A stretch of 64,000 nucleotides of DNA from an uncultured Acidobacteriota bacterium (lineage in GTDB: Bacteria; Acidobacteriota; Terriglobia; Acidiferrales; UBA7541), in the NCBI GenBank assembly GCA_963828935.1, contig CAWHGP010000005.1, forward strand, positions 359,100 to 423,099. Direction: 5' to 3'. The translations under genes and the position numbers were made by a program. How positions within the stretch are numbered: the stretch's first letter is position 1; each line of letters begins with the position of its first letter. Shown in pieces: positions 1-64,000 of this stretch. The notes under the pieces are model-generated. The model was not told where the DNA came from. It was given only the letters and a program-made list of their open reading frames with translations, and did no database searches.

Positions 1-690
1 TGTTCTGCTTTCTGCCGGGCCGCCGCACGATCTTCCTGCGCGTGGATCGCTTTCAGCATCGCCGCCACTTCTTTCACCTTGCTGGTCAGCACTGCCGTCC
101 ACACGTTGCGATAAAAATGCACCGCACACCGCTGCCACTGCGCGCTTCCGGATAAAACTCCCCGAGGCTTTCCACCAGCCCCAGACACTTGTCCGAGACA
201 AATAGCCGCACGCCCTTTAGCCCGGGCTCTTTCAAATGCCGCAGAAACGCCGTCCAACTGGCCTTGACTTCTTTCGATCCTTCGGCAACTGCCAACACTT
301 CGCTAAATCCTTCGTCATTCACGCCAATCGCCACCAGTAACGACATATTGTGCACTTCGCCGCCCCAGCTCCGCTTCAGCCACAAGCCATCTAGAAACAC
401 ATAAGGGCGGTTCCCCTCGATCGGCCGGTTGTTCCAGGTCTCGATCTGCGCGTAGATCTTCTGATTTAGCTCGCTCACCGTGCTCGGGCTGACCCGCGTG
501 CCCCATAGCGCTTCGCTGATGTCTTCGACTCGTCATACGCTCACTCCCGCAAGATACATCTCCACCAATGCTTCTTCCACTGACCTTTCCGGTAGCGTTC
601 GATGATGGCCGTCTCAAACGGCAGCGTGCGTACCTTCGGCACCTTGAACCTGACTTCGTCCGCTTTCGTCTGTAGATCCACACGCCGTCT
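1..690 (-). pseudogene. IS256-family (Mutator-like) transposase remnant; runs off the left edge, N-terminal part missing, internally broken
   Basis: The minus-strand translation shows IS256 hallmarks spread over three frames: VRTLPFETAIIERYR / ERSVEEALVEMYLAGVSV*RVEDISEALWGTRVSPSTVSELNQKIY...PYVFLDGLWLKRSWGGEVHNMSLLVAIGV...FLRHLKEPGLKGVRLFVSDKCLGLVESLGEFYPEA / WQRCAVHFYRNVWTAV...KAIHAQEDRAAARQKAE. Frameshifts lie near nt 135 and nt 590, and there is an in-frame TGA at 533-535. Confidence 0.85.
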
Positions 691-708
691 GGGAGTGTCC
701 TAGCGTAA

Positions 709-1990
709 TCGGACGCAGGCGGGTCTCCAGTCAGTGTTGTCTCTATTGGGGCTACAAATGCTCAGAACGGTGCCGTTCCTTCCGCAACCATCACGGAAAC
801 TTTTAGTAGTCAAGATTTAACCGAGAGTACGCCACAAGGTCCTGCCCGTTTGAAGCCTGACATCACTGGTGTTGACGGTGTATCTATCACGGGCACAGGT
901 GGATTTGGCTTTGGCAACGGCTCAGTTTCCACGAAATGTAATCTAGGAATGACGCCTTGCTTCTTCTTTGGAACATCGGCAGCCGCGCCGCACGCAGCAG
1001 GTGTAACGGCACTTCTGTTGCAGATGGCACCATACCTACTTTCTAGCTCGCCGCTAAATTCAGCAGCCATAGCAAGAGCTAACCTTCGGAATTCACTGAA
1101 GAGCACAGCCGTTCCGCTGACGGGCCTTTTACAATCTACACCAAACAATACAGAAGGATTCGGTCTTATAAATGCCCTGGCTGCGGCGGCAACAATGCTT
1201 ACTACTACAGATGCGGGTACGAATCAGTTGGTGAACAGCACAGGACCAAATGGTGCAGCCGTCAACCTGGCTGGTAGTGGCTCTGACCCAAATCACTGCG
1301 CACTGTCATTTAGCTGGTCGGGTAGTTGTAGCACTGCCGTTGGAAACACTCCAGGAGTTATCTGCCCACTTGGTGTAGATACCGAAGCCCGCAGTATCAA
1401 CAATGGCGGGGTGGAAACGTCTCTTCCAACAAGCCCGGTCCAAATCATTGTCAGTGACTTTACAACTACAACGACTCAGTCAAGCGTCACCGTTCAAACT
1501 GGACGATCAGGAACAAATACGATCACTGTCAATTCACGATTCGGGGCATTTACCCAATCCTGTATCGCTTAGCTGCTTGGGACTTCCTTCACGGTCGTCA
1601 TGTTCATTTTCCCCGGCAGCCATAACTACGGGTTCCGGCTCGATAACATCCACATTAACAATTACAACCAGTGCCGCATCTTCTACAGTTCGGCAGTCTC
1701 CCTTCGGGTTTGGAGTGTCGCTAACCCCCTTTTCACTGGGTGCAATGCTCGCACCTATTGCTATTCTCATATTCGCATTTGTAAGAACAAAGTGGATGAG
1801 GCTGGCTTTCGGGTTTGCATCTATACTTTTTATAAGTCTTACGCTCTTGTCATCCTCGGGTTGTGCAGCAGGGACACCAACCACCTCATCATCCGACACA
1901 GGGACACCAACGGGAAGTTACACGGTCACCGTTGTCGGGACCTCAAAGTCGATCACACATGCGATAACAACCATGCTTACGGTCCAGTGA
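709..1990 (+). pseudogene. S8 (subtilisin-like) serine peptidase, C-terminal part only, frameshifted; C-terminal Ig-like repeat region and TM anchor
   Basis: The catalytic-Ser motif GTSAAAPHAAGVTALLL is present in ORF 850..1572. The open frame extends back to 709 with no start codon or N-terminal catalytic Asp/His region, and it abuts the IS256 remnant. The reading frame switches near nt 1550 into ORF 1403..1990 (PVSLSCLGLPSRSSCSFSPAAITTGSGSITSTLTITT, then a hydrophobic helix). Confidence 0.75.
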
Positions 1991-2195
1991 TGCATCCCAA
2001 TGCTTCACGGTGTAGCTTGAGAATGGCATCACGCGGATTCTGGTGCGGGCCATCGGTGTTGCTCTATTATAGATGCGTACTGGAATTAGACACTCACAAC
2101 TTGTCACAGCGGGTTATTACCGTAGAGAGAGCCGTATTGTCACGAGCGCAACAGTTAGAACACTTGGCTACCGATAATGATGAGAAGGTAGCGAT

Positions 2196-3327
2196 TATTA
2201 CTCCGAGCACTAAATTGATGACACTTTTCAGATGGCGGCGTATTGGACGTGGCGTTCGTGAAAGTAGTTCTTCACCAACTTGGGCCTAGCCTGTGTGATC
2301 CGAAGGTAAGAGCGAACGTTGCTCATCATCTCCTGCACGTTCACCGGACGGACACGACCCAGGGCGTTAGTCTTCACATCTTGGTTTAGCAATTCGTCCG
2401 GATTCAGTTCTGGACTGTAAGACGGCAGCCAGAAGAGCCGAATTTGCGCAGCGCGCTTCGCTAACCATCGATTCACCAACCGCGATTTGTGTACCGGGTG
2501 GCCATCCGCAATCAGGAACACTTTCCTCCTCGTCTTCCGCGTCAGTCGCAGGAGACGGCGGAGGAAATTCAAAAATACCCGCGCGGTGAAGCGCTGACGG
2601 AAAATCATGAAGGCCAACCGCCCCCGATTGGTGATCGCCGAGACCATGTTGCATCGGAAACGCTGCCCGGTCCCCCAGACAACCGGTGTTTGGCCGCGTC
2701 GTCCGTAGGACCGTCCCACTTGATGGTCCGAACGTAATCCCATCTCGTCCAACCAATGGATTTGCGCCTTGTATCGCCGTGCCCACGCTCGAATGGCCGG
2801 GTATTCTTCTTCCAGCTATTTCCGCACCGTTGCTGGATTTTGTTCGTAGGCTCGCCGTACCGGTTTTTGCGGCGTCAAACCCCACGCTCGCAAATAGCGT
2901 CCCACCGTCCACACCGAAACGGCCACACCGAACTTCCGAGACAAGAGCTGTTGCACCGCTTCTCGGGTCCACAGGGCAAAGGGTAAGCTCATCTGATCGG
3001 GACAGCCGCTGAGTATCCTGCGCACTGCGGTGGCCGCCTGGTGCGGGGCCAGGCGCGACCGCGGGGGACGCCCCCGACGACGGGCGCGCAGAGTCCGCAA
3101 GCCTTGCCGCTTGGCCCGGCTCACCCAGCCGTTGATGGTTCCCCGCGCTAGCCCAAAGACGCGAGCGGCCTCCGTTTGCGCCATCCCATTCCGAACTGCC
3201 TTCACCACGCGCAGGCGCAAGGTCTCCTGCGCCTTGGCAGGAAGAGAACGAGCATCGTGAGTTTCCATGCCCGCGACGATGGCACTCAATCAGGAGTCAT
3301 GTCAACTATTTAATGCTCCGATTAGTA
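2196..3327 (-). mobile_element. IS630-family insertion sequence, copy 1 (about 1.13 kb) flanked by TA
   Basis: Colinear with 17403..18534 (offset 15207), with only two substitutions seen by eye. Imperfect terminal inverted repeats are present (TTACTCCGAGCACTAAATTGATGAC / reverse complement of GTCAACTATTTAATGCTCCGATTAG). A TA dinucleotide lies at both junctions (2196-2197, 3326-3327). Confidence 0.85.
2228..3289 (-). pseudogene. IS630-family transposase inactivated by a nonsense mutation
   Basis: Split into ORFs 2816..3289 and 2228..2752. Compared with the intact 353-aa copy, the codon TGG (W in ...TVRKWLEEEY) is TAG here (C to T on the plus strand at 2817). Confidence 0.9.
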
Positions 3328-3865
3328 ACATCAACTTTAAGCATCACACTCGCCTCGGATACGTGACCGGGGTCGACTTAAACATGATAAGCGTGCCGTT
3401 AATTGCTATACACCGAGCAGCGACGTCGTGTCCACGAATTGAAATGCCTCACGGCAAAAGCCATTATGAAGTCCGAGCCAAATACCCTCGAAGACCTACA
3501 CAATAGGATTTTAAAGTTGGAGCAGGCGAACCGACCGACAGCCTCGCAGAACGGGATGAGCATAATGAACTGACCTCCATAAAAGTAACGATCTCTCCTC
3601 GATCTGGCCAGTCAACCGGTTTTCTCGGACGTCAAAGATCAATTTGAGAATGCGGCATCAGCTGTGAAGGATTGGCAATGCTCGCTAGCCTGCCCGTTTA
3701 GGCAGACCGCAGCAGTTCGAATTGTGCGCCAGCAAATCGATAGGACGAGTTGTGCAAGTCACCAACTTCGGAAGAACAGTGCACGGATGAACAAGCAAGC
3801 AAGACATGAAAACCAGCGTTCCTGGCAGTGCGTGACGGCTTCTTCCTGCGGCGTACAGAGTTTTG

Positions 3866-4639
3866 TTAAGGATGGTTGTAGCCGGGAGTGGTGTCGTTCG
3901 GCGGAATATATTGCTGCCCGTACTTGTCTTTGTGTTCGAGCGTAAAGTCTGAATTCTCCACCACCCGAATGGATTCCAAAGATCGTGCCGTGTCGGAAAT
4001 CGTGACTACGCGGCCCGCGCTCTTCAGGTCTCCCGGCAGACTGCGCTCATACCAAACGTTCAATTGGTACTTTCCGTCGGGCACATTCGGGATGTTCACG
4101 CGGCCTGCCCGGTCCGATATTCCAAAGTATGGCGTGTCGACCGCAACGACCGCCGCGCTCATTTCTGGATGGATGTTGCAGAAAATAAAACTCACCCCGG
4201 CCCGGTCGAAACGCACCGTCCTGCTGGAGCCCGCCTCGTAAAATCCAAGGTCGAAGCTCTTGCCATTGAAGAGCGAAAAGACATTATGGAGGAACGGATC
4301 CTTGTTCGGAAATCGGACTGCCGTTCCCACTTGAACGGCCAAGACATGTGGGTCAAAGCTCTTGTTTGTTTGCGCGATTTGGGGCATTGGTCGCGCAGAC
4401 GAAATCGCTGAGGGTGCGGGCGCATCGGAATCGATCGGAGTCAGCCAGACGACCACGTTCGACACATCGCCGCTGCCCTTCGCCGGTGCGGCCTTCCGTT
4501 CCGCACTCGAATTTGCAATCTCGACTTTAATAGTCACAGGCGGCGGCACTTTCTGTGCGAGTAGGGCGCACGCGTAGAAGCACACGGAGGCTACACTGCC
4601 GAGTTTGCCCATTCGCCCCACTGTTTTCGACGTTCGCAC
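3866..4639 (-). CDS. Exported cupredoxin (amicyanin/plastocyanin-like type-1 copper site) with a C-terminal carboxypeptidase-regulatory-like beta-sandwich
   Basis: Signal-like N-terminus. PFLHNVFS ... FIFCNIHPEMSAAVV gives a His ... Cys-x2-His-x2-Met ligand pattern like amicyanin. GRVNIPNVPDGKYQLNVWYE is typical of CarboxypepD_reg. The start is uncertain (GTG at 4639 or ATG at 4612). Confidence 0.7.
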   Translation of the reverse strand: MRTSKTVGRMGKLGSVASVCFYACALLAQKVPPPVTIKVEIANSSAERKAAPAKGSGDVSNVVVWLTPIDSDAPAPSAISSARPMPQIAQTNKSFDPHVLAVQVGTAVRFPNKDPFLHNVFSLFNGKSFDLGFYEAGSSRTVRFDRAGVSFIFCNIHPEMSAAVVAVDTPYFGISDRAGRVNIPNVPDGKYQLNVWYERSLPGDLKSAGRVVTISDTARSLESIRVVENSDFTLEHKDKYGQQYIPPNDTTPGYNHP

Positions 4640-6294
4640 TAAAACAGGTACCCTAGACTTAGGTTAGTGTGGCCTGCGCTATTTGGACTACCGTCAAGTA
4701 CCGATGTTTGCAGCCAGCGATATTCCAACGAGAAGAGCACGTCCGAGCGTATCTGGTAAATGAAATTCACGAACGGACTGAGATTTCTTGTATATAACAC
4801 GGGATAAATTGAATTCGCTTTGTACAGGCGCATTTCGCTTGCAAATGGATTGTCCAGCCCGACAGCACCATTGATTTCAAATTTTGTCGTGACCTTAAAT
4901 TTCAACTGCGCCCATCCTCCCGCCGAGTCGAGCCCGTCGAAGCTCGTAGCAGGGTCAATGAACGAACCATTGAGCAGGACGCTTTGACCAACTCCGCCGC
5001 CAAGCCCCGCCACAGCGCGGCCTCTGTAAAATGCTCCAGTAAACTCAAATCTCTTTCCGACGGGAAGCGTAACGTCTGCCGTTCCGGCCCACCCGTCAAC
5101 GGCCCGGTGGAATCCCCAATTCTGGCGCCCGGAATACCCGCCCGTTCCAATTGTGAGATTCCGGCCAAATGCACGATGATTCCACGCAATCCGGACAGCG
5201 TATGCAGGCTGACCCGACAATTCGCCCCAGCTCGGGTAACGGTTGTAACCCGGAAGAGGCAAGTCTCCAGTAAGTGAATCCAGGATTCCCGCCTGAAGCA
5301 CGACACTCGATGCATCCGACAGCGAGATGCGGCGCTCGATACGCACCTGCGGCGTCCACGCCCACAAGTCCCCGGCGTAGGACAGCGCGGGAGTTGCGAG
5401 CGTTGCAAGCGACGTAGGAGCGAGCGGGACAAAAAACAATCCATCTTGCCCGGCGACGATGGAGGTATTGGTCCAGTCCAGCCTCATTGTGCCGGTGCGC
5501 AGACGTACCAGGCCCATTGCAGCGCCGTTCCATTGGTTCGGAAATCCGCCGGCGAAATCAAATGCGATATCGGCGCTGGTCCGTGCGCCAGCGATATCAG
5601 GTCCGAAGGTCTGGAGTCTGAGTTGGGATTGCCGAACGGAGCCGCCAAACGCACCCGAAGAGACAAACAGTGGATTCGATTGTGGCGGTTCCACCAATTG
5701 CGGAAAATCTTGATTGTCGACAAGTCCATGATTCTCGTACAAATTGAGCAGGACCAATCCCGAGAGGCGCAACCGGTACTTCGATCCGCTCTCGATTTTG
5801 GTCCGATACTGGTCGTTGACCTTGGCCTCGGTGAGTTCCTGGTTCTCTTGCAGCTTGGTAACACGGTCCTCTGTGCTGCCTTGTTCAACAGTGGCAGGCG
5901 ACTGCGGTGCAACGGGTTGTTCGGTCAAGTCTCTCATGCCGTTCTTCGAATACACATTCACTGGCACCTCGGTGGCAGGAACCTTTTGCGTTTTCACTAG
6001 ATCCAGCTCGTGACGAAGCGCGCGCGTCTCCTCCGCCGTGCGCTGCTGTTCGGCTCGCAGGTCGGTCAATTGCGAATTCAACGCTTGCACCTCCATTTGC
6101 AGATCGCGAATCAGTTCCGGGAGGGCTCCCGATTCCGGCTCAGTTTCGGTCGGCGGCTGGCTCAAAGGCGCCAGCCTGTGACTCTCCTGTGCGCGGGTCG
6201 CAGATGAAGCTACGCACAACGAAGTCGCGACTATGCAAATGTTTAAAAGAATTCCGCCGTGGCTCTTCCTCTGCATCATTCCCTCCTGCAACAC
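4639..6294 (-). CDS. Outer-membrane beta-barrel protein with an N-terminal coiled-coil segment
   Basis: Signal peptide (ICIVATSLCVASSATRAQ), a heptad-like charged stretch (LIRDLQMEVQALNSQLTDLRAEQQRTAEETRALRHELDL), a long region of alternating beta-strand-like sequence, and a C-terminal ...LSLGYLF (terminal Phe typical of OMPs). Its stop abuts the start of the cupredoxin gene. Confidence 0.65.
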   Translation of the reverse strand: MLQEGMMQRKSHGGILLNICIVATSLCVASSATRAQESHRLAPLSQPPTETEPESGALPELIRDLQMEVQALNSQLTDLRAEQQRTAEETRALRHELDLVKTQKVPATEVPVNVYSKNGMRDLTEQPVAPQSPATVEQGSTEDRVTKLQENQELTEAKVNDQYRTKIESGSKYRLRLSGLVLLNLYENHGLVDNQDFPQLVEPPQSNPLFVSSGAFGGSVRQSQLRLQTFGPDIAGARTSADIAFDFAGGFPNQWNGAAMGLVRLRTGTMRLDWTNTSIVAGQDGLFFVPLAPTSLATLATPALSYAGDLWAWTPQVRIERRISLSDASSVVLQAGILDSLTGDLPLPGYNRYPSWGELSGQPAYAVRIAWNHRAFGRNLTIGTGGYSGRQNWGFHRAVDGWAGTADVTLPVGKRFEFTGAFYRGRAVAGLGGGVGQSVLLNGSFIDPATSFDGLDSAGGWAQLKFKVTTKFEINGAVGLDNPFASEMRLYKANSIYPVLYTRNLSPFVNFIYQIRSDVLFSLEYRWLQTSVLDGSPNSAGHTNLSLGYLF

Positions 6295-6342
6295 TCGGCG
6301 TCAGCTGCCCCCGGTGAAATGGCTAGCAAAGTTCCGGAGCAT

Positions 6343-8598
6343 CTAGCTCACGCGGCACTCTTTCAGATATTGCTCCTGTTGGGCCTGCGGTTGTGTGAGC
6401 GCTTCGCGTACGATGCCGACCAAGGAAACCGGAGAAAACGGCTTCTGAAGAACGGGGGCTTGCGGAAAGGCACGTCTCGAGTCTCCTCGTGAAAATTCGG
6501 AATAGCCTGACATAAACGCCACACGGATATCCGGGCGAATACTCTTCAAGCGCTCCGCCAGTTCGGTGCCAACCATTTTGGGCATGACCATGTCACTCAG
6601 CACCAAGTGAATTACTCCAGGATACTGGGCGGCGATTTGTAGCGCATCCGGGCCATTTTTGGCCTCAAGCACGTCGTAGCCCTTAGCACGCAGGAACCGG
6701 CAAGCCAGTTCGCGTACACCCTCTTCGTCCTCGACCACGAGAACCGTCTCGCTGCCGCGCGGAATGTCGGAGGATCTTCCGTCCGTGTCGGGTTCTGTTG
6801 CGACTCCAGCGGCCTGCGGAAGATAAATTTCGAAGGTCGTGCCCTTCCCGGGCGAGCTGGTGACCCAGATAAAACCGCCGCTCTGTTTTATGATGCCATA
6901 GACCGTAGCCAGGCCGAGCCCCGTTCCCTTTCCAATTTCCTTGGTGGTGAAAAACGGCTCGAAAATGCGAGCCCTCGTCGCGTCGTCCATTCCGTGCCCC
7001 GTGTCCGTCACAGACAGCAATACATACTCGCCGGGGACCATCGGGGGACGATGGACCGCTTCCACTTCGTTGATCGAAATGTTTGCCGTTCGCACCGAGA
7101 GCTTGCCGCCATCCGGCATCGCATCCCGCGCATTGACGGCAAGATTCAAGATGACTTGTTCGATTTGCCCTGGATCTGCTTTCACCGTCGCGAGTTTGGG
7201 ATCGGGCATGAACGAATATTCGATGTGTTCGCCGATTAATCGAGGCAGCATCTTACCCATCTCGGCGACAACGGCGTTCAACTCGAGAACGCACGGCTGG
7301 AGCACCTGCATGCGGCTAAACGCCAGCAGTTGACGCGTCATGGAAACTGCGCGGCCAGCAGCCTTCTGAATTTGTTGCACGCACCTCCGATCAGAATCAT
7401 CCGCTCCTTCGCGGTCGATCAGCAGATCGCCATTGCCCATGATAATCGTTAGCAAATTATTGAAGTCGTGCGCTACGCCTCCCGCCAGCCTGCCTACAGC
7501 CTCCATCTTGTGCGCATGTCGCAACCGCTCCTCGAGCTGCTTCTGCTCTTTCTGCGTACTTTCCATACTGGCGCGCATCCGGATGAAAGCATTCGTGACT
7601 TCGGTAACTTCGTCGCCGCCGCTGCTTTCGAGCGGGTAGCTAAAATCGCCCCGCCCCAAGGCACGTACGCCTGCGACGAGTGCTGCGAGAGGCTTGGTAA
7701 AAGTATGCGAGATCAAGAACACAAGGCCGCTTCCTGACAGAACGCTGAGTAATCCGAGGCCGATCAACACGCGGTTCAATTCACTGAGGAACAGAGTGGC
7801 CTTGTCGAACGATTTTAGGACTGTCAGGGAGACCGCGGAACCTCCACCCGGAGACAAATTCACCGTCTCGGCTAGATATCGCTCGGTGCCAAGCTGAACC
7901 TCTTCCGTTTCGCCGGGAAAGCTCTTGGTATTTCGGTGAATCTGTTGGGCCAATTCTTTTCGTTGTGCCGTATTGAGTGTGCTGGCAACCGTGATCTCTC
8001 CAAAATTTACCGCCACTTCGCTCGATGCAATATTGCCGAATTTTCTTGCCGCGCGCTCGTCAATCTCATCACCCAGGGCCAGAAGCCCGATGGGCGTATT
8101 CTGGGAAGGCGTGCCGAAATAGATTGGCTGAATTCCCACCTCGTACAAATGGCCGTCGGCAAACCACCAGTCTCGCGATTCTCCTCGATCGAGTGAATGC
8201 CGCAGGAGTTCCTGCGCCGCGCCCGGTGAAACACCGACGCTGCTGGCTCGCAGCGCGTTTACATTTCCCGCGCGATTCGCTAAGACGAGCAGGTCGCTTC
8301 CGCTCAACCGCCATACGTCCGCGGAAGCATCTTGTATGGTGGCGTTGTCTTCCGTAGTCATCAGGGCGCGGACGTTGGGCAGTTGGGCGAGCAACGACGC
8401 CGATCGGGCGAGCGTGTCCTGCCGCTGCTTTTCGGAGTTCTGGTAGGTATTTACGGAGTTGCGCAACTCTTCACGAATGTTTTCCCGCACTCGCTTGCGG
8501 ACACTATAGCTGACGATAAGGAGCGTGGCGGCCATCAGGCCGGCGGAAACCGCCACGATCGACAGAAGAAATTTAGTCCGTAAACGAATCTTGCCCAC
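6343..8598 (-). CDS. Hybrid sensor histidine kinase (TM - periplasmic sensor - TM - HAMP - HisKA - HATPase_c - receiver)
   Basis: H-box GGVAHDFNNLL; N-box LNLAVNARDAM; G-boxes DTGHGM and GKGTGLGLATVYG; C-terminal receiver (VLVVEDEEGVRE...VLSDMVMPKM). Two hydrophobic helices bracket a ~260-aa sensor region. Confidence 0.9.
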   Translation of the reverse strand: MGKIRLRTKFLLSIVAVSAGLMAATLLIVSYSVRKRVRENIREELRNSVNTYQNSEKQRQDTLARSASLLAQLPNVRALMTTEDNATIQDASADVWRLSGSDLLVLANRAGNVNALRASSVGVSPGAAQELLRHSLDRGESRDWWFADGHLYEVGIQPIYFGTPSQNTPIGLLALGDEIDERAARKFGNIASSEVAVNFGEITVASTLNTAQRKELAQQIHRNTKSFPGETEEVQLGTERYLAETVNLSPGGGSAVSLTVLKSFDKATLFLSELNRVLIGLGLLSVLSGSGLVFLISHTFTKPLAALVAGVRALGRGDFSYPLESSGGDEVTEVTNAFIRMRASMESTQKEQKQLEERLRHAHKMEAVGRLAGGVAHDFNNLLTIIMGNGDLLIDREGADDSDRRCVQQIQKAAGRAVSMTRQLLAFSRMQVLQPCVLELNAVVAEMGKMLPRLIGEHIEYSFMPDPKLATVKADPGQIEQVILNLAVNARDAMPDGGKLSVRTANISINEVEAVHRPPMVPGEYVLLSVTDTGHGMDDATRARIFEPFFTTKEIGKGTGLGLATVYGIIKQSGGFIWVTSSPGKGTTFEIYLPQAAGVATEPDTDGRSSDIPRGSETVLVVEDEEGVRELACRFLRAKGYDVLEAKNGPDALQIAAQYPGVIHLVLSDMVMPKMVGTELAERLKSIRPDIRVAFMSGYSEFSRGDSRRAFPQAPVLQKPFSPVSLVGIVREALTQPQAQQEQYLKECRVS

Positions 8599-9408
8599 GC
8601 GGGAATCTCACTCCAGAAAAAAGTGTTTTGGAAATCAGAACTTTACATTGAGAGATATCCACAACCCCCGGGAGTCAATCTAACACTGGGGCCGCAGGCC
8701 GAGTGGATGGCCAGGGCCCGCGTTGTCGAATGAAGCACAGTGTCTGCCGCAGGAGCGTCAATTTGCGAGCCATTTACGAGGATGGGCAAAGCCGCGATTC
8801 GCTGGTATTTGCATAGAGCGAAAAGATCTTCTAACGGCGCCGGTTGCAGCGCTGGCGAACCTCGACCGACCTACGCCATGTTTGACTCCTTCGGCCGCCG
8901 AATGCGTCGTCTGCAGGTACACGGAGGACTACCAGCGCGGATATTGCAGGGGATCGCTGAGGATGTCGTAGTCTCCCGTGCGTTCTTGCTCTGCTTCCGC
9001 CAGCGATGCCGTTGGATCGTGATGCCGATGGATGTGTATCGACCATTGGTACATCGTCGCCGTGCACAAGTAGGTTCGAAAGGTCTTTCGCGAGATCGTC
9101 GAAGCCGGAGTTGCCATTGTACGTGCTGATTCGTAGAACGGCTGTGGCACTTGTTAGGCCGTAGCACCGTTGTGGAACTTCTGTGGCTTCTGTTACATCG
9201 TTTGGCTCAGGTCATGGGCTCGGTTGAAACCTGAAAATGTATTCGCGGGCGTTACAGTGGTGGGCACCTCCCAGGATGCGGTCGACGTACTTGCCGGAAG
9301 CGATATGTACTTCGACTTGGCCGGTGCCAGTGCCACGACGGATTGATGGGAAGTTGGCAAACGTAGCGGTTGGGGCTGCTTGAACGCATGGTCCGAGATG
9401 TTCGCACG

Positions 9409-10038
9409 TCAACTTTTAGGCTGCTTTCCCTTCAGCACTCGCGCCCTTTTCATTTTTGCTCGAATCACTGAAGGTTCTGAGCAGCTAATACAACTGAGCG
9501 TATTTGAATAGATTTGCGCGGCACCAAAAACAGTCCCAACCGATAATTTCATCTCCCGTGCAATCGTTCGCCACGATTTTCCATTCTGCCGCAGGGCAGC
9601 AATCCTGGCTGTGTCCACCATCTTTCTTGGCCTGCCCAACCGCTTGCCCTTTGCCCGTGCATGTCGCAGTCCTGAGAGAACACGTTCAACGACTAGATTT
9701 CGTTCCAGTTCACTCACCGCCCCCAACACCGTAAATACCATTTTTCCTGTGGGTGTGCTGGTATCGACCTGTTCTGCCAGCGACACGAATTGAACCCCGA
9801 GCGCGTTGAAAGTTTCCAGAGCACGCAAGAGATGCGACACGGAACGGGCGAACTGGTCAAATCGGGCCACCACGACCACATCGAATCTCCGTTGGTGAGC
9901 ATCCTCCATCATCCTGTTCAACTGGGGTCGGGAATCCTTTCTGCCGGAGACACCTCTGTCTACATACACACTGAAGATTTGAAATCCACGCCCCTGACAA
10001 TCCTCGGTCGCTGCGACATATTCGCCTTGTCGTAGCAC
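9409..10038 (-). pseudogene. Serine recombinase (resolvase/invertase family) apparently lacking the N-terminal catalytic-serine segment
   Basis: The core is present (YVDRGVSGRKDSRPQLNRMMEDA...FDVVVVARFDQFARSV...GVQFVSLAEQVDTSTPTGKMVFTVLGAVSELERNLVVERV...GKRLGRPRK plus an HTH). There is no RVST-like motif. Upstream, a different frame reads MNNANRDKAVQDDLQQIKEE, a possible shifted remnant of the S-T-x-D-K-x-Q region. Confidence 0.55.
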
Positions 10039-10118
10039 GACGATTCCTCCTTAATCTGCTGAAGGTCGTCTTGAACAGCTTTGTCGCGGTTCGCGTTGTT
10101 CATAACTCCTCCAGCACT

Positions 10119-10881
10119 TCAGTGATCGACGCCAATCTTTCTTGCCTGCGTCGGCTGTACGTCGGGAGAACTTTCGGTCTCCTTTTGTTTCGCTAATTCC
10201 GCTTGAGCTTTTTCAACGGTGTGACGCGCGTAGTATTCAGGGTTCTTCTTGTCGGCAGATCGAAAGTCTGCTATCCGCCGGATGATTTCTTCCATCTCGT
10301 CGCCGGGCGCCAGCGCGCGCTTGGCATAGGCCCAATCCGGTTCAGACTGGCAGTTGTGTCCCGCCGACAGTCTCCGCCCGGATTCGCTGCCCAGATGCCG
10401 GGCTGTCTCCGGCGAATCTTCCTTAATCATGAAATCGCGTGCGTGATAAATCTCGTTTGATTCCTGGCGAGCTTGGACTCAGCCTGTTCCCGGTCCAATC
10501 CTTCGACTTTCCAAATGGTGTTTACCGGGAGGGGTATCGAGGGCAAAGTTCGGTGTCGGGACTTCAGGCGAGTTGCGAATGGCCTCCAGTGCGCGAGGTC
10601 GAGATAGAGATGGCGAATTTCCCGGATATTGCCCTTCGTCCGGCCATCGGCCCCATCCTTGAGTGGGTTCATTCCTATGAAAATGTCCGCCCCAGCCGAG
10701 TTCTCGCCCCTCAACCAGTATTGGAACTCCGGACCCGCTACGGTTTCTGCCAATGTGATCCGATGCACTGTCTGGCCCGTTCTGCGATTACGCGTCAGGA
10801 TCGCGACGGTGTCCGTTGGGTCGAAGAGCGCAAGGGCATACTCTGAAGCTGACAGGGACTTGGGTGTGACGTGTCGTTGGG
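10119..10881 (-). pseudogene. RepB-type DNA primase domain protein, frameshifted and without an evident start
   Basis: GADIFIGMNPLKDGADGRTKGNIREIRHLYLDL then loss of frame; WKVEGLDREQAESKLAR; the downstream ORF 10119..10430 carries the typical tail SEPDWAYAKRAL...IIRRIADFRSADKKNPEYYARHTVEKA. The open frame upstream to 10881 has no ATG. Confidence 0.55.
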
Positions 10882-11263
10882 GTTAGCTTTGAGCGAAAAG
10901 CAGACGCCCCAAGTATTGAAAAGGTTGGAAAGCCAAAGGAACAAATAGAAGGCGTGGATTCGAGCTCCGTGCTTAGAAGGCAGACGGTCTTTCCGCCGGA
11001 GAGCGGTCGCAATTCGATAGTGAATCTGCTGCTTTCCTGAGCTTCGGCCAAAGCGCGTGGCCATTTAGGGTGCCGTTCCGAGGCGCATACCTCACGTTCG
11101 CGTCTTGATCGGTATGGGGAAAATTCGGGGGACTCCATGCATGCCGAGCCACATTGTCGTACATCGTGCCACTACCAATTCTTCCGCTAAATCCTTTTCT
11201 TTCAGAAGTAAGATTGAAAAGGAAGGACTTCCCAGAAGTACCCGTGTAGGGCTCCCCACTAAT

Positions 11264-12123
11264 TTAGACTGTCAGGGTCTCGTTTTTTAGGTCAACTGCA
11301 AAAGCTAAGAAGGCCTCGTGGGGAGTACGATTTTGGACTCGGCGATGAGGCCGGTCGTGATTGTATTCCTGGATCCAACGAGCGATCGATGCTTGCGCTT
11401 CTTCTAAGCTGCGATACTCCGCCGTCCAGACTTCCTCTTCCTTCAAGCTGCGATGGAACCGTTCGATGTAGCTGTTGCCTTCCGGGTGATGATAGGCCGT
11501 CCGCCGATAGGTGATGCCGAGCCGCCCGAGCGTTTCCAGGAAGCGTGACGAAGTGAACTGTGTCCCGTTAGCAGTCGTCAGCGTCACGTTCTCCTCGCGG
11601 CTGCCCGAGGGCAGCCGTTTGAGCACCGCTTGTGCGAGCGCTAGAAGAGCATCTTCGGTCCGGCAGCGATGCCAGAGATTCCAGCCCACGATCTCTCGCG
11701 TGCAGCAGTCGATCACACAGACCAGGTACGCCCAACCTACGGCAGGACCCGCCCAGATCTTGGTCAGGTCCTACTGCCAGATCTGATTTGGCCCGGCTGC
11801 TTCCACCCCGCCCCCTTCTTTCTTCCGTCGTGCTCGCAGCGAACTAGCCAGCTCCGCTCGCGCATCACCCGCAACACCCGCTTGCGCTTCACCACCAGTC
11901 CTTCCTTTCGTCGCAGCCACCACGCTACACGGCGATACCCGTACGCGGGTTTCTCACCGCACGCGATCACGATCTTCTCGTCGTAGGTTCGATCCGCCCG
12001 GCTGCCTCGCGGCCGTTTCTGGTAGCACCGACTCAACCGGCTGATGGCCAACGTCGCCGCCACCAGAGTAGCTGTATAACCCTGAGTCAGCATCTCCCGC
12101 GCCTGGGAATGAAACCTCACCAC
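11264..12123 (-). pseudogene. IS3-family transposase orfB (integrase core) with a frameshift and an in-frame stop
   Basis: ORF 11764..12123 and ORF 11264..11716 are in different frames. In the downstream frame the sequence reads ...VEAAGPNQIWQ*DLTKIWAGPAVGWAYLVCVIDCCTREIVGW, with a TAG at 11771-11773. DDE-type core: TANGTQFTS...YHHPEGNSYIERFHRSLKEE. Confidence 0.8.
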
Positions 12124-12126
12124 AGC

Positions 12127-12414
12127 TCACTCTCCCACGACGTTTTTTAGGATTTCGATCTCCAGCGACTTCCTCCCCAGCGTTCGTTCCAACTGCCGGA
12201 TGCGATGATCCTTCTCGGTTTCCGCCGCGGCAGCGCTTCTCCCCCCAAGCGCTGCCTTTGCTCCCTGCTCGGCTTCATCCTTCCACCGATAGAAAAGGCT
12301 CGTAGCGATCCCCTGACGGCGACACGTCTCCGAAACGCTACCGCTCTTGATTCCTTCCTGCACGATCTGCCACTTTTCTTCCGGGGATCGATCTACGCGT
12401 GGTTTCCTGCCCAT
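12127..12414 (-). CDS. IS3-family transposase orfA (HTH)
   Basis: MGRKPRVDRSPEEKWQIVQEGIKSGSVSETCRRQGIATSLFYRWKDEAEQ... followed by a leucine-zipper-like tail (LERTLGRKSLEIEILKNV). Confidence 0.8.
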   Translation of the reverse strand: MGRKPRVDRSPEEKWQIVQEGIKSGSVSETCRRQGIATSLFYRWKDEAEQGAKAALGGRSAAAAETEKDHRIRQLERTLGRKSLEIEILKNVVGE

Positions 12415-12459
12415 GTTGCCTCCTATTTGGAGGCCCTGATCTTACCTATTGTCTATCAC

Positions 12460-13426
12460 ATAATATAGTGACATGGCCGGGATTCCATGCCATCGTTCGG
12501 GCATGGGAAATCCTAAAGGTGTACGACGCGACTTTGCCGGACTCGAACAGCGGCGTCTGCGGGCAGCACGCTTACTTGAAAAGGGCGTCAGTCAGTCGCA
12601 AGTCGCTCGACAAGTCGGTGTGCATCGCCAGTCGGTCAGTCGTTGGGCGCAGCAACTGGAAAAAGAAGGCCATTCAGGCCTGGAGCAAGCTGGTCGAGTC
12701 GGACGGAAGCCACGCTTGAGCGCCCGAGACCTGGAGCGGATCGAGCGCGCTCTGAAGCGCGGACCGGAAGCGTTCGGCTATGACACCGGATTGTGGACTG
12801 CAGCGCGGGTGGCGGATTTGATCGAACAGGAATGCGGGATCGCCTATCACACCGGATATGTATGGCGGCTGCTGCGACAGCTCGGCTGGAGTTGCCAACG
12901 CCCGACGGGACGAGCTCTGGAGCGCGATGAGCGAGCTATTGCGCAGTGGAGGCGCAAGCGCTGGCCAGAGATTAAAAAAAAGCCCAAAAACAAGGGTTTG
13001 TCATCGTCTTCGTCGATGAAAGCGGGCTGAGCCAGAGACCGCATCGTTGCCGAACCTGGGCACCGCGAGGCATCACTTCAATTGGAAAACCTTGTCCGCG
13101 ATGGCTGGTGTAACCTGGTGGAACTTCTACTTTCGACTCTTCTCAGGCTCGATCCGCAGCCCACAGGTCATTCAGTTCCTCCAGCATCTCGCGCATCATC
13201 TCGATTGCAAACTGTTGGTGGTTTGGGACGCCTACGCTCCCGAGTTAAATCCAGTCGAGTATCTCTGGAGCTACTGGAAACGACACGAACTGCCCAACTT
13301 CTGTCCGCAGACCTTCTGGCAGATGAGCCATTATGCCCGCAGGGCTCTTCGCCGGATGCGCAGACGCACCACGCTCGTAACTGGCTTCTGGGCTCAGGCA
13401 GACCTGTTCTGATGTCACTATATTAT
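12460..13426 (+). mobile_element. Degenerate IS630-like element (second family) with perfect 15-bp terminal inverted repeats
   Basis: ATAATATAGTGACAT at 12460-12474 and its exact reverse complement ATGTCACTATATTAT at 13412-13426. The transposase ATG lies inside the left repeat. Confidence 0.8.
12473..13412 (+). pseudogene. IS630-like transposase, frameshifted and internally deleted
   Basis: The N-terminal HTH part is intact (ORF 12473..13030). The frame is lost at the A8 run 12974-12981; the shifted frame reads KKAQKQGFVIVFVDESGLSQRPHRCRTWAPRG. Later segments (HFNWKTLSAMAGVTWWNFYFRLF...KLLVVWD|AYAPELNPVEYLW) show further gaps relative to a normal DDE domain. Confidence 0.75.
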
Positions 13427-13642
13427 GCGGGGCTCAATAATTCATGGGTCCAGTTTTAGACGGGAGCACTACAATACCATCCTTAGGCCCAACTATACTC
13501 CGCAGATAATCCGTCGTCCTTCGCCAGACCTCCATCCATCACACAAAGTGGGACAATTACTCGGCCCTTCATTCCCCAATGCCGTTCTGTCAAAGGCTGC
13601 GGAATGACGTGCTAATTGGGACGTGTCGGCTCTGCAATTGTT

Positions 13643-14884
13643 TCATTGCCCTATCAGAGCACGATTGCCTGCGGTAATGGGCGCAAACTTCTGAATGCGC
13701 TTGGCCTGTTCCACCTCACCGGTATAGATGTTGCCTTTTGAGTCCACTCCGATAGCATTGATCCAGTGGAACTGGCCCGCGTACTTTCCGTTGCCTCCGA
13801 ATGAGCCGAGCGTCTTACCGGTCTTTCGGTCCAGAATCCAGACGCAGTCATTGGTCCCGTCTGCCACGTACATATAGGTTTGCTCCGGGTCCTTTGAGAA
13901 GACCATCTTGTACGTAGTTCCACAGGGAGGCATCTTCGTATTTGGTGGCAGACCACCGCAATCAGGTCCGCGGGCAGGTGTGTTCGGTGAGACGTAGAAA
14001 TCCTGCAGCCACTTGCCCTGCTTGGTGTACACCGAGATGCGGTCTTGGCCCCTCTCGCCAACGTAGACCAGCCCATCATTAGAGATGTCCACGAAGTGCA
14101 GGTCCGGCACGAAGTTCTTCTCTTCTGGAGGGGGAGCGCCCATCCATTTGTAGGGCGGAATGGGATCATTGGAAATCTCACTCAGGACCATACCGTGGCC
14201 ACCCCAGCCGCGCTTGAAAGCGCCAGTGTCCATGTCAAATACGAGGACACGCTTCCAATTGATCACGTAAAGCTCGTGGGCATCCTCGTCCAGATTAAAA
14301 CGACCCTTAGATAATAGAATATCAGTCTGCTGATTGTTTTCCTTGAGTGGTGGCGAATCTTTCGGCGGTCGGTGGTCGAAGTCCCAGAGGAGCTTCCCAC
14401 CGCGAGTGAATTTGAGGATGCTATCCTGGGGAGCGGTGCCGCCTATCCAGACGTTGCCCTCCCGATCCACCAGGATGGTCTGTAGGGCTGTGGGCCATTG
14501 CGGAATATAACCCGGTCCACCCCACGCGCTGAGCACATTGCCTTCGGGATCGAGTTCGATCACCTCGGGTCCGCGCACGCAACAGGCGATGCGTGGCGGA
14601 TTGCCTTCGCCCCCAATTTCATCGCCGTCTGCTGATGCTCCGCGATTCAGAAACCAGACGTGGTCGTTTTTCTTTTCCACATACAGGCCGGTCACCTGCT
14701 GCATGCTCCATCGATTCGGCAAAAGCTTCGGCCAGAAGGGGTCCACGCGGAACATGGGTACCGCTTCCAGAGTCTGGGTTGCACCTTTTGACTGCGCGTG
14801 CTCTCGGAGAGGTGCAGCAATCGACAGGAAACACATTGCAAAAGCTAGGGCAATTACGCCACGTGATTGGTTCCGAATAGTCAT
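13643..14884 (-). CDS. Exported NHL-repeat-like beta-propeller protein
   Basis: Signal peptide (VIALAFAMCFLSIAAPLREHAQ). Repeated blade-like motifs are present (DREGNVWIGG, NDGLVYVGERGQDRISVY, YMYVADGTNDCVWILD, DSKGNIYTGEVEQAKRIQKF). Confidence 0.65.
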   Translation of the reverse strand: MTIRNQSRGVIALAFAMCFLSIAAPLREHAQSKGATQTLEAVPMFRVDPFWPKLLPNRWSMQQVTGLYVEKKNDHVWFLNRGASADGDEIGGEGNPPRIACCVRGPEVIELDPEGNVLSAWGGPGYIPQWPTALQTILVDREGNVWIGGTAPQDSILKFTRGGKLLWDFDHRPPKDSPPLKENNQQTDILLSKGRFNLDEDAHELYVINWKRVLVFDMDTGAFKRGWGGHGMVLSEISNDPIPPYKWMGAPPPEEKNFVPDLHFVDISNDGLVYVGERGQDRISVYTKQGKWLQDFYVSPNTPARGPDCGGLPPNTKMPPCGTTYKMVFSKDPEQTYMYVADGTNDCVWILDRKTGKTLGSFGGNGKYAGQFHWINAIGVDSKGNIYTGEVEQAKRIQKFAPITAGNRALIGQ

Positions 14885-15367
14885 AAAATTTCTCCCCCTT
14901 ACATATTGTCTGAGGATTTGAAGGCGTGCGAGTTTGGTTGCTACGACACGGAACTCTGTTCGCGGAGTTTACCCACGATACCGGACGAGGTCAATAGTTG
15001 TGCGTGATAGGTTTGTGAAGCTGAGTACTAAAACCATACCAAACGTTCTTTGACGGTGCTTGCTTCGGGAACTAGATTGCGACGATGTCTTATTCGCTCG
15101 CATGAAAGATCTCGTCTCGGTTCGTTCCAGTCATGGGGCAGCCTAACCTCTACTGTGGTCATGTGGTCGCTTGAACTTTTTGCGCGTTGGAGTTTGGCAC
15201 CGATCGACGGAGGCCGAGTCCCTACTTGTCCGGCTTGGCGAGTCGATCTGCACTTAAGCACCAGCCTCACCGACCGAAACCTTGTAATGAGATGGTCTTT
15301 GTGACTGTTTACCCTTCGAAAAGAGTGAAAAAATGCTGTGCGCCTTTCGTTGGGGAAGAGCTTACGT

Positions 15368-16450
15368 CTACGATAACACTTTAAACTTGGGGAAGAGAGT
15401 CAGGGCGTTGCCGCGCTCGATCAATTGGAGCTGCTCCTGCGTATAGACGCCGCAGTTCTGCAGCCCCATAACGTGCTCGCCGATGTGCGTGCCGGATAAT
15501 CCGTCCCCAGGAGAATCTGCGACAGTGGCACGACTTTGCTGAGCGCCGATTGTGCCACATCGTTCGAGGTCCACGCTGTGTCATAGAAAAACTTCGCGGC
15601 GATAGCGTCGAAACCGTTTGGGAAATTTGCCCTCTGATTGGGGCCGCGCGCGGCCGCGCGGAAACGCTCGACCAAATACGGCATCGTTCCTCCGCCGTGC
15701 GAGAAGATCATGCGCACATTGGGATAGCGGAAAGCGGCGCCGTTGAAGAGCATGTTGGCAAAGGCGCGCGTGGTATCGGTCTGCCACTCGATCGTGCCAT
15801 CCCCGACGCCCTTGATGAGTTCCTTGCAACAATCGGCGGTAATGGGATGGGTGAAGACGATCGCGTTGCGCCTGTTGAGTTCCTCGAATACGGGATCGAA
15901 ATGGGAATCGCCAAGCCACTTATCGCCGTAATTCGTATACATCCCGACGCCTTCGAGTTTGAGGGTGTCGTAGACGTACTCGATTTCCCTGAGTGCGGTG
16001 TCAATGTGTGGTAGCGGAAGAAACGCGAAGATGCCAAATTTCCCTGGATGATCGTTCGCCAACTTCGCCGCAAACTCGTTAGAGGGCCGCGCGATTTTAT
16101 CCACAGTGGCCGGATCGTAGTGTGGCGGAATCGAGGTGATGGCCGCTGCCACTCCATAGGTGTTCATCTCCTCCAAGGCTTTTTCGGGAGTCCATTTGGC
16201 GAAGCCACCCAGCTCGGCGGCACCCATCGTTTCGATTAAAATCGGCGGCGTAAAGTGGCCGTGTATGTCAATTCGCCCAAGTTTGGGAAGCTCGGACGGC
16301 GACTCAATGAGCGAGGTCGCCGCGCCCATTAACAAGTTCGCGGGGCCGGCTAGCTAAGAGGGCGCCTGCTCCGGCCACCGCAGCCGACGTCAAAAAGCGT
16401 CGGCGGGAGGTCCCCGGTAAGTCACCTAGAAACCCGTTCTCACGTTTCAC
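15368..16450 (-). pseudogene. Amidohydrolase-2 (ACMSD-like metal-dependent hydrolase) with a Tat-like leader, two apparent frameshifts
   Basis: Core ORF 15421..16335 (IDIHGHFTPP..., FSHGGGTMPYLVERF, ILLGTDYP). The Tat-like leader SRRRFLTSAAVAGAGALLAS is in another frame upstream (shift near 16350). The natural C-terminus THIGEHVMGL...ERGNALTLFPKFK is in ORF 15368..15574 (shift near 15491-15494). Confidence 0.65.
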
Positions 16451-17153
16451 GTGCTTGGTTTTGTCGCAACTCATGTCCGCTCCTTTGAGCGCTCTTTGGG
16501 GCCGTTGACTAAGTTAAATTGCGATGCAGCTTTTAGGTATCTAATCACCGGCAATATGAGGCGTTTAGCACTGTTCTTGAGTCATGTCAACAGTTTTGCG
16601 AAACGGCACGCGAAGACTTGTAGAAAGGGCTATCGCCAAATACATGCTTCCAACGCAACGGAGAGGACCTATTGTCCCCAAAACAGATGCAACCAGCACG
16701 GTGCGAATGCGCGCGAGCTTGCTGGAGTTGTGTCAGGGTTGGCGAATTTTGAGCTCGATCTTCACCGACATGCACCTCTGAAACGACCTTCTCTTCCGCC
16801 ACGGGAAGCTGGAGCTTTCCCGACGCAGGGCTATGCGGACCAAGAGAGCGACCCGTGACGACAAAGCTCAGTCTGTAGTTCCGCCGACTCAGATTATGAA
16901 ATCGTGCAAATTTAGGCTTGGTCCCAGGAAATCCATGGTGCGTCCGCCCTAGAATTTCAAATCAATCGTTGCAAGGGGCTGAGAACGATACTGTCTGTTA
17001 CAATCGATTTGACAAAGAACGGCTTATCCTGACATTGGGCTTCCCTAGCCTAAGGTTTGTCCTTTATCGTAGCCGCATTTTTCGTATCGAGATCGATTTC
17101 TGAGGATTCGACACCAGCTCTGGACAGCCTAAGCCTTTCACCTTTGAACGCGA

Positions 17154-17402
17154 CTAATTTCGATCCTTGTGTAATTGTTTTTCCTTTTCGTTTAACAAGT
17201 GATATTCCCCGAGCTCCTCGTTATTCGTACAGAAGTATTCTTGCAAGCCCTCATGACCCAGCGTCCAACGACGGGAAGCTGACGGCCAGGATTTCGTCAG
17301 CACCTTGGAATCCTCGATGGTCACTTGGTAGATGAGGTAGTTCATAGAGGGACGGCTGAGGCGCTCGATCACATGCTCCTGATCGCTGTGGAACAACGCA
17401 TT
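17154..17402 (-). pseudogene. C-terminal piece of an A-superfamily exported protein, cut by IS630 copy 2
   Basis: FHSDQEHVIERLSRPSMNYLIYQVTIEDSKVLTKSWP...LQEYFCTNNEE parallels ...HIEERYTRVDQYTIQLTATLDDPKFYTKPW...EVFCVPSQ of the A genes. Confidence 0.6.
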
Positions 17403-18534
17403 TATTACTCCGAGCACTAAATTGATGACACTTTTCAGATGGCGGCGTATTGGACGTGGCGTTCGCGAAAGTAGTTCTTCACCAACTTGGGCCTAGCCTG
17501 TGTGATCCGAAGGTAAGAGCGAACGTTGCTCATCATCTCCTGCACGTTCACCGGACGGACACGACCCAGGGCGTTAGTCTTCACATCTTGGTTTAGCAAT
17601 TCGTCCGGATTCAGTTCTGGACTGTAAGACGGCAGCCAGAAGAGCCGAATTTGCGCAGCGCGCTTCGCTAACCATCGATTCACCAACCGCGATTTGTGTA
17701 CCGGGTGGCCATCCGCAATCAGGAACACTTTCCTCCTCGTCTTCCGCGTCAGTCGCAGGAGACGGCGGAGGAAATTCAAAAATACCCGCGCGGTGAAGCG
17801 CTGACGGAAAATCATGAAGGCCAACCGCCCCCGATTGGTGATCGCCGAGACCATGTTGCATCGGAAACGCTGCCCGGTCCCCCAGACAACCGGTGTTTGG
17901 CCGCGTCGTCCGTAGGACCGTCCCACTTGATGGTCCGAACGTAATCCCATCTCGTCCAACCAATGGATTTGCGCCTTGTATCGCCGTGCCCACGCTCGAA
18001 TGGCCGGGTATTCTTCTTCCAGCCATTTCCGCACCGTTGCTGGATTTTGTTCGTAGGCTCGCCGTACCGGTTTTTGCGGCGTCAAACCCCACGCTCGCAA
18101 ATAGCGTCCCACCGTCCACACCGAAACGGCCACACCGAACTTCCGAGACAAGAGCTGTTGCACCGCTTCTCGGGTCCACAGGGCAAAGGGTAAGCTCATC
18201 TGATCGGGACAGCCGCTGAGTATCCTGCGCACTGCGGTGGCCGCCTGGTGCGGGGCCAGGCGCGACCGCGGGGGACGCCCCCGACGACGGGCGCGCAGAG
18301 TCCGCAAGCCTTGCCGCTTGGCCCGGCTCACCCAGCCGTTGATGGTTCCCCGCGCTAGCCCAAAGACGCGAGCGGCCTCCGTTTGCGCCATCCCATTCCG
18401 AACTGCCTTCACCACGCGCAGGCGCAAGGTCTCCTGCGCCTTGGCAGGAAGAGAACGAGCATCGTGAGTTTCCATGCCCGCGACGATGGCACTCAATCAG
18501 GAGTCATGTCAACTATTTAATGCTCCGATTAGTA
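17403..18534 (-). mobile_element. IS630-family insertion sequence, copy 2 (intact), flanked by TA
   Basis: Same ends as copy 1, with TA at 17403-17404 and 18533-18534. Inserted between two pieces of one gene. Confidence 0.85.
17435..18496 (-). CDS. IS630-family transposase (353 aa, intact)
   Basis: Uninterrupted ORF with an N-terminal HTH region and a DDE-type C-terminal half (VFLIADGHPVHKS...YSPELNPDELLNQDVK). Confidence 0.9.
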   Translation of the reverse strand: MSAIVAGMETHDARSLPAKAQETLRLRVVKAVRNGMAQTEAARVFGLARGTINGWVSRAKRQGLRTLRARRRGRPPRSRLAPHQAATAVRRILSGCPDQMSLPFALWTREAVQQLLSRKFGVAVSVWTVGRYLRAWGLTPQKPVRRAYEQNPATVRKWLEEEYPAIRAWARRYKAQIHWLDEMGLRSDHQVGRSYGRRGQTPVVWGTGQRFRCNMVSAITNRGRLAFMIFRQRFTARVFLNFLRRLLRLTRKTRRKVFLIADGHPVHKSRLVNRWLAKRAAQIRLFWLPSYSPELNPDELLNQDVKTNALGRVRPVNVQEMMSNVRSYLRITQARPKLVKNYFRERHVQYAAI

Positions 18535-18914
18535 GGTCATTCGAGGTATTTTCATCAAGGGCGATCGAACGGCGCACATTTCACAGAAGACTTTCCTAGC
18601 TCATGCTCTGCCGGGCTGATCGCCTTGATTTTTCTGCCGCCCAAGGCTGGAAGGGAGGCTTCTCCTCAGGTGTTACCTTGGGATCGAATTGCCTTCGCGC
18701 CTCTGAGTCGGCGGTGGGGGTGCCATCGAATGCGTCGTCCGGAGTCACAAACTCCAAATCAATGCCTGCACCGTTGGGAAACCACACTCCAGACAAATCG
18801 GGATGTCCGTCGGCCGCGCGTGGCGGCGGCCCCCCAGGGGGTAACGCACGGATGCGTTCAGGAATATTTTTTTCTGGGCAACCGTTGACATAAAAACTAC
18901 ACACAGAACTACCA
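18535..18914 (-). pseudogene. N-terminal piece of the same interrupted A-superfamily gene, frameshifted
   Basis: PPPRAADGHPDLSGVWFPNG...KPPFQPWAAEK, then a frame change at the T5 run 18629-18633 to IKAISPAEHELGKSSVKCAPFDRP. About 100 aa of core are missing between this piece and 17154..17402. Confidence 0.55.
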
Positions 18915-19356
18915 GCAAGGCTCGCCCGCTCGGCCGCTGGAACCCAGCCCAGTTGCCGCAGGATGCGCCATCCTTGCGAGACATGGTAACGGACGCCACA
19001 TTCTTCTGCGGTCAAATGCGCTTCTTCGATCAAATGCGTCACACTCCCGGCTGTCCACAGTCACGTTTCGTAGCCCAGAGCTTCCGGTCTGCGCTTGGGC
19101 CCGCGCGCAATCTTTTGCAGATCTTCTGCATTCAGCCGAGGCTTACGCCCGGCCCGCCCGGCTTTCCGCAAACCCGACCGACCCGTCGCTTCCAGTTGTC
19201 GCGCCCAGCACCCGATTGCCGATGTGCTCCTATCCGGCGGGCCACTTCGGACTGGTGCATTCCTTCTTTTAGCAACTGTGCTCTGGCGTCGCACTCCCGC
19301 TGGGTCTCCCATGCGCGCACGCTATCACAACAAGCCATTCATGTACTATATTATTC
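18915..19356 (-). mobile_element. Fragment (N-terminal third plus one terminal repeat) of the second IS630-like family
   Basis: Translations GKPRLNAEDLQKIARGPKRRPEALGYET and YHVSQGWRILRQLGW parallel GRKPRLSARDLERIERALKRGPEAFGYDT and YHTGYVWRLLRQLGW of 12473..13030. The end sequence CATGTACTATATTAT resembles the 15-bp repeat. Several frameshifts. Confidence 0.65.
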
Positions 19357-19438
19357 AGTTAATCGTTCGAGACAAGTCGACTACAATGAGCGCCTGGACC
19401 GCTCGCGACTCGCGCTGCCGAGGCCTTGCGGCGAGTGA

Positions 19439-20587
19439 TCAATATCGATACTTAATGATGAGATGCTTCTTGTTGGATGTCCCATCTCCCCACGGCTGTC
19501 CTGTGTCGCGATTCAGTGGCCACGGGTTCTTCACAACGAGATCAAACCACGCGGCTTCCTTTAGCAGACTGGTATCAATCGTGACTTGCAGTTCGCCCGG
19601 GCTTACCACCTTCAATGGTACAGCGATGCCTTTGAAAAGCACTTGTGACTTGCGCACGAAGTTGAATCCCTTGAGAAAAACAGTCGCGGTCGGACTTCCT
19701 TCTGTCAGCATAACGGGATCGATTGTTTCGATGGCGGGGTCTGGGGACTCCACGGGATCGCCCAGCGCAGGGCCTCGTCCTTCGCCGAACATTGCTTTCC
19801 TAAAGGCTTCGGCCCACTGTAATGCCTCCACCGGAGGATTGTGGCCAGATATTCTCCGGAAAGGATCCGAATACCAAGGGTGATATCCGAGTTCCACAAC
19901 CCTGCCGTCGAAAATCACGCTGTCAATCTGACGCAGATTGGTGATGTCTTGCAGCGGATCTTGCTTCACAATGATCACATCGGCGAGCTTCCCGCCTCTA
20001 TGGTACCCAATTCCTGATCCTTATTGATCATCTCCGCTGACCACTTCGTGGCTCCCTGGATAACCTGCATGGGTTTAACACCCGCTTCCGCATAAATCAT
20101 CATCTCATGGTGCAATTTAATACCCGGGACGTGGTGGCATTGGTGTTAGCGCCGGGAGTAAGGTGTCCACCCGCGTCCACGAGCATTTTTTGGAAGCGCA
20201 ATGCATTTTGCATCCTCTCATCCTCCGCTCGTACACGTCTGCCGGCTCTGGCACTCCGCTATCGACGCACACGGCCCCGCACCACGGCGGAATCTGGGTC
20301 GGGTTGTAGGTCGCCAGCGCTGTGATGACTCTATCCGGAGGGTAATATGCCGCAAGGTTGGGATCGCTCAGCAGCTTTCGGTCTTCCTGATCGAAGCGCG
20401 TCCATCCTTTGGATATCCCGGGTACTGCATCTTGAAAGTCGGGGTCAGCGCAGTCCCAAGTTGCTTTTGACGTCGCCAAGTGCGTCCCGCATTCCCCAAT
20501 CAACACCACCGGCTCGGCCGGGGTGATGTAGCCGCCTTCGGCCAGTTCACGGATTTTCGCTGCCGGAATCTGCGGCGCCCGCGCGAG
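19439..20587 (-). pseudogene. Amidohydrolase-family protein with a C-terminal Ig-like extension; 5-prime truncated and multiply frameshifted
   Basis: The pieces MMIYAEAGVKPMQVIQGATKWSAEMINKDQELGTIEAG / KLADVIIVKQDPLQDITNLRQIDSVIFDGRVV are separated by a 1-bp loss near 19995. Further pieces lie in ORF 20117..20509. The upstream end is cut by an IS3 fragment at 20588. Confidence 0.6.
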
Positions 20588-20884
20588 TGACCTGATCGGC
20601 TTGAATTAGTCCAGCGGGAGTGAGAGAAAATCACTCTAAAGGAGAGAGTTGGACGCCGATGAAGAAGTATAAGCCGGAGCAGATCGTGAATCTACTGCGG
20701 CAGGTCGAAGTGAAAATCGAGAACGGAAAAACCACACCGCAAGCCTGTAAGGAAGCGGAGACCACCCAGCAGACTTACTACCGCTGGAGAAAAGAATTCG
20801 GCGGCCTAAAGCTGGATCAAGCGAAACGGATGAAGGAACTAGAACGGGAGAACCCGAAGCTGAAGGGTTTAGCAGCAGAGCTGT
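20588..20884 (+). mobile_element. Left-end fragment (copy A) of a second IS3-family element
   Basis: Starts TGACCTGATCGGCTTGAATTAGTCCAGCGGGAG, as at 44403. Encodes orfA MKKYKPEQIVNLLRQVEVKIENGKTTPQACKEAETTQQTYYRWRKEFGGLKLDQAKRMKELERENPKLK, then homology stops. Confidence 0.8.
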
Positions 20885-21044
20885 GCGGGTTGGACCAATC
20901 GAACTTGGCGAAGGTACCCATCATGTCATGACAGGCTTTTACATTGAACCCCGCACCAAACGAGTAATGCGCAGATGAAGGAATCGCTAAAGCGAGAAGA
21001 GCGATCGCCGTTACTGCTGCCTTGCAGAGCCTATGTGCTACTTT
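20880..21044 (-). pseudogene. N-terminal fragment of a B-type (DUF6152-like) gene, truncated by the IS3 fragment
   Basis: The minus strand reads KVAHRLCKAAVTAIALLALAIPSSAHYSFGAGFN...GTFAKFDWSNPHS after a GGAGGG box. There is no intact start codon. It lies just downstream of TBDR1. Confidence 0.55.
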
Positions 21045-21166
21045 AAAACCCTCCTCGACGGTGGGGGGTTGCCCGATAGTGTACGAAATTACTCCACTGT
21101 CAACACTTGATTCGACTCGACCCCACCTAGGATTTGGCTCCCGAGTGAGGTCGAGTGAGTCTGTTA

Positions 21167-24100
21167 CTAGAACAAGAACTTCAAAGCAAACTGTATTACC
21201 CGTGGATTCACGGAAGTGGCATTGATCGATCCGAAAAGGTTTCCGCCGTGGTTTGTCCCGCCGTTTGTCGCGGTCATTTGCCGATCGGTCGGATCGCTGT
21301 CAGCCAGAAATGAAGCAAACTGCGGGTGGTTGAAGGCATTAAAGAACTCGGCTCGAAACTGGAGGTTCTTCATTTCGCGAATCTTGATTATTTTCTCGAA
21401 GGCCATGTCCCAGTTATTCTGGCCCGGGCCCAGAATCGCACCTTCCGCCATCGTGCCAAAACCCGTTCCATTTCCGATTGTTGGCGCCGGACAAAAAGCT
21501 GCAGAGTTCAGCCAGCCGTCCCCGGTTAACCCATTTGTTATCCGCTGAATGGTGCTGCCCGTTGTAACTGCAGTCTTAGCCGTAAACCCCGGGCACAGAG
21601 TAGCGTTGCCGCCCTTGGCCCCGAATATGGACCCGGCCGTACTGTCGCTCAAATCGAGTGGTTGGCCGTCCTGAAGGATCACCACACCCGACCAGTCCCA
21701 ACCCTCCGTCACCTTTCCTAGAAAACCCTTCTCATGGCCCAGAGGCAGTTGCCAAACGTAGTTCACCACCAGACGCTGCGGGCGGACGAAGTATTCTGGC
21801 GCATAAGACTGCACGAGGTAGGGGTAAACGTTGATGCCCTGAGGATACTGCTCGAGGCCTTTGGCCCAGGTGTAGCCTGCCTGCAACTGCAGCCCCTTAG
21901 AAAGCTGCTTCCGCAATGTCACTTGGAGGCTGTTGTATTTGTAATTGCTATTCGTTTGGTCGTACGTAGCCGTGGGGCTTACTCCTAAGTACGGAACGCG
22001 GAGGATCGCGTTTTGGGTCGTATTCTTGCCACCAAGAGCAGTGGCGATGGCAGGGATCGAGCAACTTACGCACGGCGCACCAACTCCGACCAGCTGTGCG
22101 TAATTGAAGGGGTTTCCAGTCGGTGATCCGTCCGCACCTATTGCAGTGTTCGCTGCGCCTGGAGAGGCCTGATGTATGCCCTTCGACCCCACGTAACCGA
22201 CTTCCAATACCCAGCTGGGCCGAAACTCATACTGAACGTTCAGATTCCATTGGTAGGTCAGCGGGACCGTCATGTTGGGATCGAACATCGTAGTGGCGGT
22301 GCTCGAACTGCAAGGAGGTCCGGGACAGAACGCCGCAGGATTCGTCGAAACAGTCGATATATCCACCCAGCGAGGAACAAATCCGAAATTGCCGTTACCG
22401 GCCGAAACCAGCCCAGGGCTAATAGCATACGGATCGTACAGACTCGCAATCGGCGAATTGCTGGTGGGGACTCCGTGGGCCGGATTCGAGAGATCGAACC
22501 GGGCGATATCGTGGCCGCCCAACACGTTATAGAAGTACCCGGCACCGGCGCGCAGGACCAAGTGGTTGCTGGACGTCGGTTGCCAGGCAAACCCGATTCG
22601 GGGGGCAAAATTGTCCCAGGGGGCGCCTTTTTCCTCGGCGTAGGGCAGGGGGCTTTGATACACCCCCGTCGGAACGAGGCCGGTGTACGTGCTGGGCACC
22701 ATAATCCCCGCAAGACTCTCCCCCACTCCGCCTGGAACCGTGACGAAGGGGGGCGGCGCTGCGTTCGCCAAACTCGGCCAGAAGTTACTCAGATTCCCGT
22801 TATTCTCGGTGGGGTATTGGTCCAACTCCCACCGCAGTCCCAAATTCAGGGTGAACCGCGGGGTCACCTTAATATCGTCCTGAAGAAAAATGCTTAGCTG
22901 AAAGACACGGATATTCGTTTCGATAAGGCCGTTCGCGGCCGACGAACCTCCTGCCCCCGTAACGTTAGCCTTACCGCTCGTGGAGCCGTTGCATCCAGCG
23001 GGATTCACCGCGGATGGAGTCGTTACGATGGGAAGCCCCGTGACGGGGTCCGAGCCGCAAGCCGACCGACCGATCAGGAAGTCAGCAAACGTTGGGAATG
23101 ACGGCGTTCCCAACGATGAGCTCTGGTTTAGGAAACCATTCTGCACACGATCGTCTTCGACGCCTGCCCGGAACGTGTGCTTGCCGCGGGTCCAGGAAAA
23201 CTGGTCGGCGATCACAAATTGATTCTCACGAACGTTGGTGCTGCCGTAACCGTGATGGTATCCGAACGACATATTTCCGTTGCCGTTACCCGAAATGGTA
23301 AATAGTGGCAAATCGGAGACCGTAGCTGCAGGGGTGAATGGCGAGACGAAGGGCTGGAGACCCACTTGCTGGTCGGTGAAGAGAATGTCCTGGCTGGCGA
23401 TCGCTTGATCTCGCTGGTACCCGGCGCGGAATTCATTCACCGCGTTATTGGACACCGTCGTAGTAAGTTTCGCGACAGTGCTTTGGTTTACTTTACTTTC
23501 GGTAAAAGGGGTACCTGGCAAAAAGTCGCCCGCCTCCTGGGAATTCGTCGCTTCGAAATTGCCAGTCAGCGGGTTCGATTCGTACATGTACCGGCCGGAG
23601 AAGGTGTTCTTGCTGTTAATCACATAATCAACGTTACCGATGCCCTGATGATCCTTTGAGAGCGCCGGATCCACGAAGTTCTGACTCACAAAAGATGAGG
23701 TGCCCGATCCGGGAACCAAATAGCTGCCATTGGGCAGCGCGAGCTGTAGCACATTGATCGCTATGGGATTAAGGCCAAACAAGCCCGACGGATCGCCGTG
23801 GCCCGCCGATGGACATGTGATCACTTGGAGCCCGTTCTTTGGCGCGTGGGTGCACATGTTCTGCGCCAGTGATGTCACGAAAGCTGCACCGGCTGCATTG
23901 CATGACGCAATCGTGTACCACGGTACCGGCCCGCACGTACCACGGCTGCCAGAGGCATTCTGGGTAATCGGAGGTAAAACGGTGCCTTGTGTTTTGCTGA
24001 ACGCGGCGTACCCATTGGTCTGATCATTTTCCTCATAGGATGTGAAAAAGAAAAGTTTATCCTTCTTCACCGGGCCGCCGAGCGTCCCGCCATATATATT

Positions 24101-25042
24101 TGAATTTAGCGTCGGCCTCGCCACGCCTTCCTGGTTCAGGAAAAAGTCGTTAGCATTGAGAGCAGTATTTCGGAAGAACTCATACACGTCACCGTGGAAG
24201 TTATTGGTGCCGGACTTAGTCACCACGTTCACGTTGGCGCCAGGATTCCGACCGTATCCGGCATCGTAGCTTGAGGTTTGGATCTTGAATTCGGCAATCG
24301 AGTCTGGATTGGGCATCGCAAACGAGCCAAACTGCTGTCCCTCCGACACACCGCCCACAGAATCATAATTATTGACGGTCACCCCGTCCTGGGAATAGGT
24401 GTTCTGGCCTGTGGTGGCCCCATTGACGGCCATGTTCGTTGCGCCCTTGCCAAGCGTGGTGGCGTTGCTGACGTTACCAGAGACACCCGTAGAGAAAGCC
24501 AAGAGGTTCGTGTAGTTCCGGGTGTTCAGGGGGATTTCCGTCACGGTTCGCGCGGTAGCTACCGAGCCCAGGGCCGAACTGGTAGTCTGAAGTGTCTCAA
24601 CTTCACCTTGCACCGTGACCGACTGCGTTTGCGTACCCACCTGTAGCGCAACATCTAATACCGCCGTCTCCGTCACGCTGACCGTTGCGGATGGAATCTC
24701 AACCGTGCCGAATCCAGCTGCCTCAGCTTTCACCTGGTAGTTGCCCGGCGGCAGCAAACTAAACTTGTATGCGCCGTCCGCCCCTGTCATCGTGGTTCGC
24801 ATTTGGCCGGTGTCCACACTAATGGCGGTAACAGTTGCATTCGGAATTACGGCACCTGACGAGTCCTTAACCGTGCCTGCCAATGCCCCCGTCGACGCCG
24901 ACTGGGACAGCAGAGACGGCACCCACAGAACCGATACGAGAAAAACAACAAGCCAGCTGTTTTTCGACCTCATCGCGCACACCTCGCACCAAAGTTGAAC
25001 CGCCGCCCCAAGGTCGTGGAGACCCGTCACAAACCCCGACAA
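21167..25042 (-). CDS. TonB-dependent receptor with an N-terminal carboxypeptidase-regulatory-like domain (TBDR1)
   Basis: Signal peptide, then STGALAGTVKDSSGAVIPNATVTAISVDTGQ...GAYKFSLLPPGNYQVKAEAAGF. Plug-like region (LNTRNYTNLL, AVNGATTGQNTY). Long barrel ending NPRVIQFALKFLF. The likely true start is the ATG at 24973 (MRSKNSWLVV...). Confidence 0.9.
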   Translation of the reverse strand: MSGFVTGLHDLGAAVQLWCEVCAMRSKNSWLVVFLVSVLWVPSLLSQSASTGALAGTVKDSSGAVIPNATVTAISVDTGQMRTTMTGADGAYKFSLLPPGNYQVKAEAAGFGTVEIPSATVSVTETAVLDVALQVGTQTQSVTVQGEVETLQTTSSALGSVATARTVTEIPLNTRNYTNLLAFSTGVSGNVSNATTLGKGATNMAVNGATTGQNTYSQDGVTVNNYDSVGGVSEGQQFGSFAMPNPDSIAEFKIQTSSYDAGYGRNPGANVNVVTKSGTNNFHGDVYEFFRNTALNANDFFLNQEGVARPTLNSNIYGGTLGGPVKKDKLFFFTSYEENDQTNGYAAFSKTQGTVLPPITQNASGSRGTCGPVPWYTIASCNAAGAAFVTSLAQNMCTHAPKNGLQVITCPSAGHGDPSGLFGLNPIAINVLQLALPNGSYLVPGSGTSSFVSQNFVDPALSKDHQGIGNVDYVINSKNTFSGRYMYESNPLTGNFEATNSQEAGDFLPGTPFTESKVNQSTVAKLTTTVSNNAVNEFRAGYQRDQAIASQDILFTDQQVGLQPFVSPFTPAATVSDLPLFTISGNGNGNMSFGYHHGYGSTNVRENQFVIADQFSWTRGKHTFRAGVEDDRVQNGFLNQSSSLGTPSFPTFADFLIGRSACGSDPVTGLPIVTTPSAVNPAGCNGSTSGKANVTGAGGSSAANGLIETNIRVFQLSIFLQDDIKVTPRFTLNLGLRWELDQYPTENNGNLSNFWPSLANAAPPPFVTVPGGVGESLAGIMVPSTYTGLVPTGVYQSPLPYAEEKGAPWDNFAPRIGFAWQPTSSNHLVLRAGAGYFYNVLGGHDIARFDLSNPAHGVPTSNSPIASLYDPYAISPGLVSAGNGNFGFVPRWVDISTVSTNPAAFCPGPPCSSSTATTMFDPNMTVPLTYQWNLNVQYEFRPSWVLEVGYVGSKGIHQASPGAANTAIGADGSPTGNPFNYAQLVGVGAPCVSCSIPAIATALGGKNTTQNAILRVPYLGVSPTATYDQTNSNYKYNSLQVTLRKQLSKGLQLQAGYTWAKGLEQYPQGINVYPYLVQSYAPEYFVRPQRLVVNYVWQLPLGHEKGFLGKVTEGWDWSGVVILQDGQPLDLSDSTAGSIFGAKGGNATLCPGFTAKTAVTTGSTIQRITNGLTGDGWLNSAAFCPAPTIGNGTGFGTMAEGAILGPGQNNWDMAFEKIIKIREMKNLQFRAEFFNAFNHPQFASFLADSDPTDRQMTATNGGTNHGGNLFGSINATSVNPRVIQFALKFLF

Positions 25043-25053
25043 CTGGCACGCTA

Positions 25054-25084
25054 GTTATATTAAAGAGCCCCGTTCTGTCAAGCT
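25054..25084 (-). promoter_or_regulatory. Putative sigma70-type promoter of TBDR1
   Basis: The minus strand reads AGCTTGACAGA-N-TATAAC (TTGACA at 25076-25081, 16-nt spacer, TATAAC at 25054-25059). The 11-mer AGCTTGACAGA recurs upstream of TBDR2. Confidence 0.4.
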
Positions 25085-25104
25085 AAAATTTGACGCCGAG
25101 GAGA

Positions 25105-25293
25105 GTGGCGTGGGCGACTTTCACTTTGAGACCCGCCTGACATGGTCAACCGTGGCTGGAGCAGACAGTCGTTCACGCCTGGTGACGAAGTCACTGTTAC
25201 TATGCCAAGAACGGCCAACCGATCGGTCGTGTCCGGCAGGTCATGCTCGCCGATGGCCGGGTTCTGAGCACCACAGGACCGGCGCCGCAGTAA
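25105..25293 (+). pseudogene. C-terminal fragment of a B-type (DUF6152-like) gene, frameshifted
   Basis: Across frames: VAWATFTLE..RPDMVNRGWSRQSFTPGDEVTVTMPKNGQPIGRVRQVMLADGRVLSTTGPAPQ*, parallel to THWVVEAWNPVTQSSRGWTKNTFKPGDEVSAEIAPAKNKQPVGEVRGRIMINGQEF. Confidence 0.55.
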
Positions 25294-25424
25294 TTGAAAG
25301 GCGACGCCCAATCTCGCATCGTTGCGTTGGTGTGGGTGTGTGTTGATATCCATCGCCCAATTTTCCATTCGAGTTCCGCAGTTGAATGGACAGACATACT
25401 CCAAGTGTGAAAGGAGCTTTAGTG

Positions 25425-25920
25425 ATGTTAAAAGATATGGCCTGGACGGTTGCGCTGATTGCGGTGATTGCTGCTTGCAGTGTTAATGTGCTCGCCTCTT
25501 GTAGTCGCCCAAACTGATGGCTGGGACCGATCCGTACCGGCGCCAGCGAAGAATCAGAAGGCACCTCCTGCTCCAGCCAGGACATTTCTGGGACTTGGGA
25601 CCCAGGTAATCGCGGAATCCAGGCAATGGGCACGGGGGCAATGCCCGAAGATGGTAAGCCGGAACATGAGTTGCCCTATACTCCTGCTGGGTTGGCAAAG
25701 TTGAACACCACTAAGCCGACCAATGGGTCGAGGAACTCAGCGTAAAGATCGATGATCCTAAAATGTATACGAAGCCCTGGATGGCCCTTGACAGGTTACA
25801 GTTCATTTTGAGACCGGCCGATTTCGATGTTAGGGAAATGATGTGTTCACCCTCCGAGCTCGCGGAATATAACAAAGAGATTGGCGACACCGAGTTACCC
25901 TCTAACGGCAAAGCCAGTAA
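25425..25920 (+). pseudogene. A-type gene remnant: frameshifted N-terminus, core deleted, C-terminus retained
   Basis: AAGGAG box plus ATG at 25425. Pieces: LLAVLMCSPLVVAQ, ..DISGTWDPG.., HELPYTPAGLAKLNTTKP, then directly DDPKMYTKPWMALDRLQFILRPADFDVREMMCSPSELAEYNKEIG. Confidence 0.6.
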
Positions 25921-26371
25921 ATAGCTCGCGTATAGGGATGTGCGTACTTTCTCATAGATCTCCACACGATGGTGTTCCTACACGACGGCCCTCCAGCCGG
26001 CCGGGGCCATCACGCGCGTCTTGATAAATAGAGTCATATAGTTCAGGGCGAGCAGCTGTCAGGGCCTGCTCCGGATGCAAATTGGTTGTGTCCATGTCGA
26101 GAGCAACGTACCATGCACGAGCCAAATGTCCCAGTCGGAAATTCCTGCTAGATCCGAAATCCCAGTAGCTTGATCGTTTCGGAGGTCACGTCGTCCCGTG
26201 CAGCGCTTCTTGAACAGCTGCTCGGGCTCTATTCCATCGTGGTCTCGTTATCTATGTTTGCGCACCCTGAGGGTCGCATGGGAGTGGCCTGGCCGGCGAT
26301 TTACGAGCTACCTCCGACCGCGCTCGCTCGATCAGGTTGTCCCGGCCAGGCGTTCCGTTTCCAGGGGTGGC

Positions 26372-27451
26372 CTACTTGCCGACCATCAGAAGTACAAATG
26401 AGCCCGGCAGCATGGGGCCACGGGGCGGGCCCGCTGGTCGTGCCGGTGCCCCAGGCGGAGCCGGAGCGAACTCAGCCGACATCAGCAAGATGTGGTTCGT
26501 CTTCCGGTCAATCGTCAGCGTCTTGGCAACGGGCATGGTCGTCAGGTTCTGTTCTACCACGAAGCTGGTGGGGCTGTTTTCCTTAATCACCGTCAGCGTA
26601 CCATCGCTCTGCGAGCTGAATGCTTCCATCGTAGACGGGTTGAATACGGCGCCATCCGTGCCAGCACCAATCGGCACGGTGGTGATGATCTTGCCGTCGT
26701 TGGCATTGAGAATCACCATCGTTTGGGGGTTGCGGCAGGCGACGAAGAGAACTTGGCTCTTCGCATCGAGTGCCAGCCCGGCGCACGTGCCACCTTTGCC
26801 GGCGAGATCGTACGTGGCAGTTACCCTGAGGGTCTGGGCATCCACAGCCGCGACGCTGCCCTTGTCCTCCAGATCGATATACAAATGACCGTTGCCGTCG
26901 CTCACCGCCTGCTCCGGTTGTCCTCCCAAGTCAATCGTTCCAACTACGGTACCTTCCTTCGCGTCGATCACCGTGGCATACGGCGGCGTGTGGCTCAGCA
27001 CCCACACACGCTCATTGTATGGATCAAACATGATCCCGTCGGGACGGCCGTCGACGTCAATCGTCTTGATTACTTTCAGGGTCATCGCGTCCCACATGGT
27101 GATTGGCTTCGTTGTGGAGAACCCGTGGTGCGATTTGGGATCAACCATGGCGCCGCCGGCGCTAACGTTGTCGATCTCGCCTACGGGTTCGAGCGTATCC
27201 AAGTTGAAAACAGCCAAATGCCCCATCGGACCATTGCGGGGAGTGTACAAACGGCGCCCTTCGGTGTCTGCGAAGATATAGTCAAAACCGCCGTCGCCGC
27301 CAACTTTGGCTGTTCTCAGCACTTTATACGGGCTTGTAGTTGAGGTCTGTTGGGCCCATCCCATCGACACCAACATTGCAGCTCCCGCTGCAACTGTGAG
27401 GCCTCGGTAAAATGGTCGCACGAAACTCCTCCTTGAACCTAGAATGTCCAT
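26372..27451 (-). CDS. Exported YncE/YVTN-like seven-bladed beta-propeller protein
   Basis: Tat/Sec-like leader (SRRSFV...[14 protein letters not shown]). Repeated blade motifs are present ([66 protein letters not shown]). Confidence 0.7.
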
Positions 27452-27584
27452 TTTGGCTTGCAGCCGGACGGATTATACTCGGAATCTCCATCAGCCTGCA
27501 CGGCGGATTGACATATTAATCTCAGCATTACCGAAATACCTGAAGGTCATTCAGTCAATCAGCGCTAAATTCGCTTCATCCGCT

Positions 27585-27885
27585 CCCCGGTTCCTACGAA
27601 ATCATCGGCGCGATTGTGCGGGCGGCATGGGGGAGGTATACCAGGCGCACGACACTAAGCTCGGGCGCGACGTAGCCATCAAGGTCCTGCCGGCAGCGTT
27701 TGCTCACGATCCCCAGCGGCTTTCGCCGTTTCCAGCGCGAAGCGAAGATACTGGCGGCGCTCAATCATCTCAACATCGCGACGATTTATGGGCTGGAGCA
27801 GTCAAGCGGCACGAGCTATCTGGTGATGGCGTTGGTGTCGGGCGAAACACTGGCACAGCGGGTTAGCGAGAAAACGCGGTTCCCG
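27585..27885 (+). pseudogene. Ser/Thr protein kinase N-lobe fragment, frameshifted and truncated
   Basis: Across frames: GSYEIIGAI.. [34 protein letters not shown] / [45 protein letters not shown]. No catalytic loop follows. Confidence 0.6.
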
Positions 27886-27930
27886 TTGACGTTCGGCCGA
27901 GAGATTTCTTCGCCAACAGGAAGCTACCAC

Positions 27931-28200
27931 TCAAGAATTGCTTCGCCGAATTACGGCTTGGGATCGTGTAAAGAACAAGGAGTTATGGGCGATATCAGGC
28001 AAGTCTTTCAAGTCCCAAGCGCCCCGCATGATTCCCGTTTCCGAATGCGATGGCAGAGTCAATAGGAGATGGCCAATTTCATGCGCGATCATTTCGCCCA
28101 AAATTTGCTCAGCACTGGCGCGCAGGGAGATATCTCCTGGCTTGTGCTTGCAATTGTCGCTGTGAAAGGTCCCTTCGCTGTCATAGAAGACGTATACCAA
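27931..28200 (-). pseudogene. Fragment of a zinc-metallopeptidase-like protein (HExxH)
   Basis: IAHEIGHLLLTLPSHSETGIMRG contains HEIGH plus a downstream His. The open frame has no ATG and only about 100 codons. Confidence 0.3.
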
Positions 28201-28269
28201 TCGTCGGTCGGGACCGCTGACCGGGTCGAGATTTTAGTCCAGGAGAACTGAGAGAGCTTTATATCACAG

Positions 28270-28873
28270 TCATTTGGCTGCGAAATTCAGTTTGGTGGAA
28301 CCAGGTGGCTATAGGCCGCCGGCGCCGGCCTCCTATAGCCGAGCGCCCAGTGCGGTCTCCTGGTGTTGTATTCCACCCGCCACTTTTCGATCACAATCTG
28401 CGCCTCCTTTAGCGAGTAAGAGATCTCCCCGTTCAGGCACTCATCCCGCAGCTTTCCATTAAAGCTCTCGCAGTAGCCATTCTCCCAGGGACTGCCCGGG
28501 TCGATGTACGGCGTGCCCGTTCCGATCTTCCCCAGCCACTTCCGCAGTTCTTTGGCCACAAACTCCGGGCCGTTGTCAGACCGAATGTGCTTCGGGATCC
28601 CTCGCCATACCATCACATCTGCCAACGTCTCGATTACTTCATAGCTCCCCAACCGCCTGGCCACTCGAATCGCCAGGCATTCCCGTGTGTATACCTCGAT
28701 TAGCACCAGCAAGCGCAGCGTACGCCCGTCGTGCGTTTTCGCGCCCACGAAATCATAGGCCCAAACGTGGTTAGCCCGCTCTGGCCGCAGCCACACGCAT
28801 GATCCATCGTTGAACCCTAGCCGCCCTCTTGGCTTCTCCTTCTGCGGTTACCTTCAGCCCCTCCCGCCGCCAG
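28270..28873 (-). mobile_element. Second IS3-family element, copy C, 3-prime part (orfB C-terminal two-thirds) in minus orientation
   Basis: ORF 28287..28796 (RPERANHVWAYDF...SDNGPEFVAKELRKWLGKIGTGTPYIDPGSPWENGYCESFNGKLRDECLNGEISYSLKEAQIVIEKWRVEYNTRRPH). Upstream, IWRREGLKV lies in a shifted frame. Confidence 0.8.
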
Positions 28874-28879
28874 ATGTAA

Positions 28880-29275
28880 GTAAGCGGAGATCACCCAGCA
28901 GACTTACTACCGCTGGAGAAAAGAATTCGGCGGCCTAAAGCTGGATCAAGCGAAACGGATGAAGGAACTAGAACGGGAGAACGCGAAGCTGAAGCGTTTA
29001 GTAGCAGAGCTGTCTTTGGAGAAGCAGATCCTGAAGGATGCGGCATCGGGAAACTTCTAAGCCCTGAGCGGCGGCGTTGTGCGGTGGAGCATGCGCGCGA
29101 AAAGTACCAAGTGAGCGAGCGGCATGCCTGTCGGCTGCTGGGGCAGTGGCGAAGGACACAACGCTATGCTGCGATCCAAAGGAGCGACGAGGATGCCTTG
29201 ACCGACGCGATTATTGCACTGGCCAGTGAATACGGTCGCTACGGCTACCGGGGGATCACTGTGGAGTTGCGCGCG
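28880..29275 (+). mobile_element. Second IS3-family element, copy C, internal 5-prime part (end of orfA, start of orfB) in plus orientation
   Basis: ITQQTYYRWRKEFGGLKLDQAKRMKELERENAKLKRLVAELSLEKQILKDAASGNF*, then MEHAREKYQVSERHACRLLGQWRRTQRY...YGRYGYRGITVELR. It lacks the left end and lies head-to-head with 28270..28873. Confidence 0.8.
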
Positions 29276-29351
29276 CGACCTATCGAGTGTCGGAGCGGCA
29301 TGCCTAACGGCCGCTGGGCAGTGGAGAGGGGAAGCAAATCAGAGCGCTAAC

Positions 29352-30218
29352 TTATTTGGCCGCTTCGTCTCCCGTACCCGCCGGTACGGCCAGTGTATCC
29401 CGATACTCGATGGCTTGCGATGGGACGCAGAAAACCTCCTGGAAATCTTGCGCCTTCATCCAGTAGTAATTCGCTTTCAAGAATACCCACGGCTTGGTGT
29501 AGAACTTCGGATCGTCCAGCGTGGCCGTCAACTGTATGGTGTATTGGTCCACGCGCGTGTAGCGCTCCTCGATGTGCGCGGTCTTGCTCTTCACGTGCCC
29601 GGCCTCGTCCAGCCAGGATCCCTCGTCCAGTCCCGTCGTTTCGATGACGAACGTGTAGTCCCCATCCCAGTGCCCTATCGAATATCCGTAAAATCTCGAA
29701 TCAGGGTACCCTTTGGCGTCGATGTTTTTGGGCAGTTCGCGCCCATCCATCCACACTTCCCGCCACACACGCTGGTGCTGCTTCAGAATGATCATCCGGT
29801 CCGCCACTGGCTCAAACCACATTCCTCCCCGGCTCTCGATCGCGTGATTAAACAGATCCCTCGGAAAACCGAGCGGATCACACGTCGCGAAGGGGTCATT
29901 GGTGGCCGCCAGACGCACCACAGACTCAGGCTTATTGAGCTTGAACCGCGCCTCGCCCGCGGGCGTCATCGGGGGCATCGGATCTCGCGTAGTCTTTATT
30001 GGTCCCGCCCAAGCGCCCGTTATATCCCGCTTGGGAGCAGGCCCGGGCGGGTTCGGCATCTTAGGAATTCCCGCGCCGACATACTCGTCGGCCTGCTGCA
30101 CGAAGCCTGTCGGGAACTGCTTCTTTGGCTGTTGCGGCTGTGTTTGCGCCACAACAGTCGATGAAAGCGCTACTACCGCAAAGAAAGCAGCGATTGTTTC
30201 AGCGACTCGATTTCGCAT
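29352..30218 (-). CDS. A-type exported protein (A1), uncharacterised family
   Basis: ATG at 30218 preceded by GGAGAAGGAAG. Signal peptide MRNRVAETIAAFFAVVALSSTVVAQ. Motifs: PAPKRDITGAW, CDPLGFPR, WMDGRELP, GYSIGHWDGDYTFVIETTG, EERYTRVD, DDPKFYTKPW, FCVPSQ. Confidence 0.8.
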   Translation of the reverse strand: MRNRVAETIAAFFAVVALSSTVVAQTQPQQPKKQFPTGFVQQADEYVGAGIPKMPNPPGPAPKRDITGAWAGPIKTTRDPMPPMTPAGEARFKLNKPESVVRLAATNDPFATCDPLGFPRDLFNHAIESRGGMWFEPVADRMIILKQHQRVWREVWMDGRELPKNIDAKGYPDSRFYGYSIGHWDGDYTFVIETTGLDEGSWLDEAGHVKSKTAHIEERYTRVDQYTIQLTATLDDPKFYTKPWVFLKANYYWMKAQDFQEVFCVPSQAIEYRDTLAVPAGTGDEAAK

Positions 30219-30344
30219 CTTCCTTCTCCTCTCCACCTAACACGGACCATTTGCCCAAGTCACACCTCCGAAAAGATCGGAGCCAAAATGCCTGCTCGTC
30301 TCTCCTCTCTGCGCTTCGGCTATCGCGTCTCGGCGACAGTTCCG

Positions 30345-30791
30345 CTATTTGGCGTTATAGCCGCTCGAATCCTTATCGGGTTTGTATGGGGCCTTCACAC
30401 CGTTTGCACCAAGCACAGTATCATGTAGCTCGGTCCCATCGGACAGCACGATCTTATTGAGGCGGCCGACCGGATTACCCGTTTTGCTGGGCCACACGTA
30501 GGCGTCAATCACGTCCCCAGGCGCCAAGGAACTCTTGCTCCAACCGATCAGCCCAACGTTCGTGGACGGGCCGGTTTCAACAACCCAATGCTTGACGGTC
30601 CCTTTGTCGTCCTTCGCATCCATATTAATCAGGCAATGAGGACTGGCCCATAAGAACTTCGTCACGGTTGCTTGCTTGAGCTCAACGAACTTGTCAGAGT
30701 AAGCCGCGCTTCCATGATGTGCCAGCGCGGAGCCACAAACACCGAGAAATCCGACACACAGCACGAACCGCACGAGCAACATGCTCTTCAT
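30345..30791 (-). CDS. B-type small exported protein (B1), DUF6152-like
   Basis: GAGGAGG box 6 nt before the ATG. Signal peptide ending SALA followed by HHGSAAY. Also WASPH, HWVVE, APGD. Confidence 0.8.
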   Translation of the reverse strand: MKSMLLVRFVLCVGFLGVCGSALAHHGSAAYSDKFVELKQATVTKFLWASPHCLINMDAKDDKGTVKHWVVETGPSTNVGLIGWSKSSLAPGDVIDAYVWPSKTGNPVGRLNKIVLSDGTELHDTVLGANGVKAPYKPDKDSSGYNAK

Positions 30792-30981
30792 TCGCTACCT
30801 CCTCGAAAAAGAATCTTCGCGATTGGTATTATCATACACTCATCCTCGTCCGCAAGTCAGACCGATATTCCTCACCTTCAACCTGATTGGCGCCTGGGTT
30901 CTGAATTTCGCTGGACCCTCCGAAGGCCAGATCGAATCTTGTATAGTATTGGGTGAGGGGGACGCAAATCAGAGTGCTAAC

Positions 30982-31848
30982 TTATTTGGCCGCTTCGTCT
31001 CCCGTACCCGCCGGTACGGCCAGTGTATCCCGATACTCGATGGCTTGCGATGGGACGCAGAAAACCTCCTGGAAATCTTGCGCCTTCATCCAGTAGTAAT
31101 TCGCTTTCAAGAATACCCACGGCTTGGTGTAGAACTTCGGATCGTCCAGCGTGGCCGTCAACTGTATGGTGTATTGGTCCACGCGCGTGTAGCGCTCCTC
31201 GATGTGCGCGGTCCTGCTCTTCACGTGCCCGGCCTCGTCCAGCCAGGATCCCTCGTCCAGTCCCGTCGTTTCGATGACGAACGTGTAGTCCCCATCCCAG
31301 TGCCCTATCGAATATCCGTAAAATCTCGAATCAGGGTACCCTTTGGCGTCGATGTTTTTGGGCAGTTCGCGCCCATCCATCCACACTTCCCGCCACACAC
31401 GCTGGTGCTGCTTCAGAATGATCATCCGGTCCGCCACTGGCTCGAACCACATTCCCCCCCGGCTCTCGATCGCGTGATTAAACAGATCCCTCGGAAAACC
31501 GAGCGGATCACACGTCGCGAAGGGGTCATTGGTGGCCGCCAGACGCACCACAGACTCAGGCTTATTGAGCTTGAACCGCGCCTCGCCCGCGGGCGTCATC
31601 GGGGGCATCGGATCTCGCGTAGTCTTTATTGGTCCCGCCCAAGCGCCCGTTATATCCCGCTTGGGAGCAGGCCCGGGCGGGTTCGGCATCTTAGGAATTC
31701 CCGCGCCGACATACTCGTCGGCCTGCTGCACGAAGCCTGTCGGGAACTGCTTCTTTGGCTGTTGCGGCTGTGTTTGCGCCACAACAGTCGATGAAAGCGC
31801 TACTACCGCAAAGAAAGCAGCGATTGTTTCAGCGACTCGATTTCGCAT
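30982..31848 (-). CDS. A-type exported protein (A2)
   Basis: Differs from A1 at a single residue within the predicted product (KSRTAH versus KSKTAH). Confidence 0.8.
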   Translation of the reverse strand: MRNRVAETIAAFFAVVALSSTVVAQTQPQQPKKQFPTGFVQQADEYVGAGIPKMPNPPGPAPKRDITGAWAGPIKTTRDPMPPMTPAGEARFKLNKPESVVRLAATNDPFATCDPLGFPRDLFNHAIESRGGMWFEPVADRMIILKQHQRVWREVWMDGRELPKNIDAKGYPDSRFYGYSIGHWDGDYTFVIETTGLDEGSWLDEAGHVKSRTAHIEERYTRVDQYTIQLTATLDDPKFYTKPWVFLKANYYWMKAQDFQEVFCVPSQAIEYRDTLAVPAGTGDEAAK

Positions 31849-31999
31849 CTTCCTTCTCCTCTGCACGTAACACGGGCGACATCACCCGACCCAATTGCCC
31901 AAGCCAGACCTTCCGAAAGATCGGAGCCAAAATGCCCGCTCGTCTCTCCCTCTCTGCGCTTCGGCTATCGCGTCTCGGCGACGGTTCCCCTATTTGCCG

Positions 32000-32464
32000 T
32001 TACTTGCTGTTCGAACCCGCATCGGGAGCGGATGTTGGCCCCTGGCCAGGAACGTTGTACCGGTTCTTCCCGGCGGCTCCACCAAGCTGCGTATCATGCA
32101 ACTCCGTCCCATCGGCCAGCACGAGCTTGTTGAGGCGGCCGACCGGGGCACCCGATTTGCTCGGATACACGTAAACGGTAGTTACGTCCCCAGGGGCGAT
32201 GGAAGTCTTGCTCCAACCGATGAGCCCAATATTCGTAGCCGGGCCCGTTTCAACAACCCAATGCTCGACGGTCCCTTTGTCGTTCTTGGCATCGAAATTG
32301 ATCAGGCAATGAGGACTCGCCCACATGAACTTCGTCACCGTTGCTTGCTTGAGTTCAATGAGCTTCTCCGAGTAAGCCGCGCTTCCATGATGTGCCAGCG
32401 CAGAGCCGCAAACACCGAGAAATCCAACACACAGCACGAACCGCACGAGCGACCTGCTCTTCAT
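32000..32464 (-). CDS. B-type small exported protein (B2), DUF6152-like
   Basis: Same leader and ALA|HHGSAAY as B1. About twenty substitutions in the core and an unrelated Gly/Pro/Ser-rich tail. Confidence 0.8.
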   Translation of the reverse strand: MKSRSLVRFVLCVGFLGVCGSALAHHGSAAYSEKLIELKQATVTKFMWASPHCLINFDAKNDKGTVEHWVVETGPATNIGLIGWSKTSIAPGDVTTVYVYPSKSGAPVGRLNKLVLADGTELHDTQLGGAAGKNRYNVPGQGPTSAPDAGSNSK

Positions 32465-32594
32465 TCGCTACCTCCTCGAAAAAGAACCTTCGCGATTGGT
32501 ATTATCATACACTCATCCCCGTCCGCAAGTCAGACCGATATTCCTCACCTTAAAACCTGATTGGCACCTCGGTCTGAATTCCGCTGGGCCGATC

Positions 32595-33791
32595 TTATCT
32601 GTCTGTCCGCCAGCTCGGAATTGGCTTGCCGAACTTCGCGGTGTCAATCGCGACGTTCGCATGTAGCTCGCTCATGATCAGCGTCGAGCGGCCGTCCGTC
32701 CAGGTCACGACCCATTGATAGGGCATCTTCACCCCGTTCACGTCACGATAGTCCGAGAAATCTACCTGCGTCGGAACGACGCCCACGGGCGAATTCGAAT
32801 AACGAACGTAGCGCAGCAGAAGGCCCGAAGTCGAATCAAAGTACAACTTAACAGGAAGCCCCCCGGCTACCAATCTTCCCTGTATCACTTGCACTTCTTC
32901 TTTGGCCGTATCGATTTTCTCCGGAAACCCCACTCGCCAGTCGACCAATGACTCTTTGATCTTCATGGGAAAAGACACTATGGCGTCAAACTTCGCCCCG
33001 GCGAGATCGTCCCCAGTGAGCGGAATCAGAGGAAGCGGTCGCAGCGTTTGCGGAGCAGACAGCCAGCCCGCCCGCCCATCGTAAGCCCAGATGCTATCGC
33101 CGTCCGGCATGTGAGCAAACGTGGCACGCTGGTTCGGAGCCCTTGCATAGACGTCCACTGAAACCTTCTCCAACGCCGTTTCATATCCTTGGTAGGTGCC
33201 CTTCCCCGCGAAACTCGTCACAGCCGACGCGCGCTGTGCCCCACCGATGGCCTGGATATATTTGTTGAAGATAGGATCGACCGATGCGTCCCTGTTGGCC
33301 ACGATTTCATCCGGCTCAGTGTCCGGCATTTCGCTGTATTGAATCGCCAAATCGGGGATCACCCGCGGGTGCGTAGTACCCCGGTGGCACGTCCAGCAGG
33401 TCACCATGCGCTGCCCACTAAACGAAGTCCGGTTAATCGTCTGCACCAGAAGGATCATCATGCGCGCACGATTCTTGAGCGGTGTGTCGTCGGCATACTT
33501 AGCCCAATCGCTTCCGCTGTCTTCGGTATGGCAATCGGTGCAGTTCAGGCCGGTGGAGGCGGCGAAAAAACCCATCGTCTCCATGAATTCCTCCACCGGA
33601 ACGCCCTTGAGCAACTGAACATTCTTGAACACCTGCTCGACCAACTGTGGCTTCTGTTCCGTACCTGCGCCGGTTCCTTGGCCGCGCGCGATCACGCAGC
33701 CGAGCAGGCAAAATGCGGCCATTCCCGCAGCACGCAATATCACCCTGGAGACACTCGCATTCATCTCGCCCCGTCTCGCCATCTTCAACAC
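32595..33791 (-). CDS. D-type dihaem c-type cytochrome (photosynthetic-reaction-centre cytochrome-subunit-like N-domain plus ~250-aa C-terminal domain), D1
   Basis: FKNVQLLKGVPVEEFMETMGFFAASTGLNCTDCH ... MVTCWTCHRG (two CxxCH motifs). The C-terminal part looks like a LolA-like beta domain (YIQAIGG..., LYFDSTSGLLLRYV, DYRDVNGVKMPY). Confidence 0.8.
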   Translation of the reverse strand: MLKMARRGEMNASVSRVILRAAGMAAFCLLGCVIARGQGTGAGTEQKPQLVEQVFKNVQLLKGVPVEEFMETMGFFAASTGLNCTDCHTEDSGSDWAKYADDTPLKNRARMMILLVQTINRTSFSGQRMVTCWTCHRGTTHPRVIPDLAIQYSEMPDTEPDEIVANRDASVDPIFNKYIQAIGGAQRASAVTSFAGKGTYQGYETALEKVSVDVYARAPNQRATFAHMPDGDSIWAYDGRAGWLSAPQTLRPLPLIPLTGDDLAGAKFDAIVSFPMKIKESLVDWRVGFPEKIDTAKEEVQVIQGRLVAGGLPVKLYFDSTSGLLLRYVRYSNSPVGVVPTQVDFSDYRDVNGVKMPYQWVVTWTDGRSTLIMSELHANVAIDTAKFGKPIPSWRTDR

Positions 33792-33865
33792 CGTTCACCT
33801 TGCCTTCATGGCATTCATCCCCCAAGGCCTCGACAGCTTCCTACCTTGACGGGCATTGAAACTCC

Positions 33866-34200
33866 CTAAGGCCGCAAAACGCCGGCCCGTTGTCGCAGCA
33901 AATCACTTGCGGGTTCCTGCGCTCGGCCATGATCCCCTCCGGCACCCGCGTCGCCCTCCGGCTGGCAAAGCTGGTATCCACCTCCAAAGCCAGACACTCC
34001 CCGCACTGACCGCCTAGGCTGACAGTGGCGGCTTGATGCCGCCAGCGGCACTAAGCCGTATGCACACCGCTGACTGAAGGCATATTCCGGCCTCGTCTGC
34101 CCGGCAGCGGCCTTCAAGGCTATCAGATTCTCCCGTTTTTTCGAATCACCGACTGCAGCGCTTCCTTGTCCAGGCTCAGATCCGTAGGACGCGGCCTCAT
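33866..34200 (-). mobile_element. Scar of an IS3-family element
   Basis: Minus-strand frames read DLSLDKEALQSVIRKN (orfA tail) and GECLALEVDTSFASRRATRVPEGIMAERRNPQVICCDNGPAF (integrase core), with most of the element missing. Confidence 0.55.
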
Positions 34201-34219
34201 GGGTAGTATAGGCCGCTCA

Positions 34220-37200
34220 TTAAAAGATGTATTTCAGGGCGATTTGAATGATGCGCGGAGCCACCACCTGGGTGCTGATTAACCCGAACGTCGACTGATT
34301 GGCGGCCGTGTTCGGCAAATTAAACTGTGGATGGTTAAACGCGTTGAAAAATTCGGCGCGGAACTGCAGCGACTGGCCTTCCCGGATGGCAATGAGTTTT
34401 GCCAGCGACATGTCCCAATTGTATTGGCCAGGTCCCAGCACGCTACCGCCAGCCACGTTGCCGAAGCCCGAAGCCGCTCCTGCGGGAGCGGTCTGGTTGG
34501 GACCGAGCGGGACGAACGCACTGCCATTCCAATAGGGAGCATTGCACAGCACCCCTTGGGTCTTGCTGTTAAAATAACCCACACCGCTAGAGCTTCCGAC
34601 CGGAATGCCCAGCAATCCGCTGGAGACGCGATCTTCTATGCTCCCTGTAGTTAGCAAATTGGCCGCCGTCATCCCCGGACAAAATGTCGCGTTCGAGCCC
34701 GAGCCGGTGCCGCCGAAGAATACCGATCCGCCATTATCCGTTACGGTCAGCGGCAGGCCGCCCTGTCTCGTGGTTACGCCGGACCACGTCCAATCGTCAA
34801 CCAAACGACCTACGAGCCCCTTGTAACGGGGGACAGGCAAATTCCAGACATAGTTAATCACAAAGCGGTTCGGATGGTAGTTGCTATTCGGCTCATACAC
34901 TTGAGCAAGATAGGGGTAGGTGTTGAACCCTTCCGTCTGGGTATCGAGAGCCTGGGCATAGGTGAAGTCGGCTTGCAAGGTTAATCCGTAGGATATCTGC
35001 TTACGAACCGTAAATTGTACCCCATTGTATTTGAGCAGGCCGTTGTACGTGAATTGCGAAGCAGTCGGACTTACACCCAGGTAAGGCACGCGCTCAATCA
35101 CATTCGCCGCAGTGCTTGTGGTCACTCCGGTGAGCGCGCAACTGGAACAGTGCCCATCGGTTGCGAGAGGCGCGAGGTTGAAACCAATCTCAGAACCTCC
35201 CTGTCCTTGATGCCCATCAAATGAGGAGCGGGTTTGAGGCAGCTGATCGATGCCATGAGACCCGACGTAAGCGACCTCCAGCACCCAGTTGTGCAAAAAC
35301 TCATACTGGGTGTTGAGATTCCACTGGTACATCAGAGGAACCTTCAAACCCGGCCCGACGCCCGATGAAGTTAGGTTCGAACTGCAAGGAGGCGCGGGGC
35401 ATACCACGGGTATCGGGGTCGATACGTCGAGCCACCGAGTGACCCATCCAGCAGTGCCCTGCGGTCCGGGATAAACGGCCGGCCCGAACTGAAAGGGTTG
35501 TGCCAGAGTGGCGAGTGTATTTGGACTAGCGTTGGGTATCAATCCGGGCTGGGAGATCTCGAGCACATTCATGAATGACTGTCCTGGCGTGGCATCATAG
35601 AAAAAGCCGCCGCCGCCACGCATAACCCAACGAGCGCTTTTCGTGGGTTGCCAGGCGAACCCGAGACGCGGAGCAAAATCGTCTTTAGGGGAGTTGGGAT
35701 TGGTCAGCCCATCATTACTGTTCACAAAAACACCCGGCGGGACGGGGCCCGGGTAATTGGCCGGTACCACAAATCCAGCCAGGGTGCCCGTCTGCGGCGT
35801 GCTGCCCGGAAGCGCCACCGTTCCCGCCAAGCTGGGCCAGATGCTGCTCATTAGGCCCCGGCCTTCGTAGATGTTGCCGTCGTATTCCCACCGGAGTCCG
35901 GCGTTCACCGTTAAACGCGGGGCTAACTTGTAGTCATCCTGAACAAAACCACTCAGCACGTTGAGGCGGAAATAATTGGAGAATAGGCCATTTTCACTGC
36001 CTCCTCCGCCACTGCTACTGGTTGAAAAACCATTGGTGTTGCCGGGATTGTTGGGCCCGCAGACGCCAACTCCGGTGAAAGCCTGACACGATGCCCTGCC
36101 GATCAGGAAATCGGCAAGCGAGTTGAATGACGCCGACGGCACCGCATGCCCTGGGAAGGAAGTCCTCACCTGCACGTGCCAAGCACCTACGCCAAACCGA
36201 AGCGAGTGATCTCCGTGTTGCCAGGAAATCTGCTCGTTGGCTTGGAATTGGTTAACTATATCGTTCACACCGAAACTAGTGTTGGCCCCGAAACTAAACC
36301 CCGGAGTGGTAATGGACGCGAGTTGATCGTATCCCGGCACCAAATCCGCGATGCCCACCTGCGAATTCGTGAAGGGAGTTAGATCCGAGCTCACCGTCGA
36401 GATGCGCTGGTAGGCGACATTTGCTTGGTTCACCACATTCGTGGATAAAACCGAGGTAAGTTTCAGGATAGCTTGTTGGTTGTCGTGAGTGATCTGCACA
36501 CCATTCCCAGGCAGATACACACCAACCGGAGAGTTGGAATCGTTGGACGGGAAACCCCCGGAAATAGGATCTTTTTCGTACTGATAACGGGCGGCGAGGG
36601 TTTCCTTGCTATTGATCACGTAATCCCAATTGTTCAAGAAGTTGTGATCGCGAAATGTGGCAGGATCCGCAAACCCCTCGCTCGCGAAAGCTGCGCTGGC
36701 CCCCGAGCCGACGCCCGAGCCGGGAATCATATATTGGCCGTTGGGGAACCGAAGTTGCAAAATACTGATGGCCACAGGATTCATGTTCGCCAGCGGGGCG
36801 GCCGGGCTCAACGCGCACTGCACCTGGATGGTGGTATTCGTGGCGGCACTGGTTTGGAAATTCTTAACCGTACCGGCCGGTTTATTGCCGGGGCACATGT
36901 TGGCCGCCAAATCCGTTACGAACTTTGTTGTCGCCGCGCTGCACTGGGCCAGCGTGGTCCAACCGGCGGGACAGGTGCCGCGGTCTTCCAGCGGAATCGG
37001 AGGTAACGTGGCTACTGACTGGCCGAATGCCGAAATACCGTTCGTCTGGCGGGTTTCCTGATAAGAGGCGAAGAAGAAGAGCTTATCTTTCTTGACTGGT
37101 CCGCCGAATGTGCCCCCGAACTGATTGGAGTTCAAAACCCCTCTCGGCTCACCTAAAACGTTGTTGATAAAACTATTCGCATTTAGTGCGGTGTTGCGGA

Positions 37201-38050
37201 AGAATTCAAACGCGTCTCCATGGAAGTTATTCGTGCCTGTTTTGGTGATCACGTTGACGCTCGCGCCGGGATTGCGCCCGTAGCCCGCGTCGGCGCTCGA
37301 GGTTTGGACCTTGAATTCTTGAATGGAATCGGGATTGGGAAGCACGAAAGTGCCGCCTGAAAAGGACTCCTGACCGGTGTTGAAGCTCAAATAGGAAGTG
37401 ACATCGACGCCGTCTTGTGAAAAATTATTTTGAGAAAAGCCCGCGCCATTTACGGCAATGTAGGTAACGCCCTTCCCAATCTGGCTGGCGTTTGGGGCGT
37501 TGGAGTTGGCTCCCGCAGACATCGACAAGAGGCTTGTGTAGTTGCGGGTGTTCAGGGGCAGCTCCGCCACCGTTCTGTTGGTCAGCACTTGCCCCATTGC
37601 CGAACTGGTGGTCTGAATGTTCTCTACCGAACCTTCCACCGTAACCGTCTGCGCCGTGGCACCCACCTCGAGAGCCCGGTCCATCGCTTCCGTCTCCGTA
37701 ACCAATACGGTTAGGGAAGGAATCTCGACGGCTTTGAATCCGTTGGCCTCAATTCTTAGCCGGTAATTGCCCGGTGGCAGCAAACTGAATTTGTACGTGC
37801 CGTCCGCCTCAGTCATCGTGGTTCGTGTCTGGCTGGTATCCACGCTTGTAGCCGTGACTGTGGCGTTCGGCACCGCGGCGCCGGAAGCATCGGTAATTCT
37901 TCCGGTCAACGCGCCCGTCGACGCCGTCTGGGCCATGAGGGTTGTTCCGGAAAACAAGACAATAAGGATGAGAACCACACACAGGCGCTTACACCCCATA
38001 GTGTCCCCCTTTGGGGAGATAGAAGAATCGGAACGGCTCGCGTTCCGCAT
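34220..38050 (-). CDS. TonB-dependent receptor with an N-terminal carboxypeptidase-regulatory-like domain (TBDR2)
   Basis: STGALTGRITDASGAAVPNATVTATSVDTSQ...GTYKFSLLPPGNYRLRIEANGF, plug motifs, and a barrel ending APRIIQIALKYIF. Paralogous to TBDR1 throughout. The likely start is the ATG at 37999 (MGCKRLCVV...). Confidence 0.9.
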   Translation of the reverse strand: MRNASRSDSSISPKGDTMGCKRLCVVLILIVLFSGTTLMAQTASTGALTGRITDASGAAVPNATVTATSVDTSQTRTTMTEADGTYKFSLLPPGNYRLRIEANGFKAVEIPSLTVLVTETEAMDRALEVGATAQTVTVEGSVENIQTTSSAMGQVLTNRTVAELPLNTRNYTSLLSMSAGANSNAPNASQIGKGVTYIAVNGAGFSQNNFSQDGVDVTSYLSFNTGQESFSGGTFVLPNPDSIQEFKVQTSSADAGYGRNPGASVNVITKTGTNNFHGDAFEFFRNTALNANSFINNVLGEPRGVLNSNQFGGTFGGPVKKDKLFFFASYQETRQTNGISAFGQSVATLPPIPLEDRGTCPAGWTTLAQCSAATTKFVTDLAANMCPGNKPAGTVKNFQTSAATNTTIQVQCALSPAAPLANMNPVAISILQLRFPNGQYMIPGSGVGSGASAAFASEGFADPATFRDHNFLNNWDYVINSKETLAARYQYEKDPISGGFPSNDSNSPVGVYLPGNGVQITHDNQQAILKLTSVLSTNVVNQANVAYQRISTVSSDLTPFTNSQVGIADLVPGYDQLASITTPGFSFGANTSFGVNDIVNQFQANEQISWQHGDHSLRFGVGAWHVQVRTSFPGHAVPSASFNSLADFLIGRASCQAFTGVGVCGPNNPGNTNGFSTSSSGGGGSENGLFSNYFRLNVLSGFVQDDYKLAPRLTVNAGLRWEYDGNIYEGRGLMSSIWPSLAGTVALPGSTPQTGTLAGFVVPANYPGPVPPGVFVNSNDGLTNPNSPKDDFAPRLGFAWQPTKSARWVMRGGGGFFYDATPGQSFMNVLEISQPGLIPNASPNTLATLAQPFQFGPAVYPGPQGTAGWVTRWLDVSTPIPVVCPAPPCSSNLTSSGVGPGLKVPLMYQWNLNTQYEFLHNWVLEVAYVGSHGIDQLPQTRSSFDGHQGQGGSEIGFNLAPLATDGHCSSCALTGVTTSTAANVIERVPYLGVSPTASQFTYNGLLKYNGVQFTVRKQISYGLTLQADFTYAQALDTQTEGFNTYPYLAQVYEPNSNYHPNRFVINYVWNLPVPRYKGLVGRLVDDWTWSGVTTRQGGLPLTVTDNGGSVFFGGTGSGSNATFCPGMTAANLLTTGSIEDRVSSGLLGIPVGSSSGVGYFNSKTQGVLCNAPYWNGSAFVPLGPNQTAPAGAASGFGNVAGGSVLGPGQYNWDMSLAKLIAIREGQSLQFRAEFFNAFNHPQFNLPNTAANQSTFGLISTQVVAPRIIQIALKYIF

Positions 38051-38064
38051 TTTTTATGGCGTGG

Positions 38065-38097
38065 GATATAGCAAATGCTTCGCTTGTCTGTCAAGCT
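38065..38097 (-). promoter_or_regulatory. Putative sigma70-type promoter of TBDR2
   Basis: The minus strand reads AGCTTGACAGA (38087-38097), a 17-18 nt spacer, then CTATAT/TATATC (38065-38071). Confidence 0.4.
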
Positions 38098-38774
38098 CAA
38101 TTGTGGTCTCGCCAGCACCGATGTCCGCTCGCAGACCAGTTGTCCTCTTTGGCCGAAGGGGTACCTCGCGGCGAACCAAATCCGCGTGCCGAGAAACCAT
38201 TACGCCGATAAGCGACCAGCATCGCAATGCTCATCAAAAAGCAGCGTGGAAAATGCAATGCCCCACATCGATAGGTTCGGCCGTACATTAGGTGGGGCCG
38301 CAGGCCCGATGAGGATCTGGGCTTGGCACTGCCTTTGACCGTCATGGGGGTTGTTTACGGTGCCGGAAGCCGGAGCAATAGCCCGTGCAGGACTGAACCT
38401 GCAAGTGACCCCGGATGGCGATACTTCCACAGCCAAAGCTTACTATCGGCGAAGCCGCTGGTTGAAGTGATCAGCTGAGATTCCGACGAAGGAGTATCTC
38501 CGCCGATTCGCGGAGTCTTTTCAACGTTGCAAAGACGCCGAGTTGTTGCACAGATTCGGTTTGGGACTTAGCCGAGAGTGCAGCGCTGGCTCGAACTAGA
38601 TTTCTGAGCGAGCGATGGGCCGGGTCTGTGTGATTCCTAACGTGCCAAACTTGGCGATAAGTAAGCGCATTTAATCCGCGAGGAGCGGGTATAACGCACG
38701 TGCGGTACGTCAAACTTCATCATGAGCCGAAGCAGTGAAGATCCGGATCAGCGGCTTCGGGATATTCGCGTTAG

Positions 38775-39736
38775 CTACTTGTTTTCGGGGTTCGGCTTCA
38801 CGGCCGGGGCTTCCTTGGTGTTTACGCCAACTACTTTATTATATTCCGCGTTTTCTGACGGCACACAGAAATTTTCTCTGATATCGAAATCGGGGGGCTG
38901 CAGGTAGAGAACGAGCTTATTTTGAGTCATCCACGGTTCCGTATACATCTGCGGGTCGTTAATAATCACCGTGTGTTCCATTCTGTCATTGTCCAACCGG
39001 TGAAATATTTCCGTAACCCGCACATCCTTGCTGTGCGGACGGCCGGCATGATCGATCCAGCTTTTTCATTCAGTCCGACCGTTTCGGACACGAAAGTGTA
39101 ATCGTCCATCCAGTGGCCAACAGAGTACCCGTTATATCGTGGTTTGGGATTCTTGGGGAGTTCTCGCCCGTCCGTCCAAATGGTGCGCCAATCGTGATTC
39201 ATTTCAGTCAAGAAAAGCACATGGTTCTTCGTCTGAACCAGCTGGAACGTCCTAAACTCAAAACTCTCCGTGTACGGGAACCCTACCGGCTCACAGCTGT
39301 CATATGGATCATTTGCGAGGAAGGAAGGGACTGATCTGATTGATGTTCCCGACGGCTTATGGGACTCAAGGGTTTTCTCTCCCAACGGCGTGTAAGGTAT
39401 GGGATGTGGAATACCATTCTCGTTAGGTTGCCCTGACCGAGGCCTAGGATCTCCTTGGGCGAACATAGCTGGATGTTCAGCCACGCCACCTGCCTGGACT
39501 CCCCCTGACTCTGTGGCATCCCAAATGCCAGAGAGGTCACGGCGCGGAGCGGGACCTGCCTTTCCCTTGTTACGGGCCGGATTGTCCCTCCCATTTCCAT
39601 TGAACGGGTCACTATTCCACTTGTCGCGCTTCGCCTCTGCTGACTGCGTTGGCGTGGCGGTTTGAGCGCGCAGAATCGGTGAGGACCTAAATACTGCAAG
39701 CAAGGCAATCGCCGCGAACACGAAGCGCTTTGGCAT
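38775..39736 (-). pseudogene. A-type exported protein (A3) with a single frameshift
   Basis: MPKRFVFAAIALLAVFRSSPILRAQ..., GPAPRRDLSGIW, CEPVGFPY, WTDGRELP, GYSVGHWMDDYTFVSETVGLNEK. The frame is lost at the T5/A5 run 39062-39066. The shifted frame continues SWIDHAGRPHSKDVRVTEIFHRLDNDRMEHTVIINDPQMYTEPW...FCVPSE (ORF 38775..39023). Confidence 0.8.
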
Positions 39737-39852
39737 TTGCGAAATCCTCCAACGTTCCGATTCCAACTTGCGATTGAGCTTCCGAATACTACACGCAAGC
39801 AACACACCGAGCCTGGCCTGGGCTCGGACCACTAGTGGTTGCGGCACTCACG

Positions 39853-40269
39853 CTAACCATTCGGAGAGCGACCGGCTGCGCCTCCGCCGGTGAACTCTCG
39901 ACCATTGATTACGATATGGCTGCCGGCAAAACGTCCGAGCGGGTTGGTCGCAGACTGGTTCTTGTAGGGAGTCACGTCAACAACCACTTCATCCCCGGGT
40001 TTGAACATAGCTTTGCTCCAGCCTTGGTTGGCCACGCTCGCTGTGCCTGCGGATTCTATAATCCAATGCGCCGTCTCACCGCTGTCGGTCTTCTCATCGA
40101 GCTTCAGGAAGCAGTGGGGATTAGCCCAAAACCACTGCGTGACCGTTCCCTTCACCGTCACTTTTTTCGAGGTGTCGTACACCGCGGCCCCGTGGTGTGC
40201 GAACAACGGAACGGAAACCGCCAACAGGCCCACCACCACCAGGGAAAAGACCGTAAGTTTGGTTCTCAA
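39853..40269 (-). CDS. B-type small exported protein (B3), DUF6152-like
   Basis: Signal ...VSVPLFA followed by HHGAAVY. Also WANPH, HWIIE, KPGD. Confidence 0.8.
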   Translation of the reverse strand: MRTKLTVFSLVVVGLLAVSVPLFAHHGAAVYDTSKKVTVKGTVTQWFWANPHCFLKLDEKTDSGETAHWIIESAGTASVANQGWSKAMFKPGDEVVVDVTPYKNQSATNPLGRFAGSHIVINGREFTGGGAAGRSPNG

Positions 40270-40416
40270 AGGAACCCTCCTTCCAAAAGTTCAGTCTGAA
40301 CCTCATACTAACTGGAATTTCCGATTCGAATAACAGGATCAATGTCTTAATCTATTCTGACTCGCCTGGCACGACCGGATGTTACGGACCGACATGACCT
40401 CCAACAATGGCTCTGA

Positions 40417-41340
40417 CTATTTGTCCGCCGTCACATTATCAAGTAGCTTCTTGTACTCCGGTATCGCCGATGGGGAGCAAAATGATTCCCCCACGTCGAA
40501 GTCGTCCGGCAAACGATGGAGGACGAACTTGTTTAAGGCCTGCCAAGGCTGCTTATAGTATTCGGGGTCGTCAATGGTGAGCGTGAGCTCCAAAGTGTCA
40601 GAATCCACGCGGTGGTATCGTTCCTCCACTCGCATATTGGCGGTGTGTGGACGGCCAGCATTATCAAGCCAAGTCCTCTCATCCATCCCATCCGTCTGGA
40701 CCACAAAAGTGTAATCGTCCACCCAGCGGCCCACTGAATACCCGTTCCACCTCGGTTCGGCACCACTTTTAACATCCGGAAGCGCTCGGCCATCGGTCCA
40801 GATGACGCGCCAAGCGTAAAAAGGTTGATACACGGCAATCACCTGGTTCGCCGTCTGTTCGAACTCGACTACTCTAAATTGGGAAAGGGCCATTCGGGGA
40901 AACCCCACTGGGTCACAGATGCCTACCGGATCATTTTGCTGGCCGGGGCGAACTCCTCTGGCTCCTGCTGCCGGTTTATTGGCTTTAAGCGCTGCCAGCC
41001 CCGCAGGCGTGTACGTTAAGGGACGCGCAACATTCCTCTCGTCCGCTTGTCCTCCGAGTTCACCCACCGGGTGACCCGGTACCAGTGCCGGGTGCTCCAG
41101 CGCCCCCGTTGCCTGGGCTCCCCCCTCGGCTTCCCCATTCCAAAATCCCGACAAATCACGGCGTGGAGCGGGACCCTTCGTGATCCCAGCGTACGCGGCC
41201 TTCTGCGGTGGGGCATCATCCCACGGTGGCATGGCCTTGGCTTCCGCGCCTTTGGCCGGCGCGGTTTGTGCGCCCAGAAAGGGCAAGAAGCCTGATAGTG
41301 CAACTAGTACTACCGCCGAGACTAAAAAGCGCCTTGGCAT
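40417..41340 (-). CDS. A-type exported protein (A4)
   Basis: GGGGAG box before the ATG at 41340. MPRRFLVSAVVLVALSGFLPFLGAQ, GPAPRRDLSGFW, CDPVGFPR, WTDGRALP, GYSVGRWVDDYTFVVQTDG, EERYHRVD, DDPEYYKQPW, FCSPSA. Confidence 0.8.
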   Translation of the reverse strand: MPRRFLVSAVVLVALSGFLPFLGAQTAPAKGAEAKAMPPWDDAPPQKAAYAGITKGPAPRRDLSGFWNGEAEGGAQATGALEHPALVPGHPVGELGGQADERNVARPLTYTPAGLAALKANKPAAGARGVRPGQQNDPVGICDPVGFPRMALSQFRVVEFEQTANQVIAVYQPFYAWRVIWTDGRALPDVKSGAEPRWNGYSVGRWVDDYTFVVQTDGMDERTWLDNAGRPHTANMRVEERYHRVDSDTLELTLTIDDPEYYKQPWQALNKFVLHRLPDDFDVGESFCSPSAIPEYKKLLDNVTADK

Positions 41341-41457
41341 TTCCAACTCCCCTGACAACTTAATCGATCCAGCTCTTCGGATTCGGCCCCGTGGTCTTTC
41401 GCGTAGAATCGTATTCCGCCGTGAGGAATGGTGAGCCCATGCTCCAGCATCAGAATT

Positions 41458-42496
41458 CTAGTTTTCACTGACCCGTTCCTTCCCCGCTTGTGCTCCAGAT
41501 TTGAGGCTGTGGTACGCTGCCTCGATGAACACATCCGTGGTCCACTTCCCACCCGGGTTCCCATATCGCGCATCGTAATCAAGCGTCGGCCGCGCCGCCT
41601 TCACCTGCTCCAGCGTCATCCCTCTTTTGATCATATCCTGAATGCGGTCGCGGATGATGGCAACCATGTTGCGATAGTACACCACGTCGGCGAAGCCCGC
41701 GATACGGCCATGCCCCGGGATTACCAACGTGCCGCCTTGCTCGTACGCGCTCGGAACGGCGACCTCGAGCAGTCGATTCAGGCTATCCAGGATCGCCTGG
41801 AGACTTCCGCCGGCTTTCAGGTCGATGAGCGGATACTCAGCAAGATCAAGCAAATCCCCCGCTAGCGATCACATCGGACTTGCGGAAAAAGACGACGCTG
41901 TTGCCGTCCGTATTCGCGGGCATATGCATGATCACCACGGCTTCACCATTAAAGTAGAGCCTCTTTTCCGGCGAGGAATACGTGTTGTCTGGCCAGTCGG
42001 CTTTCCGGTCGCGCGGGCGATTTGCTATTCGCCCCGATCATCCTGTCATACACGCGGAGATACGAGATCACCGAAGCCCGGTGCGTATCGAGCGAATTCT
42101 GGACCTTGGCGGCGTCGCCTACGTCAAACGGAATGATTTCGCCGGTTGCAGCGATTTTGGCATTGCCTCCCGTATGATCTTCACTATCCGTCGTGTCGAC
42201 AATGTACCTGAGGCTCTGCTTGGAGATCGTGGCGATGGCCGCCAGTACCTTATCGCTCATAGCGGCCGTTCCCGTGTCCACCAAGAGGATGCCATCTTCG
42301 CCCGCCTGCACGGTGATATTGCCGCCTGCCCCGATCAGCACCCACACATTGCCCTGGACCGGAAGAATTTGAATTTCCCCGGGGGCGGGCCCCTTCAGTT
42401 TCGGCGCCCACATGCCGGTTTTGGACTGCGAATAAAGGTGCTCGGTCCCAGCAAAGTGAGACACGCCACGAGCGCGAACATTTGCCATCGCCTCAT
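41458..42496 (-). pseudogene. Decayed paralogue of the MBL-fold gene (MBL-prime)
   Basis: ORFs 41949..42527 and 41458..41853 are colinear with 47690..48727 (WAPKLKGPAPGEIQILPVQGNVWVLIGAGGNITVQAGEDGILLVDTGTAAMSDKVLAAIATISKQSLRYIVDTTDSEDHTGGN ... VIPGHGRIAGFADVVYYRNMVAIIRDRIQDMIKRGMTLEQVKAARPTLDYDARYGNPGG). There are frameshifts in the leader and mid-gene. Confidence 0.8.
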
Positions 42497-43408
42497 GGCT
42501 GCGCTTCCTCGGTTGCCGGAGCGGCAACCTTCGGAGGCCGAGGCATGGATTTCATTTTCTTGATGTACTCCGGATACATCGTTTCCGCTCCTCCAAGTCT
42601 CGGCTCATAGGGCGTTCCGAACTGATCGGTCAAATCCTTGTTCAGCGCGGGCAAGGACTCTTTCCGGGAAGGAAGTTCGGAACCGCGCCCCGCGGGACGG
42701 GGCTATCAGCTCGCCTCTTCGCATGGGTACGGGGGCATCTGCATCGTCGGATCGTCGACCCACATCATGCTGCTTCGGATGTAGGGTTCGGTCATATAGA
42801 CCGGATCGTAAAGAATGGACGTGGCTTGCAAATAGCTGCCCCAAGCGGCGCCAGCGTGTGCGTACCGTTGCTCGGTCGCTCCGCATGAGTCCGTCGCGCC
42901 GCTCGTATGACTCCTTGAGGTGCGTCGTGGTCACGACCAAAGTGTCGCCGTCCCATTCGCCGGTCGAAAATCCGCTCCAGGTGTGCACGGCGTTCTCGGG
43001 AGGATGCGGGCGGCCATCCATCCAGATCGTCTCCTCCTGCTCCTCCATGATTGACGTGGCCATGGTAAGCGATGATCTTCTGCGTGATGTGGATCGGCGT
43101 CGGCCCAGAACCGGATTGGAGCGAACGCGGACCCTCCAGCGAATAGTCCCAAGCGTGCGGCCGGCAACTCAACTCTGTGGTGTCGAAGTCCTCCGGAGAC
43201 CAACTCGCACTCTCGCCCGATCGCCGTCCGTCACTGGAATCCCGGCGATATCCCTAACCATTCCGCTTCCATCTTGTTTGCGTGGAAGCGGACGCCACGA
43301 ACCTTGTAGGTCGACTTGAGCCAGCGCTGGAGCCCCTAGCGTTAACAGGAACACAAAGAGTGACGCCCAGCGATTCCTCAGCACCCGAGGGATTCGCACG
43401 GAGTACAC
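42493..43408 (-). pseudogene. Decayed paralogue of the C-type gene (C-prime)
   Basis: Pieces QVDLQGSWRPLPRKQDGSGMVRDIAGIPVTDGDRARV / EEQEETIWMDGRPHPPENAVHTWSGFSTGEWDGDTLVVTTTHLKESYERRDGLMRSDRATVRTRWRR in several frames. It retains the ATGA stop/start overlap with MBL-prime (42493-42496). Confidence 0.8.
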
Positions 43409-43680
43409 AATGAACCTCCAGCGGGACTTCTGATTTCAATTATTTCTGCGCGCGGAAGCATATACCGGCGGTAATCCAGGGTCAACTACTCCTCACAATG
43501 GGGCGACAAGCGGGCGCAGCAAACGCGGGAGCGACTGCCACGGCCAGACTCAAACAAAAGAATGTCACGACTGCCACGGGCGCCTATCAAGCTCAGCTCA
43601 CACATGCCAATGAACAGACCGCGCAACAAATGGCAAATGCCGTTGAAAGCGCCAAGGCCGCACGTTCACGCGTCTCGTTT

Positions 43681-44141
43681 CCAGGGGTGGCCTACTTGCC
43701 GACCATCAGAAGTACAAATGAGCCCGGCAGCATGGGGCCACGGGGCGGGCCCGCTGGTCGTGCCGGTGCCCCAGGCGGAGCCGGAGTCGAACTCAGCCGA
43801 CATCAGCAAGATGTGGTTCGTCTTCCGGTCAATCGTCAGCGTCTTAGCAACGGGCATGGTCTGTCAGGTTCTGTTCTACCTCGAAGCTGGTGGGGCTGTT
43901 TTCCTTAATCACCGTGAGCGTGCCATCGCTCTGCGAGCTGAATGCTTCCATCGTTGCGGGGTTGAATACGGCGCCATCCGTGCCAGTACCAATGGGCAGG
44001 GTGGTGATGATCTTGCCGTCGTTAGCATTGAGAATCACCATCGTTTGGGGGTTGCGGCAGGCGACGAACAGAACCTGGCTCTTCGCATTGAGTGCCAGCC
44101 CGGCGCACGTGCCACCTTTGCCGACGAGATCGTACGTGGCA
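43681..44141 (-). pseudogene. Duplicated fragment of the 3-prime half of the YncE-like gene
   Basis: Nearly colinear with 26351..26818, including the stop codon and ~20 nt of 3-prime flank. It has scattered substitutions and small indels. Confidence 0.85.
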
Positions 44142-44402
44142 CGGTTAAGGACTCGTCAGGCGCTGTGACTCCGAATGCAACTGTCACGGCCATTAGTGTC
44201 GACACTGGCCAAGTACGAACCACGATTAAAGGAGCGGACGGCGCATACAAGTTTGGTTGCTGCCGCCAAGCAACTTCCAGGTGAAGGTTGAGGTAGCTGG
44301 ATTTGGCCGCGCTGAGGTTCCGTCCGCAACGGTTAGCGTGACCTAGACGGCGGTGTTAGATGTTGCCATGAAGGTGGGCACGCAAACGCAGTCGGTCACA
44401 GT
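44138..44402 (+). pseudogene. Fragment of a TBDR N-terminal (CarboxypepD_reg) domain
   Basis: GTVKDSSGAVTPNATVTAISVDTGQVRTTIKGADGAYKF..., then a frameshift, a TAG at 44344-44346 where TBDR1 has Glu (VTETAV), and an end at ...TQTQSVTV where the IS3 copy begins. Confidence 0.8.
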
Positions 44403-45461
44403 TGACCTGACCGGCTTGAATTAGTCCAGCGGGAGTGAGAGAAAATCACTCTAAAGGAGAGCTGGACATGCCGATGAAGAGATACAAGCCGGAGCAGATC
44501 GTGAATCTACTGCGGCAGATCGAAGTGGAAATCGCGAACGGAAAAACCACACCGCAAGCCTGCAAGGAAGCTGAGATCACCAGCAGACCTACTACCGCTG
44601 GAGAAAAGAATTCGGCGGCCTAAAGCTGGATCAAGCCAAACGAATGAAGGAACTGGAGCGGGAGAACGCGAAGCTGAAGCGTTTGGTAGCAGAGCTGTCT
44701 TTGGAGAAGCAGATCCTGAAGGATGTGGCATCGGGAAACTTCTAAGCCCTGAGCGGCGGCGTTGTGCGGTGGAGCATGCGCGCGAAAAGTACGAAGTGAG
44801 CGAGCGGCATGCCTGTCGGCTGCTGGGGCAGTGGCGAAGGACACAACGCTATGCCGCGATCCAGAGGATCGACGAGGATGCCTTGACCGAAGCGATTATT
44901 GCACTGGCCAGTGAATATGGGCGCTACGGCTACCGGAGGATCACTGTGGAGTTGCGTAAAGCGGGCTGGCAGGTGGGCAAGGATCGGGTGCAGCGCATCT
45001 GGCGGCGGGAGGGGCTGAAGGTGCCGCAGAAGCAGAAGCCAAGAGGGCGGCTATGGTTCAACGATGGATCATGCGTGCGGCTGCGGCCAGAGCGGGCTAA
45101 CCACGTTTGGGCCTATGATTTCGTGAGCGCGATGACGCACGACGGGCGGACGCTGCGCCTGCTGGTGCTGATCGACGAATACACACGGGAATGCCTGGCG
45201 ATTCGAGTGGCCCGGCGGTTGGGGAGTTACGAGGTAATCGAGACGTTGGCAGATGTGATGGTATGGCGAGGGATCCCGGAGCACATTCGGTCTGACAACG
45301 GCCCCGAGTTCGTGGCCAAAGAACTGCGGAAGTGGCTGGGGAAGATCGGAACGGGCACGCTGTACATCGAGCCCGGGCAGTCCCTGGGAGAACGGCTACT
45401 GCGAGAGCTTTAACGGAAAGCTGCGGGATGAGTGCCTGAACGGGGAGATCTTTTACTCGCT
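44403..45461 (+). mobile_element. Second IS3-family element, copy B: left end present, orfA and orfB frameshifted, 3-prime end truncated
   Basis: TGACCTGACCGGCTTGAATTAGTCCAGCGGGAG start. orfA loses frame after KEAEIT (1-bp loss relative to copies A and C). orfB 44769..45413 loses frame near 45385. Homology to copy C stops after NGEIFYSL. Confidence 0.85.
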
Positions 45462-45681
45462 GGACCGAGATTCTCTTGAGAAGCTGCACGTTCTTGCTAA
45501 CTCCGCCTTATCGGCGACGCTTCCTTGGCCGGATCCGGGAGCCGAAGCCTGCCCGTTGGCCAACCCCAACACCAACCACACAACTGAGTACGGTTCCGAT
45601 TGCGACAGCCGCAATCCTTCTAAAGCGTCATCCCTCCTCCGATCTTCATGGAACCGGACTGAGCCTTTGCCGACGGGCTCT

Positions 45682-46281
45682 TCAGCGCTCCAGCGCGCCT
45701 ACGTAAATACTGGTGCCGAGAATATGTCCGTCAATAGCCTTCTTCACGTCAGCTTCCGTGGCCCCTCCGGGAACGTTCAACGGTTGATCAAGCGCGTACA
45801 ACGTAAACAAGTAGTGCAGCCGGCCTACGCCAGCAGGTGCACACGGTCCGCGATAGCCCACGATCCCCCGCCCTCCTGTAGCCTGACGGCTGCCATCGGG
45901 CAGTTCGGGCCCCAGCTTCACGCCTTGCGAAAGCTGTGATGCACCCGGTGGGATGTTCCAAATCGCCCAAAACATCTCCATGTCGATGCCCTTGTTCGGA
46001 TGATTGTCCGGACCGTTCAAGATCAGCGCGAAGCTAGCGGTTCCCTTGGGCGCGTTGGCCCAGGAAAACGGCGGAGACATCGCGTTTTCCGGTGGGGATT
46101 GTGCGTTACCGCCATTGTTGTAGCATGTGAACGTCAATGGCAAGTTTGCGCCATCGGCAAAGCCCGAGCTCGTTAGTCGGAGTCGCAGTGCCGGTGGCTC
46201 AGACACCGCGCGTTGCTGTGCCGCTGTCGACAGGGCACTGGAGGCGAACAGCATTACCACACACATGTATCGTGCGTTCAT
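45682..46281 (-). CDS. Exported PEBP/YbhB-family (Raf-kinase-inhibitor-like) protein
   Basis: Likely start is the ATG at 46281 (MNARYMCVVMLFASSALSTAAQQ). Motifs: PFSWANAPKGTASFALILNGPD..., GYRGPCAPAGVGRLHYLFTLYALD, GHILGTS. Confidence 0.75.
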   Translation of the reverse strand: MNARYMCVVMLFASSALSTAAQQRAVSEPPALRLRLTSSGFADGANLPLTFTCYNNGGNAQSPPENAMSPPFSWANAPKGTASFALILNGPDNHPNKGIDMEMFWAIWNIPPGASQLSQGVKLGPELPDGSRQATGGRGIVGYRGPCAPAGVGRLHYLFTLYALDQPLNVPGGATEADVKKAIDGHILGTSIYVGALER

Positions 46282-46469
46282 TCGTCTTTCCTCTCTCCGA
46301 TTAGTGACGGCTGAACCAACAGCATACCCTCTGAAACTCACTTCAAAGGTGCTTTCGTCCTCGAGTGAGGGCAGCCGATAAGGTTGATGCAATTTGAGAG
46401 CTGCGCGGAACTAATGTCCTAAACCATCCGGAACAAAGATCTCTTGTGGCCGAAAAAAATTCTACCGCT

Positions 46470-47273
46470 TCAACGGACTTGGTCAGCGCGGCAGGGCGTA
46501 GGATCCCAGCCTTGGCCATCGGGAATCTTCTTAAAGTGGTTGGTAGTAGCATAGGGACCGGCCAGGTACTGCGAGTCCGTAATGATCGAACTAACTACTA
46601 GCCAGGAATTGCCGTCCGGCTCAGTAAAGGTATCGAAATATTCCTGCAGCGTGGCATTGGCGCTGTACGGTACACCGTTCTTCCGCAGGTAACCCGCTTT
46701 CATCTTCGTCGTAGTTGCCCCTAGATCCTTAGCGGGGCCCGGCAACCTTCCCCCACGCCCCATCGGCGCCCCCGCCCAAAAAGCCACCGAATAACCCTGC
46801 CAATCCGGCTGCGCCGCCGCCACCGCCTGTTGCGCCGCTGCCCCGTTTAGAAAATGAAGCAGCCGCTTCTGGGTCCCCGAGTCTGTGTCGATTTGCAAAG
46901 TATTATCATCGGCCCAATGAATGTGGAGCCGTCCCGGCACTCGCATAATCGCCGCCGCCCCGTACGCTCGGCACTCGTTCCCTGCGTCCTGGGCTGGAGT
47001 CCACATCCCCGCCAGCTGCCGCGCCTCCGCGTTCAATGGCAGCATCGAAAAATCACCCTTCGGCGGCATGAGCATTCGCAAATGCCAATGTTCAGTCACC
47101 GCTGACACCCAATACCCAGTGAAATCCTTCGGCGCGGAGGCTCGCGCCGTAGCGGCTGGCGCCGCTCCCCCGCGTCCACCTTGCTCCTGGGCCTTGGCCT
47201 CATCAGCCACCCCCAAACTAAGCGCCAGCACGGCAACAAATAGAAACAACACCGGTTTCCTCGTGCTTTTCAC
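46470..47273 (-). CDS. F-type exported protein (distant A/C relative), uncharacterised
   Basis: Signal peptide. APKDFTGYW, ECRAYGAAAIMRVPGRLHI, WQGYSVAFW, YLRKNGVPYSANATLQEYF, QYLAGPY, PTPC. Confidence 0.7.
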   Translation of the reverse strand: MKSTRKPVLFLFVAVLALSLGVADEAKAQEQGGRGGAAPAATARASAPKDFTGYWVSAVTEHWHLRMLMPPKGDFSMLPLNAEARQLAGMWTPAQDAGNECRAYGAAAIMRVPGRLHIHWADDNTLQIDTDSGTQKRLLHFLNGAAAQQAVAAAQPDWQGYSVAFWAGAPMGRGGRLPGPAKDLGATTTKMKAGYLRKNGVPYSANATLQEYFDTFTEPDGNSWLVVSSIITDSQYLAGPYATTNHFKKIPDGQGWDPTPCRADQVR

Positions 47274-47306
47274 ATTCGCCTCGGCAAACTATCTGAAGTG
47301 TCTTAC

Positions 47307-47693
47307 TTACTGTACTCTTCCCTTCCACTCCCATCCGTCGCTCGGCCGCTTGATGCTTCCGATCAGCATCCGACGGGCAGCCCCGTCCCGCGCCGGTGAA
47401 CCCTGCACCTCAACATAGTCGCCCGGCTTCAGTGTTGTCCTGGTGATCGAATCCTTTGACAACTGACTTACCGAGCCCCACTCCAGCGCCCACGACGTTG
47501 TTGCTCCATCTGGCCCCTTTACATCGATCCTCATAAATGAATGCGGATTACGCCAAACCAATTCTGTGACAACCCCAGCTGTCTCGGTCTTTTTTGTGGA
47601 ATCATACTCCGCCGTGAATGAGTGGTGGGCCAAGGCGCGCCCCGCTCCACCCAGCATCATGACCGTTACCAACATCAGGATTCTGCTTTTCAT
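47307..47693 (-). CDS. B-type small exported protein (B4), DUF6152-like
   Basis: Signal ...GRALA followed by HHSFTAEYD. Also WRNPH, KPGD. Its start overlaps the MBL stop (ATGA at 47690-47693). Confidence 0.8.
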   Translation of the reverse strand: MKSRILMLVTVMMLGGAGRALAHHSFTAEYDSTKKTETAGVVTELVWRNPHSFMRIDVKGPDGATTSWALEWGSVSQLSKDSITRTTLKPGDYVEVQGSPARDGAARRMLIGSIKRPSDGWEWKGRVQ

Positions 47694-48727
47694 TGCCCCG
47701 TCTCCTTTGCGGCTTGTGTTCCAGATTTGAGGCTCCGGTAAGCTGCCTCAGTGAACTTGTCGGCGGTCCACGATCCGCCTGGATTTCCGTACCGCGCATC
47801 ATAATCAAGGGTGGGCCGCGCTGCCTTCACTTGCTCCAGAGTCATGCCCCGTTTGATCATGTCCTGAATGCGGTCCCGAATGATCACCACCATATCGCGA
47901 TAATACACCACCTCGGCGTGATCCGATATACGCCCGTGCCCCGGAATCACCATCGTGCCGCCTTCCGCATTGGCCCGAGGCACGGTTATTTCAATCAGCT
48001 GACTCAGGCTGACCACCACCTGCTGGATGCTTCCCCCAGCCTGCAGGTCGATTAGCGGATATTCGGTAAGATCGAGCAAGTCCCCGGTGCTCACCACATC
48101 CGATTTGCGAAATACTACGATGCTGTTACTGTCCGTGTTTCCGGGCATATGTATGATCATTACAGGTTCATCATTAAAATACAGTCTCTTCTGTGGCGTG
48201 GTATAAGTATCGTCAGGCCATGAGCCGTCGTCTCGCTTCGCCGTAACCATCCGGTTATACACGCCCAAAAATGAAATTATCGCCGCCCGGTGCGTGTCCA
48301 GCGCCCCTTGCGGACCAGCCGTGTAATCCGGTTCCCGGAACGGTATGATCTCACCGGTTGGCGCGATCTTCGCGTTCCCTCCAGTATGATCTTCCCGGTC
48401 GGTGGTGTTGATAATGTACCGAAGCGGCCGTTTGGAGATGCTGGCTATGGCAGCAAGCACCTTGCCAGTCATGGCCGCCGTTCCCGTATCCACCAGAATT
48501 ACGCCCTGGTCGCCCGCCTGCACCGTGATATTCGCCCCCGCGCCGATCAATACGCTCACGTTGCCCTGGACCGGCAGGATTTCTAGTTCCCCCGGCGCTG
48601 GTCCACTCAATTTCGGTGCCCAAATGGCCTGCTGGGCCTGACCCGACTGACCGGCCTGTGAATATAGTGCCACCGTCCCCAGCAAAGCTACACCCACGAA
48701 AACGGCCAGCATGCACCAACGCTTCAT
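47690..48727 (-). CDS. Exported MBL-fold protein with a degenerate metal-binding motif
   Basis: Signal peptide. The beta-lactamase-fold N-half is ILPVQGNVSVLIGAGANITVQAGDQGVILVDTG...YIINTTDREDHTGGN, where HxHxDH is replaced by TDREDH (48386-48406). Later, VIPGHGRI. Confidence 0.75.
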   Translation of the reverse strand: MKRWCMLAVFVGVALLGTVALYSQAGQSGQAQQAIWAPKLSGPAPGELEILPVQGNVSVLIGAGANITVQAGDQGVILVDTGTAAMTGKVLAAIASISKRPLRYIINTTDREDHTGGNAKIAPTGEIIPFREPDYTAGPQGALDTHRAAIISFLGVYNRMVTAKRDDGSWPDDTYTTPQKRLYFNDEPVMIIHMPGNTDSNSIVVFRKSDVVSTGDLLDLTEYPLIDLQAGGSIQQVVVSLSQLIEITVPRANAEGGTMVIPGHGRISDHAEVVYYRDMVVIIRDRIQDMIKRGMTLEQVKAARPTLDYDARYGNPGGSWTADKFTEAAYRSLKSGTQAAKETGQ

Positions 48728-49635
48728 GGCCCCCCCTCCGTAACTCCCGTGGCCACCTTCGGCGGCCGGGGCATCGCTTTCATCTTCCCGATATATTCCG
48801 GGTACATGGTCGCTGCTCCCCCCAATCGCGGCTCATAGGGGGTGCCAAAACGATCAGTCAGCTCTTTGTCCAACGCCGGCAGGGCACTCTTTCCAGGAAG
48901 AAAGTGTGGCACCGTACCGCGCGGTATGGCAGTCTCGGTGGCCTCTTCGCACGGATACGGATCCATGCGCATGTTGGGATCACTGACCCACATCATGGTG
49001 CTCCGGATATAAGGCTCGGTCATATACACTGGATCGTAAAGAATCGATGTGGCCTGCAAATAGTCCCCCATCCGCCGCCAGCGCGTGCGGATCGTGGCCC
49101 GATCGCTGTGCATCAGTCCGTCGCGGCGGATGTAAGTCTCCTTCAGGTGTGTTGTGGTCACCACCAAAGTATCGCCGTCCCATTCTCCCGTGGAAAATCC
49201 GCTCCAAGTATGCAATGCGGCATCTGGCGGATGTGGGCGGCCATCCATCCAAATCGTGATCTCTTGCTCTTCTTGATTGATATGCCCATGGTAAGCGATC
49301 AACTTCTGTGTGGCCTGATCGATCTCCGCCCAAAACCGAATCGGCGACAGCGGGCCTTCCAAGGAATAGTCCCAAGAGTGCGGCCGACAGGCCCACTCCG
49401 TCACGTCAAAATTCTCCGGCGACCAGGTTGCCACCCTTAAACGGTCCCCATCGGTTACCGGTATCCCCGCGATGTCTCCAACCATCCCGCTGCCATCCTG
49501 GTTGCGCGGCAGCGGTCTCCACAAACCCATAATGTCGGCCTGAGCGAAGGCCGGGTAACTCCATAGTGCCGCCAGCAAGACCAAAAACGCGCCGCTGCCT
49601 TGCTTCGCAATCCAGCGCAGTCGCCCTGCATACAT
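48724..49635 (-). CDS. C-type exported protein (distant A relative), uncharacterised
   Basis: GAGGAG box before the ATG at 49635. Signal ...LWSYPAFAQ. DIMGLWRPLP, WACRPHSWDY, IWMDGRPHPP, WSGFSTGEWDGDTLVVTTTHLKETYIRRDGLMHSD, YDPVYMTEPY, DPYPCEE. Its stop overlaps the MBL start (ATGA). Confidence 0.75.
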   Translation of the reverse strand: MYAGRLRWIAKQGSGAFLVLLAALWSYPAFAQADIMGLWRPLPRNQDGSGMVGDIAGIPVTDGDRLRVATWSPENFDVTEWACRPHSWDYSLEGPLSPIRFWAEIDQATQKLIAYHGHINQEEQEITIWMDGRPHPPDAALHTWSGFSTGEWDGDTLVVTTTHLKETYIRRDGLMHSDRATIRTRWRRMGDYLQATSILYDPVYMTEPYIRSTMMWVSDPNMRMDPYPCEEATETAIPRGTVPHFLPGKSALPALDKELTDRFGTPYEPRLGGAATMYPEYIGKMKAMPRPPKVATGVTEGGP

Positions 49636-50311
49636 TGCGGACTCCTCACGAGCGATGTGGAACCGACGTAAGCCCACGGTTAGCCATCGCCTCCCTATTA
49701 ATAACTCTGAAACCTAGACATCTCAATTTCCAAATTCAATGCAACCCAAGGATGTTTTGCCGCTTGACGGTTCTAAACCCAGCGACTACCACGCGGACCA
49801 TATACGCGCTCGGTATCAAGTTCAGGGCGGCGTATTCTCCCACGTCATCGGCAGTTCCATTTGAACGGCCCAACAACAGCCGTGCGAGTATCACACATTT
49901 GGACCTGATGTCAATTGTTTTGAATCTCGGTAGTGGTTCAGTTTGACCTTCATGCTTCCGCGTTTTTCAAACTGACCCACTACCCACATCTCACGATTGT
50001 TTGCGTAATGTGGGCTTAAGGTAATGGAACGAAAGAGCCGAGGCCATTCAAAGAAGTGGCTTCGCCGACAACACACTAGGATGATTTTTAAAAATGCTTA
50101 CACGTCGTCATCCTGCGCAATCAGCAAAGAAATGTGAGAAGTCAGGGCAGGAGACTTCATCTGCGGTGCGCCGCAGCGGCAGAAATAGCCTTCAAGATGT
50201 CCTGTCCAGAAAAACACAATCCGTCCTCCCTCAACGCAACCTTGGTTGATTCAAAATAGAGTCAGCTCAAGGCAGTGCACTCACGCGCTTTTTCAGCCTC
50301 GCAAAGGCAGA

Positions 50312-53224
50312 TTAGTTAGCAGCAGTGTCGTTAAAGCGTTTGAATCTCAGCTCAGCTTGCTTTCCACCCGTCAAAACCGGGCTATGTGTCACAAGACTCT
50401 TTTGCTCCTCTTGCGTGATCTGGAGCATGTAGCGGACGAGCAGATCTGCCTGGTCACCGTGATATGCCTGCGCACTCGCGGGGAGTGGACCGGAGAACAC
50501 CCAGCGATCTTTGTCGCGGCTGAAAAGGCCCGCAGGCATAGTTGTGCCAGGAAGAATCAATTGCGGATTGGTGATCCAGCGTTGCATCCAATCCGGACGC
50601 AAGCGATCCTTAGACAGGAGGAAGTTGGGCGCAGTAGCAATCTTATCGTGCGCCGGATCACCGGTCGCATGACATTTTAGACAGGGCGCAGATGCGCTGG
50701 TGAATAGCTGGCGGGCGGTTGACTTTTCTTCCGGAGTTAGAGGCTTAAGCTCTTGAGGAACATAGGGCTGACCCTCGTGTACCATGGCCTGAAAAAAGAG
50801 CACCAGTTTACGGATCTGATCGTCAGTGAGATGGAAGTTGGGCATATGGAGTTCGAGGTAACTCCGCACACCGTTCCGATGCGTCTCAGTCGGGCTGAGC
50901 GAGGGGTTATGCAAAAACTCCGCCAGCCATTCCGGAGTCACTCGTGCTCCCTCACCTACCAGGACCGGCGGCAGTTTGGCTTTATTCTCGCCCTGGTACA
51001 TCGGTAGGTCCATTAGGGCAGTTTTTTGACCCAGAGCAATTTGGTGACAGCCCGTACAATTGTACTTACTGATAATCCACCAACCATCTTGGATCGCAAG
51101 GCTGTCTCGCGAGGGCTTGTATATGTAATCTTCAGGCAAAGGTGGCTGCGCGCTTCCGATGACCATAGTGGTCAGGGCATCGGCGTCGCCTGGTTCGGTA
51201 AGGTCTGGCCTGGGCATGTGCATGCGGTCGGCTGGACTGGGCTTGTCGCCGGTTGTCTCATATGCCGTGGGATCGGTCAGTTTCATTTTGACAAACCCGG
51301 CCAGACTGTACCAAGGACCAGTTGGAGACGGCTTGCCATCCGGTAGAAGTCCGTTCTTTGCGTTACTGACCATCTTGCCGAAATTCAATTCCTTTATTGT
51401 CTTATCGCCTTCTCTGGTGAGTTCCTTTCCAATTGGGTGAGAGTTGGGCGTACAGCAGCCGATAACCCCTATTGGACCCGAATGGCAAGCCTCGCAGCCA
51501 TATATGATGGTGAGTTCCTTGCCTTTGAGAGCGGTTTGCGGATCGTCCATGTAAGGCGCTGCCGGATATTGGAAATCGGGACGTTTTTGAGTCATCAGAA
51601 AGCTGGCTATGTCCTGAGCGTCTTGATCAGTAAGCCGAAAACTAGGCATAACGTTCGGTCGCGTAGTTACCATCGCCCTGCCATCGTTCGGGCACTTATC
51701 ATGATCGAGATCAAAAACGTAGGGCAGACCTTTCTTGGCGTAGTCTTCCGGTCCAATGCCTTTTCTCTCGAAACCACAATACGGGCGCGTTCGCAGGCTC
51801 GGTTCGAGAATAAAGCGTACAATCCAATCGTAATTGGCCTTTTCACCCTCGCGACTTAGATTACCCGCAAAAGTGCCCCCCATCTTGGAATCACCTTCGC
51901 CAATCGAATGGCAACCCAAGCAGCCTCGGCTTTCAAAAAGCTCCTTGCCGTGCACGGGCTCGCCTGGTGCCCGTTTCGGTAGGGCGGGGCTCCCTTCTAC
52001 GCCAGCTTGCCAGACAAAGGCTGCGATGGCTTCGGCTTCACCAGGCTTAAATGGAAATTGCGGCATCTTAGTGCCCGGCCGATACTCGCGGGTGTGACCG
52101 AGCCAGTAAGGGATCCACTCCTTTACGAGTTTCACCCGAGCTTCGCCGAGGTCTGGACCTATTTTGTCAGGCACCTGGCGACCCTGGCTCGTGCGCCGCT
52201 GAAGGTCGCCGGTCTGCGCGTCAATATTGCTGACCGCCATGGTCAGGTTGGCAGACTCCTGATAATTCCGGCTGGCCGCGGCGTTATCCTTGGACGTATC
52301 ACCCGCCTTGTTCAATTGTGCGATCCGAACGAGCTTGGCCCTTCTATCATTCTGCAATTGGGCGAGTAACTGCCGTACCTCGCCTGCTTCATTCTCACGA
52401 TCAAAGCCTTGATAGACGTGGCAAGCTGTGCAGCCATTTCTTCGGAATAGCTCTTTGCCGCGACTGAGGACTGGAGCGTATTCAGTAATCATGTCGCTGG
52501 CGTGACACCGTTGGCACCCTGCCTCGTAATTCTCGGGGGCATAGAGCGGTATCGGCCATTTCCCGTCTTGACCGTGGGCACTTTCGACTGATTCAGTTGC
52601 GCCGCCGTTGCCACCATGGCAAGACGAGCAGCCGAATTTCTCCGGAGGGTGAATCGCGAGCAACTCTGGATCCGGATGGCTTGCAAACGGTGCGTCTTTA
52701 TTGCCATCCATTCCCAAGGATGCTTTCGTTAAGGTCATTCCTGCAGGGACTAACGAAGGATCGTCACCTAGATGGCAGGATTGACAGCGATCGACGAGTC
52801 CCGGACCGGCAACGTAGCCCAGTCCACCACCTGCCGGCTTAAGACTCCACTCCCGCGGCTTCGTCTCCATGTTTTGGACATTCCGAAGAACACCCTGAAG
52901 CTCGGATGCAGTCTCGCCCGGAAGCTTGCTCTTGATGAACTGATCGCGTTTGGGCTGAGCGTCCTTATCAGGCTGGCCTTTCAACGAAGCATCTAGTTTT
53001 TGATAATCCGGAGTGGCGAGAACCTTCTGTTCGTCAGCTGAACGACGGGCGATCTCTTGCCGTAGGTAGTCGGAGTATGAGCTCCGGAAACGCCTTTCGT
53101 AGCGCCTAAAAGACGGCGCGCCGAATTCCCGATAGAGAAACCATGAGCCCACCGCCACTAGTACGGCAACAGAAATTAACAAACCCAGGCGCGCTTTCCC
53201 CTTGTCTGCTGGCTGGTCCGGCAT
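50312..53224 (-). CDS. Membrane-anchored multihaem c-type cytochrome (eight CxxCH motifs, 970 aa)
   Basis: One N-terminal TM helix (LGLLISVAVLVAVGSWFLY). CxxCH motifs: CQSCH, CSSCH, CQRCH, CTACH, CLGCH, CEACH, CTGCH, CLKCH. Several class-I-like modules end in MP-x-F motifs (GTKMPQF, NVMPSFRLTDQDAQDIASFL, LHMPNFHLTDDQIRKLVLFF, GTTMPAG). Confidence 0.85.
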   Translation of the reverse strand: MPDQPADKGKARLGLLISVAVLVAVGSWFLYREFGAPSFRRYERRFRSSYSDYLRQEIARRSADEQKVLATPDYQKLDASLKGQPDKDAQPKRDQFIKSKLPGETASELQGVLRNVQNMETKPREWSLKPAGGGLGYVAGPGLVDRCQSCHLGDDPSLVPAGMTLTKASLGMDGNKDAPFASHPDPELLAIHPPEKFGCSSCHGGNGGATESVESAHGQDGKWPIPLYAPENYEAGCQRCHASDMITEYAPVLSRGKELFRRNGCTACHVYQGFDRENEAGEVRQLLAQLQNDRRAKLVRIAQLNKAGDTSKDNAAASRNYQESANLTMAVSNIDAQTGDLQRRTSQGRQVPDKIGPDLGEARVKLVKEWIPYWLGHTREYRPGTKMPQFPFKPGEAEAIAAFVWQAGVEGSPALPKRAPGEPVHGKELFESRGCLGCHSIGEGDSKMGGTFAGNLSREGEKANYDWIVRFILEPSLRTRPYCGFERKGIGPEDYAKKGLPYVFDLDHDKCPNDGRAMVTTRPNVMPSFRLTDQDAQDIASFLMTQKRPDFQYPAAPYMDDPQTALKGKELTIIYGCEACHSGPIGVIGCCTPNSHPIGKELTREGDKTIKELNFGKMVSNAKNGLLPDGKPSPTGPWYSLAGFVKMKLTDPTAYETTGDKPSPADRMHMPRPDLTEPGDADALTTMVIGSAQPPLPEDYIYKPSRDSLAIQDGWWIISKYNCTGCHQIALGQKTALMDLPMYQGENKAKLPPVLVGEGARVTPEWLAEFLHNPSLSPTETHRNGVRSYLELHMPNFHLTDDQIRKLVLFFQAMVHEGQPYVPQELKPLTPEEKSTARQLFTSASAPCLKCHATGDPAHDKIATAPNFLLSKDRLRPDWMQRWITNPQLILPGTTMPAGLFSRDKDRWVFSGPLPASAQAYHGDQADLLVRYMLQITQEEQKSLVTHSPVLTGGKQAELRFKRFNDTAAN

Positions 53225-53235
53225 CGGATCTGCCT

Positions 53236-54930
53236 TTACCGCGAAGCGCGGCTGACTTCTTTTTTCGCCTGCGCGTCGTAGACCACTTTTCCTCCGACCA
53301 TCGTCATTACCGGCTTTATATCCTTGATCTGGTCGGCCGGTACGGTGAGATAGTCACGGTCTAGCACCACCAGGTCGGCCAGCTTGCCCGGCGCGATTGA
53401 ACCGAGTTCGTTTTCTCGCATTACGAAAAACGAGTTGCTGCGCGTGTGCGCGATTAAAGCCTCTTCTCTGGTTATAGTTTGATGGTTCACCACGCGACCG
53501 CCGAGCATCTTGCCGGTAACGGCGAACCATAGAGTCACGAATGGGTTGTACTGATTGACTTCGTTCGTGTCTGTATGGAATCCCCACATGATTCCGCTGT
53601 CCTGAATCATTCGCAGCGGCGGCATGTCATAGGACCGATCACCGTGCACGCGATTGAAGATCGCGCCCATCACGGGCGGTATTGCGCGAACCGCCGCCCA
53701 CATCCCCAACTTCTTCATACGCACCAAGTCGTCTGCAGAAAGCTGATCATCGTGCGCAAAGGCCCAACGCAAATTCCTGATCGGGTAATCCTTGTTGATA
53801 ATTTCGATCTGGTCCAGAAATGCCGGGAAGGTCTCCGATATGGTGGCATGTTGTTGCAAAGGCATACCGTGTTTGGCTACTTCCGTTGCGAGCAGCCGCC
53901 AATCCGCCAGCTGCTCCGGGGTATAACTGGTGTGTGGGGCCAGCATATTATCGCTGAGGCTAATACTTTCCCCATACATCACATCGTCAATGTAGTCATC
54001 ACCCTGAAAGAGTTTAATCTGCCCAATCTGCTCAGCGGTTCGCTTCAACGCATCCGGCCCGCGGCCGCCTCCCCCCCCTCCGGCGGAGACCATGCACATG
54101 AAGCGGAAGCTCAACTCACCTTTGCGCTTCATTTCCTGGTAGACGTCCGTGTTATCTTTCGGGCATCCTGAGATTCCGGCGGTTGTCAAGCCAACTCGAT
54201 TCAAGTCCTTGATCATCGCCGTAGCGCTAGCCAGATAAGTGTCTTTTGATGGCCGCGGAATTTTGTTGGCCATCTGCCCTAGACCCGGATCGTTTATTCT
54301 TCCGGTCGGTTTTCCAGAGGAGTCGCGCTCGATCCAAGGCTGATTCATACCGGCCAATCCCATGGCCTCAACTCCCTTCGTGTTCATGAAAGCGCAGCAT
54401 CTGGAAAATTGGACGTACACGGGATTATTGGGCGCGGCCTGATCCAATTCCTGCTTGGTTAGAGGCGTCGGGTTATCGGCAAACTGATCGTAAGACCAGC
54501 CACCCAGGTTATAAACCCACTGGCCCGGCCCTAGCGCGACCGCCTTCGTGCGCACGATTTCGAGCGCTTGCTTACGTGACGTGATGTCATCGAATCGCGC
54601 CTCGGTGGTCCAGGTTTCTGCCCCGCGCATCAGATGCGCATGCGCATCAATGAGCCCGGGAACCACAGCTTTGCCGCCGAGATCAATTCTTCGCGTATTA
54701 GGACCGGCGAGTCGCGCGATTTCTTGATTAGTCCCAACGGCTACGATGCGATCGGCCGTTACCGCTACAGCTTGAGCGATTGCGAAACGGTTATCAACCG
54801 TGATGATTTTGCCATTGGATAATATAAGGTCTGGCGCCGGCCGCTGTTGGCCAAGAGCAGTCACAGCAAAACAGATGAACGCCACGACTGCGGCAAATGA
54901 AAAACGCTTCCACGTCCTATCCTTAATCAT
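53236..54930 (-). CDS. Exported amidohydrolase (YtcJ-like, Amidohydro_3 type)
   Basis: AGGAGGGGG box before the ATG at 54930. Signal MIKDRTWKRFSFAAVVAFICFAVTALGQQ. PDLILSNGKIITVD...VVPGLIDAHAHL; C-terminal GSIAPGKLADLVVLDRDYLTVP...VMTMVGGKVVY. Its stop lies 11 nt before the cytochrome start. Confidence 0.85.
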   Translation of the reverse strand: MIKDRTWKRFSFAAVVAFICFAVTALGQQRPAPDLILSNGKIITVDNRFAIAQAVAVTADRIVAVGTNQEIARLAGPNTRRIDLGGKAVVPGLIDAHAHLMRGAETWTTEARFDDITSRKQALEIVRTKAVALGPGQWVYNLGGWSYDQFADNPTPLTKQELDQAAPNNPVYVQFSRCCAFMNTKGVEAMGLAGMNQPWIERDSSGKPTGRINDPGLGQMANKIPRPSKDTYLASATAMIKDLNRVGLTTAGISGCPKDNTDVYQEMKRKGELSFRFMCMVSAGGGGGGRGPDALKRTAEQIGQIKLFQGDDYIDDVMYGESISLSDNMLAPHTSYTPEQLADWRLLATEVAKHGMPLQQHATISETFPAFLDQIEIINKDYPIRNLRWAFAHDDQLSADDLVRMKKLGMWAAVRAIPPVMGAIFNRVHGDRSYDMPPLRMIQDSGIMWGFHTDTNEVNQYNPFVTLWFAVTGKMLGGRVVNHQTITREEALIAHTRSNSFFVMRENELGSIAPGKLADLVVLDRDYLTVPADQIKDIKPVMTMVGGKVVYDAQAKKEVSRASR

Positions 54931-55043
54931 ATGCCCCCTCCTGATACAATGATGTTGCCCGAGCGCCCGAATCGGATGTCTGTTTCTGCCACACGATCCT
55001 ATACTCTGAACTTTCCGCAGTGTCAAGCGCATGGTTACAGTGA

Positions 55044-56262
55044 GAGGTCCTCGCTCAGAGCAGCGCGGCACGCGAGCGCAATAACAAGGCGCCCATTGAA
55101 CTCGCGGGCGTGATCGCCATCCCTGGCAACCCGCTCGTAACCTCTGACATTGTTTGGGTGGATGCCGGAACGAAGAAGTTCTATTTCGCAGACAGATCAA
55201 ACTTTGGCGTGGACGTCATCGATACCGAGAATAATTTGTTTGTGCGCCGGATTTCCCGGTTCGCGGGCCCACAGACTTCCCGAGGCGACCCGAAGGCCAA
55301 CGCTACTACACCCCCTCCAAACGGTGTGGGACCAAGCGGCGTGTTGGTTACTCCGGATAAAAAGCTTTGGGCGAGCGACGGCAATAGTATTGTTTCGGGT
55401 GGCCGACGTTGATCCAACTTCGCCCAACTATTTGCATATCATAAAATCAATCAGCACCGCGATTCCCGACTGTGGCCCCCATTGCGATCGTGCTGACGAG
55501 CTCGGATACGACACAACCGATCACATTATTTTAGTGCCGAATAATCAACCGCTCGCAGCCATGGCTTCCACTCCTCCAACTCCGTCGAACCCATACGCGA
55601 CTTTCATCTCTGGCGATACTTATCAGGTGCCTGGTCACATTACATTTGTTGGTGCCACCGGCTTAGAACAGCCAGTATGGGTTCCGGCCCTCCATCGTTT
55701 CTTCATCACCGTGCCGGGATACCGTAATACTGGAGGAACCAACAACAGACTCGCAGAAATTGCAGTGATCGATCCCAAGACCATGAAAGTCGAACGGACA
55801 CTGAAACCAGGTAATTGCCACGCCAGCGGTGAGGTGTTAGGTCCGTCGCAGCATTTACTTCTGACGTGCGGAGGGCCGGTGATCTTGAATACGGCGAATG
55901 GCAAAGTCATTTCCACGATCACACAAATCGGAGGCGGTGACGAGGACTGGTACAACCCTGGGGACGCGCGATTTTGCTTCACGTCAGCTGACAGGAGTAC
56001 ACCTCCTGTAGACTCACTTGGTATAGTAGACGCGCAGACAGGGGCATGGCTCCAAAATGTGCCGGATCCGGGAGGCAGACAGGCCGCTGCCCTTCCAGAA
56101 AACAACTACATCTTTACTCTCGTTCGAGTTACTGAGGCGATGATTAGAGACCCTTCAACCGATCACACCACGTGCTCGCTATTTGGGTTCAGAGGTACGG
56201 GTTGCATCGCCGTCTTCGTCCACTCAGACGAAGCTGCAAAACAAAAAAGACAGCAGAAATAG
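55044..56262 (+). pseudogene. Beta-propeller-like protein lacking its N-terminus and frameshifted
   Basis: The open frame from 55044 has no signal peptide or ATG. VIAIPGNPLVTSDIVWVDAGTKKFYFADRSNFGVDVIDTENNLF...LWASDGNSIV, then a shift near 55395 into ORF 55150..56262 (VADVDPTSPNYL...RFFITVPGY...LAEIAVIDPKTMKV...). Confidence 0.55.
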
Positions 56263-56345
56263 CCACTCGGCGCACCATCGAATCAATCGCATCGCGCTCG
56301 AAAAAATAAGGCACCCGTAGCGAACGATGGGAATGCTAGCAGGCC

Positions 56346-57548
56346 CTAATTGGATAACAGAGGCGGGGCTGGCCTATCAAATTTTGCGGCTGGGATCGCA
56401 ACATTCAGCTCTATCGAGGTCAGCTCGATCACTGAACGGCCGTCGACCCAGGTCTTAGTTATTCGAAAGGGCATCTTGATTCCGGAAACGTCGCGATAAT
56501 CGGCAAAGTCGATCTGGGTAGGAGCCCAGCCCACCGGCAACTTGGTATAGCGAACCATGCGCACAAGCAGTCCTGAATTTTCGTCGAAGTAAAGCTTCAC
56601 GTCATTGCCGGCAGCCGTGATCCCTTGCATAACAATCAACTCGCGATCGTCCACGCCTACGCCGAGACGTTCCGAAAGTATGCTGGCGACGCCACTGATC
56701 GGAAAACCCACCTTCAAGCTGGTGAGTAGTTGCCTGACGTGCGTCGGGAAGTACAGTTCGGCTTCCAAATGGGCGCCATCCAAATCGCCTGCAGCCAAAG
56801 CCAGTACAGGCGCCGGCGCATCGTGCTCTGACTGGGCGACCCACGCCAAACGGCCGTCATCCACCCACGTGCTGTCTCCATTGTAACCATGCACAACCTG
56901 ACAAAATTGTCCTGGGGCTTTGGCATAAATTTCTACAACATTCTTACCCGGATCGTCGTACCCCTGATAAGTTCCCTTCGCAACGAAGCTCGTGAAATTG
57001 GCCAGTTTTTCTGCTCCGCCAACAGCTTGGATGTATTTTTCGAGAACCTGATCGGGCGAAGGCGCACCGGCAGCCTGTTCAGGAATTTCCTCTGGGTCTG
57101 CAGGAGCCGGAACACCGTACTGATCAGCCAAACTCGGTATGAACTTCGGCCTGTCCGTATCGGCATTGCGATGACAGGAGTAGCAGCTTATTCCGCGAGC
57201 GCCTTTGAAGTAAGTCCTATTAATTGCATCCATCATGCGGATCATTTTGCGCGTCGTCTTTTTCATCGGCGTATCTTCCGCATAGCTTTCCCAGCTACCG
57301 CCCGTCGTGTACCCATGGCAAGTGCCGCAGCTATAGGGTGTAGAGGCTGCAAAGAAACCCATAGTCTCGAGAAATTCCTTGACGGAGATCCCCTTGAGAA
57401 CCTGGACGTTCTTGAAAACTTTTTCGGCCATCAATGGCTTCGTCCCGGTTCCGGCGCGAGGCACGGATCGTGGCTCAACCTGACCATATGCTATTGAGAT
57501 GCTCAGCAGGCTTAAAATAAGCAGTCCAGCAATGCGAAAGAACATCAT
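56346..57548 (-). CDS. D-type dihaem c-type cytochrome (PRC cytochrome-subunit-like N-domain plus C-terminal domain), D2
   Basis: GGGAGGAG box before the ATG at 57548 (MMFFRIAGLLILSLLSISIAYGQ). FKNVQVLKGISVKEFLETMGFFAASTPYSCGTCH ... ISCYSCHRN. The C-terminal domain is colinear with D1 (YIQAVGG, LYFDENSGLLVRMV, DYRDVSGIKMPF). Confidence 0.8.
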   Translation of the reverse strand: MMFFRIAGLLILSLLSISIAYGQVEPRSVPRAGTGTKPLMAEKVFKNVQVLKGISVKEFLETMGFFAASTPYSCGTCHGYTTGGSWESYAEDTPMKKTTRKMIRMMDAINRTYFKGARGISCYSCHRNADTDRPKFIPSLADQYGVPAPADPEEIPEQAAGAPSPDQVLEKYIQAVGGAEKLANFTSFVAKGTYQGYDDPGKNVVEIYAKAPGQFCQVVHGYNGDSTWVDDGRLAWVAQSEHDAPAPVLALAAGDLDGAHLEAELYFPTHVRQLLTSLKVGFPISGVASILSERLGVGVDDRELIVMQGITAAGNDVKLYFDENSGLLVRMVRYTKLPVGWAPTQIDFADYRDVSGIKMPFRITKTWVDGRSVIELTSIELNVAIPAAKFDRPAPPLLSN

Positions 57549-57644
57549 CTTAGGTTCGGGACTCCTCCCGGCATATTTGCCCCGGCCGAATATTTCCACA
57601 AAACGCATGCGCGTTTTTCATTTTACCTGCAAACATAATATGAC

Positions 57645-57671
57645 TTGACAGTTTTTAGGCGTTGCTATAGT
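57645..57671 (+). promoter_or_regulatory. Candidate promoter for A5-B5-A6 in the divergent D2/A5 intergenic region
   Basis: TTGACA at 57645-57650 and TATAGT at 57666-57671, but the spacer is only 15 nt. Confidence 0.25.
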
Positions 57672-57757
57672 AGCTGAGTAGTTCTGCGCAATTTCGCGGC
57701 GTTACTCGCAGGCGCTACCAAAAACGTGCAGCACGCAGGCCGAGGGGGATCCGGCAA

Positions 57758-58684
57758 ATGTTCAAAAGCTTGGAACTCTCATTATTGGCCCTAATGGCAC
57801 CAGGAATATTCTTTCCGATTCTATACGCTCAAACCGCCGCGCCTAAGGCGGCCGCAGATGAGGCGAAGCCGGAGAAATGGAATAATATCCCGCCATCGCG
57901 GGCTGCATATAACGGCAAAAAGCCCGGCGGTGCCGCCCCGCGGCGTGACCTGTCGGGGATCTGGGATGCCGTACAATCAATTGGTGGCACTGGGTCTGAG
58001 GAACACTCGGCTGTGTTCCCTAACGGTGGCGGTATGGAAGGAGGACGGCCGGACGAGACGGGAATCGCCAAACCGCTGCCTTATACGCCTGCAGGGCTAG
58101 CGGCACTCAAAGCCAATCATCCCTCGGGACCAGGGGTGCGACAAGTGGACGCCGCGCTGTCCAATGATCCGGCAGATAAATGCGATCCGCTGGGATTTCC
58201 GTATATGTTTCTTTGGGAATTCCGGACCATCAACGTGGTTCAGACCTCCCGGCAAGTGGTGATGTTGAGTCCGTTCTACGGCAATTATCGCGTCATCTGG
58301 ACCGATGGGCGGGAATTGCCCAAGGATCCCGATCCGCGCTACAACGGGTACTCGATGGGCAAATGGGTGGATGACTATACCTTCGTCGTCGAAACTACGG
58401 GACTGAATCCCAGAAGCTGGATCGATCACGCCGGCCGCCCCCATAGTGATCAGTTGCAGGTGGAGGAGACCTACCATCGCGTCAGTCTTGACACCATCGA
58501 ATACACGATGAAGATTACCGATCCGAAGATGTATACCGAACCATGGCTGGCCTTGAACAAACACCTTCTACACTTACAGCCGCCCGATTTCGACATTCCG
58601 GAGCTGCTTTGCTCACCTAGCGAGTTCGGGGATTACAACAACCAAGTGGGTCACGTCGTCATTCGGGACCCTTCTCAGAAATAG
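57758..58684 (+). CDS. A-type exported protein (A5)
   Basis: GAGGGGGA box. Signal MFKSLELSLLALMAPGIFFPILYAQ. AAPRRDLSGIW, CDPLGFPY, WTDGRELP, GYSMGKWVDDYTFVVETTG, EETYHRVS, TDPKMYTEPW, LCSPSE. Confidence 0.8.
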   Translation: MFKSLELSLLALMAPGIFFPILYAQTAAPKAAADEAKPEKWNNIPPSRAAYNGKKPGGAAPRRDLSGIWDAVQSIGGTGSEEHSAVFPNGGGMEGGRPDETGIAKPLPYTPAGLAALKANHPSGPGVRQVDAALSNDPADKCDPLGFPYMFLWEFRTINVVQTSRQVVMLSPFYGNYRVIWTDGRELPKDPDPRYNGYSMGKWVDDYTFVVETTGLNPRSWIDHAGRPHSDQLQVEETYHRVSLDTIEYTMKITDPKMYTEPWLALNKHLLHLQPPDFDIPELLCSPSEFGDYNNQVGHVVIRDPSQK

Positions 58685-59097
58685 CTGAGGCAACCAGTCG
58701 CATAGTTGCGGTCGCGTTCCGCGTCATCGGCGGTAGGTTGCCCGACCACACGCTTTTCAGATGCTCAGCAGAACTGCCACAACTGTTCCGGCAAAAACGA
58801 ACGACCATCATCTTGAGTCCGGTTGGACCTTGGCTCTTTTCTCCGGGGCACCCTTGCTCATCGATATGTTTCTGCAGCCGGCATTTGTAGCTGCAACGGC
58901 ACGCGGAACGGAGTCAATATTCCGCAATCTCAGATGGCAAACAAATGATTTTTCTGAGATCTAAATTGGGCGGCGATAGCCTCAATTAAAGCAATTGACA
59001 CCAGAAAACGTGCAGTGATATGGTTCCGCGTACTCAAGCTGTCCTCGGGCGCTTGTGCAAGACTGAAACGCGTCGCCCGCAGAGACTTGGAGGATGG

Positions 59098-59478
59098 ATG
59101 ACGAACAAGTTCAGGTTTATGGCTTTCGCGTTGTGTTTCTTAGTTTCCTCCGTTCCCCTGTTCGCTCACCACGGCGCCGCCTCCTATGACACAGGGAAAA
59201 CTATCACCGTAAAGGGTACGGTGACGGAATACATTTGGGCCAATCCTCACGTTTTGCTGAAGCTCGACGTTAAGAACGACAGCGGCGACATCACACACTG
59301 GGTTGTAGAGGCCTGGAATCCGGTAACCCAAAGCAGCCGCGGCTGGACCAAGAATACCTTCAAGCCTGGAGACGAAGTCAGCGCAGAAATAGCCCCGGCG
59401 AAGAACAAGCAGCCCGTCGGAGAGGTCAGAGGCCGAATTATGATCAACGGCCAAGAGTTCAAGCAGAACGCCGGCTGA
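59098..59478 (+). CDS. B-type small exported protein (B5), DUF6152-like
   Basis: GGAGGA box before the ATG at 59098. Signal ...SSVPLFA followed by HHGAASY. Also WANPH, HWVVE, KPGD. Confidence 0.8.
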   Translation: MTNKFRFMAFALCFLVSSVPLFAHHGAASYDTGKTITVKGTVTEYIWANPHVLLKLDVKNDSGDITHWVVEAWNPVTQSSRGWTKNTFKPGDEVSAEIAPAKNKQPVGEVRGRIMINGQEFKQNAG

Positions 59479-59578
59479 GCGAGGCGATGAGGTGTGTTTG
59501 AACGATGTGCTCCAATATAGAGTGGCCTACAATCTCAGACTGATGGAAAAGCTTAGAAACCCCAGGGGGATTGCCAAA

Positions 59579-60505
59579 ATGTCCAAGCGCTTGGTGGTTT
59601 GGATCATGATGCTGATGGCAGCGTGGATAACCTCTCCGCTTTTGCGCGCCCAAACTGCCGCGCCTAAGGCGGCCGCAGATCAGGCCAAGCCAGAGAAATG
59701 GAATAATATCCCGCCATCGCGGTCCTCATATAAGGACAAAAAGCCTGGCGGTGCAGCCCCGCGCCGTGACATTTCTGGCATCTGGGATTCGGCGCAATCG
59801 CTAGGGACTAGTGGTGCACCTGAACACGTGGCGCTTCTTCCTGGAGGACGCGGTCAGGAAGGAGGGCACCCGGACGAGACGGGAATCACCAAACCGCTGC
59901 CTTATACGCCTGCAGGGCTAGCGGCACTCAAAGCCAATCATCCCTCGGGACCAGGGGTGCGACAAGTGGACGCCGCGCTGTCCAATGATCCGGCAGATAA
60001 ATGCGATCCGCTGGGATTTCCGTATATGTTTCTTTGGGAATTCCGGACCATCAACGTGGTTCAGACCTCCCGGCAAGTGGTGATGTTGAGTCCGTTCTAC
60101 GGCAATTATCGCGTCATCTGGACCGATGGGCGGGAATTGCCCAAGGATCCCGATCCGCGCTACAACGGGTACTCGGTGGGCAAATGGGTGGATGACTATA
60201 CCTTCGTCGTCGAAACTACGGGACTGAATCCCAGAAGCTGGATCGATCACGCCGGCCGCCCGCATAGTGATCAGTTGCAGGTGGAGGAGACCTACCATCG
60301 CGTCAGTCTTGACACCATCGAATACACGATGAAGATTACCGATCCGAAGATGTATACCGAACCATGGCTGGCCGATGACAAACTCCCGCTCCACTTGATG
60401 CCGCCCGATTTCGACATTCCGGAACTGCTCTGCTCTCCTAGTGAGTTCGGGGATTACAACAACCAGGTAGGTGGCGTTGTTATTCGCGATCCTTCTAAGA
60501 AATAG
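59579..60505 (+). CDS. A-type exported protein (A6)
   Basis: AGGGGGA box before the ATG at 59579 (MSKRLVVWIMMLMAAWITSPLLRAQ). The central ~165 aa are identical to A5 except one M/V; the ends are diverged. Confidence 0.8.
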   Translation: MSKRLVVWIMMLMAAWITSPLLRAQTAAPKAAADQAKPEKWNNIPPSRSSYKDKKPGGAAPRRDISGIWDSAQSLGTSGAPEHVALLPGGRGQEGGHPDETGITKPLPYTPAGLAALKANHPSGPGVRQVDAALSNDPADKCDPLGFPYMFLWEFRTINVVQTSRQVVMLSPFYGNYRVIWTDGRELPKDPDPRYNGYSVGKWVDDYTFVVETTGLNPRSWIDHAGRPHSDQLQVEETYHRVSLDTIEYTMKITDPKMYTEPWLADDKLPLHLMPPDFDIPELLCSPSEFGDYNNQVGGVVIRDPSKK

Positions 60506-60692
60506 CGATTATCCTCGAGATCCTGCCGGAAAACGTCGCCGGTGTACGACCCAAACCGACTATTCGTCGGGTCCCAAAATCAACACTTTCTTCCAGTTTG
60601 CCTCAGAAGTGATGCGACGTAGCTTTTGGGTCTTTGGTTAAGCTCGTTATCAGCCACCCACGTGTCCAGGCGCGCTAACAAAGAGGCCAATA

Positions 60693-61166
60693 ATGTGGGA
60701 AACGCTTCAACACGCCGAATGGGTGGCGAGACTTGCTGAGTCTAGGTGGTTGTATGGGCTGATATCGGTGGTTCATTATTGCAGCCTGTTTTTTTGCGTC
60801 GGAACTATCGTGCTGCTGGATTTACGAATTCTCGGTATTGCCAATCGTAATCGGGCCTTGGCTGCACTTGCCGAACAGCTTCAGCCCTCGACTTGGATAG
60901 GGTTGGGGTTCGCTACGGTCTCCGGCTTTTTGCTGTTCGCTACTGAGGCCGGGGACTACGCGGCGGTGACACCTTTTCGCGTTAAGATGCTGGTCATCGT
61001 CATGGCCGTCATTTTTACCCTGATTGTGCAATGCAACGTGGCGAAGTGGGATCGGGCACCTGTGATGCCGATTGCAGCCAAACTTCTCGCCGTCGCTTCC
61101 ATTGTGCTTTGGTTAGGAGCAATCCTTGTCGGCTTGGAAATCGCCCCAATTACCGGTTTGGGATAA
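60693..61166 (+). CDS. Polytopic membrane protein, paralogue M1 (possibly the family catalogued as DUF6644; from memory, unverified)
   Basis: Four predicted TM helices. Motifs: SRWLYGLISVVHYCSLFF, LLDLRILG, WIGLGFATVSGFLLF, FRVKM. Confidence 0.65.
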   Translation: MWETLQHAEWVARLAESRWLYGLISVVHYCSLFFCVGTIVLLDLRILGIANRNRALAALAEQLQPSTWIGLGFATVSGFLLFATEAGDYAAVTPFRVKMLVIVMAVIFTLIVQCNVAKWDRAPVMPIAAKLLAVASIVLWLGAILVGLEIAPITGLG

Positions 61167-61236
61167 ATTGGGGACACAAGGCCAGCTCGCACAAGCGTGA
61201 ATGCGGAGGCACCAAGGCCTTACCGATCGTCACAGC

Positions 61237-61740
61237 ATGCATGAAACACTGCAGGCCTTCGTCAAATGGCTGGACAACACGCCCTGGGGCGTCGCGGTTC
61301 GCGGTTCGTCATGGATGTATCCGATAATCGAGTGGGTTCATTTTAGTGGCCTATCCGTGGGGTTGGGGAGCAGCGTTGTCGTGGATTTACGTCTTATGGG
61401 CGTAGGCCGACGGCGAATGAGCGCCGCCCAGCTTTCTGACGGCCTGTTTGCCTGGAACTGGATCGGATTTTGCGTCGCCTTTCTCGGTGGATTTTTGCTG
61501 TTTTCAGCCGACGCTACGACGTACGTGTCCAATACAGGCTTTTGTGTGAAACTGGGAGTACTCACTCCGCTGGCGCTGATCTGGCACGTAGTTGTTCAAA
61601 AGAGAACGCCAGCCTGGACCCATGCTGAAGAAAAATCAGCGGTCGGTAAATGGGCGGGGTTAGTGGAGCTCCTGTTGTGGATCTCCGTAATATCCGCTTC
61701 TGTCTATTTCCTACTTACCAATGCTGTAACCCACCCGTAG
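61237..61740 (+). CDS. Polytopic membrane protein, paralogue M2
   Basis: MHETLQAFVKW parallels MWETLQHAEWV of M1. SSWMYPIIEWVHFSGLSVG, VVDLRLMG, WIGFCVAFLGGFLLF, FCVKL. Confidence 0.65.
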   Translation: MHETLQAFVKWLDNTPWGVAVRGSSWMYPIIEWVHFSGLSVGLGSSVVVDLRLMGVGRRRMSAAQLSDGLFAWNWIGFCVAFLGGFLLFSADATTYVSNTGFCVKLGVLTPLALIWHVVVQKRTPAWTHAEEKSAVGKWAGLVELLLWISVISASVYFLLTNAVTHP

Positions 61741-61816
61741 GCGGACAAGTTCCAAGCGCGCAGTTCTGCGAGATATATTGAATGGTGAGAGAGCCAGACA
61801 GGAAGCTCGCCCCAGA

Positions 61817-62326
61817 CTATTGATTATTGATATTGCCCAACCCCGCGACTGGTCCGAGGTAAGCCAGTAATCGGCCAGCAGTGATGGCTCCGAGCCAGCA
61901 TACGAGTGAGGCCCACGCCAATACCTTGGCGCTGGAGGGAAGAACCTTGTGATCCAACTCCGGATCTTGGAATAACCTCTTGCGCATGAGTACTAGAAGC
62001 CACACACCTCCAAAGACAAACGCCATCTTAACGTAGAAGACCGGGTTGGTGAGTCGCGTCGTCGCATCCGCAACAGCGAGAACGGTGCCGGTTACCGTGC
62101 TGATCCAAAATCCCAGCCATATCGGCCCGTAGAGTCGCTCGAGCGGACTGGTGGGCAGTTTGGGCCAAAAGCCCAGAAAGACCAAGTCAAGAGTAGCGCT
62201 CAGCCCAGCAACAATCGACATGCTCAAGGTATGCAGGAAAAGGAACATTGGAAATGCCCAAACAGAATCAGACTCCCGCAACCATACGCAAAACGGAATC
62301 TGTTCAAGCTTAAGGAGAAAATTCAT
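61817..62326 (-). CDS. Polytopic membrane protein, paralogue M3
   Basis: DSVWAFPMFLFLHTLSMSIV, TLDLVFLG, WLGFWISTVTGTVL, FYVKM. Confidence 0.65.
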   Translation of the reverse strand: MNFLLKLEQIPFCVWLRESDSVWAFPMFLFLHTLSMSIVAGLSATLDLVFLGFWPKLPTSPLERLYGPIWLGFWISTVTGTVLAVADATTRLTNPVFYVKMAFVFGGVWLLVLMRKRLFQDPELDHKVLPSSAKVLAWASLVCWLGAITAGRLLAYLGPVAGLGNINNQ

Positions 62327-62401
62327 CGCATGACCATCCTGAACTTTATCGGAAGAATGAGACTAACCTGCGGACAGTTCGCCAGCAACTTAGTTCTTTG
62401 A

Positions 62402-62614
62402 TCAAACCTGCTCCCCCTTTGAACGCACCAAAGAACCCACAGGTTTCAACGTGCCGGATTCGGGAATTGGTCGATCCTGGTCAGGCTCAACATGGTCGAC
62501 AGTCTTATCGATCAGGTAGCCGATGGCTCCCACGGTGGCCACGACCACAATGGTAGCCAACACGACCGCCAAACCTAGAGACAATCTGCACCCCGCTCGA
62601 GAATAATGCTGCAC
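62402..62614 (-). CDS. Small single-TM protein (70 aa), hypothetical
   Basis: One hydrophobic helix (LGLAVVLATIVVVATVGAIGYLI). Sits between M4 and M3 on the same strand. No other support. Confidence 0.35.
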   Translation of the reverse strand: MQHYSRAGCRLSLGLAVVLATIVVVATVGAIGYLIDKTVDHVEPDQDRPIPESGTLKPVGSLVRSKGEQV

Positions 62615-62653
62615 TTCCAGAGACCCTTCGGCATCATCTCTGGACCGGTCAAT

Positions 62654-63604
62654 TCAGAATGCATTTCCCAGGAATGGTAGCATTAGGCCGCAGAACATCA
62701 CTCCCACCCACAGAGCAACTCCGGATAGGGCAATCGCCTTGAGCTTGAACGAAGCCACATCTTTCGCACGCAAATCCCAGGGGCCGTCAAACAAAGTGAA
62801 ATAAATTGCATTTGCTCCGGCGATTAACATCAAAGCCATCTTCCAGTAGAACATCGGATTTTTGATGTACTGTTCCGGGGCACCCACGAAGTAGACCATG
62901 CCCGTAAACAAATTTAGCGCAAAGCCTAACATACCCCACGGAAGCAGCCGATGCACAGCCGCAAAGGGCACGTTTTTCATTACACCGAGAACTCGCAAAT
63001 CCACAAGTAATACAATGCCCATCAAGAGAGTCAGCCCGATGAAGTGCAGAGTTTGGCATGTCGCCCAAACCCACCGAGATTCGCCCGCTCCGCCCACTGC
63101 GAAACGGCCGATAGCCCTGGCATCGACACTTAGCCACGAAGCCGCTGGCACACTTGCGTCTACGTTGGAAACGATCTCCGGATGCCGGATTTGGCCGCCC
63201 AGGTTGGAGGCGTTCGCCATCAAACCAACCGTGATCAGGCAAAGAACCAACATCGTAGCCAGCGTGCCGCTCCCAAAGCTGGAAGTTCTGCGAAACCGCC
63301 ATAATCCAAACCAAGCCGTTGCACCTGTGATCTCCATAAGAACATATGCTGGCAGCGCTGCATTTTCATGTCGCCTGATCGATTGTTCTGAAACACCTGG
63401 GAGATTCTTAATCGCCTGTTCCGCAGCGTTACCGCTCATGTATACCGGTATGGATAGCAGGGCGATCCCTAGAAAGAGTAGGAGGCTGGCTTTTTTCAGG
63501 TCCGCATTGTTCCCAACAAGAGCACTAACAAAGAGAGCCACTCCGATAATAGTGCCGATGACCGGAAAATGATTAATCAACAAATGTGCATGTGCTAAAT
63601 TCAT
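62654..63604 (-). CDS. Fusion membrane protein M4: DUF2231-like N-half plus M-type C-half
   Basis: The N-half HLLINHFPVIGTIIGVALF resembles the H-x-x-x-x-HFP helix of DUF2231-type proteins. The C-half SRWVWATCQTLHFIGLTLL, LVDLRVLG, WGMLGFALNLFTG, FYWKM matches M1-M3. Confidence 0.7.
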   Translation of the reverse strand: MNLAHAHLLINHFPVIGTIIGVALFVSALVGNNADLKKASLLLFLGIALLSIPVYMSGNAAEQAIKNLPGVSEQSIRRHENAALPAYVLMEITGATAWFGLWRFRRTSSFGSGTLATMLVLCLITVGLMANASNLGGQIRHPEIVSNVDASVPAASWLSVDARAIGRFAVGGAGESRWVWATCQTLHFIGLTLLMGIVLLVDLRVLGVMKNVPFAAVHRLLPWGMLGFALNLFTGMVYFVGAPEQYIKNPMFYWKMALMLIAGANAIYFTLFDGPWDLRAKDVASFKLKAIALSGVALWVGVMFCGLMLPFLGNAF

Positions 63605-63854
63605 GGATTACTTTACATTGTCCTTCCTGCCGTCGCGGCTACAAAACCTTAACCGGATTTCTATGAGTTAGCCGCCTCTCTGATCGCCCGCTTTTCGTTG
63701 AGCCGCACTCTCGCTTTGCAATCGTCAGTGCCTATTTTTGTGGCCGCACCAGGAATTGAGGGCATGGGGTTTTGAGACTTCAGGTCTGCCTGTTAAGGGC
63801 GCCATGATAGTCTCCTCAGAGCAACGTGTCAACCAATCTGCGGCACTTGTACGT

Positions 63855-63888
63855 GTGGCGGGTCAGTTTCTGAAAACTGACCCGCCAC
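63855..63888 (-). terminator. Perfect 15-bp stem hairpin just downstream of the TBDR3 stop
   Basis: GTGGCGGGTCAGTTT-CTGA-AAACTGACCCGCCAC, 24 nt after the stop at 63912-63914. There is no clear U-tract. Confidence 0.45.
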
Positions 63889-63911
63889 GCCTCGACCCTC
63901 TGCTGATGCCC

Positions 63912-64000
63912 TAGAAAAGGTACTTCAAACCGAACTGAATGACCCGAGGAGATGCCACCATGCTGACAATCTGCCCGAAGGTGGCGGTGTTAGCGTTGAT
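63912..64000 (-). CDS. C-terminal end of a third TonB-dependent receptor (TBDR3), continues past the right edge
   Basis: The minus-strand translation ...INANTATFGQIVSMVASPRVIQFGLKYLF* matches the C-termini of TBDR1 and TBDR2. Confidence 0.8.

Follow-up and report, generated by a model that had tools for sequence, protein, structure and literature searches.

Gene content of the window

The window (64,000 nucleotides of an uncultured Acidobacteriota bacterium) carries exported proteins of families A, B, C, D and F together with TonB-dependent receptors (TBDRs). The list of open reading frames, and HMM scanning of all six frames of the window, reproduced the minus-strand order given in a preliminary description: C', MBL', A4, B3, A3, a gap of 725 bp, TBDR2, D1, B2, A2, B1 and A1. 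The features are as follows.

20880-21035, minus strand: B remnant (six-frame HMM scan)
21167-25042, minus strand: TBDR1, flanked by B and A remnants
25133-25231, plus strand: B remnant (six-frame HMM scan)
25560-25900, plus strand: A remnants (six-frame HMM scan)
29352-30236, minus strand: A1, exported, calycin-like member of the A/C/F superfamily
30345-30791, minus strand: B1, DUF6152 (63 bits, cut-off 27)
30982-31866, minus strand: A2, tandem copy of A1
32000-32464, minus strand: B2, DUF6152, 79% identical to B1
32595-33791, minus strand: D1, exported, with a two-haem PufC-like N-terminal domain (CTDCH, CWTCH)
33859-33999, minus strand: weak IS3-type transposase remnant (tblastn, 35% identity over 42-49 residues, E = 0.002-0.003)
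34220-38050, minus strand: TBDR2, outer-membrane barrel with CarboxypepD_reg and OMP_b-brl_4 domains
38775-39847, minus strand: A3, split by a 1-nt loss in a run of five A near 39066
39853-40269, minus strand: B3, DUF6152, OB-fold model, mature N-terminus HHGA
40417-41358, minus strand: A4, modelled as an eight-strand barrel, conserved Cys148/Cys294 pair
41458-42527, minus strand: MBL', apparently decayed exported metallo-beta-lactamase-fold gene, three pieces (41476-42431)
42505-43408, minus strand: C', apparently decayed copy of C, six frame-shifted pieces
44132-44406: N-terminal TBDR fragment (six-frame HMM scan)
46470-47273, minus strand: F, in the variant C-MBL-B4-F (46470-49677)
47307-47693, minus strand: B4, DUF6152, same variant
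47690-48727, minus strand: MBL, same variant
48724-49677, minus strand: C, same variant
56346-57608, minus strand: D2, PufC-like cytochrome with 46% identity to D1, transcribed divergently from A5
57758-58684, plus strand: A5, head of A5-B5-A6
59095-59478, plus strand: B5, DUF6152, between A5 and A6
59492-60505, plus strand: A6, end of A5-B5-A6
60693-61740, plus strand: X1 and X2, a pair of DUF6644 genes (four-helix membrane proteins) immediately 3' of A6
61817-63604, minus strand: X3 and X4, two further DUF6644 genes, downstream of the third TBDR
63914-64000, minus strand: TBDR3, a third TBDR-like gene truncated at the edge of the window, with only its 27 C-terminal codons (63914-63994) inside

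A1 and A2 share 99.3% identity; A1 probably starts at Met7 (30218), which a GGAGGAG site precedes. Inspection showed the signal peptides and the ribosome-binding sites of GGAGG type described previously; the signal peptide of B1 ends in SALA and is followed by mature HHGS. D1 extends beyond its PufC-like part into a C-terminal domain of ~230 residues, TBDR2 is 45% identical to TBDR1, and C-MBL-B4-F represents a conserved four-gene variant of the module. A sequencing error could account for the single-base loss in A3. True decay is probable for C' and MBL', because both are intact in a relative whose corresponding stretch is 94% identical in DNA (C protein, 97%), yet 15 gap openings over 3.3 kb separate the window from it.

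The inventory agreed with the earlier counts of B (five intact genes, B1-B5, scoring 63-100 bits as DUF6152, and two broken) and of A (five intact genes, besides the frameshifted A3 and the fragments at 25560-25900). D1 and D2 are likewise intact, but the scan of the window returned no trace of a reported D scar at E<=1e-3; the three TBDRs and one fragment resolved into two full genes, a third truncated at the edge of the window, and one fragment. The reported IS3 scar does have a tblastn match, but a weak one.

The B-then-A pair and its protein families

The same families in the same order were found in 79 loci of other genomes. A lies directly downstream of 102 of the 117 B genes, and 100 of the 146 A genes have B directly upstream. 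The distance matrices of 99 cognate pairs correlated at r = 0.85, against 0.15 for the best of 500 permutations; B and A co-diversify, and the B-then-A operon is a real unit. The larger unit proposed earlier, B-A-D-TBDR, did not hold, as the neighbourhood survey revealed conservation of B-then-A only, with otherwise heterogeneous neighbours. Natural B-A fusions had been overlooked: in P0438, present in at least three assemblies, DUF6152 (residues 25-119) and an A domain (177-368) follow a single signal peptide, with HHG at the mature N-terminus.

Taken by itself, the window could be read as a mere local duplication in a plastic, IS-rich region, its members having no joint function; it holds IS630 and IS3 copies, a resolvase, segmental duplications and pseudogenes, and the near-identity of A1 and A2 fits such an origin. 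We consider this reading barely credible, as the same pairing occurs in those 79 loci, across dozens of genomes and in other phyla, and is backed by co-diversification and gene fusions; in its pure form it is refuted by the conservation across genomes. That the repetition is more than a private artefact, as had been proposed, is borne out in Acidobacteriota, where repeated B-A units, in tandem or scattered, are typical and 43 of 79 loci contain at least two A genes.

The assignment of B to DUF6152 was confirmed by the scores given above. Mature B begins with His-His in all sequences examined, whatever the phylum, a feature absent from the preliminary description. Across 99 sequences up to 82% divergent, conservation is 100% for the cleavage-site Ala-His-His and for Pro51-His52, Trp69 and Glu72; the motif A|HH(G/S), with the bar marking cleavage, also occurs in Sphingomonadales, Sinorhizobium, Azospirillum, Achromobacter and Rhizobium. 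The model of B (~110 residues, pLDDT 86) is an OB fold matching SSB, PriB and the LysRS N-domain at TM 0.55-0.65; in it, strands 2-3, which usually form the ligand face of OB folds, would carry the conserved His and Glu.

A, C and F, previously listed as three families, proved to be one superfamily of ~10,800 representatives of 50%-identity clusters. It does lie outside any characterised family, as had been stated, with no Pfam or NCBIfam model and no PDB sequence match; we found no experiment or publication on this superfamily or on B. A single genome can contain at least 16-18 A genes. A is predicted to form a calycin-like, eight-strand meander barrel, as do lipocalins, FABP/CRABP and siderocalin, the last of which illustrates how a barrel of this type can use Arg and Lys to hold metal chelates. 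The assignment from the model is weak: the best PDB matches, CRABP2 and FABP, reached Foldseek E = 5e-3, TM to target of about 0.5 and 10-14% identity, and calycins lack two conserved features of A, an N-terminal segment of about 100 residues and a disulfide (Cys148/Cys294 in the A4 model). Its invariant Arg, Asp, Glu and Trp are not classical metal ligands.

Receptors, cytochromes and membrane partners

We then considered the proposed coupling to TBDRs and c-type cytochromes. A TBDR is directly adjacent, within 300 bp, in 11 of 79 Acidobacteriota loci (~25-fold over local background) and within 10 kb in 19; because nearest distances between 1.5 and 8 kb were spread over only 8 loci, against 11 below 300 bp, the link is real for a subset of loci. 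Sphingomonadales show it too, and the layout in Croceibacterium is B-B-A-TBDR-MarR; most pairs, however, stand alone, with no TBDR beside ~86% of them. The cytochrome coupling is narrower: D recurs in loci L048, L073, L076 and L086, but in only 6 of 79 overall.

The commonest other neighbour is an exported MBL-fold protein (12 cases); in P0441 this protein and an A domain are fused. The regulators that adjoin some loci belong to the MarR, TetR, LysR, AraC or ArsR types; Fur, Zur and NikR were not seen among the neighbours, and the regions upstream of B revealed no common operator.

The DUF6644 component, represented by X1-X4 at 60.7-63.6 kb, also went unmentioned in the preliminary description. 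These four-helix membrane proteins have an invariant His and Lys, with one invariant His per four-helix unit, and are often paired. In all five sampled proteobacterial loci outside Sphingomonadales, DUF6152 is followed, close-packed, by DUF6644/DUF2214, and in four of these loci the stop codon overlaps the next start. Two DUF6644 genes adjoin A/B genes in 4/5 Sphingomonadales loci, and a layout of A-B-A-B, two DUF6644 genes and TBDR recurs in this taxonomic order and at 56-64 kb of the window, where A5 B5 A6 X1 X2 (plus strand) and X3 X4 TBDR3 (minus strand) match Sphingobium (L089) and Novosphingobium (L091). Few Acidobacteriota loci carry DUF6644.

Some of these contexts suit envelope or ligand-binding proteins without metal chemistry, B being BOF-like (YgiW/YdeI) with another role for His-His, and A carrying a small molecule, hydrophobic or anionic, in the manner of lipocalins, perhaps for sulfur scavenging. 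OB and calycin folds are apt for binding proteins, metal regulators are missing nearby, and SBP_bac_11 binding proteins are neighbours three times in Acidobacteriota. A B-DUF6644 pair of S. meliloti is divergent from cysH-cysD, and the Sphingobium cluster sits among an annotated tauD, a sulfonate-binding protein and two 'monooxygenase' genes, whose N-termini, on our reading, may resemble those of luciferase-like monooxygenases. We nevertheless judge this reading improbable, as only a metal or cofactor readily accounts for the absolute conservation across phyla of His-His, exactly where cleavage is predicted, together with NPH and W..E, and sulfur contexts amount to two or three of about 90 loci.

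Alternatively, the pair could be a periplasmic redox enzyme with catalytic Cu or Fe at the N-terminal His of B and an organic substrate bound by A, the paralogues serving many substrates brought in by the expanded set of receptors. Electrons would come from D or from a haem-b DUF6644 dimer, much as MsrQ feeds MsrP; the single invariant His per DUF6644 unit and the frequent pairing agree with this. So do the metal-type residues fixed amid divergent paralogues, which resemble an enzyme family, the many A genes per genome, the di-haem D beside B and A in the four loci named above and the window, the MBL-fold neighbour and its fusion to A, and small-molecule regulator types such as MarR and TetR. 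Yet no member has a known catalytic activity, no evidence points to a substrate, D is infrequent, and the oxidase/peroxidase activity that Franco Cairo et al. saw in N-terminal-His proteins was no more than weak, these proteins being read as binders or transporters (PMC12537917). On balance, we regard an enzyme as unlikely, though less so than a purely ligand-binding pair.

A possible metal-handling role

The redox or metal chemistry suggested earlier is the direction in which the evidence points. Our tentative preference, held at somewhat below even confidence, is that B-A is a periplasmic N-terminal-histidine metal-handling module that passes metal or electrons onward; it looks like an undescribed system of this kind. 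We infer metal binding by B, the identity of the metal, A-B contact and the direction of transfer. The operon would yield two cooperating periplasmic proteins, probably a complex. Signal-peptide cleavage would expose His-His on B, which, with the invariant NPH His and the Trp and Glu on neighbouring strands of the model, may form a putative, histidine-brace-like transition-metal site. A, a cognate calycin-like barrel with its disulfide and Arg/Asp/Glu set, would bind cargo or substrate and dock on B. Where adjacent, the TBDR would carry cargo over the outer membrane for A and B to handle in the periplasm; B could then hand over metal, or take electrons, at the inner membrane via DUF6644, with D as a candidate electron partner at some loci. 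Paralogous pairs, with a constant putative metal site and variable remainder, would fit many cargoes and one chemistry.

Several points weigh against metal handling. Most Acidobacteriota pairs must act without TBDR or DUF6644, given the ~86% lacking the former and the few loci with the latter; at least 16-18 A genes per genome exceed the need of simple metal trafficking; Fur, Zur and NikR are missing nearby, as is a common operator upstream of B; the A invariants are not classical ligands and the calycin assignment is weak; and profile comparison links neither B to CusF nor DUF6644 to CopD.

Several known systems resemble parts of the metal-handling module. In the copper systems CopC-CopD, YobA-YebZ and YcnI-YcnJ, as in proteobacterial B-DUF6644, a small exported protein with an N-terminal His, metal-binding there and putatively so in B, is encoded immediately 5' of a multi-helix inner-membrane partner. 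CopC and YcnI, however, are cupredoxin-like sandwiches, unlike the predicted OB fold of B; DUF6644 has four helices and no profile similarity to the CopD-type E. coli YebZ (hhalign probability 0.4%), and these systems have no counterpart to A or its expansion. The Cu(I)/Ag(I) chaperone CusF/SilF is, like B, a small periplasmic OB barrel, with metal on the strand 2-3 face and a Trp nearby, but its ligands are His, Met, Met and Trp without an N-terminal His, it serves an efflux pump rather than an uptake receptor, and it has no profile relation to B (hhalign probability 1.1%). In MbnT-MbnP-MbnH, genes for a TonB-dependent transporter, a periplasmic copper binder and a di-haem protein lie together, recalling the order TBDR2-D1-B2-A2, a likeness of gene order with no apparent homology; D is PufC-like rather than MauG-like, and lies directly beside the B-A cluster in only 3 of 79 Acidobacteriota loci.

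A further parallel, which speaks for a metal site in B, is with exported proteins whose conserved N-terminal His makes them metal binders whatever the fold (Franco Cairo et al. 2025, PMC12537917). DUF4198, DUF6702, Ang-1 and Ang-2 share with B a signal peptide followed by a conserved His1, and were read as metal capture and hand-off (PMC12537917). Ni-binding DUF4198 lies beside TonB receptors, and 'anglerase' domains are attached to HupE/UreJ permeases (PMC12537917), settings shared with B modules, whose membrane partner is instead DUF6644. DUF6152 is not among these families and its predicted fold differs; B is further set apart by two consecutive N-terminal His, a co-evolving soluble partner and metal binding that is, for B, putative.

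Pairing of B and A across genomes

We scanned 79 distinct loci encoding relatives of A, an exported protein of predicted calycin-like fold, with HMMs of the window families; the loci came from GTDB genomes, nearly all of them Acidobacteriota. The gene for B, the exported DUF6152 protein, lay directly upstream and on the same strand for 100 of 146 A genes in these loci, and 102 of 117 B genes had A directly downstream. Two or more A genes were present in 43/79 loci and three or more in 20/79, and single genomes carried at least 16-18 A genes from this sample alone. The preliminary description had considered a pure duplication artefact; the B-A pairing proved to be conserved in the other genomes, and this explanation is excluded. 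Pairwise distances of B and A correlated closely over 99 cognate pairs (r = 0.85; maximum of 500 permutations, 0.15), indicating that B and A duplicate and diverge as one unit. Natural fusions were also found: P0438 consists of DUF6152 followed by an A domain without its own signal peptide (at least three assemblies), P0441 combines an exported metallo-beta-lactamase-fold protein (MBL) with an A domain (2 assemblies), and P0409 and P0432 are A-A tandem proteins.

The cassette had also been described as physically tied to TonB-dependent-receptor-like genes (TBDRs). This holds for 11/79 loci, in which a TBDR is directly adjacent (28-273 bp), whereas most B-A pairs have no receptor beside them. 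A TBDR lay within 10 kb in 19/79 loci; the other eight nearest TBDRs were spread over 1.5-8 kb, so that the adjacency spike stands about 25-fold above the local background. MBL was found within 10 kb in 7/79 loci and directly adjacent in 7/79, and D, a PufC-like exported cytochrome, in 6/79 and 3/79, respectively. When 150 other flanking genes were scanned with Pfam, five further MBL genes turned up, and no family recurred beyond TBDR, MBL, D and PEBP. These counts indicate that most B-A pairs are autonomous, with a minority built into receptor loci. The variant calycin-MBL-B-calycin, represented in the window by C-MBL-B4-F (C and F being further exported members of the A superfamily), recurs in L021, L027, L030, L032, L083 and L086.

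Among these neighbours, TBDR1 and TBDR2 showed clear CarboxypepD_reg (79 bits) and OMP_b-brl_4 (512 bits) domains; they scored 24.2 against PF00593, under the cut-off of 27, and had no Plug (PF07715) match, and a PDB search with TBDR2 gave no match. D comprises a two-haem PufC-like N-terminal domain and a C-terminal domain, with two CxxCH motifs per protein. It scored 44 bits against PF02276 (CytoC_RC; cut-off 22) and 63 against NF033196, slightly under the cut-off of 70, and its residues 47-145 align to PufC chains (E = 1e-12); PDB sequence and profile searches with the C-terminal domain gave no match. MBL scored 48 bits against PF00753 (cut-off 23). By-eye alignment of the window copy (47690-48727) placed T-D-R-E-D-H at the HxHxDH position, so the first two His, which are canonical zinc ligands, are absent. 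The nearest NCBIfam models to MBL were SoxH-related 'quinoprotein relay' hydrolases, with scores far under their cut-offs.

Upstream of 113 B genes, the only elements recovered in a search for a shared operator were a ribosome-binding site and a promoter-like motif; no palindrome of the Fur or Zur type appeared. A promoter-like site (TTCACT / 17 nt / TATAAG) with a leader of about 100 nt, located some 170 nt ahead of B genes, is kept across paralogues and genomes (L006, L007, L013, L015, L018, L019, L022, L034 and L051). The leader is absent from the window and has no Rfam match, and in the roughly 15 related B genes that carry it no RNA structure was convincing (consensus -3.4 kcal/mol, little covariation support). 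Rfam searches of the window and seven related loci found tRNAs only.

Predicted folds of A and B and the histidine end of B

The preliminary assignment of B to DUF6152 was borne out for all five copies, B1-B5 (63-100 bits against PF19649; Pfam gathering cut-off 27). Structure prediction covered A and B. The AlphaFold model of B (pLDDT 86) exhibited an OB fold, a five-strand barrel with a helix between strands 3 and 4, and its Foldseek matches were SSB, PriB and the lysyl-tRNA synthetase (LysRS) N-domain (E = 3e-4, TM to target 0.55-0.65). PDB sequence and profile searches with B gave chance matches only (E >= 0.1), and literature searches for DUF6152 or PF19649 returned nothing relevant and no paper mentioning DUF6152.

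Across 99 B sequences, divergent by up to 82%, A24-H25-H26, Pro51-His52, Trp69 and Glu72 were 100% conserved. Signal-peptide cleavage, predicted by eye, would leave His as residue 1; the same end is predicted for proteobacterial relatives of B from five genera (A|HHGW or A|HHSF) and for the fusion P0438 (A|HHGT). The invariant His-His at the predicted mature N-terminus of B predicts a metal site, for which His26, His52 and Glu72 are candidate further ligands. Experiments by Franco Cairo et al. (2025, PMC12537917) established transition-metal binding, irrespective of fold, for exported proteins in which the N-terminal histidine is conserved; among these, DUF4198 binds nickel and is found near TonB receptors, and two anglerase families are attached to HupE/UreJ permeases. 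DUF6152 lies outside the families of that set.

The families A, C and F, which the preliminary description could not place, matched no family in Pfam (up to E = 10) or NCBIfam (up to E = 0.01), and PDB sequence and profile searches with A gave no match; they are, however, mutually related and constitute one superfamily rather than three families (A4-C, E = 1e-9; C-F, E = 3e-8; A4-F, E = 1e-3). Their common core motif runs D..G.W, C.P.G.P, R.I..DGR, G.S.G.W(E/D)GDT.VV.T, ER, DP...PW and E..C, in that order, and searching 1.84 billion representatives with the profile returned 10,815 members of the superfamily at E<=1e-3. The A4 model (pLDDT 81) revealed a C-terminal eight-strand barrel (residues 163-282), with CRABP2 and FABP as best, weak matches (E = 5e-3, TM to target 0.42-0.52).

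DUF6644 as a candidate membrane partner and possible roles of the system

DUF6644 proteins are membrane proteins of four helices and share one invariant set of His, Lys and Trp. In the window, four DUF6644 genes (X1-X4, 60693-63604) follow A6, two of them downstream of the third TBDR (63914-64000), such that between 56 and 64 kb the plus-strand genes A5-B5-A6-X1-X2 converge with the minus-strand genes TBDR3-X4-X3. PDB sequence and profile searches with DUF6644 gave no match, and literature searches for DUF6644 or DUF2214 found nothing relevant. No relation to CopD was detected (hhalign against E. coli YebZ, probability 0.4%; no Pfam CopD match at E<=1).

A search of plasmid records revealed remote relatives of B and A in Sphingomonadales. 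In Croceibacterium the gene order is B-B-A-TBDR-MarR, whereas in Sphingobium and two Novosphingobium species A-B-A-B converges on a pair of DUF6644 genes and a TBDR lies alongside; the 56-64 kb layout of the window is that of Sphingobium (L089) and Novosphingobium (L091). Both sampled Sinorhizobium meliloti loci, together with Azospirillum, Achromobacter and Rhizobium, encode DUF6152 directly upstream of DUF6644/DUF2214 with no A gene, and these pairs are close-packed, with overlapping stop and start codons in 4/5 loci. Since B is paired with DUF6644 without A in these loci, B is the hub of the system.

In the best supported reading, which we hold tentatively, B would be a periplasmic N-terminal-histidine metal centre acting in a complex with its cognate A, and in the full system it would have the TonB-dependent receptor on one side and DUF6644 in the membrane on the other. 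That B binds metal, that B and A are in contact and which way any transfer runs are what we infer. The main rival, which we consider rather unlikely, keeps the metal centre and makes it catalytic, with electrons from D or DUF6644; it better accounts for why the paralogues are so numerous and for regulators of the MarR and TetR types. It seems improbable that DUF6152 founds a new class of OB-fold histidine-brace metalloenzymes that, with the co-evolving calycin partner, would oxidise or reduce TBDR-imported compounds, powered by PufC-like cytochromes or a haem-binding DUF6644 dimer. If so, single soil Acidobacteriota genomes with at least 16-18 A genes would harbour a periplasmic redox system not seen before.

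Returning to the reading with B between receptor and membrane protein, the nearest analogues of the B-A/DUF6644 system are CopC-CopD and YcnI-YcnJ, along with the anglerases and DUF4198, and MbnT-MbnP-MbnH is analogous in combining a receptor, a cytochrome and a copper protein. CusF is an analogue of B in fold, with no relation detected in profile comparison (hhalign, B alignment versus E. coli CusF, probability 1.1%, with a single-sequence template and hence low sensitivity). The resemblance to known systems is one of logic, not of family membership.

In soil, the Acidobacteriota rank with the most abundant bacteria, yet little is understood of the many outer-membrane receptors that they encode. 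The candidate system has three parts, none of them with a publication: DUF6152, an unmodelled calycin-like superfamily (about 10,800 cluster representatives) and DUF6644. It ranges over Acidobacteriota and Proteobacteria, including the model organism S. meliloti. If the metal site is real, the growing number of N-terminal-histidine metalloproteins would gain a fold and partners new to that class, and there would be a handle on the cargo of some of the expanded receptors.

Two loci had sulfur-related surroundings. In S. meliloti (L094, 4537-7480), the B-DUF6644 pair is divergent from cysH-cysD and adjoins betC; in Sphingobium (L089, 1-14339), the neighbours of the cluster include tauD, a gene for a sulfonate-binding protein and a pair annotated 'monooxygenase', which we take to be possibly luciferase-like. 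The cysH-cysD and tauD/sulfonate contexts leave room for a binding role for B-A without metal, a reading we regard as quite doubtful.

Map and plasticity of the window

An ORF list and a six-frame scan with the family HMMs matched the preliminary map nearly item for item.

Features of the window (coordinates, strand where assigned, description)
42505-43408, minus: C' (decayed copy of C), six frame-shifted pieces
beside C', minus: MBL' (decayed copy of MBL), three pieces
40417-41358, minus: A4, from ORF list and HMM scan
39853-40269, minus: B3, from ORF list and HMM scan
38775-39847, minus: A3, broken; followed by a 725-bp gap, then TBDR2
34220-38050, minus: TBDR2, from ORF list and HMM scan
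33859-33999, minus: IS3-like remnant, weak match, between TBDR2 and D1
32595-33791, minus: D1, followed by B2, A2, B1 and A1
29352-30236, minus: A1, last of the minus-strand series
46.5-49.7 kb: C-MBL-B4-F, four-gene copy
56.3-60.5 kb: D2, divergent from A5-B5-A6
either side of TBDR1: B and A remnants
44132-44406: TBDR N-terminal fragment
63914-64000, minus: third TBDR, final codons only, at the window end
2195-3327 and 17402-18534: IS630-type copies, 99.8% identical to each other
28287-29350 and 44561-45504: rearranged IS3 fragments
9409-10038: resolvase

The IS3 scar reported earlier is present as an IS3-like remnant, although the match is weak, and a reported scar of D was not found in the window by six-frame HMM scan or tblastn. 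The frameshift in A3 lies at about 39066, where one A nucleotide is gone from an A5 run, and may be a homopolymer sequencing error instead of a pseudogene. C' and MBL' look truly decayed, because their counterparts are intact in a close relative (94% DNA identity over the stretch, C protein 97% identical) and 15 gap openings occur over 3.3 kb in the window.

The region is plastic, and the window also holds several segmental duplications. B1-A1 and B2-A2 are the two units of a 1.63-kb tandem repeat (29328-30917 and 30958-32590). Identity between the units is about 99.7% in the A genes and only 80-90% in the adjoining B genes and spacers, a pattern suggestive of gene conversion limited to A.

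An exported PEBP-family (YbhB-like) gene (45682-46392) adjoins the module, as also in L007, L013, L021 and L083. Compared with L083, the stretch from PEBP to C' is replaced in the window by IS3 together with fragments of beta-propeller and TBDR genes. The interval that separates the two clusters of the module (50312-55200) encodes a multi-haem cytochrome c of 970 residues and an Amidohydro_3 protein, and both keep this position in the relative L083.

Follow-up and report, generated by a model that had tools for sequence, protein, structure and literature searches.

A nearly invariant N-terminal His-His pair in DUF6152 proteins: most likely the sign of a new metal site, probably for copper, on an OB fold

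Copper sites built on an exposed N-terminal histidine

In the histidine brace, an N-terminal histidine chelates copper through its NH2 group and its N-delta atom, and a second histidine adds to the site (PMC10952591). The amine can coordinate copper only once the signal peptide has been removed, and the chelate favours Cu(II) (PMC10952591). His1 is unmasked by signal-peptide removal in the LPMOs (AA9-AA17), CopC, PmoB/AmoB and X325/Bim1, all of which act outside the cytoplasm (PMC10952591). In YcnI, the representative of the former domain of unknown function DUF1775, an invariant His becomes residue 1 after cleavage, and Cu(II) is bound by the amine and N-delta of His1 and by Glu50, with a cation-pi contact from a Trp residue; YcnI was proposed to work with membrane partners (PMC8424229). 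CusF is a small periplasmic OB-fold protein with a Trp beside the metal-binding His on strands 2-3, and it also has Met ligands and an N-terminal His-rich stretch, NEHHHE. Cu(II) is also bound by N-terminal peptide motifs, namely ATCUN (NH2-X-X-His) and NH2-X-His, as in Gly-His-Lys.

The DNA analysed here, called the window, is a stretch of 64,000 nucleotides from an uncultured soil Acidobacteriota bacterium (GCA_963828935.1 CAWHGP010000005.1:359100-423099). It encodes five intact B-type proteins of the DUF6152 family (B1 to B5) and one broken copy, and each intact B gene is followed by the gene of an uncharacterised secreted protein of about 290 aa, here called A-type. An earlier sequence-only reading had proposed that His1, His2 and the NPH histidine of the B proteins form a metal site like the histidine brace. 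This idea is plausible and was partly supported by our sequence comparisons: the N-terminus is predicted to be exposed and the His/Glu/Trp set resembles that of YcnI, but the fold is unlike that of LPMOs, CopC or YcnI.

Among the described systems, YcnI is the closest precedent in logic; its Cu(II) is bound by His1, Glu and Trp. Like YcnI, DUF6152 proteins are extracytoplasmic and have a conserved Glu and a conserved Trp. Unlike YcnI, they have His as residue 2 as well and one more invariant His, the third, and they are modelled as an OB fold, whereas YcnI has a cupredoxin-like fold; in addition, YcnI genes adjoin CopC/CopD genes and DUF6152 genes do not. DUF6152 shares with the canonical brace proteins a non-cytoplasmic location and a His1 unmasked by signal-peptide cleavage, and its further invariant histidines, His2 and His28, are candidates for completing an N3 T-shaped site; the canonical proteins are beta-sandwiches, however, with no sequence or fold similarity to it. 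Alignment of the B profile with E. coli CopC (YobA) by hhalign gave a probability of 0.5%. Membership in the LPMO, CopC (PF04234) or YcnI families was rejected on the OB-fold model, the lack of homology and the Pfam match to DUF6152 only.

CusF resembles DUF6152 in its size, compartment, OB fold and Trp, and hhalign even lined NEHHHE up with the DUF6152 HHG, but at a non-significant probability of 5.6%. A CusF-type chaperone was rejected on this value and on the lack of a conserved Met; the Met ligands of CusF are absent from DUF6152, as is a cusCBA context. The NH2-His-His terminus, with His at position 2, fits the X-His peptide pattern, although in DUF6152 the motif sits on a folded domain with further invariant residues. 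An ATCUN motif was rejected, since it needs His at position 3, where 80% of sequences have Gly and 15% have Ser. Our literature search found no paper combining "histidine brace" with "OB-fold" or "TonB-dependent", and no mention of DUF6152, PF19649 or DUF6644. DUF6152 lies outside the LPMO, CopC, YcnI and CusF families, and may work in a histidine-brace or mono-histidine-brace-like manner.

DUF6152 proteins of the window and their predicted His-His N-terminus

The B-type features of the window are listed below; B1 residues marked "mature" are counted from the first His of the predicted mature protein.

30345..30791 (-): B1, DUF6152 protein, 148 aa (PF19649 E 2.3e-17; AF2 OB-fold)
30720..30791 (-): predicted Sec signal peptide of B1, MKSMLLVRFVLCVGFLGVCGSALA (K/R n-region, hydrophobic core, A-L-A at -3 to -1)
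30714..30719 (-): His25-His26 of B1, His1-His2 of the predicted mature protein (each 98% conserved in the family)
30636..30650 (-): W-A-S-P-H of B1, mature W24 to H28, loop between strands 1 and 2 (P 100%, H 99%, W 90%)
30576..30590 (-): H-W-V-V-E of B1, mature H44, W45 and E48, strand 3 (W45 98%, E48 97%, H44 63%)
30513..30521 (-): P-G-D of B1, turn right before strand 4 (G 93-94% conserved)
32000..32464 (-): B2, DUF6152, 154 aa (HH 32387-32392; WASPH 32309-32323)
39853..40269 (-): B3, DUF6152, 138 aa (HH 40192-40197; WANPH 40114-40128)
47307..47693 (-): B4, DUF6152, 128 aa (HH 47622-47627; WRNPH 47541-47555)
59098..59478 (+): B5, DUF6152 (HH 59167-59172; WANPH 59236-59250); the ATG at 59098 is the likely start, and the ORF as listed opens at 59020
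20880..21044 (-): broken B copy, SSA before HYSF, then WSNPHS, with similarity lost beyond (six-frame motif scan)

The earlier assignment of the B-type proteins to DUF6152 held for all five intact ORFs. B1 to B5 scored 63.3, 68.7, 100.1, 92.7 and 97.2 bits against PF19649 (E 2e-17 to 8e-29), above the curated gathering threshold of 27 bits used for membership, and they matched no other Pfam family and no NCBIfam model. DUF6152 is a very large family, with 8,395 clusters (50% identity) matching B3 at E <= 1e-3 in an exhaustive search. It is abundant in soil Acidobacteriota and also occurs in Alpha- and Betaproteobacteria. Five copies lie within the 64 kb of the window, and up to four per 16 kb were seen elsewhere.

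The motifs described earlier for the five intact copies and the broken copy were recovered at the positions listed above by motif scan, alignment and codon coordinates. In each of B1 to B5, a K/R n-region and a hydrophobic core lead to ALA or LFA directly before HH; W-x-(N/S)-P-H follows 22 residues after HH, and PGD lies further downstream. B2 is 75% identical to B1 and the other paralogues are 30-36% identical to it. Despite this low identity, HH, W, PH, HW..E and PGD are invariant across the five intact paralogues, a conservation that is not due to chance.

Conservation was then assessed in the 150 best representatives of the 50%-identity clusters matching B3. In this set, His1 and His2 were each conserved in 98% of the sequences, Ala at -1 in 93% and Pro at -4 in 84%; the WxNPH motif had Asn in 98%, Pro in 100% and His in 99%, and Trp69 and Glu72 (B1 precursor numbering) were found in 99% and 96%. 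In an alignment of 149 sequences headed by mature B1, the invariant columns were H1, H2, W24, P27, H28, W45, E48 and G68. In the alignment used for covariation (Neff 202), conservation was.98 for H1, H2 and W45,.99 for H28,.97 for E48,.90 for W24,.95 for N26 and 1.0 for P27. Position 7 of the mature protein is Tyr or Phe in 94%. The conserved ligand-type residues are His, His, His and Glu, with no conserved Met or Cys in these alignments.

The invariance claimed for His1, His2 and the NPH His was borne out, each being 98-99% conserved. The W-x-(N/S)-P-H motif is present in every copy as described, but Asn is the family rule (95-98%) and Ser is a trait of the B1/B2 clade; similarly, PGD is invariant in B1 to B5 but weaker across the family (P 0.66, G 0.93, D 0.81). 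W45 and E48 of the H-W-x-x-E motif, absent from the sequence-only reading, are as invariant as HH. Judged from these alignments, the invariant N-terminal His-His, the third His, the Glu and the two Trp residues are a metal-ligand signature.

The N-terminus was examined in a pooled set of 645 unique DUF6152 sequences. HH lies 18-32 residues ahead of W-x-x-P-H in 635 of them; the residue directly before HH is Ala in 619 of 634, L, A or V stands at -3 in 600, and a hydrophobic core lies just upstream of HH in 99.8%. The A-x-A-type site seen directly ahead of HH in the window is, with its signal-like segment, a feature of the whole family. Long N-terminal extensions are annotated in 103 sequences; a signal-like 24-mer abuts HH in all of them and no case of an internal HH was found among them, and the extensions are over-called starts. 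Cleavage before HH was judged by the (-3,-1)-rule heuristic together with family conservation, and the rule permits it in all five copies, although not as a unique site. Lipoprotein processing of B1 and B2 at Cys19, which would bury HH, was rejected: with Val at -1 the site lacks a lipobox, and conservation of this Cys is missing in the family. The first His is the predicted residue 1 of the mature protein, with a free alpha-amine.

Natural fusions bear on the same point. P0197 (340 aa) and P0208 (356 aa) consist of a signal peptide, an AHH-DUF6152 domain and then an A-type domain (A-type HMM E-values 2e-13 and 2e-12), so that the B domain, and hence HH, stays N-terminal. In P0174, a tandem DUF6152-DUF6152 protein, the internal second domain keeps W-x-D-P-H, the Trp and the Glu but lacks HH. 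This pattern, for which P0174 is a single case, fits what would be expected if HH were useful only at a free N-terminus. A requirement for the free alpha-amine, the hallmark of brace chemistry (PMC10952591), fits because HH is never internal, the fusions keep it N-terminal and the internal domain of P0174 has lost it.

Fold model and the candidate metal site

The AF2 model of mature B1, built with 149 homologues, had a mean pLDDT of 83.5 and a pTM of 0.75, and showed the OB topology b1-b2-b3-helix-b4-b5, with strands at residues 12-23, 29-36, 42-49, 70-78 and 84-91 and the helix at 52-58. The C-terminal tail was disordered and residues 1-10 had a mean pLDDT of 68. On this model DUF6152 is confidently predicted to be a small OB-fold domain. 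Foldseek against the PDB returned generic OB folds only (best E 6.6e-3, TM-scores about 0.45-0.5), including the lysyl-tRNA synthetase anticodon domain; the top 50 matches comprised SSB, PriB, OB domains of aminoacyl-tRNA synthetases and one staphylococcal enterotoxin B complex, with no LPMO, CopC, YcnI or CusF among them. Searches of PDB sequences with single sequences and with the B profile gave chance-level matches (E >= 0.17).

In the model, W24-x-N-P-H28 forms the loop between strands 1 and 2, H28 opens strand 2, and W45 and E48 lie late in strand 3, a strand paired with the beginning of strand 2. The register of this hairpin (D34-H44, M33-V47) and the ladder between strands 1 and 2 both emerged from mean-field DCA on 613 sequences (Neff 202). 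Since H28 and E48 lie at the same hairpin ends and DCA recovered the register, the two should lie side by side, at the canonical ligand-binding end of the OB fold. DCA is blind to contacts among HH, H28 and E48, since invariant columns cannot covary. The sole strong N-terminal pair, S8-S26, was discarded: it reflected essentially one clade-level change and fitted the strand geometry poorly.

We propose that B1 to B5 are periplasmic and that Sec signal peptidase I would cut after the conserved Ala, leaving His-His as residues 1 and 2. The alpha-amine and imidazole of His1, and/or His2, would then form one mononuclear metal site with His28 and Glu48, with Trp24 and Trp45 beside it on the usual ligand-binding face of the OB barrel. 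Such a site would be competent only after removal of the signal peptide. Irving-Williams reasoning and the parallel with CopC, YcnI and LPMOs make Cu(II) the most likely metal. The single site, the binding of metal, its identity as copper and a role in either metal hand-over or redox catalysis are what we infer from the data. By analogy, a mononuclear and most likely copper site made of the unmasked N-terminus and His28/Glu48 is the best explanation, to which we give a probability of roughly 0.45. It was preferred because of the metal-ligand signature, the brace chemistry (PMC10952591) and the YcnI precedent (PMC8424229).

Several points count against it. The site would need H1 and H2 to lie close to H28 and E48, and residues 1-10 were modelled with a mean pLDDT of only 68; the modelled fold is unlike that of every known histidine-brace protein. 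In P0174 the internal domain has lost HH but retains H28 and E48, which may thus have a role independent of HH. A set of three His and one Glu would suit Zn, Fe or Ni equally. The same HH, His28 and Glu48 site could be a 3-His/1-carboxylate site for Zn(II), Ni(II) or Fe(II), in a periplasmic metallochaperone or in a subunit of a non-haem iron or zinc enzyme, which we consider unlikely. The conserved His/His/His/Glu set without Met or Cys speaks for a metal other than copper, and N-terminal motifs with His are known from ZinT-type zinc proteins and Ni-SOD. Against it, the amine/imidazole chelate of an N-terminal His prefers Cu(II) over other divalent ions, and the characterised secreted proteins with an invariant His1 cited in the same source all bind copper (PMC10952591).

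The His-His pair may also not be a metal ligand at all. In that case the N-terminal HHG-x-A-x-Y-D would be a docking element or a catalytic acid/base, inserted into the A-type partner or into the OB ligand groove, and His28 and Glu48 would serve to bind an organic molecule that a TonB-dependent receptor takes up. The predicted strand positions place the conserved residues on the canonical ligand-binding face of the OB fold, and the internal P0174 domain has H28, the Trp and the Glu but not HH. We nevertheless regard this reading as improbable. Two neighbouring histidines, another His and a Glu, each more than 97% conserved, are a typical metal-ligand signature, and a docking peptide normally tolerates conservative substitutions, of which none was seen. 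A non-metal role has, to our knowledge, not been described for any invariant His-His at the N-terminus of a secreted protein.

A-type partners and the gene neighbourhood

The A-type genes of the window are as follows.

29352..30236 (-): A1, partner directly downstream of B1, no Pfam family (synteny, family comparison)
30982..31866 (-): A2, partner downstream of B2, 99% identical to A1 (family comparison)
38826..39847 (-): A3, partner downstream of B3, frameshift near 39060 (family comparison)
40417..41358 (-): additional A-type paralogue (family comparison)
46470..47273 (-): divergent A-type protein downstream of B4 (family comparison)
48724..49677 (-): divergent 317-aa A-type protein, whose gene opens a 317aa-MBL-B4-A module (family comparison)
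57758..58684 (+): A-type paralogue upstream of B5 (family comparison)
59492..60505 (+): A5, partner downstream of B5 (family comparison)

All of these proteins, even the divergent ones of 317 and 267 aa on either side of the MBL-B4 pair, belong to one family, which has no Pfam entry and no sequence match in the PDB. In 85 comparison loci from other genomes, mostly Acidobacteriota metagenome-assembled genomes, an A gene lies directly downstream on the same strand of 95 of the 135 B genes, with a median gap of 53 bp, and the A-type HMM also matched alphaproteobacterial neighbours at 2e-30 and 5e-24. B and A are linked both by this synteny and by the natural fusions. The A-type AF2 model reached a pLDDT of 54.8 from only 8 window sequences, and its best Foldseek matches, to calycin barrels (CRABP/FABP, E 6e-4), come from this low-confidence model; the A-type protein is possibly a calycin-like beta-barrel. 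Its conserved residues are a Cys pair, several Arg, Asp and Glu, and the A-type alignment has no conserved His, Met or free Cys.

The other neighbours in the window are the following.

34220..38050 (-): TonB-dependent-receptor-like outer-membrane protein (OMP_b-brl_4, CarboxypepD_reg domains)
32595..33791 (-): c-type cytochrome (CytoC_RC-like domain), encoded between the receptor and B2
56346-57608: paralogue of this cytochrome
21167..25042 (-): another TonB-dependent-receptor-like protein, immediately upstream of the broken B gene
47690..48727 (-): metallo-beta-lactamase-fold (MBL) protein directly upstream of B4 (PF00753 E 2e-12)
60693-61166 and 61201-61740 (+): two DUF6644 membrane-protein genes downstream of B5-A5 (PF20349)
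61817-62326 and 62654-63604 (-): two further DUF6644-type genes

The first receptor heads an operon of receptor, cytochrome c, B2, A2, B1 and A1, and four DUF6644 genes follow B5-A5. The four-gene module of the 317-aa protein, MBL, B4 and A recurs in Vicinamibacterales loci (L004-L006). Across the loci, TonB-dependent receptors, DUF6644, MBL-fold proteins and CytoC_RC-like cytochromes were recurrent neighbours, together with a secreted glyoxalase/VOC protein, amidohydrolases and PEBP. The B-A pairing reaches into Alphaproteobacteria, where the arrangement is A-B-A-B with two DUF6644 genes and a TonB-dependent receptor in Sphingobium, B-B-A with a TonB-dependent receptor in Croceibacterium and A-B with two DUF6644 genes in Novosphingobium; in Paracoccus and Achromobacter, B is followed by a DUF6644-type membrane protein and nothing more. 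In Paracoccus versutus the two genes form an operon. DUF6152 adjoins DUF6644 in Paracoccus, Achromobacter, Sphingobium and Novosphingobium. Each four-helix unit of the DUF6644 proteins contains a single invariant His; the proteins often come in pairs and might hold haem b. A relationship of DUF6644 to CopD was rejected, hhalign giving probabilities of 0.35% with YebZ and of 0.18% with a CopD profile built from four sequences; on the same question, Pfam gave only a weak match to DUF2214 (E 0.038).

We propose that a B protein and the A-type protein of the adjacent gene would form one unit, working in the periplasm downstream of TonB-dependent receptors and often alongside DUF6644 inner-membrane proteins and c-type cytochromes. 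The surroundings do not look like those of copper homeostasis. No CopC, CopD or CusF homologue was found in the window or in the 85 related loci by phmmer with the E. coli proteins, and no CopA-, CopC-, CopD-, CusF- or multicopper-oxidase-type gene occurs among the 30 commonest neighbour clusters. A single CusB-like match, in locus L018, was unrelated to B-A pairs. An import pair of the CopC-CopD or YcnI-YcnJ type was rejected, there being no CopD or CopC nearby in the window or the 85 loci and DUF6644 not being detectably CopD-like. The absence of copper-homeostasis genes in both sets counts against copper, and it favours Zn, Ni or Fe at the same site, as do the neighbours with Zn- or Fe-type folds (MBL, amidohydrolase, glyoxalase/VOC). 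The many paralogues per genome, in turn, also argue against a simple Zn or Ni chaperone. Such expansion of paralogues is unusual for a chaperone of metal homeostasis and more closely resembles uptake or catabolic loci diversified by substrate.

The same observations bear on whether the N-terminus serves docking or catalysis instead of metal binding. The linkage of B to A by synteny and fusion would suit an element inserted into a partner; the highly paralogous loci look catabolic or uptake-like, and the conserved Arg, Asp and Glu of the A-type protein, with no conserved His, Met or free Cys, suit an organic ligand.

The receptors raise one more alternative, a haem or tetrapyrrole shuttle working with the TonB-dependent receptor, in which His and Tyr7 would serve as axial ligands. 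TonB-dependent receptors and c-type cytochromes are indeed recurrent neighbours, Tyr or Phe is 94% conserved at position 7, and the partner is perhaps a calycin-like barrel (in a low-confidence model), a fold used by some haemophores. A shuttle of this kind is nonetheless very improbable. Position 7 is Phe in 30% of sequences and so is not an essential ligand, adjacent His-His cannot both serve as axial ligands, the strict N-terminal placement would be left without explanation, and no haem-uptake or haem-degradation genes were seen among the neighbours.

Returning to copper, a redox-enzyme reading of the B-A pair was kept because copper-homeostasis neighbours are lacking and the paralogues have expanded beside TonB-dependent receptors. 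DUF6152 and the A-type protein might together be an unrecognised periplasmic copper enzyme, with a brace-like OB subunit and a calycin-like substrate-binding subunit, receiving electrons from the cytochrome or DUF6644 and oxidising recalcitrant organic compounds delivered by the adjacent TonB-dependent receptors. We hold this to be a speculative and quite unlikely case. If it were true, an OB fold would for the first time be seen to carry a histidine brace, and soil Acidobacteria and sphingomonads would be rich in oxidative enzymes of a new class.

For the family as a whole, sequence comparison makes a new metal site on an OB fold, probably for copper, the likeliest meaning of the nearly invariant N-terminal HH of DUF6152. 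If the mononuclear site with His28 and Glu48 is real, a metal site of the N-terminal-His type would be present on a fold, and next to a partner, that are both new for such sites. Should it bind copper, sites of the histidine-brace type would be extended to an entirely different fold, the device by which a signal peptide unmasks a copper chelate would have arisen by convergent evolution, and a new family would be available for bioinorganic and enzymological study. The B-A pairing and the fusions provide the first functional partner for the A-type family, which has no Pfam entry. B, A, the TonB-dependent receptor and DUF6644 make up a four-component envelope module, and this module offers a lead into the role of the greatly expanded TonB-dependent receptor loci of Acidobacteria.

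Fusion proteins and the B4 module

Among the homologues of the secreted DUF6152 proteins (B-type), P0197 and P0208 were natural fusions of B with the secreted A-type partner, and P0174 was a B-B tandem protein, the internal domain of which lacked the His-His pair (HH) of the predicted mature N-terminus and retained W-x-D-P-H as well as the conserved W and E. In the window, B4 belonged to a four-gene module (46470-49677, minus strand) encoding a divergent A-type protein (317 aa), a metallo-beta-lactamase (MBL)-fold protein (345 aa), B4 and a second divergent A-type protein (267 aa), and this gene order was also kept in the Vicinamibacterales contigs L004-L006.

Haem, hydrolase and membrane proteins beside the B/A genes

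The following neighbours were found in the window:

Neighbouring genes
32595-33791, minus: ~400-aa CytoC_RC-like protein, B/A genes adjacent
56346-57608, minus: ~400-aa CytoC_RC-like protein, B/A genes adjacent
50312-53224, minus: 970-aa protein containing multiple CxxCH motifs; domain matches of cytochrome c, cbb3 and MtrC-like type
53236-55200: amidohydrolase, adjoining the 970-aa protein
60693-61166: DUF6644 membrane protein
61201-61740: DUF6644 membrane protein
61817-62326, minus: DUF6644 membrane protein
62654-63604, minus: DUF6644 membrane protein

The two ~400-aa proteins were paralogues with 46% identity, each consisting of an N-terminal CytoC_RC-like haem domain followed by a C-terminal domain of ~250 aa without family assignment, and a protein of this type was encoded at 8 of 85 related loci. 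The four DUF6644 genes formed a cluster adjoining B5 and its partner A5, and DUF6152 and DUF6644 genes were also neighbours on plasmids of Paracoccus, Achromobacter, Sphingobium and Novosphingobium. DUF6644 is an unstudied family with a single invariant His, located in helix 1, and hhalign against YebZ and against a four-sequence profile of the copper-import protein CopD detected no relationship between DUF6644 and CopD.

Decay, insertion sequences and duplication

Decayed or frameshifted copies of the B/A-system genes were located at four places in the window, and insertion-sequence genes or fragments, represented by an IS630-like DDE_3 transposase and pieces of IS3-family rve integrases, were interspersed with the paralogues.

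Decayed copies and insertion sequences
25494-25885, plus: A-type remnant
38826-39736, minus: A3, frameshift near 39060
41476-43408, minus: decayed remnants of MBL and 317-aa module
44132-44403, plus: decayed N-terminal fragment of TonB-dependent receptor
17435-18496, minus: insertion-sequence gene or fragment
28287-28796, minus: insertion-sequence gene or fragment
29084-29350, plus: insertion-sequence gene or fragment
44769-45413, plus: insertion-sequence gene or fragment

B1 matched ENA metagenome assembly ERZ25039470 exactly, which puts the window on its contig_92506 (74,292 bp). The nearest relatives were Terriglobales/Acidobacteriota metagenome-assembled genomes. In L095, a closely related contig, an IS21 element occupied the place of A1.

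The B1-A1 and B2-A2 pairs formed a tandem duplication at 29328-32464 with a period of ~1630 nt. A1 and A2 were 99% identical, whereas identity between B1 and B2 was only 82% at the DNA level and 75% at the protein level. This difference suggests either that the A genes underwent gene conversion or that the B genes diverged faster or were replaced.
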